Below, piece after piece: positions 1 through 32,000 of a DNA stretch of 32,000 nt. Made by a program: the position numbers and the translations under genes. Under the pieces are notes generated by a model. It did not search any database, had not been told where the DNA came from, and was given only the letters and a program-made list of their open reading frames with translations. The stretch is from assembly GCF_017876815.1 (NCBI RefSeq), contig NZ_JAGIOS010000002.1, positions 930,001-962,000 of the forward strand. The letters run 5' to 3'. This DNA comes from Sinorhizobium meliloti (GTDB lineage: Bacteria > Pseudomonadota > Alphaproteobacteria > Rhizobiales > Rhizobiaceae). Positions within the stretch are counted from its first letter, which is position 1; every line of letters starts with the position of its first letter.

Positions 1-333
1 GTCGTCTTCCGGCGCCTGGCGGGCATATCTGGCGAATGCCTCCCGCGCTCCCTGCAAGGTTCCCGAGGGATTGGGCGTGAATTTGAGGACACCTGTCTTG
101 TCCAGATGCTGGTGGACGTCGACGAAGCCCGGCGAGACGAGCGCGCCGCGGAGATCGACGCCGATCACATCCGGGCCCACTTCCAGGCGATGGCCGATGC
201 TGGCGATGCGCCCGTCTTCCCCGACGAGGATATCGCGTTCATCGGCTGCCGCGGCTTCGCCGGCAATCCGGCAGCCACGCAGGAGAAGTGCACGGCGGGC
301 GCCGCCATGACGGGTTCCGAGAACCGTATGCAT
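1..333 (-). CDS. Amidohydrolase-superfamily deaminase/hydrolase (cytosine deaminase / AtzC-like). Only the N-terminal 111 codons are present; the gene runs off the window edge.
   Basis: Hand translation of the reverse strand from the ATG (complement of 331-333): MHTVLGTRHGGARRALLLRGCRIAGEAAAADERDILVGEDGRIASIGHRLEVGPDVIGVDLRGALVSPGFVDVHQHLDKTGV... PGFVDVHQHLD is the strand-1 HxH metal motif of the amidohydrolase fold. GGAG lies 7 nt upstream of the ATG. The ORF is absent from the supplied track because it is open at the window edge. Confidence 0.75.
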   Translation of the reverse strand, partial: MHTVLGTRHGGARRALLLRGCRIAGEAAAADERDILVGEDGRIASIGHRLEVGPDVIGVDLRGALVSPGFVDVHQHLDKTGVLKFTPNPSGTLQGAREAFARYARQAPEDD

Positions 334-348
334 CGAGTGACTCCATTC

Positions 349-389
349 CATTCCGTCTGACCCGTTCCGTCTGGGTCATTCCATCTGGA
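349..389. repeat. Three direct 12-nt repeats (CATTCCGTCTGA / CGTTCCGTCTGG / CATTCCATCTGG) spaced 14-15 bp apart, in the leader/promoter of the edge amidohydrolase gene
   Basis: Read directly at 349-360, 363-374 and 378-389. On the minus (mRNA) strand they read CAGAYGGAAYG x3 and run into GAATGGAG, the SD of the gene starting at 333. The third copy overlaps a CCATC-TG-GATGG inverted repeat (382-393). Confidence 0.6.
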
Positions 390-744
390 TGGAGACTAAG
401 AAGCGACGATTATTGAGGCAATTTCATAATAGATATATATTGTTTCGGTTTTCTCATGAATGTTCCCACGGCACCGCATCCGTCAGTGCAGTGCACGATA
501 TCAAAAGGAACGATATAATATATTATCACGCGTCAGTGTTTTTATCCGCCAAGAAAATCGTATTATCGGCTACCAAGCATGTGTTTTTGCGGAGATTCGA
601 TCCGCAGAAATTCCGGAAGTGATTTCATTTCAGCAAATTTGTGTATGGTGACGCGCCAGGAACCGCGACCAAGTCATGCAATTATCAAAGAGAATACTTT
701 TAAGGCATACATTTACGCGTTTAGCGGCGCGATAATACATAACG

Positions 745-772
745 TTGACATCCAGGCACTCAAGTATAGATT
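745..772 (+). promoter_or_regulatory. Candidate sigma-70 promoter for the GntR / Mo-hydroxylase operon
   Basis: TTGACA at 745-750, a 16-nt spacer, then TAGATT at 767-772. It lies about 30 nt upstream of the first plausible start codon. Pattern match only. Confidence 0.3.
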
Positions 773-781
773 GTTGACAAT
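770..781. promoter_or_regulatory. Candidate GntR/FadR-type operator (ATTGT-TG-ACAAT)
   Basis: 5+5 bp inverted repeat that fits the t.GT-N-AC.a logic of GntR-family operators. It overlaps the putative -10/+1 region just upstream of the GntR gene. Statistically weak on its own. Confidence 0.3.
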
Positions 782-800
782 CTAATCTGGAGTGTTTCGG

Positions 801-1580
801 ATGGCCGCGTCGCCCTTTTTCAGGAGTGCAAGATACCGTCCCCCTGCCGGGGCCGCGATGAGCGGGCCGGAGGCCGAGCAACGTGTCGTCCAGGTCATCG
901 TCGAGGCGATAATGCATCATCGGGTGGCCCCCGGCGCCAGACTGATCGAGCGCGAGCTGGCGATCGCCTCCGGCGCCAGCAGGTCGGCCATACGCAACGG
1001 GCTCATGCGGCTGGCGCATGCGGGGCTGGTGGAACTCAGCCCCAACAAGGGAGCGTCCATCGCCATGTGTTCGCCCGACGAAGCGCGGCAGATATTCGAC
1101 GCGCGCATCGTGATCGAGACGGCGACGGTCGAGAAGCTCGCCGGCACGATCGGCGAGACGGAGCGTGCGCGCCTGCGGTCGTTCGTGGAGGACGAACGCA
1201 ACGCCTATGAAGAGGGCCGCATGGAAGAAGCCCGGCATCTGTCCCGGCGGTTCCATCTGCTTCTGGCGGAAATGGCCGGCAACGACGTGCTGACGGGGGT
1301 GATACGCGATCTCATCAACCGCCAGCCGCTGCTCTCCTGGTCGAGGCCGGATACCGAGCCGCGATTCTGCGGCAATCACGCGCATTCCGAGATCGTCGAA
1401 GCGATAGCGAGCGGAGACGGCGAAAGGGCCGCCCGCCTCAATATGGAGCACCTTCGGGCCTTGGAACGTGAACTGGTGGCCGATCGCGCCGCGGCCATGC
1501 AGGCGTTTCGCTCCGTTCAGGCCAACGCCGCGTCCGGCGAAAGCGCACAACGGGAGGATGGTGACGCCGGTATCGATTGA
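801..1580 (+). CDS. GntR-family transcriptional regulator, FadR subfamily (winged HTH plus FCD domain)
   Basis: ORF 792..1580. The wHTH reads VVQVIVEAIMHHRVAPGARLIERELAIASGASRSAIRNGLMRLAHAGLVELSPNKGASI. The helical C-terminal domain includes RRFHLLLAEMAGNDVL. The start is uncertain: ATG 801 (GGAG 9 nt upstream), GTG 792 or ATG 858. Confidence 0.85.
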   Translation: MAASPFFRSARYRPPAGAAMSGPEAEQRVVQVIVEAIMHHRVAPGARLIERELAIASGASRSAIRNGLMRLAHAGLVELSPNKGASIAMCSPDEARQIFDARIVIETATVEKLAGTIGETERARLRSFVEDERNAYEEGRMEEARHLSRRFHLLLAEMAGNDVLTGVIRDLINRQPLLSWSRPDTEPRFCGNHAHSEIVEAIASGDGERAARLNMEHLRALERELVADRAAAMQAFRSVQANAASGESAQREDGDAGID

Positions 1581-1630
1581 ATCAAGTGCGGAACGCGGCG
1601 GCGTACCGCTGTTTTTGGGAGGAGGAATGC

Positions 1631-2490
1631 ATGAAACCGTTCGAATATTACGAGCCGGCGAGCCTGGCGGAGGCCAGCGATCTCATGAGGCGGCTCGGCA
1701 AGGATGCCAGCATCATCGCGGGCGGCACCGATCTGCTCGTCGAGATGAAGGAGGAGCTTCGCAGCCTCCTTCATCTCGTCAACATCAAGAAGATCCCGAA
1801 CCTGAGGGATTTTACCTATGATCCGGCCGCCGGGCTTCGCTTTGGCGCGCTGGTGACGGTCCGGGAGATAGAGACCTCGCCGCACGTCATCGGCAACTAT
1901 CCGAACCTCGCCAAGGCGGTAAGCCTCCTCGGCTCGGTACAGGTGCGCAACCGGGCAACCATTGTCGGCAACATCTGTCGCGCCTCCCCCTCGGCCGACA
2001 CGATCCCGCCCCTGATCGCCGACGGCGCCAGCCTGTCCGTCTATAATGGAGGCACCGAGCGGACCATTCTGCTCGAGGACTTCTTCACCGGTCCCGGCCG
2101 GACGGTTCTTTCGCCCGGAGATATCGTAACCGGCATATCCCTGCCGGCGCCCCGCCCGACGAGCGGCCGCGCCTACATCAAGCACGGCCGCCGCAAGGCG
2201 ATGGAACTTGCGACCGTCGGCGTTGCCGTCAGCATCGAGCATGTCGCCGGACAATGTTCGGACATCCGCATCGCGCTCGGCGCCGTGGCGCCGACCGTGA
2301 TCCGCGCCCGCAGGACCGAGGACCTTATCAGGGGACGCAGGATCGACGCGGCACTGCTGGCCGAAGCTGCGGAAAGCGCAATGCAGGAAGCCACTCCCAT
2401 CGGCAATGTGCGGGCAAGTGCGGCCTACCGCCGCGACATGGTCGGCGTGCTGACGCGCCGGGCAATCGGTTACGCCATGGGAGGTGCCCA

Positions 2491-2494
<4 letters not shown>
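1631..2494 (+). CDS. Molybdenum hydroxylase (xanthine dehydrogenase family) FAD-binding medium subunit, CoxM-like
   Basis: MKPFEYYEPASLAEASDLMRRLGKDASIIAGGTDLLVEMKE... contains the AGGTDL FAD motif. GGAGGA lies upstream of ATG 1631. The stop overlaps the next start (ATGA at 2491-2494). Confidence 0.9.
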
Positions 2495-2972
<478 letters not shown>

Positions 2973-2976
<4 letters not shown>

Positions 2977-5291
2977 ACACATATGAAAGGATCGATAGAG
3001 ACCTGTCCGACCGGGACTTCACCGTCGTGGGCAAGAGCGTCAAGCGTTCCGATACTCTGGAGAAGGTCACGGGGACGGCCAGATATGCAGGCGACGTCGC
3101 CTTGCCCGGCATGCTCCACGCCAAGATGAAGCGCAGCAACATCGCGCATGCGCGCATCAGGAGCATCGACACGAGCAAGGCGCTGGCGCTCAAGGGCGTC
3201 AAGGCGGTGCTGACGCACGAGAACGTGCCGCGCGTTTTGCATGCGGGCTCACCGCATCCGCGCTCGGCATCCGTTACCAAGGATCAGTACATCCTGGATG
3301 ACAGGGTGCGATATTGGGGCGAGGGCGTCGCCGCAGTCGCTGCCGTCAGCGAGGAAATCGCTGAGCGCGCGGTCGCGCTCATCGAGGTCGAGTACGAGCC
3401 CTTGCCCGGCCTCTTCACCATCGAAGCCGCATCGGTGCCCGGCGCTCCGCCGATCCATGAGAATGGTCTCGACCGGAACCAGGTGTTGCCGCCGGTCTTC
3501 GTCACCCGCGGCGACGTCGACAGGGGTTTCGCCGAAGCGGATCTGATCCTCGAGCGCGAATACGATCTCGGCCGCCCGACACCGGCCTATATGGAGCCCA
3601 ATGTCTGTGTCAGCCAGTGGGACGGCAACGGCAAGCTCACCATGTGGACCTCGACCCAGAGCGCATTCATGGTCCGCGGCACGCTTGCCGAAGTGCTCGG
3701 CGTGCCGCTGAACAAGGTACGCGTTATCGTCGATCACATGGGCGGCGGCTTCGGCGCGAAGCAGGATCTGTTTCAGAACGAGTTCCTCTGCGCCCTGCTC
3801 GCGCGACAGACGGGGCGTCCGGTCAAGATGGAGTTCAGCCGCAAGGAAACGTTCCTCGGCGGCCGCTCGCGACACCCCGGCAAGATATGGCTGAAGCAGG
3901 GCTTCACCAAAGACGGCCGGATCGTCGCACGCGAAGCCAGGGTCACCTTCAACTCCGGCGCCTACGGCTCGCACGGTCCAGGCGTCACCAATGTCGGCAC
4001 CGCAGCGCTGACCTCGCTCTACCGTTGCGAGAATGTCCGGCTGGAAGGCCGCTGCATCTATACCAATTCGCCGATCGCCGGCGCCTTTCGCGGCTATGGT
4101 GTGGTTCAGACCTACTATGCGCTCGACCTCATGATGGACGAGGCGGCCGAGAAGCTCGGCTTCGACCCGGCCGAGTTCAAGTTGATGAACGCGGTGCGCG
4201 ACGGCGACATCGCACCCTCCGGGCATCCGATCGTCGGACACGGCCTCGGGGATTGCATCCGCCGCGTCATGGAGGAGACAAACTGGCACGAATTGCGCAG
4301 GCGGGAGAAGCCGGAAACCGTCAAGCGCCGCGGGATCGGGATCGGCTGCGAAATGCACGGATCCAGTGCCTATCCGGGCATCAAGGAACAGGGCAACGCA
4401 ATCGTGAAGATGAACGAGGACGGAACGGTGACACTGATCACCGGCACCGCCGGCCTCGGCACCGGCGCGCATACAGCGCTTTCGCAGATCGTCGCCGAGG
4501 AACTCGGCGTGCCCTTCGAAGCCGTCTCGGTCGTTCAAGGGGACACCGATATCGTCCCCTGGGATATCGGTGCCTTCGCCAGCCACACGACCTATCTCGG
4601 CGGACGGGCGGCTCAGCTCGCGGCCGCCGACGTGCGCAGACAAGTGCTCGAACACGCCGCGCCCATGCTCAAGACCGAGCCCGAGAATCTCGCGATCCGG
4701 GACGGTTTCGTGGTCGTCACCAACGGCTCCAACCGCAGCATCCGGGTTTCCGAGGCCGTCGGGCCGCAACGGGGGATGCCGGCGGTGCAACTAGTCGGCG
4801 TAGGCACCTACATGCCGACGAAGTCCTACTCCTTCGCCGCCCATTTCGCCGAAGTCGAGGTGGACACCGAGACCGGCGAGGTGGCCGTTCTCGAGGTCGT
4901 TCCGGTACATGAGATCGGCAGGGTCATCCATCCGATCGCCGCGGCCGGACAGATCGAGGGTGGCATTCAGCAGGGCATCGGCCACACCCTCAGCGAGGAT
5001 TACGTCATCGACCTTACCGACGGACGTTCCCTCAATCCGAGCTTCGTCGATTACAAGATGCCCCTGTCGATGGACATGCCGTCCATCCGCACCATCATCC
5101 TCGAGACGGCACCGGATCCCGGCGGTCCCTACGGTGCCAAGGGCGTCGGCGAGGATCCGATCATCGCGATCGGGCCCGCCATCGCCAACGCCATCTACGA
5201 CGCCATCGGCGTCCGCTTCCACCACTACCCGATAACGCCCGAGCAGGTGTTGAACGCTCTCAAGTCCAAAGCCAACGAAACGAGGCAGTGA
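2973..5291 (+). CDS. Molybdenum hydroxylase molybdopterin-binding large subunit, CoxL/XdhB-like (772 aa)
   Basis: [41 protein letters not shown]... with a GGGFGAKQD motif. There is no CODH-type VAYRCSFR loop. This is an internal start within track ORF 2790..5291. Confidence 0.92.
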
Positions 5292-6340
5292 TGCAGACCA
5301 ACCATCTTCAGGACAGCAAAATTCCCGTGACCATCCTGACCGGCTTCCTCGGCGCCGGAAAGACAACGCTTCTCAACCACATATTGACGGAACGGCACGG
5401 TCACCGCATCGCGGTGATCGAGAACGAGTTCGGCGAGGTGGATGTGGACTCGGATCTCGTGCTCGCCTCCGAGGAAGAAATCTACCAGATGAAGAACGGC
5501 TGCATCTGCTGCTTCGTCGATGTGCGCAACGACCTGATCGAGGTTCTGCAGAAGCTGCTTGCCCGAAAGGACAAGTTCGACCACATCCTTGTCGAGACCA
5601 GCGGGCTTGCCGATCCGACCCCCGTCGCGACGGCTTTCTTCATCGATGACGAAATCGGCAAGCACGTAACGCTGGACGGCATCGTAACGCTGGTCGATGC
5701 CAAGCACATAGGCCAGCATATCGACGATCCCGTGCTCGATGGGCGCGACAACCAGGCTGTCGACCAGATCGTCGCCGCCGACCGCATCATCATCAACAAG
5801 ATCGACCTCGTGTCGGAATTAGAGATCGCTCCGCTCGAGCGCGGCATGCGCAAGCTCAACCAGACGGCCGAAATCGTACGCTCGAGCTACGGCAGGGTGG
5901 ATCTGTCGAGCATTCTCGGCATTTCCGGCTTCGCGCCGTCCTACGTGGCCGAGCGCGCCAAGCTGCTCGACCTCGATCATCATCACCACCACGATCATCA
6001 CCACCATGACCATCACCTGCATGACGCGACGGTCAGCTCGGAATCCTTCGTCTTCGACCGGCCTTTCGACCAGGGCCGCCTGACGGACTACCTCTCGGGC
6101 CTGCTTCGGGAGGAAGGCGACGACATCTTCCGAACCAAAGGCATCATGGCGATTGCCGGCGATCCTCGTTTCTTCGTGCTCCAGGCGGTGCACAAGCTGA
6201 TGGACTTCCGTCCGGACCATGTCTGGGGGAAGGACATGCCTTATACGAAGCTGGTCTTCATCGGTCGCAACCTCGACCGGGCGGCGCTGGAAAGAGGACT
6301 GGAGCGTTGCCTCGCCTCGGCGGGCGATACGGACAATTGA
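5288..6340 (+). CDS. COG0523 (CobW/ZigA/YeiR-type) G3E metallochaperone GTPase with a His-rich linker
   Basis: Walker [10 protein letters not shown], metal motif GCICC (5498-5512), Walker [12 protein letters not shown] and a His tract [16 protein letters not shown] (5977-6023). The GTG 5288 / ATG 5291 start overlaps the TGA of the large subunit. Confidence 0.9.
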
Positions 6341-6360
6341 TCCGGGGGAATGACGAGAAC

Positions 6361-6400
6361 CCGCCGAGGCTGGGAGGCTTCGGCGGATTTGTCGTGTTTG
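6361..6400 (+). terminator. Candidate intrinsic terminator of the plus-strand hydroxylase / COG0523 operon
   Basis: 10-bp stem CCGCCGAGGC / GCTTCGGCGG (one G-U pair), 6-nt loop, followed by ATTTGTCGTGTTTG. It starts 21 nt after the stop at 6340. Confidence 0.5.
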
Positions 6401-6473
6401 AGCGGGATTAGCGAATCCCAGTGGACGCAGCCGGATCGAAAAAGGCGAGGAGCACCCCCTTTTGATGGACCTT

Positions 6474-6514
6474 GCATAAAACCGCACCGCCCCCGGCCTG
6501 GCCGGGGGCGGTGC
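6474..6514 (-). terminator. Candidate intrinsic terminator of the minus-strand operon (after the permease), possibly bidirectional
   Basis: 13-14 bp GC stem GCACCGCCCCCGGC / GCCGGGGGCGGTGC (6484-6497 / 6501-6514), followed on the minus strand by GGUUUUAUGC. It lies 28 nt downstream of the permease stop at 6542. Confidence 0.6.
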
Positions 6515-6541
6515 ATGTTGTGCATTCACTTCCGGCTGCGC

Positions 6542-7933
6542 CTAGCCGGGATGCCGCATGGCGCCCTCACCGAGCAAATCCGGCTGCACCTCCTCGCGCG
6601 GAGGAACGCCGTTGAAGAGCAGGTTGAGCAGCACCGCCGAGAAGGTTCCGACGAGAACGCCGCTGTGGAAGAACCGGTCGATGAACTCCGGCAACTGGGC
6701 GAAGATCTTGTCGGCGACCACCGGGATCATCGCGAGGCCGACGCTGACGGCGACGATGTAGAGGTTGCGGCGGTTGTCCACGAAGTTGACGCGGGCGAGG
6801 ATCTTGACCCCCGTCGCCGAGACCATGCCGAACATCACGATCGCGGCGCCCCCGACGACATAGCTCGGTATCGACGCGGTAATGAATGCGATCTTCGGCA
6901 GGCAGCCCAGAAGGATCAGCACCACGCCGCCCGCGGCAACCGCCCAGCGGCTCATCACACCGGTGATCTGGAGCAGGCCCACATTCTGGGCATATGTGGT
7001 GTATGTGAAGGTGTTGAAGATTCCGCCGATAATGTTCCCGAGGCCATCCGTGCGCAGCCCGCGCGCCAGGTCGGCTTCGCTGATCGTGCGGCCTGCCATG
7101 TCGCCGACGGCCAGGATCTGACCGGTCGCTTCGATCATCATGACGATCATGACCGTGCAGAGCGCAACCGTCGCCCACAGGTCGAATATCGGCATGCCGA
7201 AGGCGAACGGCGTCACCACCGTGACCCAGCTAGCATCGGCGACCCCCTGGAAATCCACCTTTCCGAAAGCGACGGCGATCGCAAATCCGATCCCTATGCC
7301 GAACAGAACGGCGAGGTTTGCGAGAAATCCCTTGAGAAAGCGGGTCATCAGGAGAATGGAGACCAGCACGATCGCAGCGACCGCAAGAGCGAAGGGCTCA
7401 CCGTAGGCCGGATTGGGAATGAGCCCGTCGGGGCCTTTTATCATGGGCTGTCCGCCCGCCGCCCAGTTTACTCCGACCCGCATCAGCGACAAGCCGATGA
7501 CCAGCATCACCGTTCCGGTCACCACCGCCGGGAAGAAGCGAACCCAGCGGCTGAAATAGGGGGCGGCCAGAAGTGTGAACACGCCGGATGCGATCACCGC
7601 ACCAAGGACGCCGGGCATTCCGAGGTCCGGATCCGTGCCCGTGGCGATGATCGGGGGAACCGCGGTAAAGCCGATGCCCATCATGATCGGCAGGCGCGCG
7701 CCGACGTTCCAGACGCCGAGACACTGGATGAGGGTGACGATACCGCAGCAGAAAAGATCCGCGCTGATCAGCATGGCGATCTGATCCTTGGAGAGATTCA
7801 GCGCGCTGCCGATGATCAGGGGAACCGCGATGGCACCGGCATACATCACCAGGACATGCTGCAGGCCGAGCGCCGCCAGTTTCGGCGCGGGAAACATTGC
7901 TTCGATAGCATCACACTTCGAGTCCGTATTCAT
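6542..7933 (-). CDS. NCS2-family nucleobase:cation symporter (xanthine/uric acid permease-like)
   Basis: 463-aa polytopic membrane protein. The NCS2 signature region reads YAQNVGLLQITGVMSR. N-terminus: LGLQHVLVMYAGAIAVPLIIG. GGGAGGAG lies upstream of ATG 7933. Confidence 0.88.
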   Translation of the reverse strand: MNTDSKCDAIEAMFPAPKLAALGLQHVLVMYAGAIAVPLIIGSALNLSKDQIAMLISADLFCCGIVTLIQCLGVWNVGARLPIMMGIGFTAVPPIIATGTDPDLGMPGVLGAVIASGVFTLLAAPYFSRWVRFFPAVVTGTVMLVIGLSLMRVGVNWAAGGQPMIKGPDGLIPNPAYGEPFALAVAAIVLVSILLMTRFLKGFLANLAVLFGIGIGFAIAVAFGKVDFQGVADASWVTVVTPFAFGMPIFDLWATVALCTVMIVMMIEATGQILAVGDMAGRTISEADLARGLRTDGLGNIIGGIFNTFTYTTYAQNVGLLQITGVMSRWAVAAGGVVLILLGCLPKIAFITASIPSYVVGGAAIVMFGMVSATGVKILARVNFVDNRRNLYIVAVSVGLAMIPVVADKIFAQLPEFIDRFFHSGVLVGTFSAVLLNLLFNGVPPREEVQPDLLGEGAMRHPG

Positions 7934-8011
7934 TTCGCTCCTCCCATTGTTTTTCCAAGAGCCTTCCGCCGAACCCCGACCCTCCTCCGGCCGATGAACG
8001 GGCGGTATTCC

Positions 8012-8644
8012 TCACCTCATCTTCACCTCGACATCTTCACGTCGAGTGTCAGGGACGGCAGCGCGCCGCCCGCTCCATCGATGTGCGAGCCCGGTATCGA
8101 TATCGAACAGATCGAGGACGCGGGCCACGGTATGATTGACCATCTCGTCCAGCGTCTGCGGACGGGCATAGAAGGCCGGGACGGGGGGACAGATGATCGC
8201 CCCCGCCTCCGTCGCCTGGGCCATCGAACGAATATGGCCGATATGCAATGGCGTCTCGCGCAGCATGAGAACCAGCCGGCGGCGTTCCTTCAGTGTTACA
8301 TCCGCCGCCCGGGACAGTAAGCCGGAGGTTACACCGGTCGCGATTTCCGACAGGGTCTTGATCGAGCAGGGTGCAACGATCATCCCGAGCGTGCGGAAAG
8401 AACCGCTGGAGCACGAAGCGCCGATGTCCTTGTTGGAATGGACGCAGGCGGCGAGGGCTTCGACGTCGGCGACCTTGAAGTCCGTTTCCATCGCCAGCGT
8501 GATCTGGGCGGCACGGCTCATCACCAGATGCGTCTCGATGTCCAGATCGCGCAGGATCTCCAGGAGCCGGATGCCGTATATCACGCCGGAGGCGCCGCTG
8601 ATGCCGACGATGATCCGCTTTCTCTGTTCCCGGTCCGCCTTCAT
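8012..8644 (-). CDS. ubiX: UbiX-family flavin prenyltransferase (prFMN synthase)
   Basis: MKADREQRKRIIVGISGASGVIYGIRLLEILRDLDIETHLVMSRAA... is typical of UbiX/Pad1. I moved the start to ATG 8644 (GGAGG 8 nt upstream) instead of the track's TTG at 8659. Confidence 0.88.
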   Translation of the reverse strand: MKADREQRKRIIVGISGASGVIYGIRLLEILRDLDIETHLVMSRAAQITLAMETDFKVADVEALAACVHSNKDIGASCSSGSFRTLGMIVAPCSIKTLSEIATGVTSGLLSRAADVTLKERRRLVLMLRETPLHIGHIRSMAQATEAGAIICPPVPAFYARPQTLDEMVNHTVARVLDLFDIDTGLAHRWSGRRAAVPDTRREDVEVKMR

Positions 8645-8674
8645 CGCTCTCACCTCCAAGCGCCGCTATTCAGT

Positions 8675-10048
8675 CTAAGGACGGCCGAATTTCGCGAGAA
8701 TCGCCGAAGCGCGGTCGAAGGCGGCCTCGTCGATCCTGGCGAGCACGCCGTGAAAATCAGGCCCGCGGGTCGCGTCGAGGCCCATGCGGGACGTCGTACC
8801 GATACCGGATGCCGAAGGATCGAGCGCGTTGCCGGGCAGCCCTTCGATGATGACGACATCCTTGTGCGGCTGGAAATGGGCGGACATGGCCCAAAGCACG
8901 TCGGAGTCCCGCGTGATGTCGACGTCGGCATCGACCGCGATGACCGTCTTCAGATAGGCGTCCCAGCCGAGCAGCCCGAGCATGATCTGGCGGGCCTCGC
9001 CGGGCCTCGTCTGGTTGAGGGCGACATAGGCATGAAAATGCGTGCCGGATGCCGGATAGTGCACCGCCGTCACGCTCGGGAAGCGTTGCTTCAGCTTTTC
9101 CACCATCTCCGCCTCACGCGGAATACGGCCGAGATTGAGGTGTTCGGACGAGTTGCCGCCGGCAACGCTGACCAGGATTGCGTCCTTGCGGCGCAGGAAG
9201 GTCTCGACGCGAAACAGATTGTTCGTCGACCGGTCGGACGAGTAGCCGGTGAACTCTCCGAAGGGCCCCTCGGCAACCTGCGCTTCGGGCTCGATCACCC
9301 CTTCCAGGACGATTTCGGCATAGGCCGGAACCCGGATGCCGTATTTCGGCGTCCGTACCACCTCGAGCGGCTCGCCGATGAGGCCGCCGGCGACGTCGCG
9401 CTCGTCTTCACCGAACGCCAGGCGCGCCGAGGCTGCGATCATGAAGAGGGGATGTGCGCCGATGACCATGGCGACCTTCAGTTTCTCGCCGCGGTCCTTG
9501 GCCATGTTGAGCAGCCGCCACAGATGTCCGCGCGAATGCAGGCTCGTCGCCAGCTCGTTCTTCGAATGGATCATCGCGCGGTGATAGCTGAGATTGCCGG
9601 CGCCGGTTTCGGGATGCTCGGCGATGATTATGCCGCTGGTGATGTATTTCGCCCGGTCGGTCGCGAAGTGCTTCAGCATCGGCAGGGTGCCGAGGTCGAT
9701 GTCGTGCTCCTCCACGCATTCGGTGACCGGCCCGCCATCGACCAGCCGCGGCGGCAGGGCTTGCCGCGAGCGTGCCTGATAGGCTTCGTGCAGCCGGTCC
9801 TGGGAGGTCCCGAACATCCGGGCGATCCGCTCGCGCGATCCGAAGGTGTTGGCAATCACTTCGCCGCCGACGCCTTCGACGTTGCGGAAATGCAGGAGCG
9901 GCGCCCGGCCTTGCTGGTTGAGCTTCCAGATGAACGCCGACGCGTCCTGATCGTCCGTGATACAGTCTTCGATGGTGAGTACGTCTTCGGGATACGCCTT
10001 CTGGTATTCCCGGAGAAAGTAGCGGACGTCCTGGCTGCCGAACTCCAT
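8675..10048 (-). CDS. UbiD-family (prFMN-dependent) reversible decarboxylase, 457 aa
   Basis: UbiD hallmarks are present: GNLSYHRAM, MVIGAHP, ERDVAGGLIGEPLEVV and EGPFGEFTGYSS. It sits immediately upstream of ubiX on the same strand. Confidence 0.88.
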   Translation of the reverse strand: MEFGSQDVRYFLREYQKAYPEDVLTIEDCITDDQDASAFIWKLNQQGRAPLLHFRNVEGVGGEVIANTFGSRERIARMFGTSQDRLHEAYQARSRQALPPRLVDGGPVTECVEEHDIDLGTLPMLKHFATDRAKYITSGIIIAEHPETGAGNLSYHRAMIHSKNELATSLHSRGHLWRLLNMAKDRGEKLKVAMVIGAHPLFMIAASARLAFGEDERDVAGGLIGEPLEVVRTPKYGIRVPAYAEIVLEGVIEPEAQVAEGPFGEFTGYSSDRSTNNLFRVETFLRRKDAILVSVAGGNSSEHLNLGRIPREAEMVEKLKQRFPSVTAVHYPASGTHFHAYVALNQTRPGEARQIMLGLLGWDAYLKTVIAVDADVDITRDSDVLWAMSAHFQPHKDVVIIEGLPGNALDPSASGIGTTSRMGLDATRGPDFHGVLARIDEAAFDRASAILAKFGRP

Positions 10049-10086
10049 AATACTGCCCTTCGCGGTGTCGTTTACTTCACATGAGC

Positions 10087-10165
10087 GGGCAGCGGCCTTG
10101 GAGGGAGCCGCTGCCCTGGAGCGGGATGAGGAAAATGCGGGCGATGTTCCGCCCGAATCCCGCTC
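10087..10165. repeat. Structured intergenic element: two adjacent GC-rich stem-loops between amidohydrolase A and UbiD
   Basis: Stem 1: GGGCAGCGGC (10087-10096) / GCCGCTGCCC (10107-10116). Stem 2: GAGCGGGAT (10119-10127) / ATCCCGCTC (10157-10165), with a nested CGGGCG (10138-10143) / CGCCCG (10150-10155). No U-tract follows on either strand. Confidence 0.55.
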
Positions 10166-10189
10166 TGACTTTTGGATCGCCAGGGCCGA

Positions 10190-11131
10190 TCAGGCGGGAG
10201 TAGGCTGGCGCTCCTCACGTCTCAGACCCGCATAGGTATCGGTCAGGCGCGCCTGAGCTTCCTCGAGATTGCGTGGCGGAGGGGTCGGGTCGATGCCGAC
10301 GAGCTTGGCGATGTTGTTGCCGAGATAGCCCTCGAGATCTTCCTCGGAAAGGCCGAGGCCGTGGGGCGGTTCGTGGCACAGAACCTCGAGCTCTCGCAGC
10401 CACATGCCGGGCTCGTTCGGCGGCGAGTCCGTACCGAAGACGATCTTGTGTTTCGGCAGCTCTTTCGCGAATTCGACGATGCGGGATTGGAAGCACCAAC
10501 CGGACTCGCAGTAGACGTTGGGTGTGTCCATCGCCATCCAGAAGGACTCGAACGAGTAGTTGCCCCCGGTCTGGATCCCGAAATGCCCGATGATGAAATT
10601 GACCATCGGGAACTCGCGAATGATCGGATAGAACATCGTCGGAATGGTGTAAGGCCCATCACCGGTGTGGATGAGCACGACGACGCCGAGTTCCGCGCAC
10701 TTCTTCATCGCCGGGCGCAGCCAGTCGAGGGCCCGGTCGGGCCGGTAACCATGCATGTTGGCATGCAGCTTCAGCATCTTGAAGCCGTATTCCTTGACAT
10801 GGAATTCGAGCTCGGCCGCGCCGTTTTCCGGCCCCCAGCGGGGATTGTAGTTGAAGTTGCCGATGAAGCGGTCCGGGTATTTCTGGCAAAGTTCGGCGAT
10901 ATACGCCATGTAATCGCGGATGCCTTCGCGGCCCATGCGGTTGCCGTCGCGATAGCCTGTATTGCCGGGCGGCGGCTGGATGAAGCCCATGTCGATCCGG
11001 CGAGGCTTGCCGTTGATCATATAGGGTCCGTCCATCAGCTTCAGCATGCGCTCGCCGTTGAAGGGCGTGCCGGTGTGGCGCCATGCCTCGTCGACCAGAT
11101 TGGTCGGGTGGAGGTGGGTATCGATGATCAT
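10190..11131 (-). CDS. Amidohydrolase_2 (PF04909, ACMSD/LigI-type) metal-dependent hydrolase/decarboxylase, paralog A, with an intact HxH motif
   Basis: MIIDTHLHPTNLVDEAWRH... Candidate later metal/catalytic residues lie in LIHTGDG, IGHFG and FGTDSP. GGAGA lies 7 nt upstream of ATG 11131. Confidence 0.85.
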   Translation of the reverse strand: MIIDTHLHPTNLVDEAWRHTGTPFNGERMLKLMDGPYMINGKPRRIDMGFIQPPPGNTGYRDGNRMGREGIRDYMAYIAELCQKYPDRFIGNFNYNPRWGPENGAAELEFHVKEYGFKMLKLHANMHGYRPDRALDWLRPAMKKCAELGVVVLIHTGDGPYTIPTMFYPIIREFPMVNFIIGHFGIQTGGNYSFESFWMAMDTPNVYCESGWCFQSRIVEFAKELPKHKIVFGTDSPPNEPGMWLRELEVLCHEPPHGLGLSEEDLEGYLGNNIAKLVGIDPTPPPRNLEEAQARLTDTYAGLRREERQPTPA

Positions 11132-11170
11132 GCTATTTCTCCGATTTCATGAAACGCGCGTGCGGAAGGC

Positions 11171-12097
11171 TCATGCCGGCTGAAGGCTGGCATGGGTGCC
11201 GTTGAGGCGCGCCTGCGCCTCCTCCACGCTGCGTGGCGGCGGCGTCGGATCGAGACCGATCATCCGGGCGATGTTGTTGCCGAGGTAGTCCTCGAGCGTA
11301 TCCTCGTCGAGGTTCAGCCCCTGGGGCGGCTCGTGGCACAGCACCTCGAGAAGGCGCAGCCACATACCCGGCTCGTTCGGGGGCGTGTCGGTGCCGAACA
11401 GGATCTTGTGCTTGGGCAGTTCCTTGGCGAATTCGACGATGCGCGACTGCAGGCACCAGCCGGATTCGACATAGATGTTCGGCGCATCCATCGCCATCTG
11501 GAACGGCTCGAAGACATAGACGCCGCCCGTCTGCACGCCGAAATGGCCGAGGACGAAATTGACCGACGGAAACTCTCGGATGATCGGATAGAATTCGGTC
11601 GGGATGCTGTACGGTCCGTCGCCGGTATGCACCTTCACGATGAGGCCGAGGTCGGCGCATTTCCGCATCGCGGGCCGCAGCCAGTCGAGCGCCCGGTCGG
11701 GACGGTAGGCATGCATGTTCGCCTGAAGCTGCACCATCTTGAAGCCGTATTCCTTGGCGTGGTGCTCGATTTCTTCGGCGCCGTTCTGCGTGCCGTAGCG
11801 GGGATTGTAGACGAAGCAGCCGAGGAAGCGGTCCGGATATTTCTGAACGAGCTCGACGGTGTAGGACATGTAGTCCCGGATCGCCGCCTTGCCGGTGAGA
11901 TCGCCGTAACCGTCGGTGTAAATGGTGTTGCCCTGCGGGGGCTGGATGAAAGCTTTGTCGATGCGGCGCGGCTTCCCGTTCACATAATAAGGGCCGTCCA
12001 TCATCTTGAGGAGGCGCTCACCTGTAAAAGGCTCGCCATCGTGCCGCCAGGCCAGATCCACAATCTTGGTCGGGTAGCAGCTAATGTCGATAATCAT
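11171..12097 (-). CDS. Amidohydrolase_2 paralog B, with HxH replaced by SxY (MIIDISCYP); putative non-catalytic or altered-metal partner subunit
   Basis: Collinear with paralog A along its whole length, by eye roughly 70 percent identical. It retains KVHTGDG, LGHFG and FGTDTP. I moved the start to ATG 12097 (GGAGA 5 nt upstream), which aligns exactly with the MIID start of A. The track uses TTG 12121. Confidence 0.82.
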   Translation of the reverse strand: MIIDISCYPTKIVDLAWRHDGEPFTGERLLKMMDGPYYVNGKPRRIDKAFIQPPQGNTIYTDGYGDLTGKAAIRDYMSYTVELVQKYPDRFLGCFVYNPRYGTQNGAEEIEHHAKEYGFKMVQLQANMHAYRPDRALDWLRPAMRKCADLGLIVKVHTGDGPYSIPTEFYPIIREFPSVNFVLGHFGVQTGGVYVFEPFQMAMDAPNIYVESGWCLQSRIVEFAKELPKHKILFGTDTPPNEPGMWLRLLEVLCHEPPQGLNLDEDTLEDYLGNNIARMIGLDPTPPPRSVEEAQARLNGTHASLQPA

Positions 12098-12387
12098 CAG
12101 TCTCTCCAGAGTTGCCGTCAATCCAATTCACGGATTGTCCATGAGCGAAGCGCCCCGGAGTTCGACGTCAACTTTGCTGAAGGCGAGGTCAGAAAGATCC
12201 GTCGGGCTGCGGTCTGCGCGATCGCATGTCAGCAATTCCCGACCGGATGTTGTATCGTGAGATACTAACGCGGCTGACCGCTTCTACTGACGTGGAGAAT
12301 ATTAAGACAGCTTAGAGGGAATGAAAAGTACATTTCATCAAACTGATCAATTAATAAATAATTCGAAAGAATTCATTCTGTGAGCGG

Positions 12388-12903
12388 TTGCTCAGCGGAG
12401 TACAGGCATTGGACGACACCGCAAAAGAAAACGCAGAGTTTCCCGCTGCAGCCGGAATCCTCCTCGGCCTCGGTCTCGGGGGCTTCTTCGACGGCATCGT
12501 TCTGCATCAGGTGCTGCAGTGGCATCACATGCTGAGCAGCGCAGGCTTTCCACCGGACAGCCTGGAAAACCTGAGACTGAATACGTTCTTTGACGGCCTC
12601 TTCCATATGGGCACATACGTTTTCGTCGTGCTGGGCCTGATCGTTCTGTGGCGCAGGGGGCGGCGGAGACCCCTGCTTTGGTCGGCAAAGCTTATTGCCG
12701 GTACCTTCCTCATCGGGTTTGGCGGCTTCAACCTGATCGAGGGCACCGTCAACCACCAGATTCTCGGCCTGCATCATGTCAACGAGACCGTGCCGCGCGA
12801 TCAGTGGGTCTACTGGGACACAGGCTTTCTTCTCTGGGGAGCCTTGATGCTGATTGCCGGGTGGGTCCTGTACCGGTCCGGTAAACGAGACCTTTCGAGA
12901 TGA
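12388..12903 (+). CDS. DUF2243-family small integral membrane protein
   Basis: AGILLGLGLGGFFDGIVLHQVLQWHHMLSS is the motif I associate with DUF2243, and several hydrophobic segments follow. The only in-frame starts are TTG (12388 or 12409) with no clear SD, so the start is uncertain. Confidence 0.6.
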   Translation: MLSGVQALDDTAKENAEFPAAAGILLGLGLGGFFDGIVLHQVLQWHHMLSSAGFPPDSLENLRLNTFFDGLFHMGTYVFVVLGLIVLWRRGRRRPLLWSAKLIAGTFLIGFGGFNLIEGTVNHQILGLHHVNETVPRDQWVYWDTGFLLWGALMLIAGWVLYRSGKRDLSR

Positions 12904-12922
12904 ACGGGGTGGGGAACCGCTC

Positions 12923-13804
12923 TCACAGCAGCCGGTGCCGCACCAGAATTTCCCGGATTTTTGCGTCCTGCTCCTCGCTCGGAAGCAGTGCCGGCTGGCG
13001 GGAGGCGCCGACGGAGGGATCCTGCAGGTAGAGCGAGCGCTTGACGAGGGCCGGCGGGAAGCCGAGGGCGTAAAGCTCGGTGCGGAAGGCGGTGTAGATT
13101 GCCTGCTGGCGTTCCGCCTCCGCAATGTTCCCGCTGTTGAACGCGCTGAGAATGCCGGCGAGCACCTCCGGCATGGCGTTGCCGAGGCCGGAAATGCAGC
13201 CGGCCGCACCGTTCTGCAGCGACCAGAGAACCAGATGGTCGGGGCCGGAATAGACTTCGAAGCCCGGCACGTCGCGCGCTACCTGCAGATAGGCGTCGAG
13301 AGTATCCTGCGCACCGCCGGAATCCTTGATCCCGGCGATATTGCCGTGCGCGGAAAGCTTCAACGCCGTCTCCGGCTCGATATGGTTCTGGGTGCGGGAG
13401 GGAATGTCATAGAGATAGACGGGGGTCTCCACGGCATCGGCGACCGTCGAGAAGTGCCGGATCAGGCCGTCCTGCGTACAGGCGATGAAGAAGGGGGTGA
13501 TGACGGCAATGCCGCTGACGCCGATGCGGTCGAAGGCGCGCGCGAGCTGCAGCGTCTCGAAGGTCGCGGGCATGCCGGCATTGACGATGACATCGACGCG
13601 GCCGCCGACCTCGTCGACCACTTCCTCGGTGAGGCGGATCTTCTCCTCGTGCGTGAGCGCGGTGAAGTCGCCATTGGTGCCGGCGCACATGATATTGTTG
13701 CCGGCGGCGACCTGCCGGCGTACCTGGGCGCGGGTCGCCTCGTAATTGATGGTCTCGTCCTCGTTGAAGCAGGTGACGAGGGCGACGAAGGCTTTCTTGG
13801 ACAT
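12923..13804 (-). CDS. DHDPS/NanA-family class I (Schiff-base) lyase/aldolase
   Basis: GTNGDFTALTHEEK, LYDIPSRT and the Schiff-base lysine context AGIKDSGG. The start ATG overlaps the TGA of the upstream ATPase gene (TGATG at 13802-13806). Confidence 0.85.
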   Translation of the reverse strand: MSKKAFVALVTCFNEDETINYEATRAQVRRQVAAGNNIMCAGTNGDFTALTHEEKIRLTEEVVDEVGGRVDVIVNAGMPATFETLQLARAFDRIGVSGIAVITPFFIACTQDGLIRHFSTVADAVETPVYLYDIPSRTQNHIEPETALKLSAHGNIAGIKDSGGAQDTLDAYLQVARDVPGFEVYSGPDHLVLWSLQNGAAGCISGLGNAMPEVLAGILSAFNSGNIAEAERQQAIYTAFRTELYALGFPPALVKRSLYLQDPSVGASRQPALLPSEEQDAKIREILVRHRLL

Positions 13805-15450
13805 CAGTGACTCCGCTTTGGGATAAGAATGTCGGCTGCCTCGGCCGGTACCGATGCGAGGTGGCCGGCCTTTGCATCCGGATCGGGACTGAGGCTGGCG
13901 GCGAGAAGGGCGCGGGTATAGGCCTGCCGCGGCGTATCGAAGACCTCGCGGACGGTGCCGAGCTCGACGACCTCTCCCTGCTGCATGACCATGACGTAAT
14001 CGGCGAAATCGCGAACGACCGGCAGGTCATGGGCGATGAAGATGAAGGCGATCCCCATCTCGCGGCGCAGCCTGTCGAGAAGCTCGATCACCTGCGCCTG
14101 GACGGAGACGTCGAGCGCGGAAACGGCCTCGTCGCAGATGATCAGGTGCGGCTCGAGCGCAAGCGCCCGGGCAATGGCGATGCGCTGCCGCTGGCCGCCG
14201 GAAAACTGGTGCGGATAGCGGCTCATGTGCTCGGCCGAAAGACCGACCTGCACCAGGAGCTCCGCGACGCGTTCACGCCACTTTGCCTTGGGCAGGATGT
14301 CCGGATGGATGACCCATGCCTCGGAGATCAGCTGGTAGACCGTCATGCGCGGGTTGAGCGACTGGGTCGGGTCCTGGAACACCATCTGGAGGTCGCGCCT
14401 GAGCTTGTAGAGCTCTGCCGGCGAAAGCGTGAACAGGTCGCGGCCCTTCCAGAGCGCCGTGCCGCCATCCGGCTCGTCGAGACGCAAAAGGGCACGGGCA
14501 AGCGTCGATTTGCCGGAGCCGCTCTCTCCGACGACAGCCATGGTCTCGCCGGGCATCAGATCGAAGGAGATGCCCTTCAGCGCTTCGAAGGAGCCGTAGG
14601 TCTTGCGCACGTCGCGCACGCTGAGCAGGGGTTCGGCGCGCGCGCCCGGTTCGTGCATCGCGCCCTTGCCCGGGGCGGCGGCGATGAGCTTCTGCGTATA
14701 GGGATGCTGCGGGTTCTTGTAGATCTCGCGCACGGTTCCCGCTTCGACGATGGCGCCCTTTTCCATCACGACGACCCGGTCGGCGATCTCGGAGACGACG
14801 CCGAGATCGTGGGTGATGATCAGCACCGCCATGCCCGTTTCGCGCTGCAGCTCCTTCAGAAGCTTCAGCACTTCGGCCTGCACGGTCACGTCGAGCGCGG
14901 TGGTCGGTTCGTCGGCGATCAGGAGGTCCGGCCGGAGCGCCAGCGCCATGGCGATCATGACGCGCTGGCGCTGACCGCCGGAGAATTCGTGCGGATATTT
15001 GCGCATTGCCCGCTCGGGCTCGGGGATTCCGACGCGGCGAAGGAGCCGCAGCGCCTCTTCGCGCGCCTTGCTGCCGGCGAGCCCGTGAGTTGTCATGGCT
15101 TCGGAGATCTGCCAGCCGACGCTGTAGACCGGATTGAGATGGCTGAGCGGATCCTGAAAGATCATGGCGACCCGGCGGCCGTTGACCTCGCGCCGTTCCT
15201 CGGCAGGCATCGTCAGCAGGTCCCTGCCGTCGAGCAGGATTTCGCCGGCGCTGATGCGGCCCGGCGGCATGTCGATGAGGTTCATGATCGCCGAGGAGGA
15301 GACGGACTTGCCGGAACCGCTTTCGCCGAGGATCGCCAGCGTCTCGCCCTTGTCGAGGTGATAGGAGATCGACTTCACGGCATGGACCACGCCGGCCGCG
15401 GTGTGGAACTCGACGGAGAGGTTACGGACCTCGAGCAGATGTTCAGCCAT
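13804..15450 (-). CDS. ABC transporter ATP-binding protein with two fused NBDs (peptide/opine/nickel PepT type)
   Basis: 548 aa. Contains two Walker A motifs (GESGSGKS twice), two signature motifs (FSGGQRQR twice) and two Walker B motifs. Confidence 0.92.
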
Positions 15451-16366
15451 TTTTGCCGCCCTTCATTTCGAGACGCCAGCGCTGTACCGGATCGAGCGCG
15501 ATCCGCATCCAGTTGGACAGCAGGTTGAGCGACATGGTGGTGAGAATGATGGCAAGGCCGGGCCAGAAGGAGAGCCACCAGGCATTGGTGAGATATTGCC
15601 GGCCCTGCGAGATCATCAGGCCCCAGGTGATTTCCGGCGGCTGGATGCCGATGCCGAGGAAGGACAGCGCGCTCTCCGCCAGCATGACATAGGCGAAATC
15701 AAGCGTGGCGAGCGTCGTCAGCGTCGGCAGCACGACCGGCAGGATGTGGCGGAACAGGATTCGCTTGCTGGAGGCGCCCATGACCCGGGCAGCCTGCACG
15801 AACATGCGCTCGCGGATCTCGAGCACTTCGGCGCGCGTGGTGCGCAGATAGACCGGAATGCGGGTGATGGCGAGCACCAGCATGAGGTTGAGGATCGAGG
15901 AGCCGAGCACATAGAGTACGATCACCGCGATCAGCAGAGACGGGAAGGACATGATCACGTCGGCGAGACGCATGATGATCTGGCTCATGCGTGGCGAGGA
16001 AAAGCCGGCGATGAGGCCGAGAACCGTGCCAATCACCGAGGAGAGGATCACGGCGCCGGCGGCGACCATCAGGGTGTTCTGAGCGGCCACGATGATGCGG
16101 GCGAAAAGCGGACGGCCGAGCGCGTCGGCCCCCATCCACCAGACCCAGGTGCGGGTCCAGTCGAATGGCGGCAGGTTGCGGCCGCGCAGGTTCTGCTTCG
16201 TCGCGAGGTCGCCCAGCCAGGCCGGACCGATGATGGCTATGGTGAGAATGACGAGAAGGAAGATCGCCGCGCAGAGCGCGAACTTGTCCGCCAGCAGCAT
16301 GCGCATCATGCGGACCGGGAAGGACGGCTCTGCGGCGATGACATTGTCGGTGGTTGCCAGGCTCAT
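15443..16366 (-). CDS. ABC transporter permease (DppC/OppC-like)
   Basis: Polytopic protein of the binding-protein-dependent transport family (an EAA-like loop region is visible). I moved the start to ATG 16366 (MSLATTDNV), which has GGAGG 8 nt upstream and lies just after the stop of the upstream permease. Confidence 0.88.
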   Translation of the reverse strand: MSLATTDNVIAAEPSFPVRMMRMLLADKFALCAAIFLLVILTIAIIGPAWLGDLATKQNLRGRNLPPFDWTRTWVWWMGADALGRPLFARIIVAAQNTLMVAAGAVILSSVIGTVLGLIAGFSSPRMSQIIMRLADVIMSFPSLLIAVIVLYVLGSSILNLMLVLAITRIPVYLRTTRAEVLEIRERMFVQAARVMGASSKRILFRHILPVVLPTLTTLATLDFAYVMLAESALSFLGIGIQPPEITWGLMISQGRQYLTNAWWLSFWPGLAIILTTMSLNLLSNWMRIALDPVQRWRLEMKGGKNG

Positions 16367-16379
16367 GGTCGTTGCCTCC

Positions 16380-17294
16380 TCAGTGCCGGATGCGCGGATC
16401 GAGCAGCGCATAGGCGAGGTCGATGAGCACGTTCATGAGGAAGATCGCAATGGCCGTGACGAGAATCGCCGCCAGCACCACGTTGAAATCGCGTTGCAGG
16501 ATGGAATCGATCATGAGCTTGCCGACGCCGGGAAAGCCGAAGATCGTCTCGACCACGACCGCACCGTTCAGCAGGCTCGCCGCCTGGTCGCCGACCACGG
16601 TGATGACGGGCAGCATCGCATTGCGCAGCGCGTGGATGAAGATGATCGGCCCGGACTTCACGCCCTTGGCCCGCGCGGTCTTCACATAGGCCGAGGAAAG
16701 CGCGCTGACCATGGAACCGCGAACCACCTGGACGATGATGCCGAAGGGGCGGACGAAGAGAACCGCGATCGGCAGGATCCAGTGCACGACCGATCCGGTG
16801 CCGGATGTCGGCAGGATCGCGAAGTTGATCGAGAAGATGACGATGGCGACGATCGCCAGCCAGAAATCCGGGACGGACGCACCGATGAGCGAAACCATCG
16901 AGGACAGCCGGTCGAAGAAGCCGCCGGAGCGGAAGGCGCCCAGCGAGCCGACAACGATCGCCGCTCCCGTGACGAGCGTCATCGTGATGACGGCAAGCCA
17001 GAGTGTCCAGGTGAAGGCTTCGAGGACGACATCGAGTGCAGGGCGGGCCTTGCGCAGGGATTCGCCGAGGTCGCCGGTGACGACATCGCCCACATAGCGG
17101 GCGAACTGCACGAGGATCGGATCGTTCAGTCCGTGCAGCTCGCGGAACTGCTCCTTCATCTCGGCGGAGGCTTCGACGGGCAGAAACAGGGCCGCCGGGT
17201 CGCCGGTCATCCGGGACAGGAAGAATACCATGACGATCAGGCCGATGAGCGAGATCAGGCTTGCGAGCGCACGTTGGCGGATGAATCTGAGCAT
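16380..17294 (-). CDS. ABC transporter permease (DppB/OppB-like)
   Basis: MLRFIRQRALASLISLIGLIVMVFFLSRMTGDP is a typical DppB N-terminus. The track ORF 16380..17573 over-extends upstream. Confidence 0.88.
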   Translation of the reverse strand: MLRFIRQRALASLISLIGLIVMVFFLSRMTGDPAALFLPVEASAEMKEQFRELHGLNDPILVQFARYVGDVVTGDLGESLRKARPALDVVLEAFTWTLWLAVITMTLVTGAAIVVGSLGAFRSGGFFDRLSSMVSLIGASVPDFWLAIVAIVIFSINFAILPTSGTGSVVHWILPIAVLFVRPFGIIVQVVRGSMVSALSSAYVKTARAKGVKSGPIIFIHALRNAMLPVITVVGDQAASLLNGAVVVETIFGFPGVGKLMIDSILQRDFNVVLAAILVTAIAIFLMNVLIDLAYALLDPRIRH

Positions 17295-17379
17295 GGCAGC
17301 CCTCGATTTTGCATGAGGCGGCGGGGGTCCCGCCGCCGGAAGGTCTTCATTTCGAATGGCCGCTCGTCCGCGGTTCAGA

Positions 17380-18879
17380 TCATTTGATCTTGATCTCGGA
17401 GAGCTGCAGCATGGAATTCGTCGCCATCGTGGGCTTGAAGTCCAATCGCTCGGACACCCGCGAGAAACCGACCATGTGGAACAGCAGCACGTCTGCCACC
17501 ACCTCGTCATGGACGTAGGCGATGACCTCGGACCAGAGCTTGGCGCGTTCGTCTCCGACGGCAGCCGAGGCACGGGCGATCAGGTCGTCGACCTTCGGAT
17601 CGGAGAAGCCCGACTGCGTGCCTTCGGAGTCGTATTTGAAGAACATCGAGAAGGAGGGATCACCCTTCGAGTTGTCGTGCATCGCGGCAACCAGCTGGGG
17701 ACCGCGCCCTTCCTTGAAGGGCTTCGAGTAATAGACTTCGTGCTCGGCGACTTCTACGAATTTGAGCTCGACCTTGAGTCCGACCTCCTGCAACTGTGCC
17801 TGGATGGCCTCCATGATCTCGGTCACGTTGGGGAAGTTCGCGGTGCGCGCGATGATGGTGATCGGCGTGTCTACCTTGACGCCATCGGCCTTGGCCTCCT
17901 CGATGAGCTTCTTGGCCTGCTCGGGATCGTAGGGGAAGACCTTCACGTCGGGGTTCCAGCCGAGCGTCGGCGGCGGAACGATCGCGGTGGCGAGGACGGC
18001 ACTGTCGGGCACCAGCGTACCGAGGAAGGCTTCGCGGTCGATCGCAAGGTTCAGAGCGCGACGGATGCGGACGTCGTTCAACGGCTCGATATTGTGATCG
18101 ATGCGCAGATAGACGGTCTCGCTGTCGAGATAGGAGAAGTCGGTGGCCGGATTCGTCGCTTCGGTCTGCGAGATGGACGGCGACAGATCGGCTTCGCCCG
18201 TCTGGACCATGGCGGCGCGGACCGCAGGATCGGCGCGGAACAGATAGGTCGCCTCGGTGACCTCGGGCTTTTCGCCCCAGTAGTCGTCCCGGGCGGAAAG
18301 CACGATCTGCTGTCCGGGCGTCCAGTCGGTCAGCTTGTAGGGCCCGGTGCCGACGGGCTCGCGCACGAACTCCATCGACGTCTCTTCCGGCACGATGGTC
18401 AGCAACGACAGGAGCAGCGGCAGGATCGGCTGAACCGGATCGACCGTGAAATCTACGGTCGTGTCGTCGACGACGTCGATCTTAATGTTCATGCCGCCGA
18501 AATAGCGGCGCGACTCGCAGGCATTCTTGTCGCTCATCACGCGGTCGAAGCTGTACTTGACGTCCTTGGCGTTGAAGTCCGTGCCGTCGGAGAACTTCAC
18601 GCCCTTGCGCAGATTGAAGCGCCAGCTGCCATCCTCCTTCTGCTTCCAGCTTTCCGCCAGACGAGGCATCAGGCCCTTGCCCTCGCGAACGTCGAGCTCG
18701 GTCAGAGTCTCGCTGACGTTTTGCATGATGATGCGGCCGATATTCGAGCGCGTGGCCATGCAGGGTTCGAGCAGGTCCGCCTCCTCCGGCAGAACGATCT
18801 TGACCGGCCCGGATGCCGCGAAGGCCGGGGCGAGCGCGGAGCCCAGCATCAGGGCTCCCATAATCAGTGTTCTTTTCAT
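17380..18879 (-). CDS. ABC transporter periplasmic substrate-binding protein, family 5 (DppA/OppA-like)
   Basis: MKRTLIMGALMLGSALAPAFAASGPVKIV is a signal peptide. GGAGG lies 9 nt upstream of ATG 18879, and ATG 18885 is an alternative start. The track ORF extends to 19182 through the AT-rich promoter. Confidence 0.88.
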   Translation of the reverse strand: MKRTLIMGALMLGSALAPAFAASGPVKIVLPEEADLLEPCMATRSNIGRIIMQNVSETLTELDVREGKGLMPRLAESWKQKEDGSWRFNLRKGVKFSDGTDFNAKDVKYSFDRVMSDKNACESRRYFGGMNIKIDVVDDTTVDFTVDPVQPILPLLLSLLTIVPEETSMEFVREPVGTGPYKLTDWTPGQQIVLSARDDYWGEKPEVTEATYLFRADPAVRAAMVQTGEADLSPSISQTEATNPATDFSYLDSETVYLRIDHNIEPLNDVRIRRALNLAIDREAFLGTLVPDSAVLATAIVPPPTLGWNPDVKVFPYDPEQAKKLIEEAKADGVKVDTPITIIARTANFPNVTEIMEAIQAQLQEVGLKVELKFVEVAEHEVYYSKPFKEGRGPQLVAAMHDNSKGDPSFSMFFKYDSEGTQSGFSDPKVDDLIARASAAVGDERAKLWSEVIAYVHDEVVADVLLFHMVGFSRVSERLDFKPTMATNSMLQLSEIKIK

Positions 18880-19199
18880 TTGCATTCTCCTCCCTCTAGG
18901 ATCTCGTGTGTGGCGCGGCGACCTTCGTGCGCCTCGCTCCATGCAGGTATTAGCGGCAATCAGCCTCCTCGCCGCTAAGCGCTCTTCTGCCGCCGAATTG
19001 TCCAGACCATCCGATTTCTCAGCAAGTTTGTCAAATTGTTTTCGCCGATATTCTGGGATGAAAAATTTTGATCTCGAAACTAAGTAACAAAAACAATATG
19101 TTGGTAGCACATACGCCCGGACTTGAACGCGCTGCAGACAAATAGAAAACTTGACAACTTTCGAAATTCCGCGATTGTCCAATGCATGAGGAGGCTTTC

Positions 19200-20387
19200 A
19201 TGACGCCTGACGAAATCGCAAACGCAATGACCGGCAAGCTCCGGGAGGCCGGGGGAGGGCGATTGGAATCGCTCCTGCCCTCGCCCATGGTGCAGAACCA
19301 CGCAGCCTTTCTGCACAGGCTCGAGGACGGAAGTCTCGTCTGTGCCTGGTTCGGTGGGACGCTCGAGGGAAAATCCGACATTTCGATCTTCGCGTCGGTG
19401 CTCGCGCCAGGCGCCGCGCAATGGGGCGAGCCGCAGCGGCTGAGCTTCGATGCCGAGCACTCAGAGCAGAACCCGGTGCTGTTCACGGCGCCCGACGGGC
19501 GGCTCTGGCTTTTCCACACGTCGCAGCCTTCGGGCAACCAGGACGAATGCCGCATCCGTATGGCCGCAATCGAGAGGGATGCCGCTGATCCGACGAGGCT
19601 TGCCGCTTCCGAGGGGCGCTATCTCGACCTGCCGCGCGGCTGCTTTATCCGCGCGCCGCTGGTCATCAGAGATGACGGGGCCTGGCTTCTGCCGATCTTT
19701 CGCTGCATCCAGCGCCCCGGCCAGAAGTGGAACGGCAGCCACGACAATGCGGCCGTCGGCGTCTCGATCGATGGCGGCCGAAGCTGGCAGCTCGCCGATC
19801 TCGACGGCTCGATCGGTTGCGTGCACATGAGCCCGGTGCGCGTCGGCGACACCGGCTACGCCGCTTTCTTCCGCCGCCGCCAAGCGGACCAGGTCTATCG
19901 CGTCGAGAGCGTCGACGGCGGGCGGACGTGGAGCCTGCCGGCGCCGACCGACGTGCCGAACAACAATTCCTCCATCGCGGTCGTCAGGCTCAGGGAAGGC
20001 CGGCTGGCGATGATCTGCAATCCGGTGAATGCGGCCCTTTGGGCCGACCGGCGCGCATCGCTTTACGACGAGCTCGGAGACGACGACGGCCGGCCCGATG
20101 CCGATCCTTCAGGCGGCTGCGTGCCGATCTGGGGCGTGCCGCGGGCGCCGGTGAGCGTCTGCCTGTCGGCCGACGACGGCCGGACCTTCCCCGATCGTAT
20201 CGCGATCGAGGGCGGACCGGGGACCTGCCTTTCCAACAATTCGACCGATGGACACAACAAGGAGATGTCTTATCCGTGGCTCCTGGAAGGGGACGACGGC
20301 AGCCTGCACGTCGCCTACACCTACCATCGGCGGGCAATCAAATATGTCCGTCTGCCGCCCGGGTGGGCCGACGAGGGGAGAAACTGA
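19200..20387 (+). CDS. BNR/Asp-box repeat protein (sialidase-like beta-propeller, BNR_2 type) with no signal peptide
   Basis: Asp-boxes [16 protein letters not shown] and SADDGRTF. N-terminus: [27 protein letters not shown] lies upstream of ATG 19200. The stop overlaps the PdxA start (TGATG). Confidence 0.8.
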
Positions 20388-21352
20388 TGAGCAAGATTAT
20401 CGGCATCACCATGGGCGATCCCTGTGGCGTCGGACCGGAGATCACGGTCCGATCGCTTGCTGAGATGTCGGCTGCTGACCGGGAGGCGACCCGTATCTAC
20501 GGCAACCTCGCGACGCTCGAGGCTGCAAGGGAGGCGCTTGGTCTCTCGGTCGATCTTCAGCCCTATGTCGTCGACCTTACGGTCGAGGGCGCGCCGCTCC
20601 CCTGGGGTAGCCTTTCGGCAGTGGCAGGCGACGCAGCCTTCCGGTTCATCGAGCGCGCGGTACGCGATGCCGAGGCCGGCAACATCGGCTGCATCGTCAC
20701 GGCGCCGATCAACAAGGAAGCACTCAATATGGCAGGCCACCATTACGACGGCCATACCGGCATGCTGCGCAGCCTGACCGGATCGAGCGCCGCCTATATG
20801 CTGCTTGCCTCCGAGCGCCTCAAGGTCATTCACGTCTCGACCCATGTGTCGCTCAAGGAGGCGATCGGCCGCGCCACCACCGAGCGGGTCCTTGCCACGA
20901 TCCGCGCCGGCAACGCGCACCTGAAGCGCATCGGCTACGAGCACCCGCGCATCGCGGTCGCCGGCATCAACCCGCATTGCGGCGAGAACGGCCTGTTCGG
21001 CACGGAAGACGATGATCAGATCGGGCCTGCGGTGGCGGCCGCGCGTGAAGAAGGCATCGACGTGCAGGGGCCGATCTCTGCCGATACCGTGTTCCATCGC
21101 GCCTATTCGGGAGGCTTCGATCTGGTCGTCGCGCAATATCACGACCAGGGTCATATCCCGATCAAGCTGGTCGCCTTCGATACGGCGGTCAACGTATCCG
21201 TAGATCTTCCGATCGACCGCACCTCCGTCGATCACGGGACTGCCTTCGATATTGCCGGAAAGGGTATCGCCAATCACGGCAACCTGAATTCCGCGATCGC
21301 CTATGCGCGCAAGCTCGTGGCCGGTCAGGCAAGCAGAAAGGCAGCGTCATGA
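20387..21352 (+). CDS. PdxA-family NAD-dependent 4-phospho-hydroxyacid dehydrogenase (PdxA2-like)
   Basis: [19 protein letters not shown]... and the HYDGHTGML and [12 protein letters not shown] motifs are typical of PdxA. This is an internal start within track ORF 19727..21352. Confidence 0.88.
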
Positions 21353-22455
21353 TTACGATCCATCAGCCGCGCCGGCTCGTCGTCGGCGCCGGAAGCCGCG
21401 GCGAAGTCGGCGCGTGGGCCGGTCAGGCCGGCTCCACCCTGGTCATTGCGACGCCGGTCACGTCCGGCTTTGCCGACAGCCTGAAGCTCTCGGGCAAGGT
21501 CACCTTATTCGACGCCATCCCCGGCGAACCGGATATCACGACGCTCGAGGCGGCGCTTGAAGCCGCGCGGAACGCTCGCCCGGATCTGATCGTCGGTCTT
21601 GGCGGCGGCTCGGTGATGGATGTAGCCAAGCTGGTCGCGGTACTCTGGGACTCCGGGCAATCGCTCGCCGATGTCGCCGGACCCAATCGCGTGGCCGGCC
21701 GCAACACGCGCCTTGCGCAGGTCGCGACGACCGCCGGCACGGGTTCTGAGGCCGGGATCCGTTCGCTGATCACCGACCCGAGCAAGGGCAGCAAGATCGC
21801 GGTCGAAAGCCCGCACATGATCGCCGACCTCGCCGTGCTCGATCCGGAACTCACCTACAGCGTGCCGCCTGCGGTCACCGCGGCGACCGGCGTGGATGCC
21901 ATGGCCCATTGCGTCGAGGCCTTCACCAACCGCAAAGCCCATACGATGATCGACGGCTTCGCCCGCATGGGGTTCAACCTCGTCGGCAAATATCTCGCCC
22001 GTGCCGTGCGCGACGGCGAAGATACCGAGGCGCGCGAGGGCATGATGCTGGCTTCCTATTACGGCGGCATATGCCTCGGCCCCGTCAACACGGCGGCCGG
22101 GCACGCCATCTCCTATCCGCTCGGCACGCTCTTGCATCTGCCGCACGGTCTCGCCAATGCGATCATCTTTCCGCATGTGCTCGCCTTCAACCAGCCGTCC
22201 GCTGCGGCAAAGACGGCGGAAGTCGCGGATGCCCTCGGGCTCGGGCAGGGTCTCTCGCAACGTGATCTGCTGTCGGCCGCGAAAGATTTCTGTGCCGGCC
22301 TCGGCATAGAGATGTCTCTGGCCGCCAATGGCGCGACGGCGGCCGACCTGCCGCGCTTTGCCGCGGATGCGCATGCGATCCGGCGGCTGATGGACAACAA
22401 TCCGGTCGACATGAGCGAGGCCGATGTGCTGGAGATCTACCGGGCAGCGTTCTAA
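21349..22455 (+). CDS. Iron-containing (group III) alcohol dehydrogenase
   Basis: [10 protein letters not shown] nucleotide loop, with His ligand contexts [10 protein letters not shown] and [10 protein letters not shown]. The start overlaps the PdxA stop (ATGA). Confidence 0.88.
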
Positions 22456-22494
22456 GGCCTGTTGAGATACGGGATACCCGCCGCGGCTTGTTGA

Positions 22495-22530
22495 TCTCCT
22501 CATCCCTGTGTTCGTCACAGGGATCCAGCC
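22495..22530. repeat. Palindromic intergenic repeat (ATCCCTGTG-N5-CACAGGGAT), probably a dispersed Rhizobiales repeat and/or a bidirectional terminator hairpin
   Basis: 9-bp arms at 22502-22510 and 22516-22524, between the convergent Fe-ADH and GntR genes. From memory, the surrounding string CTCATCCCTGTG..CACAGGGATCCAGC resembles a repeat common in Rhizobium/Agrobacterium intergenic DNA. Confidence 0.5.
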
Positions 22531-22557
22531 AGACCAAGTCGGGGCGGGGTCCTGCCT

Positions 22558-23259
22558 CTACTGCGAGGCCAGGAACAGGCGGTCGCGCGATCCGGTAAGG
22601 TGCTTCAGCATCAGCATCCGGGCCTCTTCGGCACTGCCGGCGGCGATGGCATCGGCAATCGCCTCGTGCTCGGCGAAAACCCTGGAGAGGCCGCTTGCCT
22701 CGCGCTTCACCGAGATGCCATGGAACTTCATGCCCACGGCGATGTGCTCCTTCAACGCCTCCATGGCAGTCGAGAAGTAGCTGTTCTGGGCCGCACGGGC
22801 GATCGCAAGATGGAACTGGAAGTCGGCATCCTCCCGGTGGGACTGCCGGTTGGTGGCGTCGCGCAGCAGTTCGAGTGCCCGGCGGATCGATGCGAGGCTC
22901 GTCTCGTCGTGCCGGAGGGCTGCCGCGGCTGCGGCTGCGGGTTCCAGCGTCAGGCGGAATTCATAGCAGTTCAGGAGATCGGCGACGTTTTCCAGTTGAC
23001 CGAAGCCGAGCGGCTCGCGAAGGCCCACGGCTCTCACGAAACTGCCCGCGCCACGCCGGGAATAGATGAGCCCCTGGTCCCGGAGGCGCTTCAGCGCCTC
23101 CCGGACGATCGGCCGGGATACCTCGAACTCCGTCGCCAGCTCATGCTCCGTCGGCAGACGCTCGTCCGGCTTGTAGGCGCCGGACTTGATCGCGCGGTGC
23201 ATCCTTTCGAACACGATGTCGGGCAGGCCCTTGCGGGGGGTCCCTTCCTGCAGTCCCAT
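22558..23259 (-). CDS. GntR-family transcriptional regulator, FadR subfamily
   Basis: ERLPTEHELATEFEVSRPIVREALKRLRDQGLIYSRRGAGSFV is the wHTH, followed by a helical FCD-type C-terminal domain. It lies 3 nt downstream of the kinase gene on the same strand. Confidence 0.9.
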   Translation of the reverse strand: MGLQEGTPRKGLPDIVFERMHRAIKSGAYKPDERLPTEHELATEFEVSRPIVREALKRLRDQGLIYSRRGAGSFVRAVGLREPLGFGQLENVADLLNCYEFRLTLEPAAAAAAALRHDETSLASIRRALELLRDATNRQSHREDADFQFHLAIARAAQNSYFSTAMEALKEHIAVGMKFHGISVKREASGLSRVFAEHEAIADAIAAGSAEEARMLMLKHLTGSRDRLFLASQ

Positions 23260-23262
23260 CGT

Positions 23263-24294
23263 CTATCTCGCCTCCCCCATTATCTGCCTTGCGATGTCGC
23301 TCAACGTGTCCGGCCCGCCGAAGCCGCCGGACTTGGTGATGATATAGCGGCCATCGGCAAAGGCCAGCGCGATCCCGGGCACGCATTCGCCGAAAAGGCG
23401 GAATCGGGAAACGCCCATCCTCTCCAGCACTGCCTCGGCTGTCGCACCACCTGTAAGAAGCAGGGTCGCGGCCCCGCCGGTGAACGCCGGAACGACGCTG
23501 TCGGCCAGGTTGGCGGAGACTTCGGCCGGGCCGAGCGGCGTTTCGCCCTCGATCGCCTGAATGATGGTCACCGTCCCGGTTGCGGGGGCGCTGGGCTGCT
23601 GCACCCTGCCTCCGGCCGCCGGGACATATTCGGTGGAATGGTTTTCCCGCAGCACGTCGACCTGCTCGACCGTGATCGGGTCGCGCGATCCGACGACGAT
23701 CAGTATAGGTTGCCGGGGCAGCGGTATCGGCGGCAGCGTTTCCCTATCGGTCATCCGATGGGCAAGTGCATCGGCAAGCCCTCTAGCGCCGATCATGAGG
23801 TCGCAGCCGGCCGTCTCGGCGCTTGCCAAGGCGGCGAGCATGTCTTTGCGAGACATGGTGTCGGGGATCAATGTCCGTTCCGCATGTCTGCCGAGCCTTT
23901 CGGCGACCGGGATCGGCGCGTCCACGCCAAACCCCCGGACATGACCAGCGACCACGATGCGGCCGAAATCGGGGATAGCCGGCGCGACGAGCGCGCGGGC
24001 AAAAGGGGTGGCGTCGAGTTCAGCTTCGATATTGCCCTTCAGCCGCGAGTCGACCTTCTTGAAAATCCGCGCATTTTCCGGGACGTGCTTCAGAACGTCG
24101 GATGTCGCCTTGCGCGCCTCATCCGCGGAAACCTCGCGGGATTTCACGTTGACGACGAGAATGTCCGGTCCGTCCGCCAGTGCAGCATCCATGGAGTCCA
24201 GCGCGAGAGCGACTTCCGTGCGAAGGCCGTGGCCCGCAAACGGGGCGGCTGAATCAAGAGCACCCGTCAGATCATCGGCGAGAATCACAAGCAT
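23263..24294 (-). CDS. DUF1537-family four-carbon acid-sugar kinase (OtnK/DtnK/DenK family)
   Basis: MLVILADDLTGALDSAAPFA N-terminal motif and the C-terminal LLLTGGATAEAV and ITKSGGFG motifs. ATG 24294 is preferred, with TTG 24309 as an alternative. Confidence 0.85.
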   Translation of the reverse strand: MLVILADDLTGALDSAAPFAGHGLRTEVALALDSMDAALADGPDILVVNVKSREVSADEARKATSDVLKHVPENARIFKKVDSRLKGNIEAELDATPFARALVAPAIPDFGRIVVAGHVRGFGVDAPIPVAERLGRHAERTLIPDTMSRKDMLAALASAETAGCDLMIGARGLADALAHRMTDRETLPPIPLPRQPILIVVGSRDPITVEQVDVLRENHSTEYVPAAGGRVQQPSAPATGTVTIIQAIEGETPLGPAEVSANLADSVVPAFTGGAATLLLTGGATAEAVLERMGVSRFRLFGECVPGIALAFADGRYIITKSGGFGGPDTLSDIARQIMGEAR

Positions 24295-24360
24295 GGGGAG
24301 ACGCTGCAAATCCGATTGTTGTTATCTTACGTGCTGAATTTTCTACATGTATTGCAAGGA

Positions 24361-24382
24361 TTTGCAAATTTAAATTTACAAA
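24361..24382. promoter_or_regulatory. 22-bp near-perfect palindrome TTTGCAAATTT/AAATTTACAAA; candidate operator upstream of the kinase-GntR operon
   Basis: 10 of 11 positions are symmetric. It lies 67-88 nt upstream of kinase ATG 24294 in an AT-rich patch. A partial direct copy, ATTGCAAGG, lies just upstream at 24351-24359. Confidence 0.5.
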
Positions 24383-24499
24383 TGTGCAGGGAAAAGGCTT
24401 CGTGCACATCCGGACGGAATGCCGTCACGCGGCTGGCGCATTCACGCGTTGACGGCTATATTAGCCCGTGCGTAAACTTCATCCGAAACGGGAGAAGTC

Positions 24500-24709
24500 A
24501 TGGAGCCGGTGACGCTCGTACTGACCGTATGCCTTGCGACGGCACCAGAAAAGTGCCGGGAGGAACCGCTGCAGTTTCAGGACCTGAGGTCGTTGAATCA
24601 ATGCATGTTCCAGTCTGCGGTGTACATCGCCGAATGGTCCGAGCAGCATCCGGCGCTTCGCGTCAAGAAGTGGCGATGCAGGGTTGCGGATGCGAGCCGC
24701 CCCGTCTGA
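24500..24709 (+). CDS. Hypothetical small Cys-containing protein (69 aa)
   Basis: GGGAGAAG SD 5 nt upstream of the ATG. Third-position GC looks like that of the neighbouring genes. MEPVTLVLTVCLATAPEKCREE has a hydrophobic N-terminus, and there are 4 Cys in total. A bulged 8-bp hairpin (24710-24730) follows the stop. I recognise no family. Confidence 0.45.
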   Translation: MEPVTLVLTVCLATAPEKCREEPLQFQDLRSLNQCMFQSAVYIAEWSEQHPALRVKKWRCRVADASRPV

Positions 24710-24929
24710 GTTCCTGGGCACGCCCGGAACGAGGCGCTTGAATCTCGTAGGCGTATCGCCGACAGTGTAGTGTCGCAAAATCTCGGAATTGCCCGGGGTG
24801 GAAAACTGTGCGACAACGATTCGCGTCGTGCTGGGGAGAGTACGACGGCCTGGGAGAGAGATATTCTCGGTGAACTCGGAGTGGCTTTGAGTCGCTCTGT
24901 TGGCTTGGAAGTATCTCGGGAGGAGAGCC

Positions 24930-25619
24930 ATGCCGCGGACAGCCTTGCCCGTTCATTCGCTTTCGATAAAGTCGGCCCTGGTGATCGATGATCATCCGCT
25001 CTATTGCGATGCTCTGGCCGCGACGATGGAAAGCACCTTCAATACGCGCCGGATCAGAACGGCGACGTCGTTGAGCGAAGCGTTGCAGCAGCTCAGGATG
25101 CGCTTCTCGCCCGATCTGATCATGCTGGATCTGAACCTGCCCGATGCGTCCGGGTTAAGCGGTTTTCTGAAAATCAAGGAAAAGATGCCCGATATTCCGG
25201 TCATCGTGATCTCCGCCTTCACGTCGAAGGACGTGGTTCAGTCGGTCATCGCCGCCGGTGCCGCGGGGTTCATCCCCAAGGATATCGACCGTCATAATTT
25301 CCAGGAAGCGATGCAGGATATCTGGAACGGCAAGACCTATGTGCCGCCGGGCTACGCGGTACCGGCGCGCGCGACGGCCACGGACCAGTCGGTGGAGACG
25401 ATCTCGCGCAAGATCGCCCATCTGTCGCAGCAGCAGACCCGCATTCTGAGCCTGATCTGCGAAGGCATGCCGAACAAGCTGATCGCCTACGAGATGCAGC
25501 TGGCCGAGGCGACCGTCAAGGCGCATATCACAGCGCTTCTGCGCCGGCTGGGCGTCCACAATCGCACCCAGGCGGCGATGCTGGTACGCGAAGTATCGAT
25601 CCGCCACAGCCTGCAGTGA
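24930..25619 (+). CDS. LuxR/FixJ-family response regulator (REC plus LuxR HTH), ErbR/AgmR-like by context
   Basis: REC domain: ALVIDDHPLY...DLIMLDLNLPDASG...VIVISA. HTH: LSQQQTRILSLICEGMPNKLIAYEMQLAEATVKAHITALLRRLGVHNRTQA. GGGAGGAG lies upstream of ATG 24930. Confidence 0.9.
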   Translation: MPRTALPVHSLSIKSALVIDDHPLYCDALAATMESTFNTRRIRTATSLSEALQQLRMRFSPDLIMLDLNLPDASGLSGFLKIKEKMPDIPVIVISAFTSKDVVQSVIAAGAAGFIPKDIDRHNFQEAMQDIWNGKTYVPPGYAVPARATATDQSVETISRKIAHLSQQQTRILSLICEGMPNKLIAYEMQLAEATVKAHITALLRRLGVHNRTQAAMLVREVSIRHSLQ

Positions 25620-25663
25620 GGTGTGCCCGGCCTGCCGGGATGGGAGTTGGAGGGTGACGGTGC

Positions 25664-26833
25664 ATGACGGCTGTCGACGATCTTGACCGCAAACCCGCCG
25701 AGGCGGTGCGGCTCGCGACATCACGCGCCGACGATGCGTTCACTGCCCTCGCTGAAATCAGACGGCAGCTCGCCACGGCGAGGCCGAGCTTCATCTTTCT
25801 GTTCGTGCCGAACCGGCTGCAGCCGGACGACCTTGCCGCGGCGCTCAGAAAGTCGCTGCCGAATACGGTCGTCTTCGGCTGCACGACAGCCGGCCAGATC
25901 ACGCCGCGCGGCTATGAAAACGATACTCTGCTGGCGGTCGCCTTCCAGCGGCATCATTTTCGGGTGGCCTCGATTCTGTTCCAACCGATTTCCCCGGTCT
26001 CGATCGCCGACGTCGTTTCGCAGACGGAGCGGCTCGCCACGCAGTTCCGCGTGACGCCGGGCCGGAAGCGGCTGGCGCTGATCTTTGCCGACGGACTGTC
26101 CAAGCAGGAGGATATTCTGGTTGCGGCCCTGGAGGCGGGGCTGAAGGACATTCCCGTTTTTGGCGGTTCGGCCGGCGACGGGCTGCGGTTCCAGCGCACC
26201 CAGGTGCTTCGAAACGGTGAATTCCACAGCAATGCCGCGCTCCTCCTGCTGCTCGAAACCGATCTGGAGTTCAGCGGTCTCGGCTTCGACCATTTTCAGC
26301 CCACCGACAAGCGCATGGTGGTTACCCGCGCTGTCCCGGAGGAACGGCTGGTCCTGGAGATCAACGGCTCGCCGGCGGCGGAGGAATATGCCCGGCTGGT
26401 CAAGGTGCCGGTCGGCGAATTGTCGCCGATGGTCTTCGCCGAGAATCCGGTGCTGGTACGCAACGGCAATCTCTATCACGTGCGGGCGATCCAGCAGATT
26501 CAAGGCGAGCACGGGCTCACCTTCCTGTCGGCGATCGACGATGGCCTGCTGTTGCGCCTCGGCCGCGGCAAGGAGATCATTCGCACGCTCGAGACGGGGC
26601 TGGCGGTCAGCGGCCATGACGGTGAGGCCCCGGATTTCATCCTCGGTTTCGATTGCTATCTACGCAAGCTCGAGATCGAGCGCAAGGGTCTGGACAGCGA
26701 GGTTTCCGAGCAGTTGCGGCAGCGCCGCGTCGTCGGCTTCAACACCTATGGAGAACAGCATCTCGGCGTGCACGTGAACCAGACCTTTGTCGGCGTCGCC
26801 TTTTTCCGGCCGAAGGCGGGCGCGCCGCTATGA
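25664..26833 (+). CDS. FIST-domain (FIST_N plus FIST_C) sensory protein, NosP-like
   Basis: VVFGCTTAGQIT and IPVFGGSAGDG are the contexts I associate with FIST_N. 389 aa with no TM segments. The stop overlaps the start of the downstream kinase (ATGA at 26830-26833). Confidence 0.75.
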   Translation: MTAVDDLDRKPAEAVRLATSRADDAFTALAEIRRQLATARPSFIFLFVPNRLQPDDLAAALRKSLPNTVVFGCTTAGQITPRGYENDTLLAVAFQRHHFRVASILFQPISPVSIADVVSQTERLATQFRVTPGRKRLALIFADGLSKQEDILVAALEAGLKDIPVFGGSAGDGLRFQRTQVLRNGEFHSNAALLLLLETDLEFSGLGFDHFQPTDKRMVVTRAVPEERLVLEINGSPAAEEYARLVKVPVGELSPMVFAENPVLVRNGNLYHVRAIQQIQGEHGLTFLSAIDDGLLLRLGRGKEIIRTLETGLAVSGHDGEAPDFILGFDCYLRKLEIERKGLDSEVSEQLRQRRVVGFNTYGEQHLGVHVNQTFVGVAFFRPKAGAPL

Positions 26834-29073
26834 TCGATCCGAACGAGCCCTACGAACTTCAGATCGCCAAGCAGGCAAGGATCATCGAGGCGCTGGTCAA
26901 CCGGGCCGAGCGCGGCCACGAAGTCGGTGGCTCCGCCTATTCGCTCTTCGAATCCGCCATCGCCCTTCAGGCGGAGGTCTGGGAAAAGACCAAGGATCTC
27001 GAAAAGGCCCTCGATACGCTCGACCGGGCCTCGAGCGAGCTCGAGGTCGCCTACCAGGCGCAGGAGCGGATACAGAGAAACCTCGCCGATGCCATGGTGG
27101 CGATGGAGGACGGTTTCGCACTCTTTTCCGAAGAGCGACTGCAGGCCTGCAATGCCCAGTTCCGCAATTTGCTGCCCGATGTGGAGCCGCTGATCAAGCC
27201 CGGCCTCGGTTTCGACGACTATCTCGCGGCGGTCAACGCAAGCAAGTATCTGAACCGGGAGGAGAATGGCTTGGCGGCCCGGCCTCACCCGGTGGCGAGG
27301 GAGCAGGGATCCGGCCAGCGCTTTTCGTCCTTCGTGATGGTGCTGCGGAACGATCGCTGGTTTCAGATTTCCTACCGGCAGACCAGTTCCGGCAACATCA
27401 CGGTCCTGCAGACCGAAATCACCGACATCGTGCGGGAGAACCGGCGCGAGAAGAACCGCCTGATCGACCAGCAGTCCCATCTGCTGCAGGCGGCCTTCGA
27501 TCACATGTCGCTCGGCATCTGCACGTTTTCGTCAGGCGGCGAGTTGCTGGTTCGCAACGAGCGCTTCGGTGAGCTTCTCGGCGTGCCGCTTTCGCTTCTG
27601 AAAAAGGGAAGTCCCTTCCAGCGCATCGTAGAACATGTCGAGCGCCACGAGATTCTCGACCGCGAAGGGCGCCGGTCCCGGGTCGCCGGCTGGTTCAAGG
27701 CGGTGCGCCGCGGCGAGGCGGTGCAGGAGCGCTTCCGCCGGCGCGACGGAATGAGCCTCGACATCCGTATCCATTCCCTGCCCGATGACGGTTTCATCGT
27801 CTCGATCATGGACGTGACGGCAGAGACGCAGGCCTCGGCGCTTCTGGAGCAGCGGGTGCAGGAGCGCACGGCCGAATTGACCGAGGCCAATCGCCTGCTG
27901 CAGATACACGCCGACGAGCAGACCAAGATCGAGGCGGCGCTTCGGCACGCCAAGGAGGCTGCCGAGGCAGCCCACACATCCAAGACCCGCTTTCTGGCGG
28001 CGGCCAGTCATGATCTCCTTCAGCCGATCAACGCCGCGAAACTCTATCTGTCGATGCTGACGGACAAGGTGGGGCAGCCGGGCACGGAGGAAGTGGTCAG
28101 GCGCCTGAAGCGATCCTTCACCTCGATCGAATCGCTCCTGCAGGCGCTTCTCGACATTTCGCGCCTCGACAGTTCGGGAGCCGAGTTCAACGTCACCTCG
28201 TTCAATCTCGGGAACCTGCTGCAGGGCGTGGCCGAGGATCTGGCGCCCTTGGCGACGGAAAGGGGGATCGACCTTCGGATCGTGCCTTCCTCACGATGGG
28301 TCAGCAGCGATCAGCGCTACCTGATGCGCTGCGTCCAGAACCTTGTCGTGAACGCCATTCAATATACGGAGCGCGGTCGTGTGCTGGTCGGTTGCCGGCT
28401 GACGGGCGATGCCGTGCGGATAGAGGTATGGGATACCGGCGTCGGAATATCCGAGGAAGACCGGACACGAATATTCAAGGAGTTCACCCGGGCAAGTGGC
28501 GCGGCGAAAGGCCCGGGCATGGGACTTGGCCTGTCGATCGTCGAGCGGGCATGCCGGCATCTCGATCACCCCATCCGGCTGGCATCGCAGCCGGGCCGGG
28601 GCTCCGTCTTCTCGATCGAAGTGCCGCTGGCCGCGCCCGGCCATGCCAGCGTCAGCGAGGACCCGAGGATGGAGGCGATGCTCGACGGCAGCCTCGATCT
28701 GATCGTGATGATCGTCGAGAACGATGCCGACGAGCTGCACGCGATGACGCAGGTTCTGGAAAGCTGGGGAGCCAGCGTTCTGGCAGCGGACTCGACTGCG
28801 GATGCGGCGGCGCTGATGCAGGAAATCGGCACGGCCCCCGACATCTTGCTGGTCGATTATCAGCTGGATGATGAGGACAACGGCATAGAAACCATCCATA
28901 CGCTGCGCGCGCTCGCAGGAGCCGAAATACCGGCGATCATCATTTCCGCCAACCGACAGCGGCAATTCCTGCAGCTCTGTAACGAAATGTCCTTCGCCGT
29001 GCTCACCAAGCCTGTGCAGCTGGTGCGGCTCAGGGCACTGATCGACTGGAAGACCCGGGCCTGCGTGGCGTGA
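26830..29073 (+). CDS. Cytoplasmic PAS-containing hybrid sensor histidine kinase/response regulator (NahK/ErcS-prime-like)
   Basis: No TM segments. N-terminal coiled-coil plus PAS-like regions. H-box KTRFLAAASHDLLQP. HATPase region EVWDTGVGISEEDRTRIFKEF...GMGLGLSIV. C-terminal REC domain VMIVENDADE...ILLVDYQLDD. This is an internal start within track ORF 26653..29073. Confidence 0.88.
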   Translation: MIDPNEPYELQIAKQARIIEALVNRAERGHEVGGSAYSLFESAIALQAEVWEKTKDLEKALDTLDRASSELEVAYQAQERIQRNLADAMVAMEDGFALFSEERLQACNAQFRNLLPDVEPLIKPGLGFDDYLAAVNASKYLNREENGLAARPHPVAREQGSGQRFSSFVMVLRNDRWFQISYRQTSSGNITVLQTEITDIVRENRREKNRLIDQQSHLLQAAFDHMSLGICTFSSGGELLVRNERFGELLGVPLSLLKKGSPFQRIVEHVERHEILDREGRRSRVAGWFKAVRRGEAVQERFRRRDGMSLDIRIHSLPDDGFIVSIMDVTAETQASALLEQRVQERTAELTEANRLLQIHADEQTKIEAALRHAKEAAEAAHTSKTRFLAAASHDLLQPINAAKLYLSMLTDKVGQPGTEEVVRRLKRSFTSIESLLQALLDISRLDSSGAEFNVTSFNLGNLLQGVAEDLAPLATERGIDLRIVPSSRWVSSDQRYLMRCVQNLVVNAIQYTERGRVLVGCRLTGDAVRIEVWDTGVGISEEDRTRIFKEFTRASGAAKGPGMGLGLSIVERACRHLDHPIRLASQPGRGSVFSIEVPLAAPGHASVSEDPRMEAMLDGSLDLIVMIVENDADELHAMTQVLESWGASVLAADSTADAAALMQEIGTAPDILLVDYQLDDEDNGIETIHTLRALAGAEIPAIIISANRQRQFLQLCNEMSFAVLTKPVQLVRLRALIDWKTRACVA

Positions 29074-29179
29074 GACAAACACAGACAAAGGTCTCCGATG
29101 ACATTGCCGGGGCCGCTGCTAGGCTCGAAGCCGGTAAACGGAGCCTCGGAACGGGCCGCAATCGGACGGTGGATCTGCG

Positions 29180-29851
29180 ATGCGTATTTTTCTCCTGATC
29201 GCTCTATTCCTGCTGGGGCCGGGGCACGGACCCGTGGCTGCTGCGGAGACCTACGAGCTCCTCTTCCATTCGGCGGCGTTGAAAGGGCTGGACGCGGCGA
29301 AGCACGGTTCCGAAGCGGAGCAGAGCTCGCTCGTCTACGACAAGGTCGTGTCGGGCGCCGATGCAGGGCAGAGAGCGGGCAGCTTCACGGTCGGTCTCAA
29401 GGTTGACGACAATGTCGCGATGACGCTCTACCAGGGCAGCCAGTCCCGGGGGCTCGGCAACTATCCAACCTCGGTCGGCAATCCGCTCATCATGTATTTT
29501 CTCGAAAGCGTGCTTTCCGATCTTGCGGCACAATCCGGCGGCAGTCCCTTCTACATGCGCAACCGCGTCAAGGAAGCCCTGCTGCGAGATGCGCAGATCG
29601 AGCCGGTATCGCTGCGCTATCACGACCGTGAAATCGCCGCGCGCGAGGTGACGATCCGGCCTTTCGAACACGACAAGGCGCGCGCGCAAATGGGGCGGAT
29701 CTCGCAATTGTCGCTCGCCGTCACCGTGTCGGAAGAGATTCCCGGCTGGTACTATTCGCTGGTGGCCACCGTTCCTTCGGCGTCGGGCGGGGCCGAGGCC
29801 GGCTATTCCCACGCGATCACCTTGAAAGAAGCTGCGGAGGGCCGGCCATGA
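29180..29851 (+). CDS. Hypothetical secreted protein (223 aa, Cys-free when mature)
   Basis: Signal peptide MRIFLLIALFLLGPGHGPVAAAE. Coding-like composition. The stop overlaps the next start (ATGATG at 29848-29853). I recognise no family. Confidence 0.6.
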   Translation: MRIFLLIALFLLGPGHGPVAAAETYELLFHSAALKGLDAAKHGSEAEQSSLVYDKVVSGADAGQRAGSFTVGLKVDDNVAMTLYQGSQSRGLGNYPTSVGNPLIMYFLESVLSDLAAQSGGSPFYMRNRVKEALLRDAQIEPVSLRYHDREIAAREVTIRPFEHDKARAQMGRISQLSLAVTVSEEIPGWYYSLVATVPSASGGAEAGYSHAITLKEAAEGRP

Positions 29852-30201
29852 TGCGCGCCGCCCTGGCAGCGCTCGCAATCGCGATGGCGGCAATCCCCGC
29901 AAGCGGGCAGAGCATGTCCGAGCGCCTCAACGATTACCCCACCGAGGCCCGGGCCGACTATGTGTTCGGCTGCATGGCCGCCAACGGCCAGAGTCGGGAA
30001 GTATTGGGCAAATGCGCCTGCTCGATCGATGTGATCGCTTCCATCCTGCCCTATGACAAATATGTCCAGGCTGAAACGGTGCTGTCTCTCCAGCAGGGGA
30101 GCGGCGAGCAGCTGGCCATGTTCAAGTCGGCGGTCGTGCCACGCACCATGGTCGCGGATATGAGACGCGCCCAGGCCGAGGCGGAGATGCTGTGTTTTTA
30201 A
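29848..30201 (+). CDS. Hypothetical small secreted protein with four mature-region cysteines (117 aa)
   Basis: Signal peptide MMRAALAALAIAMAAIPASGQ. Cys contexts are FGCMAANG, GKCACSID and a C-terminal MLCF. It is translationally coupled to the preceding ORF. Confidence 0.6.
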   Translation: MMRAALAALAIAMAAIPASGQSMSERLNDYPTEARADYVFGCMAANGQSREVLGKCACSIDVIASILPYDKYVQAETVLSLQQGSGEQLAMFKSAVVPRTMVADMRRAQAEAEMLCF

Positions 30202-30203
30202 AA

Positions 30204-30247
30204 GCACTTCCAGGAAAAGTGTGTAGCGGTTCTTCGTCGGGAAGTGC
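30204..30247. repeat. Intergenic hairpin/repeat (GCACTTCC-N28-GGAAGTGC) containing GAAAAGTGTGTAGCGGTTCTTCG
   Basis: 8-bp arms at 30204-30211 and 30240-30247, between convergent genes. From memory, the loop string resembles the GGAAAAGTGTGnAGCGGTTTTCCG repeat widespread in Rhizobium/Agrobacterium intergenic regions. Confidence 0.45.
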
Positions 30248-30274
30248 GTGGCCTCAGGCTGATTCAGCTATCAT

Positions 30275-31087
30275 TCAGGCGGGCGGCGTCTTCGGCAGGA
30301 CGCGGTCGAAGACATTGCCGTCCGTGTCGACCGCATGGACCGTGAAGTCCGGGGCACCATTGTCGGTATAGCTGAAGCGGAACACGGGATTTTCACTGAT
30401 CGATATCCCGCCGTCGAGCGCGAACAGAAGCTCGTCTCCCTGCTTCACGACCAATTCGGTGATGAATTTCGCACTGACGAAGAGCTGAGTGATCTGGTCC
30501 CGCTGGAGACCGGAATAGTTCGGATGGCGGATCATGATCTGCGCCTCGCGGCGGGCTTTTTGTACTTCGCCCTTGCCATCGAAGAGCTTCAGCCGCATCT
30601 CTCCCATGTCCTTCAGCGCCGCGACCGGGTCCTTTGTGGCGGGCGCCGAGCAGCCGCCGGATGCCTTGACGAAGCGGCCATTCATGAAAATGCCCCGCGG
30701 CGTTTCGGCGATCGCTCGGATGTTCGAATATTGGTTGACGCGCACGCGGGTTTCGAATTTCAGCGGTGCCATTGCGGGGCCGAAGCGGATTTCGGCGGCC
30801 ACCGGCGCCGGGTTCTCGTCGATCACCAGCTTGAGGGATTCGATCGGGTCCGCCGCCGCGTCCGTCTGCTCGATCGTGACCGGCACCGTCGCGGCGTCGT
30901 TGGCGCGGTAGGGCGCGGTGACGGAGAACAGGGCGGAGCCGTCGAGAATGGCCGCCTCGCCGACGACGTCGCCCTTCAAATCGCGCCAGGTCGTGCCGTC
31001 TGCTAGCGGGTTGTTCGGCTTCTCCGGCTCGGCAAGTGCGAGGCTTGCCGTCAGCGTGACGGGAATAAGCGCGAGAATGAGCTTCAT
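30275..31087 (-). CDS. Fused SoxY-SoxZ-like periplasmic carrier protein (quinoprotein dehydrogenase-associated SoxYZ-like carrier type)
   Basis: Signal peptide MKLILALIPVTLTASLALAE. The SoxY-like carrier cysteine motif KASGGCSAP has its Cys codon at 30650-30652. The C-terminal half is SoxZ-like beta-rich (QIMIRHPNYSGLQ...ISENPVFRF). Confidence 0.75.
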   Translation of the reverse strand: MKLILALIPVTLTASLALAEPEKPNNPLADGTTWRDLKGDVVGEAAILDGSALFSVTAPYRANDAATVPVTIEQTDAAADPIESLKLVIDENPAPVAAEIRFGPAMAPLKFETRVRVNQYSNIRAIAETPRGIFMNGRFVKASGGCSAPATKDPVAALKDMGEMRLKLFDGKGEVQKARREAQIMIRHPNYSGLQRDQITQLFVSAKFITELVVKQGDELLFALDGGISISENPVFRFSYTDNGAPDFTVHAVDTDGNVFDRVLPKTPPA

Positions 31088-31260
31088 GGTTCAAAGCCCC
31101 CTTTTTGGACAGGCTGCGAGTATCTTATAGCATAGAACGAGATGCCCGGGAGCAGAAGCGAGCCTTTCGGATATGTTGTCTGGCGCGACCGGCGGCCGCA
31201 ATCTTGTAGATCGCCGAGTTCGTGTATCGCCCACTTTTTCGAAAATGCCGGGGGCTCGAG

Positions 31261-32000
31261 GTGTTCGAAGCATTCGTGACGATGTGCATCCTTGCTGCAG
31301 CCGTTCCTGACGCGCCGCCGAGCGAGATGTGCCGGGCGGCATTGCTGCCCGGCTTTGCGGCGGAGACGAAAGCGGGGTGCGAGCATGCGTTGCACTCCGT
31401 CATACGCAAGCCGGACGACTGGACCGAGAAGCCGCCATTTTGTGCCCCGAGGCCGAAGTCGGCTCTTTCCTTCAGCGAAGCGGCCCCAGGGGTCTTCCTG
31501 CATCGCGGCCGGGTGGCGGAGCCGGATGCGGAAAACGGCGGCGACGTGTCCAACTTCGGCTTCGTCGTAGGGTCGCGCAGCATCGCCGTGATCGATTCCG
31601 GCGGCGCGCGCAAACTCGGAGAAGAGATCTATCTGGCGATCCGCGAACGAAGTCGCCTGCCGATCAGCCATCTGGTCCTGACGCATATGCATCCGGACCA
31701 CGTCTTCGGCGCCGAGCCGCTCCGCGAGGCAGGCGCGGCAGTGCTCGGCCAGGCGAATTTACCGCGTGCGCTCTCCGACCGCGCCGAAGACTATCGCGCA
31801 AGCTACGCCCGTCGGATCGGCGAGGCGGCCTTCCTGGGCAGCCGCATAGTCGCGCCGGATCGGACGATAGCGCAGCAGGAGGCGATCGACCTCGGCGGCA
31901 GGGTGCTGGAGCTGCGCGCCTGGCCAACGGCGCACACCTCTACCGACCTCACTGTCTTCGACCGGACGTCCGGTATCCTTTTCGCCGGCGATCTTCTGTT
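31261..32000 (+). CDS. MBL-fold metallo-hydrolase (quinoprotein relay system zinc metallohydrolase-like), N-terminal part; the gene runs off the window edge
   Basis: Hand translation in frame 1: ...FGFVVGSRSIAVIDSGGARKLGEEIYLAIRERSRLPISHLVLTHMHPDHVFGAEPL...WPTAHTSTDLTVFDRTSGILFAGDL. THMHPDH is the HxHxDH metallo-beta-lactamase motif. The start is GTG 31261 (GGGGG 6 nt upstream) or ATG 31282. The ORF is not in the track because it is open-ended. Confidence 0.8.
   Translation, partial: MFEAFVTMCILAAAVPDAPPSEMCRAALLPGFAAETKAGCEHALHSVIRKPDDWTEKPPFCAPRPKSALSFSEAAPGVFLHRGRVAEPDAENGGDVSNFGFVVGSRSIAVIDSGGARKLGEEIYLAIRERSRLPISHLVLTHMHPDHVFGAEPLREAGAAVLGQANLPRALSDRAEDYRASYARRIGEAAFLGSRIVAPDRTIAQQEAIDLGGRVLELRAWPTAHTSTDLTVFDRTSGILFAGDLL

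Follow-up and report, generated by a model that had tools for sequence, protein, structure and literature searches.

We analyzed a 32,000-nucleotide window of Sinorhizobium meliloti DNA (contig NZ_JAGIOS010000002.1, positions 930,001 to 962,000). The window is 100% identical to the S. meliloti pSymB-type replicon NZ_CP123006.1 and to the SM11 record NC_017326.1; against pSymB of strain 1021 (141005-153205) its identity is 99.3%. Its left part carries two convergent operons (Table 1): a plus-strand unit encoding a GntR/FCD regulator, the three subunits of a molybdenum hydroxylase (LuDH) whose genes overlap at their start and stop codons, and a COG0523 GTPase; and a minus-strand unit encoding two Amidohydro_2 proteins, UbiD and UbiX proteins, and an NCS2 permease. 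All genes listed in the original prediction were present where it had placed them, and Pfam and NCBIfam concur on their assignment. Beyond the ends of that prediction, the locus continues on the left into the rest of a deaminase gene (431 aa in full in pSymB) and, downstream of it and in the same direction, a BMP-family ABC transporter (context from CP140921); on the right lies a riboswitch aptamer.

Table 1. Features of the S. meliloti locus in window coordinates, with their predicted assignments
Feature	Position	Strand	Evidence
Cytosine-deaminase-like amidohydrolase, N-terminal 111 codons	1-333	-	Pfam Amidohydro_3; runs off left edge
Putative promoter and GntR operator palindrome	745-784	+	Sigma-70-like boxes and perfect palindrome
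GntR/FCD regulator	801-1580	+	Pfam GntR and FCD; first gene of plus operon
LuDH FAD-binding subunit (LA1_0147 equivalent)	1631-2494	+	Pfam FAD_binding_5 and CO_deh_flav_C
LuDH [2Fe-2S] subunit (LA1_0146 equivalent)	2491-2976	+	Pfam Fer2 and Fer2_2
LuDH molybdopterin-binding large subunit (LA1_0145 equivalent)	2973-5291	+	Pfam Ald_Xan_dh_C, MoCoBD_1, MoCoBD_2
COG0523 GTPase (LA1_0143 equivalent)	5291-6340	+	Pfam cobW and CobW_C
Terminator-like hairpin, end of plus operon	6361-6386	+	
Terminator-like hairpin, end of minus operon	6483-6515	-	
NCS2 nucleobase:cation symporter (LA1_0149 equivalent)	6542-7933	-	Pfam Xan_ur_permease
UbiX flavin prenyltransferase (LA1_0144 equivalent)	8012-8644	-	Pfam Flavoprotein
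UbiD-family XCDC (LA1_0150 equivalent)	8675-10048	-	Pfam UbiD_N, UbiD, UbiD_C
DHLI beta (LA1_0151 equivalent)	10190-11131	-	Pfam Amidohydro_2, full length
DHLI alpha (LA1_0152 equivalent)	11171-12097	-	Pfam Amidohydro_2, partial
Xanthine (NMT1-motif) riboswitch aptamer	12225-12294	-	Rfam RF03054

Match to a characterized Cupriavidus cluster

In Cupriavidus sp. LA-1, "cluster I" (LA1_0140 to LA1_0152) degrades pterins and lumazines to xanthine by way of LuDH, DHLI and XCDC (Doi, Maeda, Takaya, Commun Biol 2025, PMC12391406). That work included purification of LuDH, DHLI, XCDC/UbiX and the pterin deaminase PDA and a knockout of LA1_0145, and it found that Rhizobiales also carry the cluster, plasmid- or chromosome-borne, with a cytosine-deaminase-like gene replacing PDA (PMC12391406). 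Literature mentions of SMb20128, SMb20129 and SMb20132 are few and uninformative. We argued orthology to LA-1 from the text of PMC12391406 and from a Cupriavidus campinensis replicon, whose gene order is exactly the published LA-1 order and in which we confirmed a gene at the PDA position, a second NCS2 gene and a LysR regulator. Identities between the window and C. campinensis in tblastn were 86% for DHLI beta, 78% for DHLI alpha, 74% for the Mo subunit, 68% for the FeS subunit, 67% for UbiD, 61% for NCS2, 60% for the GTPase, 58% for UbiX and 57% for the FAD subunit. The original prediction held that no characterized pathway uses the whole set; we found that the set's orthologs map to LA-1 cluster I, the two loci sharing all three subunits of LuDH, both DHLI subunits, the COG0523 GTPase, UbiD, UbiX, NCS2 and a deaminase. 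In both, the GTPase goes together with DHLI beta.

The loci also differ. The S. meliloti deaminase is cytosine-deaminase-like rather than PRK12393-type and is paired with a BMP-family ABC transporter, and there is one NCS2 permease where LA-1 has two. The regulator is of the GntR/FCD type, with a putative palindromic operator, where C. campinensis has a LysR-type regulator at the LA1_0148 position. In S. meliloti the genes lie on a megaplasmid, in two operons that converge. The S. meliloti DHLI leader carries a xanthine-type riboswitch, and homologous elements are also found in Cupriavidus loci.

A close UbiD relative is encoded in 477 species-representative genomes. Among 64 full-length related loci drawn around the UbiD gene, DHLI alpha and beta were present in every one and UbiX in 50. 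LuDH (56 loci) and the GTPase (58 loci) were found at most 10 kb from the UbiD gene, across alpha- and betaproteobacteria, with the order and orientation of the units shuffled between genera. Because DHLI accompanies UbiD in every locus and LuDH in 56, we consider the plus and minus units to be co-conserved and not chance neighbors. This gene-neighborhood comparison bears out the earlier proposal that the convergent units make up one N-heterocycle catabolic pathway.

Predicted enzymes and transporters

DHLI is a 6,7-dihydroxylumazine isomerase in which the beta subunit is catalytic and binds zinc, and the alpha subunit is non-catalytic yet required (PMC12391406). In the window, DHLI beta begins MIIDTHLH, with His6 and His8, and Asp235 is also present; DHLI alpha, 73% identical to beta, begins MIIDISCY and is missing both metal-binding histidines. 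The LA-1 subunits show the same pattern. The alpha gene starts at the ATG at 12097 (its MIID is kept in Cupriavidus), as the text of the original prediction had it, while the end coordinate given there, 12121, did not hold up; in the 316-aa reading frame that begins at TTG 12121, the Amidohydro_2 match starts at residue 83, or about residue 75 of the called protein. LigW, ACMSD, iso-orotate decarboxylase and PicC (PF04909) belong to the same fold family and have an N-terminal HxH and Asp metal site as in beta; their similarity in sequence is only remote (E 3e-7 over ~110 residues for LigW). Unlike these decarboxylases and hydrolases, DHLI is an obligate alpha/beta heteromer with one partner lacking the histidines, and it opens and contracts a ring by isomerization, with no decarboxylation. 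The paired PF04909 proteins, a family for which the original prediction named decarboxylases and hydrolases such as ACMSD and PicC, are instead assigned as the beta and alpha subunits of this ring-contracting isomerase.

In LA-1 the COG0523 GTPase is a maturation factor or zinc chaperone of DHLI and not an accessory of the Mo enzyme (PMC12391406). The window protein has a Walker A motif (the Walker stretch lies at residue 71), a CICC motif and a His-rich tract, and by analogy would be a Zn-insertion or folding factor for DHLI.

The window UbiD protein contains the motifs N152-x-S-x-H-R157 and E260-G-P-F-G-E265, and among solved structures it comes closest to 6h6v/6h6x (E 1e-65), which we take to be HmfF. 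HmfF/HmfG, acting on 2,5-furandicarboxylate in the hmf furfural pathway, likewise pair a prFMN-dependent heteroaromatic acid decarboxylase with a dedicated UbiX, but the locus lacks genes for the CoA ligase, hydratase and oxidase of that pathway (the first two had already been called absent) and the predicted product is a purine. LA-1 XCDC is a xanthine-8-carboxylate decarboxylase that is inactive on 2-furancarboxylate and 2,5-furandicarboxylate (PMC12391406). UbiX scores above the NCBIfam UbiX cut-off (272.5 against 188 bits) and, by analogy with LA-1, would make the prFMN used by XCDC. The NCS2 permease exceeds the pbuX cut-off (531.6 against 414 bits), and the QNVGLLQITG signature noted in the original prediction lies at residue 316. 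Its LA-1 counterpart, LA1_0149, is predicted to import lumazine and 7-hydroxylumazine (PMC12391406), which suggests that the window permease may import lumazine or a hydroxylumazine.

The full-length deaminase scores below the NCBIfam cut-off for cytosine deaminase PRK07583 (249 against 403 bits), cytosine deaminases and AtzC are the solved structures nearest to it (E ~1e-40), and it belongs to a different amidohydrolase clade than Cupriavidus PDA (PRK12393). We regard it as a putative pterin deaminase because of its analogy with Arad3529 (Agrobacterium radiobacter K84, Fan et al. 2013), also cytosine-deaminase-like and cited in PMC12391406 as a precedent for pterin deamination by CDA-like amidohydrolases. 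Arad3529 was absent among the best 120 homologues of the window deaminase, all of which are at least 64% identical to it.

Predicted regulatory elements of the two operons

Upstream of gntR lies a sigma-70-like promoter (TTGACA, 16 nt, TAGATT; 745-772), and a perfect 8+2+8 palindrome, TAGATTGT-TG-ACAATCTA, overlaps it at 767-784. Related loci, 12 in all, contain 13 copies of the core GATTGTNNACAATC, and a GntR homologue was seen in 10 of the 12 in our tblastn table; of the other two, L001 is the pSymB record of S. meliloti, and L044 had no GntR match in that table. GntR homologues (44-97% identity) are found in 15 of the 64 full-length related loci, and the palindrome is kept across the genera that carry one. 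We propose that the palindrome is the operator of the cluster's own GntR/FCD protein, which probably represses the plus operon (gntR, LuDH, GTPase) until released by a pathway compound. In L044, L053 and L058 this putative operator immediately precedes the DHLI leader; in S. meliloti it was not found upstream of the minus operon.

The aptamer in the 5' leader of the DHLI-XCDC-UbiX-NCS2 operon matches RF03054 with 43.4 bits (gathering score 36, E 1.4e-6). This NMT1 class has xanthine and urate as ligands and regulates genes producing oxidized purines (Yu and Breaker 2020, PMC7373994; structure: Xu et al. 2021, PMC8266621). The window aptamer shares the P1-J1-P2a-J2-P2b architecture, the conserved 5' junction GUAGAAGCGGUC, a 3' junction ending AUUGCU, and a position 5' of genes predicted to generate oxidized purines. 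It differs in lying unusually far from the start codon, its 3' end being 127 nt upstream of the alpha ATG, whereas known examples overlap the ribosome-binding site, and in its 3' junction: where the consensus has GGGACAUUGC, the window has GGGAAUUGC and the copies from betaproteobacteria and Devosia have GGAGAUUGC. S. medicae and Ensifer sp. USDA 6670 also have the aptamer. About 30 loci of alpha- and betaproteobacteria carry a related one ahead of DHLI alpha (most of these below the Rfam threshold), and the fold is backed by compensatory changes. Folding models of the leader gave no consistent on/off prediction. The gene classes listed in PMC7373994 do not mention the DHLI, XCDC or UbiX genes by name; they do include 'metallodependent amidohydrolases (hutI)', a class that might cover some of them. 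Neither the riboswitch nor the GntR operator had appeared in the original prediction. We suggest that the riboswitch couples minus-operon expression to its putative ligand, the pathway's end product or a close analogue. A xanthine-class riboswitch in this leader is an independent pointer to xanthine as the product.

Proposed pathway and alternative readings

On the evidence above, we consider it very likely that this part of S. meliloti pSymB encodes its own version of the pathway that breaks down pterins and lumazines to xanthine. Pterins and lumazines were among the substrates first proposed, and they match those of the LA-1 cluster (PMC12391406).

Enzymes of the same families might instead act on a different N-heterocycle, such as a carboxylated or aminated purine, pyrimidine or pyridine, their likeness reflecting ancestry rather than substrate. 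This is close to the position of the original prediction, and we judge it unlikely. The deaminase and regulator types are unlike those of Cupriavidus, and cluster composition depends on lineage, with differing substrate ranges suggested (PMC12391406). Set against this, the identities of DHLI beta and alpha to their Cupriavidus counterparts, with the exact residue pattern, are far above the level at which a change of reaction is usual among Amidohydro_2 proteins; synteny and co-conservation extend to the entire eight-gene core; and the riboswitch class fits a xanthine product.

It is very improbable that this is an ordinary xanthine catabolic locus, with a xanthine dehydrogenase, a xanthine importer and the remaining genes as accessories. 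Although the Mo-enzyme subunits match XdhA and XdhB best in NCBIfam, the permease scores above the pbuX threshold and the leader has a xanthine riboswitch, none of the three Xdh matches reaches its equivalog cut-off (664 bits against 780 for the Mo subunit and XdhA), and the orthologous LA-1 LuDH has 3.7 U/mg on lumazine but <0.1 U/mg on xanthine (PMC12391406). UbiD/UbiX and an alpha/beta isomerase would be unneeded there, yet they are the tightest-linked genes (64/64). We give almost no credence to the two units being functionally unrelated neighbors, as their convergent transcription, separate terminators and lone S. meliloti operator might suggest, since LuDH and the GTPase recur near the UbiD gene in several orders and orientations in alpha- and betaproteobacteria, the plus-unit GTPase serves the minus-unit isomerase (PMC12391406), and the GntR operator fronts the DHLI leader in three loci.

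Our model for the pterin/lumazine pathway takes its enzyme chemistry from Cupriavidus sp. LA-1, and gene identities, diagnostic residues, synteny, co-conservation, and RNA presence and fold from the window analysis. By analogy, we infer the same enzyme activities in S. meliloti as in LA-1, and likewise the substrates of the deaminase and transporters, the GntR effector, and the ligand and polarity of the riboswitch. Pterins such as isoxanthopterin would enter through the BMP-family ABC transporter and/or the NCS2 permease, the likely importers, and the cytosine-deaminase-like amidohydrolase would deaminate them to the matching lumazines. LuDH (1631-5291) would then hydroxylate lumazine at C7 and next at C6 to give 6,7-dihydroxylumazine (tetraoxypteridine), with water as oxygen source and NAD+ as electron acceptor. 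In an alpha2beta2 DHLI (12097-10190), matured or metallated by the GTPase, the beta zinc site would attack the C7 amide and reclose an imidazole, yielding xanthine-8-carboxylate, from which XCDC, with prFMN from UbiX, would remove CO2. The resulting xanthine would feed ordinary purine catabolism, encoded elsewhere. GntR/FCD bound at 767-784 would hold the plus operon repressed until a pathway compound releases it, and the leader riboswitch would tie the minus operon to the end product or a close analogue.

Judged from its genes and their order, the set in the window is the rhizobial version of an already described pathway, and not an unknown one; what is new here is a xanthine-type riboswitch, unmentioned in PMC12391406, with predicted control over half of the cluster.

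Gene content and match to a lumazine pathway

We verified the genes by ORF listing together with Pfam and NCBIfam scans, and found every gene on which the original prediction of an unassigned N-heterocycle catabolic locus was built, at essentially the positions it proposed. Besides the deaminase gene, they comprise two convergent operons, each ending in a terminator-like hairpin. The plus operon encodes a GntR regulator, a predicted lumazine dehydrogenase (LuDH) whose subunit genes are translationally coupled through overlapping start and stop codons, and a COG0523 GTPase. The minus operon encodes the predicted alpha and beta subunits of 6,7-dihydroxylumazine isomerase (DHLI), UbiD, UbiX and an NCS2 permease. 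The window belongs to Sinorhizobium meliloti pSymB: it matches NZ_CP123006.1 and the SM11 record NC_017326.1 at 100% identity, and pSymB of strain 1021 (141005-153205) at 99.3%.

Table. Features of the window, with protein identity to C. campinensis and occurrence among 64 related loci.
Feature	Coordinates	Strand	Remarks	Identity	Loci
Cytosine-deaminase-like Amidohydro_3 fragment	1-333	-	431 aa in pSymB		16/64
Deaminase-gntR divergent region	334-800		~465 bp, unusually long, AT-rich
Sigma-70-like promoter	745-772		TTGACA, 16 nt, TAGATT
Palindrome	767-784		TAGATTGT-TG-ACAATCTA, perfect
GntR/FCD regulator	801-1580	+	Pfam
LuDH FAD subunit	1631-2494	+	Pfam; xanthine-oxidoreductase-family hydroxylase	57%	56/64 (all three subunits)
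LuDH 2Fe-2S subunit	2491-2976	+	Pfam	68%
LuDH Mo (MPT) subunit	2973-5291	+	Pfam	74%
COG0523 GTPase	5291-6340	+		60%	58/64
NCS2 permease	6542-7933	-	Above pbuX cut-off; QNVGLLQITG at residue 316	61%	33/64
UbiX	8012-8644	-	Pfam/NCBIfam	58%	50/64
UbiD	8675-10048	-	Pfam	67%
Hairpin with short T-rich tail	10138-10155	-	GC-rich; in 141-nt DHLI beta-UbiD gap
DHLI beta (Amidohydro_2)	10190-11131	-		86%	64/64 (alpha + beta)
DHLI alpha (Amidohydro_2)	11171-12097	-		78%
12-codon ORF	12189-12227	-	MRSRRPQPDGSF, then stop
NMT1 xanthine aptamer	12225-12294	-	RF03054, full model length
DUF2243 membrane protein	12409-12903	+
Separate catabolic locus	12923-24309		DHDPS-family lyase; peptide/opine-type ABC transporter (SBP_bac_5, two permeases, double ATPase); BNR/sialidase-like protein; PdxA-family dehydrogenase; Fe-alcohol dehydrogenase; GntR/FCD regulator; SBD_N/NBD_C protein (presumably four-carbon acid-sugar kinase family)
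Signalling genes	24900-29073		LuxR-type response regulator; FIST-domain sensor protein; PAS hybrid histidine kinase
Fused SoxY-SoxZ protein	30275-31087	-

In Cupriavidus sp. LA-1, lumazine induces a gene cluster (cluster I) in which LA1_0145-LA1_0147 encode LuDH, a three-subunit Mo/FeS/FAD enzyme that converts lumazine through 7-hydroxylumazine to 6,7-dihydroxylumazine; the enzyme is NAD+-dependent, takes its oxygen from water, does not use xanthine as a substrate and is essential for growth on lumazine (Doi, Maeda and Takaya, 2025; PMC12391406). LA1_0152 and LA1_0151 form DHLI, an alpha2beta2 Amidohydro_2 enzyme that converts 6,7-dihydroxylumazine to xanthine-8-carboxylate; the zinc ligands of beta are His6, His8 and Asp235, and alpha lacks both histidines yet is required (PMC12391406). 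The LA1_0143 GTPase renders recombinant DHLI soluble and active, and wherever a DHLI beta gene occurs, a COG0523 GTPase is described alongside it (PMC12391406). Xanthine-8-carboxylate is then decarboxylated to xanthine by the UbiD protein LA1_0150 (XCDC) with its UbiX partner LA1_0144, and the cluster also encodes a pterin deaminase (PDA; LA1_0140), two nucleobase-type transporters and two regulators (PMC12391406). Related clusters occur on plasmids or chromosomes in Rhizobiales and Rhodobacterales, where a cytosine-deaminase-like (CDA-like) gene replaces the PDA gene (PMC12391406). The window has this same Rhizobiales arrangement, being plasmid-borne with a CDA-like deaminase in place of PDA.

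As a stand-in for LA-1 (AP031387-AP031390) we used a C. campinensis MJ1 replicon (related loci L002/L083) with the same gene order: DHLI alpha, beta, UbiD, NCS2, a LysR regulator, LuDH FAD, FeS and Mo subunits, UbiX and GTPase, and then, after further genes, another NCS2 and a deaminase of the PRK12393 type. Alignment shows the published distinction between beta and alpha: the Amidohydro_2 protein adjacent to UbiD begins MIIDTHLH and has Asp235, and the distal one starts with MIIDISCY. The UbiD gene comes next after DHLI beta, as LA1_0150 follows LA1_0151 in LA-1, and the GTPase carries the Walker A motif, CICC (CxCC) motif and His-rich tract expected of a zinc chaperone. UbiD retains N-x-S-x-H-R and E-G-P-F-G-E motifs, which we take to correspond to the metal/prFMN site and catalytic Glu-Arg-Glu residues of Fdc1; its nearest PDB structure by sequence search is 6h6v/6h6x, presumably HmfF.

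For the LuDH Mo subunit, the nearest PDB structure is the alpha subunit of 4-hydroxybenzoyl-CoA reductase and the best NCBIfam match is XdhA, at 664 bits against a cut-off of 780. All XdhA, XdhB and XdhC matches of the LuDH subunits fall under cut-off, and the XdhA result fits the published placing of LuDH outside the canonical XDH group (PMC12391406). Neither DHLI subunit has an NCBIfam model, which accounts for the generic database names of these genes. A sequence search of the PDB found no DHLI structure, the nearest entry being LigW (E = 3e-7).

Taken together, the gene content, order and sequence motifs make it very probable that this is a pterin/lumazine-to-xanthine pathway locus of a known type. 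The original prediction was partly right, in reading the genes as one pathway and in listing pterin/lumazine among its candidate substrates, but its central claim of novelty is superseded by the 2025 description of the LA-1 pathway (PMC12391406). What is new beyond the literature covered here is the S. meliloti pSymB assignment, the predicted GntR operator and the recurrent NMT1-type riboswitch before DHLI genes. Our literature search on SMb20127-SMb20138 returned incidental mentions only, and we found no S. meliloti reports of the lumazine-to-xanthine conversions or of growth on lumazine or 7-hydroxypterin.

We also weighed the other pathways that use some of these enzyme families. Among the 14 cluster and flanking genes, we found no furoyl-CoA ligase, hydratase or HmfH oxidase, as an hmf cluster would have, and no PicB monooxygenase or PicD dioxygenase, as a pic cluster would have; the gene set as a whole corresponds instead to the lumazine cluster, and we rejected both readings. 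Nicotinate and quinoline clusters and ordinary xanthine catabolism were likewise rejected.

Conservation across genomes and a predicted GntR operator

A scan with one genome per species found a close relative of the window UbiD in 477 genomes, and we counted genes in 64 of these loci at full length, with 10 kb on each side (Table). The LuDH-GTPase and DHLI-XCDC units are convergent, tandem or divergent depending on the genus, and their linkage is kept throughout. Such persistence across shuffled arrangements argues that the plus and minus units are not neighbours by chance, and we reject chance adjacency as a reading. The DUF2243 gene, which separates the pteridine cluster from the next locus, adjoins the cluster only in the closest Sinorhizobium/Ensifer relatives; that next locus resembles acid-sugar or amino-sugar utilisation loci.

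The gene for the CDA-like amidohydrolase, a putative pterin deaminase, diverges from gntR; a gene of this type is what the published account describes for Rhizobiales (PMC12391406). Downstream of it and in the same orientation, to the left of the window, pSymB encodes a BMP-family ABC transporter made up of a substrate-binding protein, two permeases and one ATPase (3275-7985 in locus L001, from CP140921). The BMP-family transporter is found in 16 of the 64 loci, as is the deaminase, and the two mostly share loci. Judged from this gene neighbourhood, the deaminase and the transporter look like an uptake-plus-deamination module for pterins. The pterin deaminase Arad3529 was not among the best 120 homologues of the window deaminase, and a sequence search found no solved Arad3529 structure. 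The divergent region upstream of the deaminase contains several TATA/ATAATA-rich stretches, and GC content over the first kilobase is 0.56, compared with ~0.64 nearby.

Just 5' of gntR, a perfect palindrome overlaps a sigma-70-like promoter (Table). We counted 13 copies of its core, GATTGTNNACAATC, in 12 related loci, against a chance expectation of ~0.1 in 1.6 Mb. By tblastn, 10 of the 12 core-bearing loci encode a GntR homologue; the remaining two are pSymB itself (L001) and an Amaricoccus locus (L044) with no GntR match. A copy lies directly 5' of the DHLI leader in three of these loci: L044 (Amaricoccus), L053 (Roseibium) and L058 (a Rhizobiaceae MAG). At up to 3 mismatches, the window holds no second operator before the minus operon. 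We infer that the GntR protein would autoregulate the plus operon through this palindrome, with a pathway compound as its effector.

A predicted xanthine riboswitch before the DHLI genes

The leader of DHLI alpha contains an NMT1 xanthine aptamer (RF03054) that scores 43.4 bits against an Rfam gathering threshold of 36 (E = 1.4e-6); 127 nt separate its 3' end from the ATG that follows. RNAs of the NMT1 class bind xanthine, urate and 8-azaxanthine and are reported to act as OFF switches for genes that generate oxidised purines (PMC7373994); their pocket recognises O6 and the uracil-like edge of the ligand (PMC8266621). Riboswitches are not mentioned in the LA-1 paper (PMC12391406), and the NMT1 riboswitch papers cited here do not name DHLI and XCDC genes (PMC7373994, PMC8266621). 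Since xanthine is the predicted product of the operon, the aptamer independently supports the functional assignment and suggests end-product feedback on the minus operon.

The aptamer is kept in S. medicae and Ensifer sp. USDA 6670. With a covariance model built from 13 leaders preceding a DHLI alpha gene, we identified full-length relatives directly 5' of DHLI alpha in ~30 loci (L002 11769-11843; L003 7742-7813; L078 7728-7802; ~25 more loci). The genera represented are Sinorhizobium, Devosia, Herbaspirillum, Herminiimonas, Paraburkholderia and Cupriavidus (C. campinensis among them), together with Mesorhizobium-type genomes. The copies we examined outside Sinorhizobium score under the Rfam threshold or are missed by the Rfam model. 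Across the 13 leaders, 98.4% of cells pair, compared with 24-60% in slid controls, and four pairs in P1 and the base of P2b show compensatory changes; the fold is therefore backed by covariation.

The motifs GUAGAAGCGGUC and AUUGC are invariant among these DHLI alpha leaders, and one junction position that is C in the NMT1 consensus is A or G. The 3' junction reads GGGAAUUGC here and GGAGAUUGC in other lineages, in contrast to the consensus GGGACAUUGC; the genera whose full aptamers have a changed 3' junction include Sinorhizobium, Devosia, Cupriavidus, Herbaspirillum and Paraburkholderia. Unlike in the family consensus, the spacer between aptamer and start codon is long. In seven loci (L014, L018, L022, L026, L030, L038 and L047, from Shinella, Ensifer adhaerens, Aminobacter, Rhizobium and Mesorhizobium) a mini form that lacks P2, GAGUAGAAGC(A/G)CCGACAAUUGCUCAC, lies ~220 nt 5' of the ATG of DHLI alpha, ahead of a long leader that is highly conserved. 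Full and mini forms share the long leader (~110-220 nt), and the mini hairpin may be either a degenerate relic or a variant in its own right.

Nitratireductor and Mesorhizobium-type loci carry a second NMT1-like element (L005 4509-4566; L006 4500-4563; L009 4475-4540; L012 4823-4882), located 5' of an NMT1/THI5-like ABC transporter that adjoins the cluster; we checked the transporter genes (solute-binding protein, permease and ATPase) with Pfam in L009 only. Genomes with this element lack the NCS2 permease, and the association hints that the transporter imports pteridines or xanthine. The C. campinensis gene in the PDA position falls in PRK12393. Both PRK12393 and NMT1/THI5-like transporters are gene classes already tied, without explanation, to the NMT1 riboswitch (PMC7373994).

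To judge whether the switch is ON or OFF, we modelled for 31 leaders how accessible the Shine-Dalgarno/AUG region is when the aptamer is enforced and when the ensemble is free; accessibility did not shift consistently either way (mean change -0.01; 5 up, 6 down). The minimum-free-energy fold of the S. meliloti leader was not significantly more stable than shuffled sequences (z = -1.46). By eye, the 5' flank of P1 seems able to pair with the Shine-Dalgarno region (UCUCCA/UGGAGA in Sinorhizobium, UUGUC/GACAA in Mesorhizobium-type leaders), and a CCCGAC segment resembles an anti-aptamer; we treat both only as leads. Directly after the P1 3' strand, an AUG that has GGGA 9 nt before it starts a 12-codon ORF that is specific to Sinorhizobium, being kept in S. 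medicae and Ensifer sp. USDA 6670 and missing in betaproteobacterial leaders; it could encode a leader peptide or be what is left of an earlier gene start. Further into the operon, the hairpin between DHLI beta and UbiD may be an internal attenuator or an mRNA-processing/stability element that sets the DHLI:XCDC ratio.

We consider it unlikely that the NMT1-like RNAs before DHLI alpha genes constitute a functionally distinct subclass of xanthine riboswitch. The ligand of such a subclass might be a pteridine-pathway metabolite whose uracil-like face matches that of xanthine, for example xanthine-8-carboxylate, 6,7-dihydroxylumazine or 7-hydroxylumazine, and its expression platform might differ, possibly being ON-type or Rho-dependent.

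Implications for possible pteridine use and the xanthine riboswitch regulon

Our assignment gives a specific predicted function to eleven pSymB genes that have so far been annotated generically, with names such as 'amidohydrolase family protein', 'UbiD family decarboxylase' and 'xanthine dehydrogenase family protein'. With this locus, a nitrogen-fixing plant symbiont may be able to draw purine nitrogen and carbon from scavenged pteridines, for instance folate breakdown products or the pigments of insects and plants. The riboswitch link helps to make sense of several otherwise puzzling genes associated with the NMT1/xanthine class, and the natural aptamer variants are available for studies of ligand specificity. 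Much of the unexplained xanthine-riboswitch regulon, to which the NMT1/THI5-like ABC transporters and the PRK12393 'isoxanthopterin-deaminase-like' amidohydrolases belong, might conceivably be a pteridine-catabolism regulon, a broader reading that we also consider unlikely.

Follow-up and report, generated by a model that had tools for sequence, protein, structure and literature searches.

A tandem pair of amidohydrolase paralogs on Sinorhizobium meliloti pSymB very probably encodes the alpha and beta subunits of 6,7-dihydroxylumazine isomerase

Two adjacent amidohydrolase genes on the pSymB replicon of Sinorhizobium meliloti, here called B and A, very probably encode 6,7-dihydroxylumazine isomerase (DHLI), B its alpha and A its beta subunit, within a pterin/lumazine catabolic cluster. 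The pair lies in a stretch of 32,000 nucleotides, which was analysed as a whole and is referred to below as the window. The observation on this gene pair is real but already explained, because DHLI has been characterised experimentally in Cupriavidus in 2025. The arrangement of alpha and beta paralogs is thus already known, and the view of the first-pass annotation that it would be unusual for this family has been overtaken by that publication (PMC12391406). DHLI is a clear natural case of a catalytic enzyme relying on a dead paralog, and marks a widespread route in soil and rhizosphere bacteria from pterin and lumazine compounds (folate breakdown products, insect pigments) to xanthine. The assignment would give a function to the pSymB cluster. 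The annotations examined label the S. meliloti DHLI genes only as 'amidohydrolase family protein', no NCBIfam model matched either paralog, and no record of S. meliloti growing on lumazine or pterins was found in the literature searched.

The enzyme of Cupriavidus sp. LA-1 is composed of a beta subunit (LA1_0151) and an alpha subunit (LA1_0152), and converts 6,7-dihydroxylumazine to xanthine-8-carboxylate; its genes are part of a pterin/lumazine degradation "cluster I" (Doi, Maeda and Takaya, Commun Biol 2025, PMC12391406). This reaction corresponds to the old 'tetrahydroxypteridine cycloisomerase' activity. Two subunits were present in DHLI purified from LA-1 cells; when produced recombinantly, the enzyme is an alpha2/beta2 heterotetramer, whose activity depends on the supply of Zn or Co to the culture during expression (PMC12391406). 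The two subunits share 65% similarity, and the putative Zn ligands of beta are His6, His8 and Asp235 (PMC12391406). Beta alone is inactive, and mutation of its histidines abolishes activity even in the presence of alpha (PMC12391406). Alpha, in which both histidines are absent, is inactive yet indispensable, and introducing the two missing histidines into it yields an inactive enzyme (PMC12391406). No ring-opened intermediate was detected, beta is viewed as the sole catalytic centre, and the authors conclude that alpha has no metal-dependent activity (PMC12391406). Beta orthologs invariably occur together with a COG0523 GTPase, in the presence of which recombinant DHLI is more soluble and more active (PMC12391406). 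Clusters of Actinomycetota that have beta without alpha are also mentioned (PMC12391406). In Rhizobiales the cluster is found on a plasmid or on the chromosome, and the clusters of Rhizobiales and Rhodobacterales contain a CDA-like deaminase (PMC12391406).

The two genes of the window are the following:

10190..11131, minus strand: gene A (paralog A of the first-pass annotation), probable DHLI beta; 313 aa; PF04909, 172.8 bits
11171..12097, minus strand: gene B (paralog B), probable DHLI alpha; 308 aa, ATG start; PF04909, 135.4 bits

They are transcribed from the same strand, alpha then beta, with a gap of 39 bp. Their proteins are identical at 221 of 306 positions (72%; BLASTP, E = 5e-177) with one 2-residue gap, and the aligned codons show 74% nucleotide identity, with a dS of ~1.1. 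The description of tandem, collinear paralogs about 70% identical in protein therefore holds, coordinates included, as does that of a shared stretch of DNA: the 15-mer GATGTTGTTGCCGAG occurs exactly twice in the window, at 10310 and 11270, where 0 copies are expected by chance. A TTG at 12121, upstream of the ATG of B, is an unlikely start, since every ortholog likewise begins with MIID. Against PF04909 (Amidohydro_2; gathering threshold 26.4 bits), A matches the full profile, and B matches profile positions 64-289 from residue 75 onward, the late start being consistent with an altered N-terminus.

Gene A begins with MIIDTHLHP and contains H6-L-H8, HTGDG (155), GHFG (182) and FGTDSP (232), which provide a candidate ligand set of H6, H8, H155, H183 and D235, the last in FGTD 232-235. 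Gene B begins with MIIDISCYP (MIIDISCYPT when one more residue is included) and reads S6-C7-Y8, followed by HTGDG (157), GHFG (184) and FGTDTP (234). The three downstream motifs are thus kept in both, as had been noted from the letters, and the loss of THLHP to ISCYP is borne out by a gapless N-terminal alignment, from which we conclude that the HxH of B is truly replaced and not shifted. A scan of the whole B protein found no HxH elsewhere, and its sole HH (112-113) is unconserved and falls inside a predicted helix. B lacks His6, His8, Lys121 and His123 (beta numbering) and retains H129, H157, H185, E211 and D237, so that the complete mononuclear metal site (strand-1 HxH, strand-5 His, strand-8 Asp) is present in A and absent in B. 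Among five distant relatives examined, H6, H8 and K121 are kept by all and H123 by four. The structures of A and B considered here are single-chain predictions, both of which place residues 6-7 in strand 1.

For the orthology test, the pairs of C. gilardii and multispecies Cupriavidus entries were used as stand-ins for the LA-1 sequences. Window alpha is 78% and window beta 86% identical to the C. gilardii orthologs, each being nearest to its own type, and S. meliloti beta falls into one 90% cluster with Cupriavidus beta. Alpha and beta form two clean clades under three identity-based clustering methods, and not one sequence was closest to the opposite type in a nearest-neighbour test. Among Alpha- and Betaproteobacteria, alpha proteins share at least 72% identity with one another, and closely related Pseudomonas entries were found by protein search; when sequences are clustered at 50%, the next full-length relatives are at most 40% identical. 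Alpha is an ancient, strongly conserved paralog of beta.

A relative of the query is encoded in 484 species genomes, from which about 80 loci were kept for counting (80 for gene order, 81 for motif and reading frame). The order alpha, beta, UbiD is found in these ~80 loci, with beta following alpha at a spacing of -4 to +47 bp where the contig permits (80 loci) and UbiD next in nearly all loci whose contig reaches that far. The xSCYPT motif is present in alpha of 81/81 loci, and THLHPT throughout the beta proteins of these genomes. The pairing raised by the first-pass annotation as something to verify is thus conserved. Its second suggestion, to estimate dN/dS for B, gave a median omega of 0.137 for alpha, as compared to 0.101 for beta; both are under strong purifying selection. 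Within the ~75 alpha genome sequences, H129, H157, H185, E211 and D237 are kept in nearly all. Twenty-two sites are invariant within alpha and invariant within beta but differ between the types, and among these, 6, 8, 94, 123, 125 and 238 lie, in the single-chain models, at the C-terminal strand ends lining the barrel pocket. Natural variants of residues 6-8 occur in otherwise intact alpha genes (SAY, SCF, ACY and ACH). In the ACH lineage, position 125 is a histidine as well, and the strand-8 Asp is gone (FGSSTPP); its partner beta is canonical and UbiD is present.

In the window, B and A head a minus-strand operon with the order B, A, UbiD, UbiX and NCS2 permease. Beside this operon lie genes for a CobW/COG0523 GTPase, for the three subunits of a molybdenum hydroxylase, for a GntR regulator and for a cytosine-deaminase-like amidohydrolase. 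The neighbouring genes are as follows:

8675..10048, minus strand: UbiD-family decarboxylase, probable xanthine-8-carboxylate decarboxylase (XCDC), counterpart of LA1_0150; UbiD_N, UbiD, UbiD_C and TIGR00148, function after PMC12391406
8012..8659, minus strand: UbiX flavin prenyltransferase, probably supplying prenyl-FMN to UbiD, counterpart of LA1_0144; PF02441, NF004685 (272.5 bits) and synteny, function after PMC12391406
6542..7933, minus strand: NCS2 nucleobase:cation symporter, candidate pteridine or xanthine importer; PF00860, TIGR03173
5288..6340, plus strand: CobW/COG0523 GTPase with a His-rich stretch, probable Zn-insertion/folding helper for DHLI, counterpart of LA1_0143; cobW, CobW_C
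2973..5291, plus strand (coordinates from the strain ml66 annotation): molybdopterin-binding large subunit of an XOR-family hydroxylase, probable lumazine dehydrogenase LuDH; Ald_Xan_dh_C, MoCoBD_1, MoCoBD_2, function after PMC12391406
2491..2976, plus strand: [2Fe-2S] subunit of the LuDH-type hydroxylase; Fer2_2, Fer2, ml66 annotation
1631..2494, plus strand: FAD-binding subunit of the LuDH-type hydroxylase; FAD_binding_5, CO_deh_flav_C, ml66 annotation
801..1580, plus strand: GntR/FCD-family regulator, probable regulator of the cluster; GntR, FCD
1..333, minus strand: 5' part of a cytosine-deaminase-like amidohydrolase (VDVHQHLDK), probable pterin deaminase, the gene continuing beyond the window; translation and start-codon scan

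The content of this cluster is that of the published one, gene for gene (two Amidohydro_2 proteins, UbiD, UbiX, CobW, the FAD, 2Fe-2S and Moco subunits, GntR, CDA-like deaminase and NCS2). The CobW GTPase adjoins the alpha/beta pair in most loci, and the NCS2 permease is part of the cluster in many. The same cluster as in the window is carried by a Paracoccus plasmid, with the GntR/FCD regulator at an equivalent position. The locus of Cupriavidus gilardii contains the cluster core (alpha, beta, UbiD, UbiX, CobW, NCS2 permease and an Amidohydro_1 protein), and no Mo-hydroxylase was found in its flanks. In strain ml66 the 1..333 gene is annotated as 'amidohydrolase family protein'. A search of the cluster intergenic regions for a common operator motif yielded scattered 9-mers only, none of them convincing.

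From these data we infer that the S. meliloti proteins act like Cupriavidus DHLI. Transferred to the S. meliloti locus, the pathway worked out in Cupriavidus would start with the conversion of pterins to lumazines by the CDA-like deaminase. The Mo-hydroxylase LuDH would then oxidise lumazine to 7-hydroxylumazine and 6,7-dihydroxylumazine, DHLI would contract the pyrazine ring to give xanthine-8-carboxylate, and UbiD, with prenyl-FMN from UbiX, would release xanthine. Beta (gene A) would bear the single putative Zn site of DHLI, formed by H6, H8 and D235, probably with H155; a hydroxide bound to the metal there is proposed to attack the carbonyl of the C7 amide. Gene B, as alpha, would have no activity of its own and yet be needed for the active alpha2beta2 assembly, and the COG0523 GTPase may aid DHLI folding and/or Zn insertion. 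The heterodimer of one catalytic and one pseudoenzyme subunit put forward in the first-pass annotation agrees with the LA-1 homologue as to the catalytic/non-catalytic pair, but not as to the assembly, which is a heterotetramer (PMC12391406).

Several readings of the role of alpha have been weighed. It is unlikely, though worth considering, that alpha is not an inert scaffold and that its remodelled, conserved pocket or the loop following strand 6 is directly involved in the reaction. The pocket residues concerned would be S6, Y8, Q123, Q125, V193 and Q200, together with the retained H157, H185 and D237. Such a direct role could take one of two routes: alpha residues may reach over the interface into the active site of beta, as those of the neighbouring subunit do in ACMSD, or alpha may bind a ring-opened intermediate and favour closure of the imidazole ring without metal.

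Distinctly less probable is a division of labour in which beta performs a Zn-dependent amide attack and alpha forms a second, metal-independent site for substrate binding or for the ring-closure/dehydration half-reaction. The near-universal retention of H129, H157, H185, E211 and D237 among the ~75 sequences, the 22 type-specific fixed sites, several at pocket-lining strand ends, and an omega of 0.14 would fit such a site, as would the inactivity of the His-restored alpha mutant, which indicates that the N-terminal residues of alpha matter (PMC12391406). However, natural variants replace S6 by A, C7 by A and Y8 by F or H, and the ACH lineage, with H125 and without the strand-8 Asp, still stands beside a canonical beta and UbiD. 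The failure to detect a ring-opened intermediate and the view of beta as the sole catalytic centre (PMC12391406) also argue against it.

That B holds a non-canonical metal site made of Cys7 and/or Tyr8 with the retained His and Asp, as proposed in the first-pass annotation, is very improbable. S-C-Y is fixed in 81/81 genome loci, H157, H185 and D237 are retained, and searches of the text of PMC12391406 for ICP and zinc content returned no per-subunit metal analysis. Against this, C7 occupies the x position of the strand-1 HxH, so that by strand geometry, both models placing residues 6-7 in strand 1, its side chain should point to the face opposite to that of residues 6 and 8. The SAY, SCF, ACY and ACH variants show S6, C7 and Y8 each replaced in some otherwise intact alpha genes, and the strand-8 Asp is absent in one alpha lineage. 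Moreover, the beta His mutants are dead despite the presence of alpha, which is held to have no metal-dependent activity (PMC12391406).

Finally, although four ancestral active-site residues mostly kept in distant relatives (H6, H8, K121, H123) are gone from B, its reading as a decaying, functionless duplicate, already doubted in the first-pass annotation, has next to no chance of being correct and is refuted by the intact frame in 81/81 loci, an omega of 0.14, the conservation of alpha from Alpha- to Betaproteobacteria and close Pseudomonas entries, and its experimental essentiality in Cupriavidus (PMC12391406).

The assignment of the pair to DHLI also sets it apart from the enzymes with which it had been compared at first. 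Among PDB sequences, phmmer with gene A returned only partial and weak matches (LigW, CAC3332 and LigJ; best E = 3e-7), and an alpha-only profile gave no match at E ≤ 0.001; by these searches, the PDB holds no structure of DHLI. The top Foldseek matches were structures of the ACMSD, LigW, gamma-resorcylate decarboxylase and LigJ type, with a TM of about 0.6 and 14-18% identity. Membership of the ACMSD-type decarboxylases was rejected on the partial PDB matches, these TM and identity values and the identity of at most 40% to the next relatives. The ACMSD framing of the first-pass annotation is abandoned, the enzyme being an isomerase (6,7-dihydroxylumazine to xanthine-8-carboxylate) and not a decarboxylase.

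The amidohydrolase superfamily is better known for homo-oligomers, among them the decarboxylases or hydratases ACMSD, LigW, gamma-resorcylate decarboxylase and LigJ. DHLI shares with them the (beta/alpha)8 fold and, in beta, the strand-1 HxH, the strand-5 and strand-6 His and the strand-8 Asp, but it is a heterotetramer in which one type of subunit is dead and dedicated to the enzyme, and the reaction is an isomerisation with ring contraction. LigI, the 2-pyrone-4,6-dicarboxylate lactonase, is a metal-independent Amidohydro_2 enzyme, and a PF04909 barrel can thus work without metal. It is the precedent behind the reading of a metal-free role for alpha; LigI, however, keeps its histidines without binding metal, whereas in alpha they are replaced and no activity has been demonstrated. 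The closest parallel is LA-1 DHLI, known from biochemistry where the S. meliloti copy is known here from its genes. Both consist of adjacent Amidohydro_2 paralogs with an alpha devoid of both histidines, gene A has H6, H8 and D235 at numbering identical to LA1_0151, and the neighbours are the same (UbiD, UbiX, CobW GTPase, XOR-family hydroxylase and deaminase). The S. meliloti system differs in its host and its pSymB replicon, in a deaminase that is CDA-like and not of the LA-1 pterin deaminase type, and in an NCS2 permease lying within the operon.

Two minus-strand genes of the window encode paralogous proteins and are separated by 39 bp, with A lying downstream of B:

11171-12097, minus strand: gene B (alpha), 308 aa, PF04909 Amidohydro_2
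10190-11131, minus strand: gene A (beta), 313 aa, PF04909 Amidohydro_2

The first-pass annotation had described them as collinear paralogs of about 70% protein identity with related DNA, and its observations were confirmed in all details. The proteins share 72% identity across 306 residues with one 2-residue gap (BLASTP), the aligned codons are 74% identical, and the shared 15-mer lies at positions 10310 and 11270 and nowhere else in the window. After MIID the translations read THLHP in A and ISCYP in B, and the downstream ligand contexts HTGDG, GHFG and FGTD(S/T)P are present in both. No HxH was found anywhere in the B protein, whose PF04909 match begins only from residue 75, and the N-terminal alignment with A is gapless, so that the histidines have been replaced and a shifted HxH is ruled out. 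The window belongs to the S. meliloti megaplasmid pSymB and over 6 kb is 100% identical to strain SM11 (NC_017326.1).

The neighbouring genes are the following:

8675-10048, minus strand, downstream of A: UbiD-family decarboxylase
8012-8659, minus strand, downstream of A: UbiX flavin prenyltransferase
6542-7933, minus strand, downstream of A: NCS2 permease
5288-6340, plus strand: CobW/COG0523 GTPase with a long His-rich run
upstream, plus strand: FAD, [2Fe-2S] and molybdopterin subunits of an XOR-family hydroxylase
upstream, plus strand: GntR/FCD regulator

The window begins inside a cytosine-deaminase-like amidohydrolase gene, and the same set of genes is carried by a Paracoccus plasmid. The His-rich run of the GTPase comprises 16 residues; long runs of this kind are typical of Zn metallochaperones. 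Just upstream of the regulator gene, an inverted repeat (GATTGT-TG-ACAATC, ~768-781) could be an operator; ahead of the alpha gene a search gave no matching site. The CobW-NCS2 spacer (6340-6542) is ~185 bp shorter than its counterpart in S. meliloti strain ml66; across it the offset in coordinates to L001, a locus outside the window, passes from ~813-816 to 1001, indicating a between-strain indel. The genes at 12388-23259 appear unconnected with pteridine breakdown and may form a separate catabolic cluster:

12388-23259: DUF2243 membrane protein and DHDPS-family protein
12388-23259: peptide-type ABC transporter (fused ATPase, two permeases, SBP_bac_5 binding protein)
12388-23259: BNR/sialidase-like protein, PdxA, Fe-alcohol dehydrogenase and second GntR/FCD regulator

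In S. medicae the stretch from the alpha gene to the DHDPS gene is rearranged.

A published counterpart exists in Cupriavidus sp. LA-1, whose "cluster I" breaks lumazine and pterins down to xanthine (Doi, Maeda, Takaya, Commun Biol 2025, PMC12391406). According to these authors, lumazine dehydrogenase (LuDH), a three-subunit Mo-hydroxylase, yields 6,7-dihydroxylumazine, which an "amidohydrolase signature isomerase" (DHLI) converts to xanthine-8-carboxylate, decarboxylated in turn to xanthine by a UbiD enzyme with UbiX. Native DHLI isolated from LA-1 consists of two subunits; produced recombinantly, it forms an alpha2/beta2 heterotetramer from two Amidohydro_2 paralogs. The beta subunit (LA1_0151) has His6, His8 and Asp235 as putative Zn ligands; alpha (LA1_0152) is without the two histidines. 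Beta His mutants and beta without alpha showed no activity, and restoring the histidines in alpha inactivated the enzyme. Neither a per-subunit metal analysis nor a structure of DHLI was found in that paper, and the PDB holds no DHLI structure.

Orthology was assessed against a Cupriavidus gilardii locus standing in for LA-1. This locus carries alpha, beta, UbiD, UbiX, CobW, NCS2 permease and an Amidohydro_1 protein, with no Mo-hydroxylase inside its flanks. The window proteins are 78% (alpha) and 86% (beta) identical to their C. gilardii counterparts, and the Cupriavidus and S. meliloti beta subunits fall in the same 90% cluster. Clustering at 50% leaves a single full-length representative for the entire alpha and beta family, and no other full-length relative exceeds 40% identity. 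Scanning genomes revealed relatives in those of 484 species, and 80 loci were kept; in these the order is alpha then beta wherever the contig permits, at a distance of -4 to +47 bp, followed by UbiD in nearly all. The variant motif xSCYPT is present in alpha of 81/81 loci and THLHPT in beta of 79/79, and three clustering methods separated the two types perfectly. The dS between A and B, ~1.1, points to an old duplication, and median pairwise dN/dS is 0.137 for alpha and 0.101 for beta. The pairing seen from the sequence alone is thus conserved across these loci, and B is under purifying selection.

Relatives of at most 40% identity all keep H6, H8, K121, H155, H183, E209 and D235, and 4 of the 5 examined keep H123; S6, Y8, Q123 and Q125 of alpha are therefore derived losses. 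The other compared positions are retained in alpha. Twenty-two sites are fixed inside each subunit type and differ between the two, several of them at strand C-termini of the predicted barrel. AlphaFold models reached a pTM of 0.84 for alpha and beta alike, with LigJ, LigW, gamma-resorcylate decarboxylase and ACMSD as best PDB matches (TM ~0.6, 14-18% identity).

Two roles had been envisaged for B. A non-canonical metal site involving its Cys and Tyr is not supported: residue 7, the x of HxH, by strand geometry points to the other face of strand 1, and among the alpha clusters the natural variants ACH (9), SAY (2), SCF (2) and ACY (2) occur alongside SCY (95). The ACH lineage includes two loci outside the window:

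L084:7096-8016 and L085:6722-7642: ACH-type alpha, MIIDSACHPT (A6, C7, H8), H at 125

These read FGSSTPP instead of FGTDTPP and have thus lost the strand-8 Asp, yet their partners are a canonical beta and UbiD. Such changes would be incompatible with a conserved metal or catalytic site and speak for a structural or assembly role of alpha, although a more active one may exist. A heteromer of one catalytic and one pseudoenzyme subunit, the other proposal, is backed by the LA-1 experiments (PMC12391406) and by the conservation found here.

In a distant relative outside the window (P0130, 545 aa, 31% identity), two Amidohydro_2 domains are naturally fused. HxH, K, H, H, H, E and D are all in place in the first; the second has H-V-Q and is missing the His of strands 5 and 6 as well as the Asp of strand 8. 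Pairs of a catalytic and a degenerate unit may thus have a fused equivalent in another part of this branch of the family. Both DHLI subunits are still named 'amidohydrolase family protein' in the source names and plasmid annotations examined, and neither has a model in NCBIfam release 20; their annotation lags behind the 2025 characterisation.

Compared with the published cluster, all described elements are present in the window, and gene A carries H6, H8 and D235 at positions identical to those of LA-1 beta. The GTP-binding protein LA1_0143 raises DHLI solubility and activity, and its orthologs always occur alongside beta (PMC12391406); the His-rich run of the window GTPase fits such a helper role. 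In Rhizobiales and Rhodobacterales the cluster lies on a plasmid or the chromosome, with a CDA-like deaminase (PMC12391406). Judged by sequence, the window pair is a DHLI ortholog from a lineage already listed there. The observation holds up and is of biological interest, but it was described and explained in 2025.

Follow-up and report, generated by a model that had tools for sequence, protein, structure and literature searches.

A block of ten genes in three operons occupies positions 12923-24294 of the window (the whole 32,000-nucleotide stretch of Sinorhizobium meliloti DNA analyzed here), which belongs to the pSymB megaplasmid and is 100% identical to pSymB of S. meliloti SM11. One minus-strand operon comprises an SBP_bac_5 ABC importer and a DHDPS-family lyase; a plus-strand operon carries BNR_2, PdxA and Fe-ADH genes with overlapping stops and starts; and a third, on the minus strand, encodes a DUF1537 kinase and a GntR/FCD regulator. 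The features, as predicted from the evidence given in brackets, are:

12923-13804, minus strand: DapA-like class I (Schiff-base) pyruvate aldolase of the DHDPS family (Pfam DHDPS, E 5e-54)
13804-15450, minus strand: fused double ATPase of a PepT-type (peptide/opine/nickel, TC 3.A.1.5) ABC importer (Pfam, two ABC_tran plus oligo_HPY)
15443-16366, minus strand: ABC permease, DppC/OppC type (Pfam BPD_transp_1 and OppC_N)
16380-17294, minus strand: ABC permease, DppB/OppB type (Pfam BPD_transp_1 and BPD_transp_1_N)
17380-18879, minus strand: periplasmic family-5 substrate-binding protein (Pfam SBP_bac_5, E 7e-86)
18880-19199, no strand: divergent control region with TTGWCAA boxes (comparison of orthologous intergenic regions)
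19200-20387, plus strand: BNR_2 protein, cytoplasmic, six-bladed sialidase fold (Pfam BNR_2, E 2e-60)
20387-21352, plus strand: PdxA2-clade NAD-dependent oxidative decarboxylase (Pfam PdxA, E 2e-98)
21349-22455, plus strand: group III iron-dependent alcohol dehydrogenase (Pfam Fe-ADH and ADH_Fe_C)
22504-22522, no strand: hairpin CCCTGTG-TTCGT-CACAGGG in the convergent Fe-ADH/GntR gap (read from sequence)
22558-23259, minus strand: FadR-type (FCD) GntR-family regulator (Pfam GntR and FCD)
23263-24294, minus strand: short DUF1537-family acid-sugar kinase, 343 aa (Pfam SBD_N 90 bits, NBD_C 59 bits)
24295-24400, no strand: kinase-GntR promoter region (boxes compared across orthologous regions)

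All genes listed in a first-pass annotation of this DNA were recovered in place by Pfam, and the overlaps it had described were borne out when the junctions were read directly. The ATPase stop and DHDPS start overlap by 1 nt (cTGATGt), coupling the last two genes of the importer operon, and the preceding permease gene (15443-16366) runs 8 nt into the ATPase gene. BNR and PdxA share 1 nt (TGATG) and PdxA and Fe-ADH 4 nt (ATGA), while 3 nt separate the kinase stop from the GntR start. Front-end and back-end genes are therefore translationally coupled, both as BNR-PdxA-Fe-ADH and as ATPase-DHDPS. The BNR start is most likely 19200, with GAGGAGG 6 nt upstream; the first ATG, at 19182, is disfavored. 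The kinase-GntR operon is present as annotated, with its strand corrected to minus: it converges on the BNR operon, and the hairpin lying between the two is likely a terminator.

The GntR regulator has NanR, LldR and PdhR as its top NCBIfam names, all far under cut-off. Two TTGWCAA boxes, at 19028-19034 and 19151-19157, lie 123 bp apart in the divergent control region; exactly two are found in 47/50 orthologous divergent intergenic regions, and ACTTGACA occurs in 50/50. The kinase-GntR promoter region contains TGTTGTTATCTT at 24317-24328 and the related boxes ATTTGCAAAT and ATTTACAAAT at 24360-24383. Of 64 orthologous promoter regions, 30 contain GATAACAA, which matches part of the box in reverse complement, and 17 the exact TTGWCAA core, with degenerate copies in most others. 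Judged from this sequence comparison, the two TTGWCAA boxes of the divergent control region are the likely operators of the GntR/FCD regulator.

The importer ATPase (548 aa) holds both ABC_tran domains in one protein, with GsiA and YejF as top NCBIfam names, both under cut-off. The substrate-binding protein carries a Sec signal peptide (MKRTLIMGALMLGSALAPAFAASG), and its gene is probably SMb20144 of strain 1021, a tag mapping that we infer. Its nearest PDB relatives are 5u4o and DppA (150-170 bits), followed by AccA (119 bits) and Haemophilus ducreyi SatA (5z99, 77 bits). SAT-type sialic-acid importers, which the first-pass annotation placed in the peptide/opine family, do have an SBP_bac_5 member as their binding protein (PMC8461474).

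The BNR protein lacks a signal peptide. Its AlphaFold model (pLDDT 93.6) has GH33 sialidases as best PDB folds (TM 0.67-0.69, 11-16% identity), while a single-sequence search of the PDB returned no match and a profile search gave weak sialidase matches only. Because it has neither the RIP arginine of sialidases nor their conserved catalytic Glu, any glycosidase activity is putative.

Placing the lyase in the DHDPS family held up, and the NanA-like part of that assignment gave way to a DapA-like one: the best NCBIfam model is DapA (191.6 bits vs a cut-off of 206), and NanA models reach only 84-109 bits where 281-382 would be needed. The protein contains the motifs GTNGD, TPFF, YLYDIPSRT and GIKDSGG. 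It thus keeps the Arg of YDIPSRT, which in DapA (R138 of the Escherichia coli enzyme) binds the carboxylate group of aspartate semialdehyde, a C4 aldehydo-acid. NanK, NanE, NagA and NagB were not found in the block with Pfam or NCBIfam. A Nan cluster was accordingly rejected, with NanA models so far under cut-off and neither NanK nor NanE present; the label "Nan-like" suits how the front end may work, not its cluster membership.

Among the back-end enzymes, PdxA matches 4jqp (292 bits), Salmonella PdxA2 (2hi1, 277 bits) and D-threonate 4-phosphate dehydrogenase (6e85, 271 bits), compared with 164 bits for E. coli PLP-pathway PdxA; by sequence score it is far nearer the PdxA2/D-threonate 4-phosphate dehydrogenases. 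It passes the general TIGR00557 PdxA model (344 vs 290) and falls under the NCBIfam equivalog cut-off (303 vs 583). The nearest named relatives of Fe-ADH are lactaldehyde reductase and methanol and 4-hydroxybutyrate dehydrogenases, all under cut-off. Both kinase domains exceed their Pfam cut-offs, and the motifs ADDLTGA, KKVDSRLKG, GGATA and KSGGFG are retained; among NCBIfam models D-threonate kinase scores best (131 bits vs an equivalog cut-off of 450), and the best PDB match is 4xfm (60 bits). At 343 aa the kinase is unusually short (about 400-425 aa elsewhere), and no gene of the block evolves faster (median 54% identity vs 75-88% for the others).

Conservation was counted over 63 genome loci having full 10-kb flanks. 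BNR, PdxA, Fe-ADH and kinase occur together in 60/63, and all ten orthologues in unchanged order in 43/63, whereas the window's own flanking genes are missing from all loci but one; the flanks differ in Agrobacterium and Phyllobacterium as well. The first-pass annotation had named two refuting cases, correspondence to a known pathway and lack of co-conservation of the three operons. Neither was borne out: our literature search brought up no matching pathway, and the operons proved to travel as one block among unrelated flanks. The ten genes are one co-inherited unit. In 11 alpha- and gammaproteobacterial loci the aldolase is swapped for a 24-29% identical DHDPS paralogue located between PdxA and Fe-ADH, and in locus L073 the aldolase orthologue sits inside a TctCBA tricarboxylate-type transporter operon.

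Distant lineages, four in addition to the above, have the enzyme set as well; BNR there is only 35-45% identical, and importer types are swapped (TRAP, TTT, MFS). Locus L089 (73% GC) encodes a PepT ABC importer, BNR, DeoR, PdxA, full-length DUF1537, an aldo-keto reductase and an HpcH/HpaI aldolase; aldolase and reductase are both replaced by unrelated analogues there, HpcH for DHDPS and aldo-keto reductase for Fe-ADH. This HpcH enzyme is nearest 2-dehydro-3-deoxygalactarate and 4-hydroxy-2-oxoheptanedioate aldolases, which split a keto-deoxy diacid into pyruvate and an aldehydo-acid. L092 (34% GC) and L096 (46% GC) combine kinase, Fe-ADH, PdxA, DHDPS and BNR with a TRAP transporter; SDR genes adjoin BNR in both, the TRAP binding protein of L092 resembles sialic-acid-binding SiaP most closely, and the L096 lyase is 60% identical to that of the window. 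Regulators differ as well: instead of GntR, L089 has DeoR, and both L092 and L096 have sigma-54 activators. A fungal contig holds BNR, DHDPS, PdxA, an aldo-keto reductase and an MFS transporter, with no kinase within 19 kb. Functional roles are conserved, beyond the genes themselves. The transporters found across lineages (SiaP-like TRAP, SatA-type ABC, TTT and MFS) are types that carry monomeric acid sugars, suggesting a monomeric substrate; a larger glycosidic conjugate, as originally proposed, is therefore possible and not required.

That an ulosonic-type front end is joined to a C4 kinase/PdxA2 back end in a single pathway is very probable, in line with the earlier proposal, given the BNR-PdxA coupling, the paralogue insertion in 11 loci and the recurrence in four lineages. 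The best explanation for the ten genes is a single GntR-controlled catabolic module for imported 3-deoxy-2-heptulosaric acid. By our reasoning, only a 3-deoxy-hept-2-ulosaric acid, once cleaved by an aldolase and with the resulting aldehyde reduced, would yield a tetronate open to conversion into DHAP by DUF1537 kinase and PdxA2. The best candidate, Dha (3-deoxy-D-lyxo-heptulosaric acid), is a rare, acid-labile seven-carbon sugar of side-chain D of plant rhamnogalacturonan II (RG-II); it is a minor sugar, a point counted against it as the substrate. A Fischer projection drawn by hand suggests that its D-lyxo configuration would give D-threonate, a known substrate of the PdxA2 route. The Araf-Dha side chain leaves RG-II on brief heating, and rhizosphere organisms consume RG-II sugars freed by Flavobacteria (bioRxiv 10.64898/2026.03.13.711244).

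In the proposed pathway, the family-5 binding protein-dependent ABC importer would take up Dha, free or as a small glycoside. The cytoplasmic BNR_2 protein would ready it for the aldolase by removing a glycosyl partner (ketosidase) or by opening or anomerizing the pyranose ring, the least certain role of the scheme. The DapA-like enzyme, acting as an ulosaric-acid aldolase, would cleave C3-C4 to give pyruvate and the four-carbon aldehydo-acid D-threuronate (2,3-dihydroxy-4-oxobutanoate), whose aldehyde Fe-ADH would reduce to D-threonate. The short DUF1537 protein, as a D-threonate 4-kinase, would form 4-phospho-D-threonate, and the PdxA2-clade enzyme would oxidatively decarboxylate it to DHAP and CO2. 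The net conversion would be C7 to pyruvate, DHAP and CO2, with one reduced nicotinamide used, one NADH made and one ATP spent. Dha as the exact substrate, with the steps in this order, is a plausible but tentative assignment. The DapA-type Arg is missing from the alternative DHDPS clades of other loci, and the kinase-less fungal cluster better fits a non-phosphorylative order, both of which count against it, as do the kinase and PdxA scores under the equivalog cut-offs, the short and fast-evolving kinase, and the residues missing from BNR; none of the neighborhoods showed a connection with pectin or RG-II genes.

An unlikely variant keeps a Dha-type heptulosaric acid and places PdxA first, oxidatively decarboxylating the C7 end of the unphosphorylated diacid to 2,5-diketo-3-deoxy-hexonate. 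Fe-ADH or aldo-keto reductase would then form 2-keto-3-deoxy-gluconate or -galactonate, the DUF1537 kinase would phosphorylate C6, and the DHDPS/HpcH aldolase would release pyruvate and glyceraldehyde 3-phosphate. Every enzyme has a use in this order, and the C7-C6-C5 arrangement of Dha is D-threo, as in D-threonate. The fungal cluster would suit a version without phosphorylation, comparable to the galacturonate route of fungi; the SDR genes beside BNR in TRAP-type clusters are of the diketone-reducing kind, and one PdxA-family member, terephthalate dihydrodiol dehydrogenase (4aty), uses an unphosphorylated substrate. However, PdxA lies nearer the phospho-threonate dehydrogenases than 4aty by a factor of about two, and Fe-ADH is similar to aldehyde reductases (FucO and the methanol and 4-hydroxybutyrate dehydrogenases), with glycerol-dehydrogenase-type ketoreductases scoring just 25 bits. 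New chemistry would also be needed for three enzymes, whereas the aldolase-first order reuses the known D-threonate module.

Somewhat less likely still is another ulosonic acid or its glycoside (examples are Kdn, bacterial nonulosonic acids, and Kdo of either RG-II or rhizobial K-antigen origin), with BNR a true ketosidase and the C4 module handling a fragment from unforeseen chemistry. The sialidase fold, the SiaP-like binding protein and the SatA-type importer speak for it, as does the report that Kdo freed from RG-II is consumed by soil organisms through an unknown pathway (bioRxiv 10.64898/2026.03.13.711244). Aldol cleavage of these compounds, however, gives D-arabinose (Kdo) or hexoses (Kdn, sialic acids), which need an aldehyde dehydrogenase and chain shortening before kinase and PdxA2; no such genes are encoded, and NanK, NanE, NagA and NagB are all absent.

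It is improbable that the peptide-type importer delivers an amino-diacid or opine-like compound for retro-DapA cleavage to pyruvate and a hydroxylated aspartate semialdehyde, followed by reduction to 4-hydroxythreonine, its phosphorylation and the classical PdxA reaction. The near-cut-off DapA score, the retained semialdehyde-carboxylate Arg, the pass of TIGR00557 and an importer family that carries peptides and opines are all consistent with this route, but its product, aminoacetone phosphate, is no catabolic entry point, PdxA is closer to PdxA2, the block conserves no aminotransferase or deaminase, and the sialidase fold, SiaP-like TRAP and HpcH variants all indicate sugar acids. A chance juxtaposition of a plain D-threonate/D-erythronate set (kinase, PdxA2, regulator) with an unrelated peptide or acid importer and its own lyase is strongly disfavored: each part has stand-alone precedents, and D-threonate catabolism needs no more than DUF1537 and PdxA2 (Zhang et al. 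2016, as cited in PMC12994016), but the block is kept where its flanks are not, BNR is coupled to PdxA, a DHDPS paralogue has entered the PdxA-Fe-ADH interval in 11 loci, and four other lineages have put the full set together anew, using other transporters and regulators and non-homologous enzymes.

The first-pass annotation could match the locus to no described route, and our literature search likewise found no matching pathway, no published route of Dha catabolism and no experiment on any protein of the ten-gene block. If the Dha pathway is correct, these genes would constitute one conserved pathway for degrading a rare acid sugar of the plant cell wall, by a route that is apparently undescribed.

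The ten genes of the module are arranged in three operons, and every gene named by the first-pass annotation was recovered in the ORF listing and Pfam scan:

12923–13804, minus strand: DHDPS-family lyase (Pfam DHDPS), in the same operon as the importer
13804–15450, minus strand: fused double ATPase, 548 aa (two ABC_tran domains with oligo_HPY)
15443–16366, minus strand: Opp/Dpp-type permease (BPD_transp_1 with OppC_N)
16380–17294, minus strand: Opp/Dpp-type permease (BPD_transp_1 and BPD_transp_1_N)
17380–18879, minus strand: family-5 binding protein (SBP) with signal peptide (SBP_bac_5, Pfam)
19200–20387, plus strand: BNR_2 sialidase-fold protein (BNR), first gene of the divergent operon
20387–21352, plus strand: PdxA, second gene of the BNR operon
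21349–22455, plus strand: Fe-ADH, third gene of the BNR operon
22558–23259, minus strand: GntR/FCD regulator, in the same operon as the kinase
23263–24294, minus strand: DUF1537 kinase, 343 aa, in an operon convergent with the BNR operon

Junctions read directly from the sequence comprise TGATG, ATGA and an 8-nt overlap, and BNR is taken to start at 19200 on account of a GAGGAGG site. Fe-ADH and GntR, which converge, are separated by a hairpin with a perfect 7-bp stem (22504–22522, CCCTGTG-TTCGT-CACAGGG), probably the terminator common to both operons. The window is part of S. meliloti pSymB. Its region 12900–24400 is 100% identical to strain SM11, and identity to the remaining S. meliloti and S. 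kummerowiae megaplasmids listed is 98–100%. Judging from published tags, the module probably corresponds to SMb20140–20149 of strain 1021. SMb20144, probably the SBP gene (17380–18879), appears in an hfq-mutant transcriptome study as a down-regulated ABC transporter gene of the class "other organic acids/alcohols", for which that study cites Mauchline et al. 2006 (PMC2848018); an acid-shift study places smb20141 and smb20142 among nitrogen-metabolism genes (PMC2651895).

The ten genes recur in identical order between wholly different neighbours in Agrobacterium tumefaciens-complex and Phyllobacterium genomes. A genome scan with the BNR alignment, taking one genome per species, yielded 80 loci in Rhizobiaceae, Phyllobacterium, Labrys, Hoeflea, several Rhodobacteraceae genera including Paracoccus, and Halomonas. 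When the ten window proteins were searched by tblastn in the 63 loci with full 10-kb flanks, BNR, PdxA, Fe-ADH and kinase were retained together in 60 and all ten orthologues in 43; the genes that flank the module in the window (UbiD/UbiX, two amidohydrolases, DUF2243, response regulator, FIST) were missing from those loci except in one Ensifer MAG. The three operons are thus co-conserved, a point on which the first-pass annotation had made its hybrid reading depend, and the ten genes are one unit. The kinase is the least conserved member (median identity 54% across loci L002–L085 vs 75–88% for the other nine). Two TTGWCAA boxes ~122 bp apart occupy the divergent intergenic region in 47 of 50 loci, and related boxes lie upstream of the kinase–GntR operon, an arrangement that fits a single predicted FadR-type regulator.

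A separate set of genes precedes the module (792–12121; names from the PGAP annotation of identical DNA). It comprises a GntR regulator, M, 2Fe-2S and Mo subunits of the xanthine-dehydrogenase family, a CobW-like GTPase in which 13 residues (not shown) form a His-rich stretch, a nucleobase-type permease ORF, UbiX, UbiD and two amidohydrolases that share 72% identity. This set looks like a heteroaromatic-acid catabolic cluster, and it does not travel with the module, except partly in one related locus (L019). Downstream (24501–29073) lie a small hypothetical ORF (24501–24710), a response-regulator transcription factor (~24930–25619), a FIST-domain protein (25664–26833) and a long ORF with histidine-kinase-like sequence (26653–29073); the first three, which were those tested, were not conserved beside the module in other genomes.

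Distant BNR representatives (35–45% identity) were then considered in unrelated genomes, where four neighbourhoods were informative:

L089 (GC 73%): PepT ABC importer, BNR, DeoR, PdxA, full-length DUF1537, aldo-keto reductase, HpcH/HpaI aldolase
L092 (GC 34%): sigma-54 activator, DUF1537, Fe-ADH, PdxA, DHDPS, SDR, BNR, DctPQM
L096 (GC 46%): gene set as in L092, with TRAP transporter
L088 (fungal contig): BNR, DHDPS, PdxA, MFS, aldo-keto reductase, fungal transcription factors

Five roles co-travel, namely sialidase-fold protein, pyruvate aldolase, carbonyl reductase, DUF1537 kinase and PdxA, while transporters, regulators and even enzyme folds are swapped between lineages. The constancy of these roles argues strongly for a single pathway and for assigning the functions "aldolase" and "reductase". 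The earlier idea of acid-sugar front and back ends joined in one pathway is thereby sustained, the five roles being re-assembled in distant lineages. The DHDPS protein of L096 is 60% identical to that of the window, the BNR just 36%. On the two fungal contigs (L088 and L091), BNR homologues 40–45% identical to the window protein lack a signal peptide and lie near DHDPS, PdxA, MFS or sugar transporter and aldo-keto reductase genes, as well as flavocytochrome b2-like genes (Cyt-b5 and FMN_dh); none of the genes seen within 19 kb was a DUF1537. An SDR gene, absent from the window, directly precedes BNR in both TRAP clusters (L092:7109–7855; L096:9216–9977), and L096 has a second SDR after the lyase (16444–17247). 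The neighbours of five isolated BNR homologues (L071, L074, L075, L093 and L097) were uninformative, and no neighbourhood examined contained pectin or RG-II hydrolase genes.

Variation also occurs among closer relatives. Eleven loci (L049, L050, L051, L059, L062, L064, L065, L070, L079, L080 and L082) have no lyase orthologue closing the importer operon; a DHDPS paralogue, 24–29% identical, sits between PdxA and Fe-ADH instead (~12100–13060 in each). Loci of this type belong to several Rhodobacteraceae, Rhizobium cremeum, Ciceribacter, two Agrobacterium lineages and Halomonas. In the loci inspected for this (L049, L060 and L079), a similar-sized ORF stands upstream of the SBP gene; in L049 it encodes an EamA-family membrane protein (Pfam). 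In Phaeovulum (L073, 13262–18093), TctC-TctB-TctA, a transporter type for di- and tricarboxylates, is followed by the lyase orthologue and a D-2-hydroxyacid dehydrogenase. L085 likewise places a D-isomer-specific 2-hydroxyacid dehydrogenase after the lyase orthologue (512–2754); BNR, ABC importer and an Fe-ADH-like gene are present there, and PdxA and kinase are absent. The arrangement in these two loci suggests a variant lower pathway. In four Paracoccus/Falsirhodobacter loci (L063, L066, L067 and L069), SBP and lyase lie beside the BNR operon with no permease or ATPase genes nearby, so the membrane components would have to be encoded elsewhere or shared. One of these loci, L063, is from Paracoccus litorisediminis NBRC 112902, a strain with which a 2026 study examined a different C4/C5/C6 sugar-acid cluster (PMC12994016).

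The lyase had been described as NanA/DHDPS-family. Its DHDPS affiliation stood, with the Pfam domain spanning 284 of 289 profile positions; the NanA affiliation did not, DapA being the best model (TIGR00674, 191.6 bits vs a 206.15 cut-off), followed by the DHDPS-type HpaI model TIGR02313, with the NanA models far below threshold (NF003164, 109 bits vs 281; TIGR00683, 84 bits vs 382). The motifs GIKDS (Lys) and YLYDIP (Tyr) are common to the window, L073 and L096 lyases, which places the enzyme in the DHDPS/NAL class I aldolase superfamily, with a predicted TIM barrel and Schiff-base Lys and Tyr. It reads YDIPSRT rather than YNIPxxSG, the NanA-type motif. A true DapA was rejected, given the sub-threshold equivalog score, the proton-relay motifs (GTNGD and TPFF where true DapA has GTTGE and TPYY) and the location of the gene in a catabolic operon. 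The arginine of YDIPSRT is missing from the alternative DHDPS clades, which weakens it as a general sign of a carboxylated aldehyde; the DapA-type arginine regained some weight because the DapA-like type is so well conserved in the distant L096. The HpcH aldolase of L089 is closest to 2-dehydro-3-deoxygalactarate aldolase and 4-hydroxy-2-oxoheptanedioate aldolase. Fe-ADH is a generic group III enzyme whose closest relatives are aldehyde reductases.

The kinase combines the N-terminal sugar-binding and C-terminal nucleotide-binding domains of DUF1537 (SBD_N, 90 bits, cut-off 25; NBD_C, 59 bits, cut-off 28.3), and the family motifs are invariant in seven homologues; its domains place it in this family, and its fold was judged from the motifs. 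Its best NCBIfam model is that of D-threonate kinase (DtnK; NF047819), at 131 bits against an equivalog cut-off of 450 that was not reached. It is 60–80 residues shorter than its counterparts in L089, L092 and L096, with the motifs retained. PdxA likewise scores below the NF002891 equivalog cut-off (303 vs 583). Its 271–292 bits to the PdxA2/D-threonate 4-phosphate dehydrogenases 6e85, 2hi1 and 4jqp, vs 164 to E. coli PdxA, place it by similarity in the PdxA2 clade, nearer characterised PdxA2 than the PLP-pathway enzyme.

BNR lacks a signal peptide, and its model (pLDDT 93.6) is a six-bladed propeller. The closest solved folds are GH33 sialidases (TM about 0.68 and 11–16% identity for the nearest; TM 0.6–0.69 over the top 40 PDB fold matches), and there are three Asp-box-like motifs (SADDGRTF, with 16 further residues not shown); BNR is therefore modelled as a six-bladed β-propeller with Asp-boxes and a GH33-type fold. 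A single-sequence PDB search gave no match. Profile search returned weak sialidase matches in which Arg225 and Tyr358 fall opposite sialidase residues. BNR does not conserve the Glu of the sialidase "VEL" strand and has N-H-A at the N-terminal RIP position, where the His (His34) is invariant. BNR is matched at E ≤ 1e-10 by about 1,000 cluster representatives. The importer, with SBP_bac_5, OppB/C-type permeases and ATPases bearing an oligo_HPY region (Pfam), has the makeup of a peptide/opine/nickel ABC importer (PepT, TC 3.A.1.5). Its SBP scores 150–170 bits to DppA and 5u4o vs 77 bits to SatA (5yyb, 5z99, 5za4), so orthology to Haemophilus ducreyi SatA did not hold. The TRAP binding protein of L092 is closest to SiaP.

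The substrate and reaction order that follow are inferred from the genes present, their family affinities and the stereochemistry. The DUF1537/PdxA2 pair would turn a tetronate into DHAP. The aldolase and aldehyde reductase must supply that tetronate, so the aldolase product would be a four-carbon aldehydo-acid and its substrate a 3-deoxy-hept-2-ulosaric acid. The only such sugar known to us as a polysaccharide constituent is 3-deoxy-D-lyxo-heptulosaric acid (Dha), the side chain D sugar of rhamnogalacturonan II (RG-II), which also occurs in prasinophyte scales. A Fischer projection drawn by hand gives L, L, R for C4, C5 and C6 of Dha, as in Kdo. Cleavage of Dha would give D-threuronate, and reduction D-threonate, which matches the D-threonate affinity of PdxA and kinase. 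The lyase would mirror DapA, which joins pyruvate to a C4 aldehydo-acid, and Fe-ADH would act on such an acid like 4-hydroxybutyrate dehydrogenase, itself an Fe-ADH. The transporters across module lineages (SatA-type ABC, SiaP-like TRAP, TTT and MFS) parallel the range for monomeric sialic acid (SBP_bac_5 ABC, DctP TRAP and MFS; PMC8461474), so the substrate may be free Dha. This leaves two putative functions for BNR. One is that of a ketosidase or arabinofuranosidase acting on small Dha glycosides; the other is that of an anomerase/ring-opening helper of the aldolase, analogous to NanM and YhcH, the anomerase-type helpers of sialic acid catabolism. Brief heating frees the Araf-Dha side chain from RG-II, according to a preprint (bioRxiv 10.64898/2026.03.13.711244).

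The most serious rival to this aldolase-first order begins with PdxA, which would attack free Dha at its D-threo C7 end; ketoreduction, phosphorylation and KD(P)G-type cleavage would follow. It accounts for the kinase-less fungal cluster (L088) and for the SDR genes of the TRAP clusters (L092 and L096), but needs new specificities in three enzymes. An amino-diacid converted to 4-hydroxythreonine is chemically possible, but the route ends in a dead-end product. Kdo or nonulosonic acids as substrate would suit the front end only; Kdo was rejected, since its aldolase product, D-arabinose, could not be taken on by the PdxA2 step. Also rejected were products of L-threonate or ascorbate type, whose use depends on LtnD, OtnI and OtnC, none of which is encoded. 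That two systems are adjacent by chance is effectively excluded and was rejected.

With the aldolase-first order, the locus can be compared with known systems. Conversion of a tetronate to DHAP by DUF1537/PdxA2 is established chemistry, DtnK and PdxA2 forming the D-threonate module (Zhang et al. 2016, PNAS; cited as reference 13 in PMC12994016). As there, the two protein families adjoin in one regulon, with DHAP as predicted end product; here, however, kinase and PdxA fall below the equivalog cut-offs, the kinase is shorter, and the pair is never alone but joined to importer, sialidase-fold protein, pyruvate aldolase and aldehyde reductase. This would make D-threonate an intermediate within the pathway rather than a growth substrate. 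Nan clusters (SatABCD, SiaPQM or NanT with NanA) share import of a 2-keto-3-deoxy acid sugar, its Schiff-base cleavage by a DHDPS-family enzyme to pyruvate and an aldehyde, the transporter-type spread, a sialidase-fold protein and a FadR-type GntR regulator; they also carry sialidase and anomerase accessories. In contrast, the lyase here is DapA-like, the sialidase-fold protein is cytoplasmic and without the RIP motif, and the proposed aldehyde is a C4 aldehydo-acid, reduced and phosphorylated, where nan clusters yield an N-acetylhexosamine. A Nan cluster proper was rejected, the NanA models not being reached and NanK and NanE being absent; domains of NanK, NanE, NagA and NagB were found in none of the ten genes and were not conserved in the 80 related loci.

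The glucarate/galactarate system likewise combines aldolase (GarL), tartronate semialdehyde reductase (GarR) and kinase (GarK) on a keto-deoxy diacid, starting from a C6 diacid, and HpaI cleaves a C7 diacid, 4-hydroxy-2-oxoheptanedioate, to pyruvate and succinate semialdehyde in the homoprotocatechuate pathway. The L089 HpcH aldolase that substitutes for DHDPS is closest to these enzymes. The proposed substrate, however, is one carbon longer than glucarate-derived KDG, so PdxA2 decarboxylation would be needed to reach triose phosphate, and it is dihydroxylated relative to the HpaI substrate. D-apiose pathways use a DUF1537-family kinase, an oxidoisomerase and RuBisCO-like enzymes. D-apiose/D-apionate routes resemble the module in a rare sugar typical of RG-II, in the DUF1537-family kinase and in their occurrence in plant- or alga-associated Alphaproteobacteria. 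They differ in the branched pentose and in oxidoisomerase and RuBisCO-like chemistry (ApnO, OiaK and OiaX; cited as reference 53 in PMC12994016), and have no aldolase, PdxA or sialidase-fold protein. BT1020 of the Bacteroides thetaiotaomicron RG-II degradome targets the same proposed Dha in the Araf-Dha side chain (bioRxiv 10.64898/2026.03.13.711244), but is a periplasmic GH143 Dha hydrolase fused to a GH142 β-L-arabinofuranosidase, of unrelated folds; the degradome releases Dha, and its description includes no downstream Dha catabolism. If our reading is true, the module would be the missing cytoplasmic part of Dha use. By analogy, then, the locus resembles a nan cluster fused to a D-threonate module, with Gar-like logic in the middle.

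In the literature searched, neither this gene set nor a Dha catabolic route was found described, and no known pathway matched the locus, in agreement with the first-pass annotation, which could match it to no described route. The acid-sugar pathway may be new, assembled from known families, and the activity of the BNR_2 protein may be new as well. We tentatively propose, at somewhat less than even likelihood, that the locus is the first Dha catabolic pathway, conserved from Alphaproteobacteria to high- and low-GC bacteria and fungi, with BNR as a new class of sialidase-fold enzyme and with D-threonate supplied to the DUF1537/PdxA2 module. Such an enzyme might act as a ketosidase, its active site having been re-wired, or as an anomerase/ring-opening enzyme of ulosaric acids. 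To our knowledge, a physiological source of D-threonate has been the missing piece for the DUF1537/PdxA2 module, and we know of no established route of Dha biosynthesis in plants.

Little is known of what becomes of RG-II rare sugars after release; according to a 2026 preprint, the pathways that deal with several of the products freed from RG-II have yet to be confirmed (bioRxiv 10.64898/2026.03.13.711244). Our proposal offers a complete route by which a C7 diacid would yield pyruvate, DHAP and CO2, with importer and regulator named in S. meliloti and A. tumefaciens, both genetic model organisms. If true, it would provide a function for a widespread sialidase-fold subfamily and a physiological role for the DUF1537/PdxA2 module, and the Dha aldolase would be useful in making or assaying Dha. 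Even with another substrate, the strict co-inheritance of five roles across kingdoms would mark an undescribed acid-sugar pathway.

Follow-up and report, generated by a model that had tools for sequence, protein, structure and literature searches.

A SoxYZ-like carrier, its metallohydrolase and two neighbouring secreted proteins in a probable XoxF accessory gene set on Sinorhizobium meliloti pSymB

The closest described relatives of the locus analysed here are the 'quinoprotein relay system' genes, a set composed of a SoxYZ-like carrier (TIGR04557), the zinc metallohydrolases 1 and 2 (TIGR04558 and TIGR04559) and a PQQ-associated CXXCW rhodanese (TIGR03865), found elsewhere as PP_2677, PP_2678 and PP_2666 of P. 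putida KT2440 and as META1p1703-1705 of M. extorquens. The canonical thiosulfate-oxidising Sox system is periplasmic and comprises SoxYZ, SoxAX, SoxB and SoxCD, with SoxH as an accessory MBL protein. Sulfide detoxification employs a rhodanese and an MBL-fold persulfide dioxygenase (ETHE1/PDO, CstB type), and glutathione persulfide is used. The carrier, MBL and rhodanese of the relay system have already been named and discussed as a trio in the literature, with no function known from experiment in any organism. A role of fused SoxYZ in carbon rather than sulfur metabolism beside PQQ dehydrogenases is already a published speculation (PMC11237559, PMC12997753). When assayed by RB-TnSeq without lanthanides, the P. 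putida orthologs showed minimal phenotypes (PMC12997753).

The window, the whole stretch of 32,000 nucleotides that was analysed, is part of S. meliloti pSymB. A preliminary description of its right-hand end had reported a fused SoxY-SoxZ carrier, a divergent MBL-fold hydrolase and, convergent with the carrier, two translationally coupled secreted proteins (here unk223 and unk117). This arrangement was recovered in full, and the features are as follows.

24930 to 25619, + strand: ErdR/AgmR-like LuxR-type response regulator, 229 aa (164.4 bits with NF041830, short of the 390 cutoff; Response_reg and GerE domains)
25664 to 26833, + strand: NosP-like FIST sensor protein (367.8 bits with NF041558, short of the 450 cutoff; FIST and FIST_C domains)
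26830 to 29073, + strand: NahK/ErcS'-like soluble hybrid histidine kinase, called as 747 aa on identical replicons (375.9 bits with NF041832, short of the 400 cutoff)
29180 to 29851, + strand: unk223, 223-aa secreted protein with a signal-peptide-like N-terminus, no Cys and no named family
29848 to 30201, + strand: unk117, 117-aa secreted protein with Cys 42, 56, 58 and 116, ending in MLCF, no named family
30275 to 31087, - strand: fused SoxY-SoxZ carrier, 270 aa (TIGR04557, 269.6 bits), N-terminal signal-peptide-like segment MKLILALIPVTLTASLALA/EP
30650 to 30652, - strand: codon of Cys146, the sole carrier cysteine (reverse complement TGC), in FVKASGGCSAPATK, motif FVKASGGCSAP
31088 to 31260, no strand: intergenic region of 173 bp between the divergent carrier and MBL2 genes, presumably holding promoters
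31261 to 32000, + strand: quinoprotein relay system zinc metallohydrolase 2 (MBL2; MBL fold), 5' 246 codons of a 352-codon gene (TIGR04559; Pfam Lactamase_B)
31681 to 31701, + strand: THMHPDH metal-binding motif (HxHxDH) of MBL2

The HMM scores of the carrier and the MBL, and the homologous clusters with conserved motifs found for unk223 and unk117, indicate real genes rather than chance ORFs. The stop codon of unk223 overlaps the start of unk117 (ATGA), and 73 bp separate unk117 from the convergent carrier gene. A promoter scan of 31088 to 31260 gave one weak sigma-70-like match, at 31106-31133, and none exceeding the shuffled background.

The carrier matches the full 226-position TIGR04557 profile, for which the cutoff is 140. 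Its Pfam domains are SoxY (100.4 bits, residues 40-146) and SoxZ (77.3 bits, residues 179-261), and in alignments P. pantotrophus SoxY (2oxg_Y) corresponds to residues 36-146 and SoxZ (1v8h) to residues 181-260. The signal-peptide-like N-terminus, judged by inspection, and the single cysteine in KASGGCSAP were as previously reported. Cys146 aligns with the GGC carrier cysteine of the Paracoccus SoxY (2oxg_Y), is invariant in close homologs (120/120) and is also kept in homologs of 26-57% identity; furthermore, a second paralog group retains it as FVKTSGQGAC. The conservation check proposed for this residue thus found a carrier cysteine in every homolog examined. By its sequence, the carrier is predicted to be a secreted protein whose single Cys146 lies at the position where SoxY bears its cargo. 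As to that cargo, whether an aldehyde or thiohemiacetal or a persulfide, we infer only from the nearest characterised relatives.

A true Sox system was considered and rejected. The carrier falls short of both the TIGR04488 (SoxY_true_GGCGG; 53.2, cutoff 125) and the TIGR04490 (SoxZ_true; 50.9, cutoff 76) models, and it lacks the free C-terminal GGCGG arm, its cysteine being internal (GGCSAPATKD...) and followed by the SoxZ domain. Moreover, no soxAX, soxB or soxCD gene is present among the window genes or within 12 kb of the carrier gene in either direction along pSymB.

The MBL2 gene begins with GTG at 31261 (+) and runs off the window. The window fragment gives 239 bits with TIGR04559, below the cutoff of 280 only because it is truncated by the window end, and the full-length protein from identical replicons gives 382.6; the relay-system family assignments suggested earlier for carrier and MBL2 therefore hold, with full-length scores above the cutoffs. 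Read by eye, the sequence contains the complete HxHxDH...H...D...H ligand set, consistent with a binuclear-type MBL hydrolase, and there is weak similarity to hydroxyacylglutathione hydrolase (GloB) at the metal motif. By inspection, the S. meliloti MBL2 N-terminus (MFEAFVTMCILAAAVPD...) carries no recognisable Sec or Tat signal and has a 4-Cys N-terminal extension instead, whereas MBL orthologs bear Tat signals (Phyllobacterium, Dinoroseobacter) or Sec-like signals. The periplasmic location proposed for the system thus agrees with the inspected N-termini of the carrier and the two small proteins, but for the MBL it draws only on the orthologs with Tat or Sec signals.

Identical replicons extend the locus past the right window end, where adhC, fghA, a cytochrome c gene and the gene of an XoxF-type lanthanide methanol dehydrogenase are found, with xoxG (TIGR03874), xoxJ (TIGR03871) and a rhodanese-CXXCW gene (TIGR03865) farther to the right; XoxF, xoxG, xoxJ and the rhodanese all lie within 10 kb of the window end. 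XoxF gives 1090.9 bits against M. extorquens XoxF1 (6oc5) and contains both the DYD motif and the vicinal CC, the rhodanese has two cysteines in its active-site loop (CLDGCW), and the xoxG cytochrome has four. This extension, which had been proposed as a check, recovered the expected PQQ dehydrogenase, cytochrome c and MoxJ-like binding protein, but only MBL2 and no MBL1. The predicted association with quinoprotein rather than canonical sox genes was borne out, and a PQQ dehydrogenase is likewise found in 40 of 46 related loci that reach far enough. Growth of S. meliloti on methanol with lanthanum runs via XoxF (PMC12628762). Taking identity and context together, the locus on pSymB is almost certainly a copy of the accessory genes found alongside XoxF-type methanol dehydrogenases that depend on lanthanides and PQQ, as judged from sequence.

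Across genomes, the carrier and the rhodanese are both present in 30 loci and both absent from 8, with no discordant locus. The two are gained and lost together, although the eight loci with neither form one clade and may represent one or a few losses. SoxYZ and MBL2 occur together in 60 of the 73 loci that reach 2.4 kb or more beyond unk117 (SoxYZ in 61, MBL2 in 60). In their comparative behaviour, carrier, MBL2 and rhodanese look like one evolutionary unit. Eleven Ensifer/Sinorhizobium species keep XoxF, adhC, fghA, unk223 and unk117 and lack carrier, MBL2 and rhodanese, showing that the module is dispensable for keeping XoxF.

In an aldehyde relay, the reading preferred in the preliminary description, Cys146 would trap formaldehyde or another XoxF-made aldehyde as a thiohemiacetal, to be oxidised to a thioester and hydrolysed by the MBL to formate. 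The carrier and a glyoxalase-II-like MBL would then mirror the glutathione-dependent formaldehyde pathway in the periplasm, with a protein as the thiol carrier. The contiguity of the locus with adhC, fghA and XoxF is consistent with such a role, as is the GloB-like metal motif, and other copies of the carrier/MBL pair adjoin aldehyde-forming or aldehyde-using dehydrogenases (a GMC oxidoreductase, betB and an aldehyde dehydrogenase on an S. mexicanum plasmid; acetoin and butanediol dehydrogenases on a Dinoroseobacter plasmid). A carbon-metabolism role has likewise been suggested by the mSystems 2024 authors. However, we consider it quite improbable, as it gives no role to the rhodanese, despite the perfect co-variation with the carrier, or to the second MBL paralog. 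Furthermore, the carrier is a secreted protein, unlike the cytoplasmic aldehyde enzymes encoded next to it, XoxF would presumably have to accept a protein-bound substrate in its narrow active-site funnel, and the species lacking the module retain adhC, fghA and xoxF.

The reading that we favour, with rather less than even confidence and by analogy, is a Sox-like sulfur relay that would protect XoxF; a sulfur species as the cargo of the carrier is, on the same analogy, possible but doubtful. The core parts all have sulfur-type homologs, namely SoxY/SoxZ, a SoxH-related MBL and a rhodanese. The relay would be a Sox-like covalent one, pared down to carrier logic. The rhodanese would load Cys146 with a small sulfur species, either sulfane sulfur or a thiosulfonate, the exposed GGCSAP loop would offer the adduct to the SoxH-like MBL, and the MBL would free it by hydrolysis and regenerate the thiol. 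Sulfur nucleophiles such as sulfite, persulfide and thiosulfate would in this way be prevented from reaching PQQ and the disulfide between the vicinal cysteines of XoxF. According to passages of PMC12997753 and PMC11237559 that cite the work, thiosulfate inhibits the growth of Hyphomicrobium on methanol, which was attributed to PQQ-sulfur adducts, and SoxH has been reported to replace SoxB in Sulfurimonas. If the sulfur relay is correct, it would serve protection or maintenance and not energy metabolism.

The two small proteins belong to conserved families that have no Pfam or NCBIfam model and are absent from the published description of the relay system; neither gave a Pfam, NCBIfam or PDB sequence match, and the unk223 profile matched no PDB sequence. 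Their secretion and periplasmic location were read from the N-termini by inspection. For unk223, 96 homologous 90%-identity clusters were found, and 696 representatives at 50% identity by profile, with the invariant motif VGNP.IMYF.E...GGSPFY.RNR.K. It is Cys-free here, as reported earlier, but this is not a family invariant, since cysteine is absent from 75 of the 96 close homologs. The unk117 family has 6373 homologous 90%-identity clusters. Its four cysteines, with the C-terminal LCF noted before, are invariant and include a CxC motif and the C-terminal CF, and the protein is predicted to be all-helical (AF2 mean pLDDT 75.6; 83.6 for unk223). The names Rap1a-like immunity and DUF3108, under which homologs of unk117 and unk223 appear in databases, were rejected, as 45 unk117 and 59 unk223 members gave no Pfam match even at E <= 1.

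These cysteines bear on a second alternative, thiol-disulfide maturation or maintenance, in which the rhodanese CXXCW protein, carrier Cys146, 4-Cys unk117, the 4-Cys xoxG cytochrome and, in some clusters, thioredoxin-like proteins would form or repair the unusual disulfide between vicinal cysteines in lanthanide-type PQQ dehydrogenases, or would stabilise cofactor insertion. The vicinal CC of XoxF, the two cysteines of the rhodanese loop and the invariant cysteines and CxC of unk117 are all in keeping with this proposal, which has also been made in a review (PMC12997753), and the Phyllobacterium cluster contains a thioredoxin-family gene, as does that of M. extorquens according to PMC12997753. 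We nevertheless think it unlikely. The two metallohydrolases have no obvious part in disulfide exchange, Ca-dependent enzymes bear the same disulfide yet lack the trio (PMC12997753), and XoxF is kept by Ensifer species without the module. Moreover, in the predicted helix the i/i+2 cysteines C56 and C58 would face opposite sides, suggesting two structural disulfides rather than a redox-active pair.

Synteny was used to examine how closely the small proteins are tied to the carrier. In the species loci, unk117 follows unk223 (80/80) and SoxYZ adjoins the pair in 64 of 76 observable cases. In 80 independent metagenome loci fetched with the carrier, 55 of them observable, unk117 immediately flanks MBL2-SoxYZ in 39, of which 18 place it upstream and co-directional and 21 downstream and convergent, and it is not found nearby in 15. 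In Azoarcus KH32C and a Burkholderiaceae MAG the genes lie on a single strand as xoxF-xoxG-xoxJ-(x)-unk223-unk117-MBL2-SoxYZ-MBL1, both small proteins thus sharing one operon in Betaproteobacteria (xoxFGJ-223-117-MBL2-SoxYZ-MBL1). The unk117 gene therefore habitually sits right next to the MBL2-SoxYZ block, and unk223 and unk117 very probably belong to the XoxF island.

It is possible, though we doubt it, that the small proteins are independent of the carrier system and are XoxF-island proteins tied, for example, to xoxJ, lanthanide handling or the upstream two-component system. In addition to the 11 Ensifer/Sinorhizobium species, 4 Roseobacter-group loci contain both proteins and lack carrier, MBL2 and rhodanese, and the pair also occurs without the carrier in Roseomonas, Microvirga, Haematobacter, Rhizobium CC1099 and Paraburkholderia, indicating a role that is not specific to the carrier only. 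The NosP-like and NahK-like genes immediately precede the pair in 79 of the 80 alphaproteobacterial species loci, with the kinase upstream of unk223, and a different kinase/regulator pair precedes it in Haematobacter; in locus L102, unk223 follows xoxJ, with neither unk117 nor the carrier. No such neighbours are listed for P. putida PP_2677/2678. In contrast, unk117 keeps its adjacency to MBL2-SoxYZ in two gene orders, and does so across the Alpha-, Beta- and Gammaproteobacteria, which exceeds expectation from shared island membership, and the family sizes are similar (6373 clusters against at least 7143 for the carrier). The small proteins, proposed earlier as additional components, are thus supported by synteny across three proteobacterial classes but are also retained in loci lacking carrier, MBL2 and rhodanese, and they are not obligate carrier partners; functional coupling of unk117 to the carrier is an evenly balanced matter. 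In the favoured sulfur relay, unk117 would be an adaptor or would take part in thiol-disulfide exchange, using either two disulfides or a redox-active CxC. As its binding partner we suggest unk223, which may be a LolA-like half-barrel (from a weak fold match), and both would also serve XoxF independently of the carrier.

In S. meliloti the stop codon of the NosP-like gene overlaps the start of the kinase gene, which shares its strand with unk223 and ends 106 bp before it. A NosP/NahK nitric-oxide signalling pair was rejected: both genes score below the NCBIfam equivalog cutoffs (445.6 bits against 1500 with the full NahK model) and are relatives, not equivalogs.

Compared with known systems, the unk223 model resembles the LolA/LprG/LppX/RseB half-barrels in being a secreted protein of roughly 200 residues for which an antiparallel sheet and helices are predicted, and Foldseek placed LprG/LppX as best matches (E 1e-4, probability 1.0), but with TM values of only 0.30-0.38 and an rmsd of 8-10 Å; unk223 also shares no sequence similarity with them and lacks a lipobox. 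Glutathione-dependent formaldehyde oxidation (Gfa, FlhA/AdhC, FghA) with glyoxalase II offers the same logic of thiol adduct, oxidation and thioester hydrolysis, with adhC and fghA physically adjacent here and the weak GloB similarity of the MBL, but it operates in a different compartment, and FghA is an alpha/beta esterase, not an MBL. Like the ETHE1/PDO pairs, the locus combines an MBL-fold enzyme with a rhodanese and a thiol carrier, which here would bear a sulfur adduct; unlike them, its carrier is a protein and not glutathione, the set is predicted to be extracytoplasmic, and the MBL, for which no PDO-family sequence membership was found, has binuclear hydrolase-type ligands and is a hydrolase by name. 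Canonical Sox shares with it the SoxY/SoxZ folds, the GGC carrier cysteine at the homologous position, a SoxH-related MBL neighbour and secretion, whereas the S. meliloti carrier is neighboured by C1 and alcohol oxidation genes and, owing to the SoxY-SoxZ fusion, bears its cysteine on an internal loop. The closest likeness in gene content is to the relay system itself: carrier, full-length MBL2 and rhodanese all score above their HMM cutoffs and stand beside a lanthanide-type PQQ dehydrogenase, a cytochrome c and a MoxJ-like binding protein. The S. meliloti set differs in being split, with carrier and MBL2 divergent and the rhodanese 8 kb away after xoxJ, in having MBL2 as its sole metallohydrolase, with the 4-Cys extension replacing the Tat/Sec signal, and in the adjoining unk223 and unk117.

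Direct sequence checking and an ORF listing of the locus, comprising the genes for a fused SoxY-SoxZ carrier, its divergently encoded metallohydrolase MBL2 and two nameless secreted proteins, unk223 and unk117, showed that all coordinates and sequence features of the preliminary description hold. The features of this stretch, to which the present analysis adds unk69, are as follows.

24500-24709, plus strand: unk69, a 69-aa ORF with four cysteines, upstream of the response regulator gene
29180-29851, plus strand: unk223, 223 aa, no cysteine
29848-30201, plus strand: unk117, 117 aa, cysteines at 42, 56, 58 and 116, C-terminus ...MLCF
30275-31087, minus strand: carrier gene, 270 aa
30650-30652, minus strand: TGC codon of Cys146, the only cysteine in the 270-aa carrier
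31261 (GTG start) to past the window end, plus strand: MBL2 ORF, divergent, 173 bp from the carrier start
from 31681, plus strand: THMHPDH motif of MBL2

The unk223 and unk117 ORFs are joined by an ATGA stop/start overlap, and N-terminal segments resembling signal peptides were recognised by inspection in both proteins and in the carrier. Promoter, terminator and repeat searches across 28900-32000 gave nothing above shuffled background. In one S. meliloti strain (GCA_042980585.1; L006, 10983-11927) an IS element with a DDE_3 transposase lies inside the 73-bp carrier/unk117 spacer, at a site corresponding to window positions ~30202-30274.

The carrier contains Pfam SoxY (residues 40-146) and SoxZ (179-261) domains, and it falls well short of the cutoffs for true SoxY (53.2 vs 125) and true SoxZ (50.9 vs 76). 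In a search against solved structures, residues 36-146 aligned with Paracoccus SoxY (2oxg_Y), the alignment stopping exactly at GGC146, which falls on the GGC carrier motif of SoxY. The cysteine motif is present in 120/120 of the closest homologous clusters, 108 of which have the exact VKASGGCSAP, and the cysteine is retained as one of 14 invariant columns among distant carriers at 26-57% identity (Phyllobacterium, Azospirillum, Azoarcus, a Burkholderiaceae MAG, Thiodictyon, an S. mexicanum plasmid and Dinoroseobacter). A second group of SoxYZ-like paralogs is encoded right after the gene for the rhodanese-CXXCW protein in many Rhizobium, Ciceribacter and Rhodobacterales loci (outside the window, for example L027 19877-20629, L061 19143-20009 and L054 19694-20584). 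These paralogs have a single cysteine at the same place, within FVKTSGQGAC instead of FVKASGGC; in S. meliloti a DUF3280 gene stands at that position and the second paralog is absent from it. A lack of conservation of the carrier cysteine, which would have counted against the earlier proposal, is not seen in the closest clusters, the distant carriers or the second paralog group; the carrier, a predicted secreted protein, has a conserved SoxY-equivalent cysteine.

MBL2 was assigned to relay zinc metallohydrolase 2 (TIGR04559), against which the window fragment scores 239 bits and the full protein (352 aa, taken from replicons encoding an identical carrier) 382.6 bits, with a cutoff of 280. The protein is of hydrolase type, with the full HxHxDH...H...D...H ligand set as read by eye from the sequence, and the nearest solved structures are distant (chlorothalonil dehalogenase, E 1e-17). 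Unlike its orthologs, which have Tat or Sec signals, S. meliloti MBL2 has no recognisable signal of either kind and carries a four-cysteine N-terminal extension (31261-31465, the first ~68 codons; also noted at L063, L080, L082 and L101), so that its location is uncertain. The extension may be a fused unk69-like domain, a lead that falls short of a finding: iterated profile searches with unk69 gave a weak likeness on three orthologs (E 2e-4 to 8e-3), and pairwise BLAST a marginal E 4e-4 for L101 and no alignment with the S. meliloti extension. No Pfam or NCBIfam match was obtained for unk69, whose homologs occur inside XoxF islands, the gene surroundings of the lanthanide- and PQQ-dependent methanol dehydrogenase XoxF, in Phyllobacterium, Roseomonas, Rhizobium CC1099, Microvirga, L101 (two copies) and the metagenome locus L175.

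An identical carrier protein is encoded on S. meliloti pSymB replicons (1.6-1.7 Mb). Past the window end the order is MBL2, a 213-aa protein on the opposite strand, adhC (S-hydroxymethylglutathione dehydrogenase), fghA, cytochrome c and a 601-aa PQQ dehydrogenase, which matches M. extorquens XoxF1 (6oc5) at 1090.9 bits and has the DYD and vicinal CC motifs. Next come a four-cysteine cytochrome (TIGR03874, ‘methanol metabolism-related’), a MoxJ-like binding protein (TIGR03871), the rhodanese (TIGR03865, ‘PQQ-dependent catabolism-associated CXXCW motif’; active-site loop FFCLDGCW) and DUF3280, followed by a lanthanide-uptake-like binding protein and a beta-propeller. No soxAX, soxB or soxCD gene lies in the window or in the flanks past its end, and hence co-occurrence with sox instead of quinoprotein genes does not hold here. 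With the XoxF set beside the carrier, the earlier proposal of a quinoprotein rather than a canonical sox association is supported. The same proposal had considered an aldehyde, besides a persulfide, as the cargo; an aldehyde relay would suit the adhC/fghA/XoxF surroundings but leaves the rhodanese and a second MBL unexplained, and we consider it quite improbable.

The 213-aa protein (L002 7999-8640, strand opposite to MBL2, just past the window end) is a secreted hypothetical protein with four cysteines and no NCBIfam match; in other taxa its gene follows the ABC permease of a lanthanide-uptake-like cluster. In Rhizobiaceae loci adhC is unusually conserved (92-96% amino-acid identity), and 25 of the 80 draft-genome contigs fetched with unk223 (L007-L086) break off in adhC, within its first 23-175 codons. 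These breaks lie some 3.7-4.4 kb downstream from where unk223 starts, equivalent to about 1.2 kb beyond the end of the window. Taken together, the contig ends and the high identity suggest that many such genomes carry at least two near-identical adhC copies that break assemblies.

Upstream of unk223 on the same strand are genes for an ErdR-like response regulator, a FIST/NosP-like protein and an NahK/ErcS'-like soluble hybrid kinase, an operon (24930-29073) resembling ErdR, NosP and NahK/ErcS' of the Pseudomonas ethanol-oxidation cluster. Filing these regulators as NosP/NahK was rejected because all three score under the NCBIfam equivalog cutoffs. The operon may correspond to the formaldehyde-responsive FlhS/FlhR system of Paracoccus. 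The remainder of the window (1-24300) holds unrelated catabolism and transport genes: GntR regulators, xanthine-dehydrogenase-type molybdoenzyme subunits, a Xan_ur permease, a UbiX-like flavoprotein with a UbiD-like decarboxylase, two Amidohydro_2 proteins, a DHDPS-family enzyme, an Opp/Nik-type ABC transporter, a BNR sialidase-like protein, Fe-ADH and a four-carbon acid sugar kinase.

Both small proteins are real, conserved families for which Pfam and NCBIfam have no model: neither the single sequences nor any alignment member (59 for unk223 and 45 for unk117) gave a model match at E ≤ 1 beyond scattered chance matches, and profile searches of PDB sequences returned nothing credible. For unk223, a word search found 96 close clusters and a profile search 696 representatives at 50% identity, all about 200-250 aa, with the invariant core VGNP.IMYF.E...GGSPFY.RNR.K. 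Its AlphaFold2 model is confident (pLDDT 83.6, pTM 0.81), and the best structural neighbours are LprG, LppX, LolA and RseB, with E 1e-4 but a TM of only 0.3-0.38, from which unk223 can tentatively be described as LolA-like. The unk117 family comprises 6373 clusters and is strikingly conserved, at 64-98% identity among the 120 closest (Rhizobiaceae, Rhodobacterales), with 36 invariant columns that include all four cysteines. It is predicted to form a helical bundle (AlphaFold2, pLDDT 75.6) for which Foldseek gave no match with E < 2. In the model C56 and C58 lie two residues apart on one helix, with C42 and C116 on other helices, a layout that would fit two stapling disulfides. A disulfide-maintenance role for the system would account for the many cysteines, but the hydrolases do not fit it and we judge such a role unlikely.

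To place these families relative to the carrier, metagenome contigs were scanned with six aligned carriers, the one from Azoarcus standing first, giving 80 carrier loci at 43-82% identity to the Azoarcus carrier. At 18 loci unk117 stood immediately upstream on the same strand (…unk223-unk117-MBL2-SoxYZ…), at 21 immediately downstream and convergent, as in S. meliloti, and at one elsewhere in the locus; it was absent from 15 loci in which 500 nt or more could be seen on each side, and 25 contigs were too short to place it. Adjacency of unk117 was thus seen in 39/55 observable loci, and unk223 was present in 17.

In the converse scan, with unk223, each GTDB species was represented by one genome; it found 359 relatives, the best 80 of which were taken with 10-kb flanks (Rhizobiaceae, Rhodobacterales, Stappiaceae and Rhodospirillum). 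Directly downstream of unk223 was unk117 (80/80), and directly upstream were the NosP-like (79/80), NahK-like (79/80) and ErdR-like (78/80) genes; the 213-aa protein (71/80), the carrier (64/80; adjacent in 64/76 where observable) and MBL2 (61/80) were found nearby, and a XoxF-type dehydrogenase in 40 of the 46 loci that continued for another 8 kb or more. The 15 loci missing the carrier comprised 11 Ensifer/Sinorhizobium species, with synteny intact otherwise, and four Roseobacter-group loci (two Salipiger, one Alloyangia, one Roseivivax) with the regulators and the unk223/unk117 pair only. Where both were scorable, carrier and rhodanese were both present at 30 loci, both absent at eight and discordant at none; the eight came from one clade and therefore represent few independent losses. 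These counts show that carrier, MBL2 and rhodanese are acquired and lost together, and that this carrier module is optional, co-inherited and dispensable for keeping XoxF.

Similar groupings were found in other organisms. Azoarcus sp. KH32C (L097) has xoxF-cyt c-xoxJ-unk223-unk117-MBL2-SoxYZ-MBL1 on one strand (unk223 E 1e-33, unk117 E 3e-16; MBL1 being the TIGR04558 paralog), and a Burkholderiaceae MAG (L103) shares this order except for an additional gene following xoxJ. In the 5.2-Mb genome L101, unk223-unk117 is convergent with SoxYZ beside pqqABCDE and xoxF, and unk117 is convergent with SoxYZ in Phyllobacterium (L087), Azospirillum (L088) and Thiodictyon (L089, where the carrier match is partial only). 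In Roseomonas, Rhizobium CC1099, Microvirga, Haematobacter and Paraburkholderia caribensis, unk117 with or without unk223 adjoins xoxFGJ and the stretch contains no carrier. The published gene table for P. putida PP_2677/2678 lists no unk223 or unk117 neighbours. We read both families as members of the XoxF gene island that are retained independently of the carrier. In three classes unk117 has stayed directly beside MBL2-SoxYZ although the gene order changed, a pattern suggestive of functional coupling. As additional components of the carrier system, the role first suggested for them, the two proteins do travel with the carrier, unk117 most often beside it, but they are also kept where it is missing.

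Carrier, MBL2 and rhodanese co-vary, and their nearest characterised relatives handle cysteine sulfur adducts, which makes a sulfur relay the most economical model. The system would then be a Sox-like relay minus the redox enzymes, in which the rhodanese would load sulfur onto Cys146 of the carrier and the MBL would release it, with the effect of scavenging sulfur nucleophiles that inactivate PQQ enzymes. By analogy with these relatives the cargo could be a sulfur species, although we hold this only tentatively; the earlier interpretation is, overall, partly supported. It is conceivable, if somewhat doubtful, that unk117 and unk223 are unrecognised core subunits of a XoxF-associated cysteine relay, a five- to six-protein periplasmic machine keeping lanthanide-dependent PQQ dehydrogenases active, with unk117 docking the carrier loop onto its target. 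Such a machine would comprise the rhodanese-CXXCW, the SoxYZ-like carrier, MBL1/2, the four-cysteine helical unk117 and the possibly LolA-like unk223, and could act, for example, by removing covalent adducts from PQQ or from the active-site disulfide.

Lanthanide-dependent methanol and ethanol dehydrogenases occur widely among bacteria that live in soil, in association with plants or in the sea, and the SoxYZ-like, MBL and rhodanese genes rank with the most constant of their neighbours to which no function has yet been assigned. Both unk223 and unk117, the latter with four invariant cysteines, deserve inclusion in their genetic and biochemical dissection. We propose S. meliloti as the host because it is genetically tractable and is now known to grow with methanol and lanthanum, its methanol growth being lanthanide- and XoxF-dependent (PMC12628762). 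Neither the unk223 nor the unk117 family is mentioned in the papers that we searched and read. A literature search by gene number gave no functional data for SMb20164-20173, and a paper on lanthanide genetics in M. extorquens leaves these genes unmentioned.

A review on the ped cluster, published in 2026, described rhodanese, SoxYZ-like carrier and SoxH-like MBL as a trio beside lanthanide-type PQQ alcohol dehydrogenases, without an assigned function and with minimal RB-TnSeq phenotypes in the absence of lanthanides; disulfide or cofactor maturation and protection of PQQ from sulfur nucleophiles were the two hypotheses offered (PMC12997753). A 2024 study of SoxY diversity placed PQQ-ADH- and xoxF-linked SoxYZ fusions in separate clades and suggested that they serve carbon metabolism instead of sulfur metabolism (PMC11237559). 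Within this named, uncharacterised kind, the carrier system studied here is an ordinary case and no new kind of system; what is added here is that two model-less families travel with it, and that the carrier module is optional and co-inherited.
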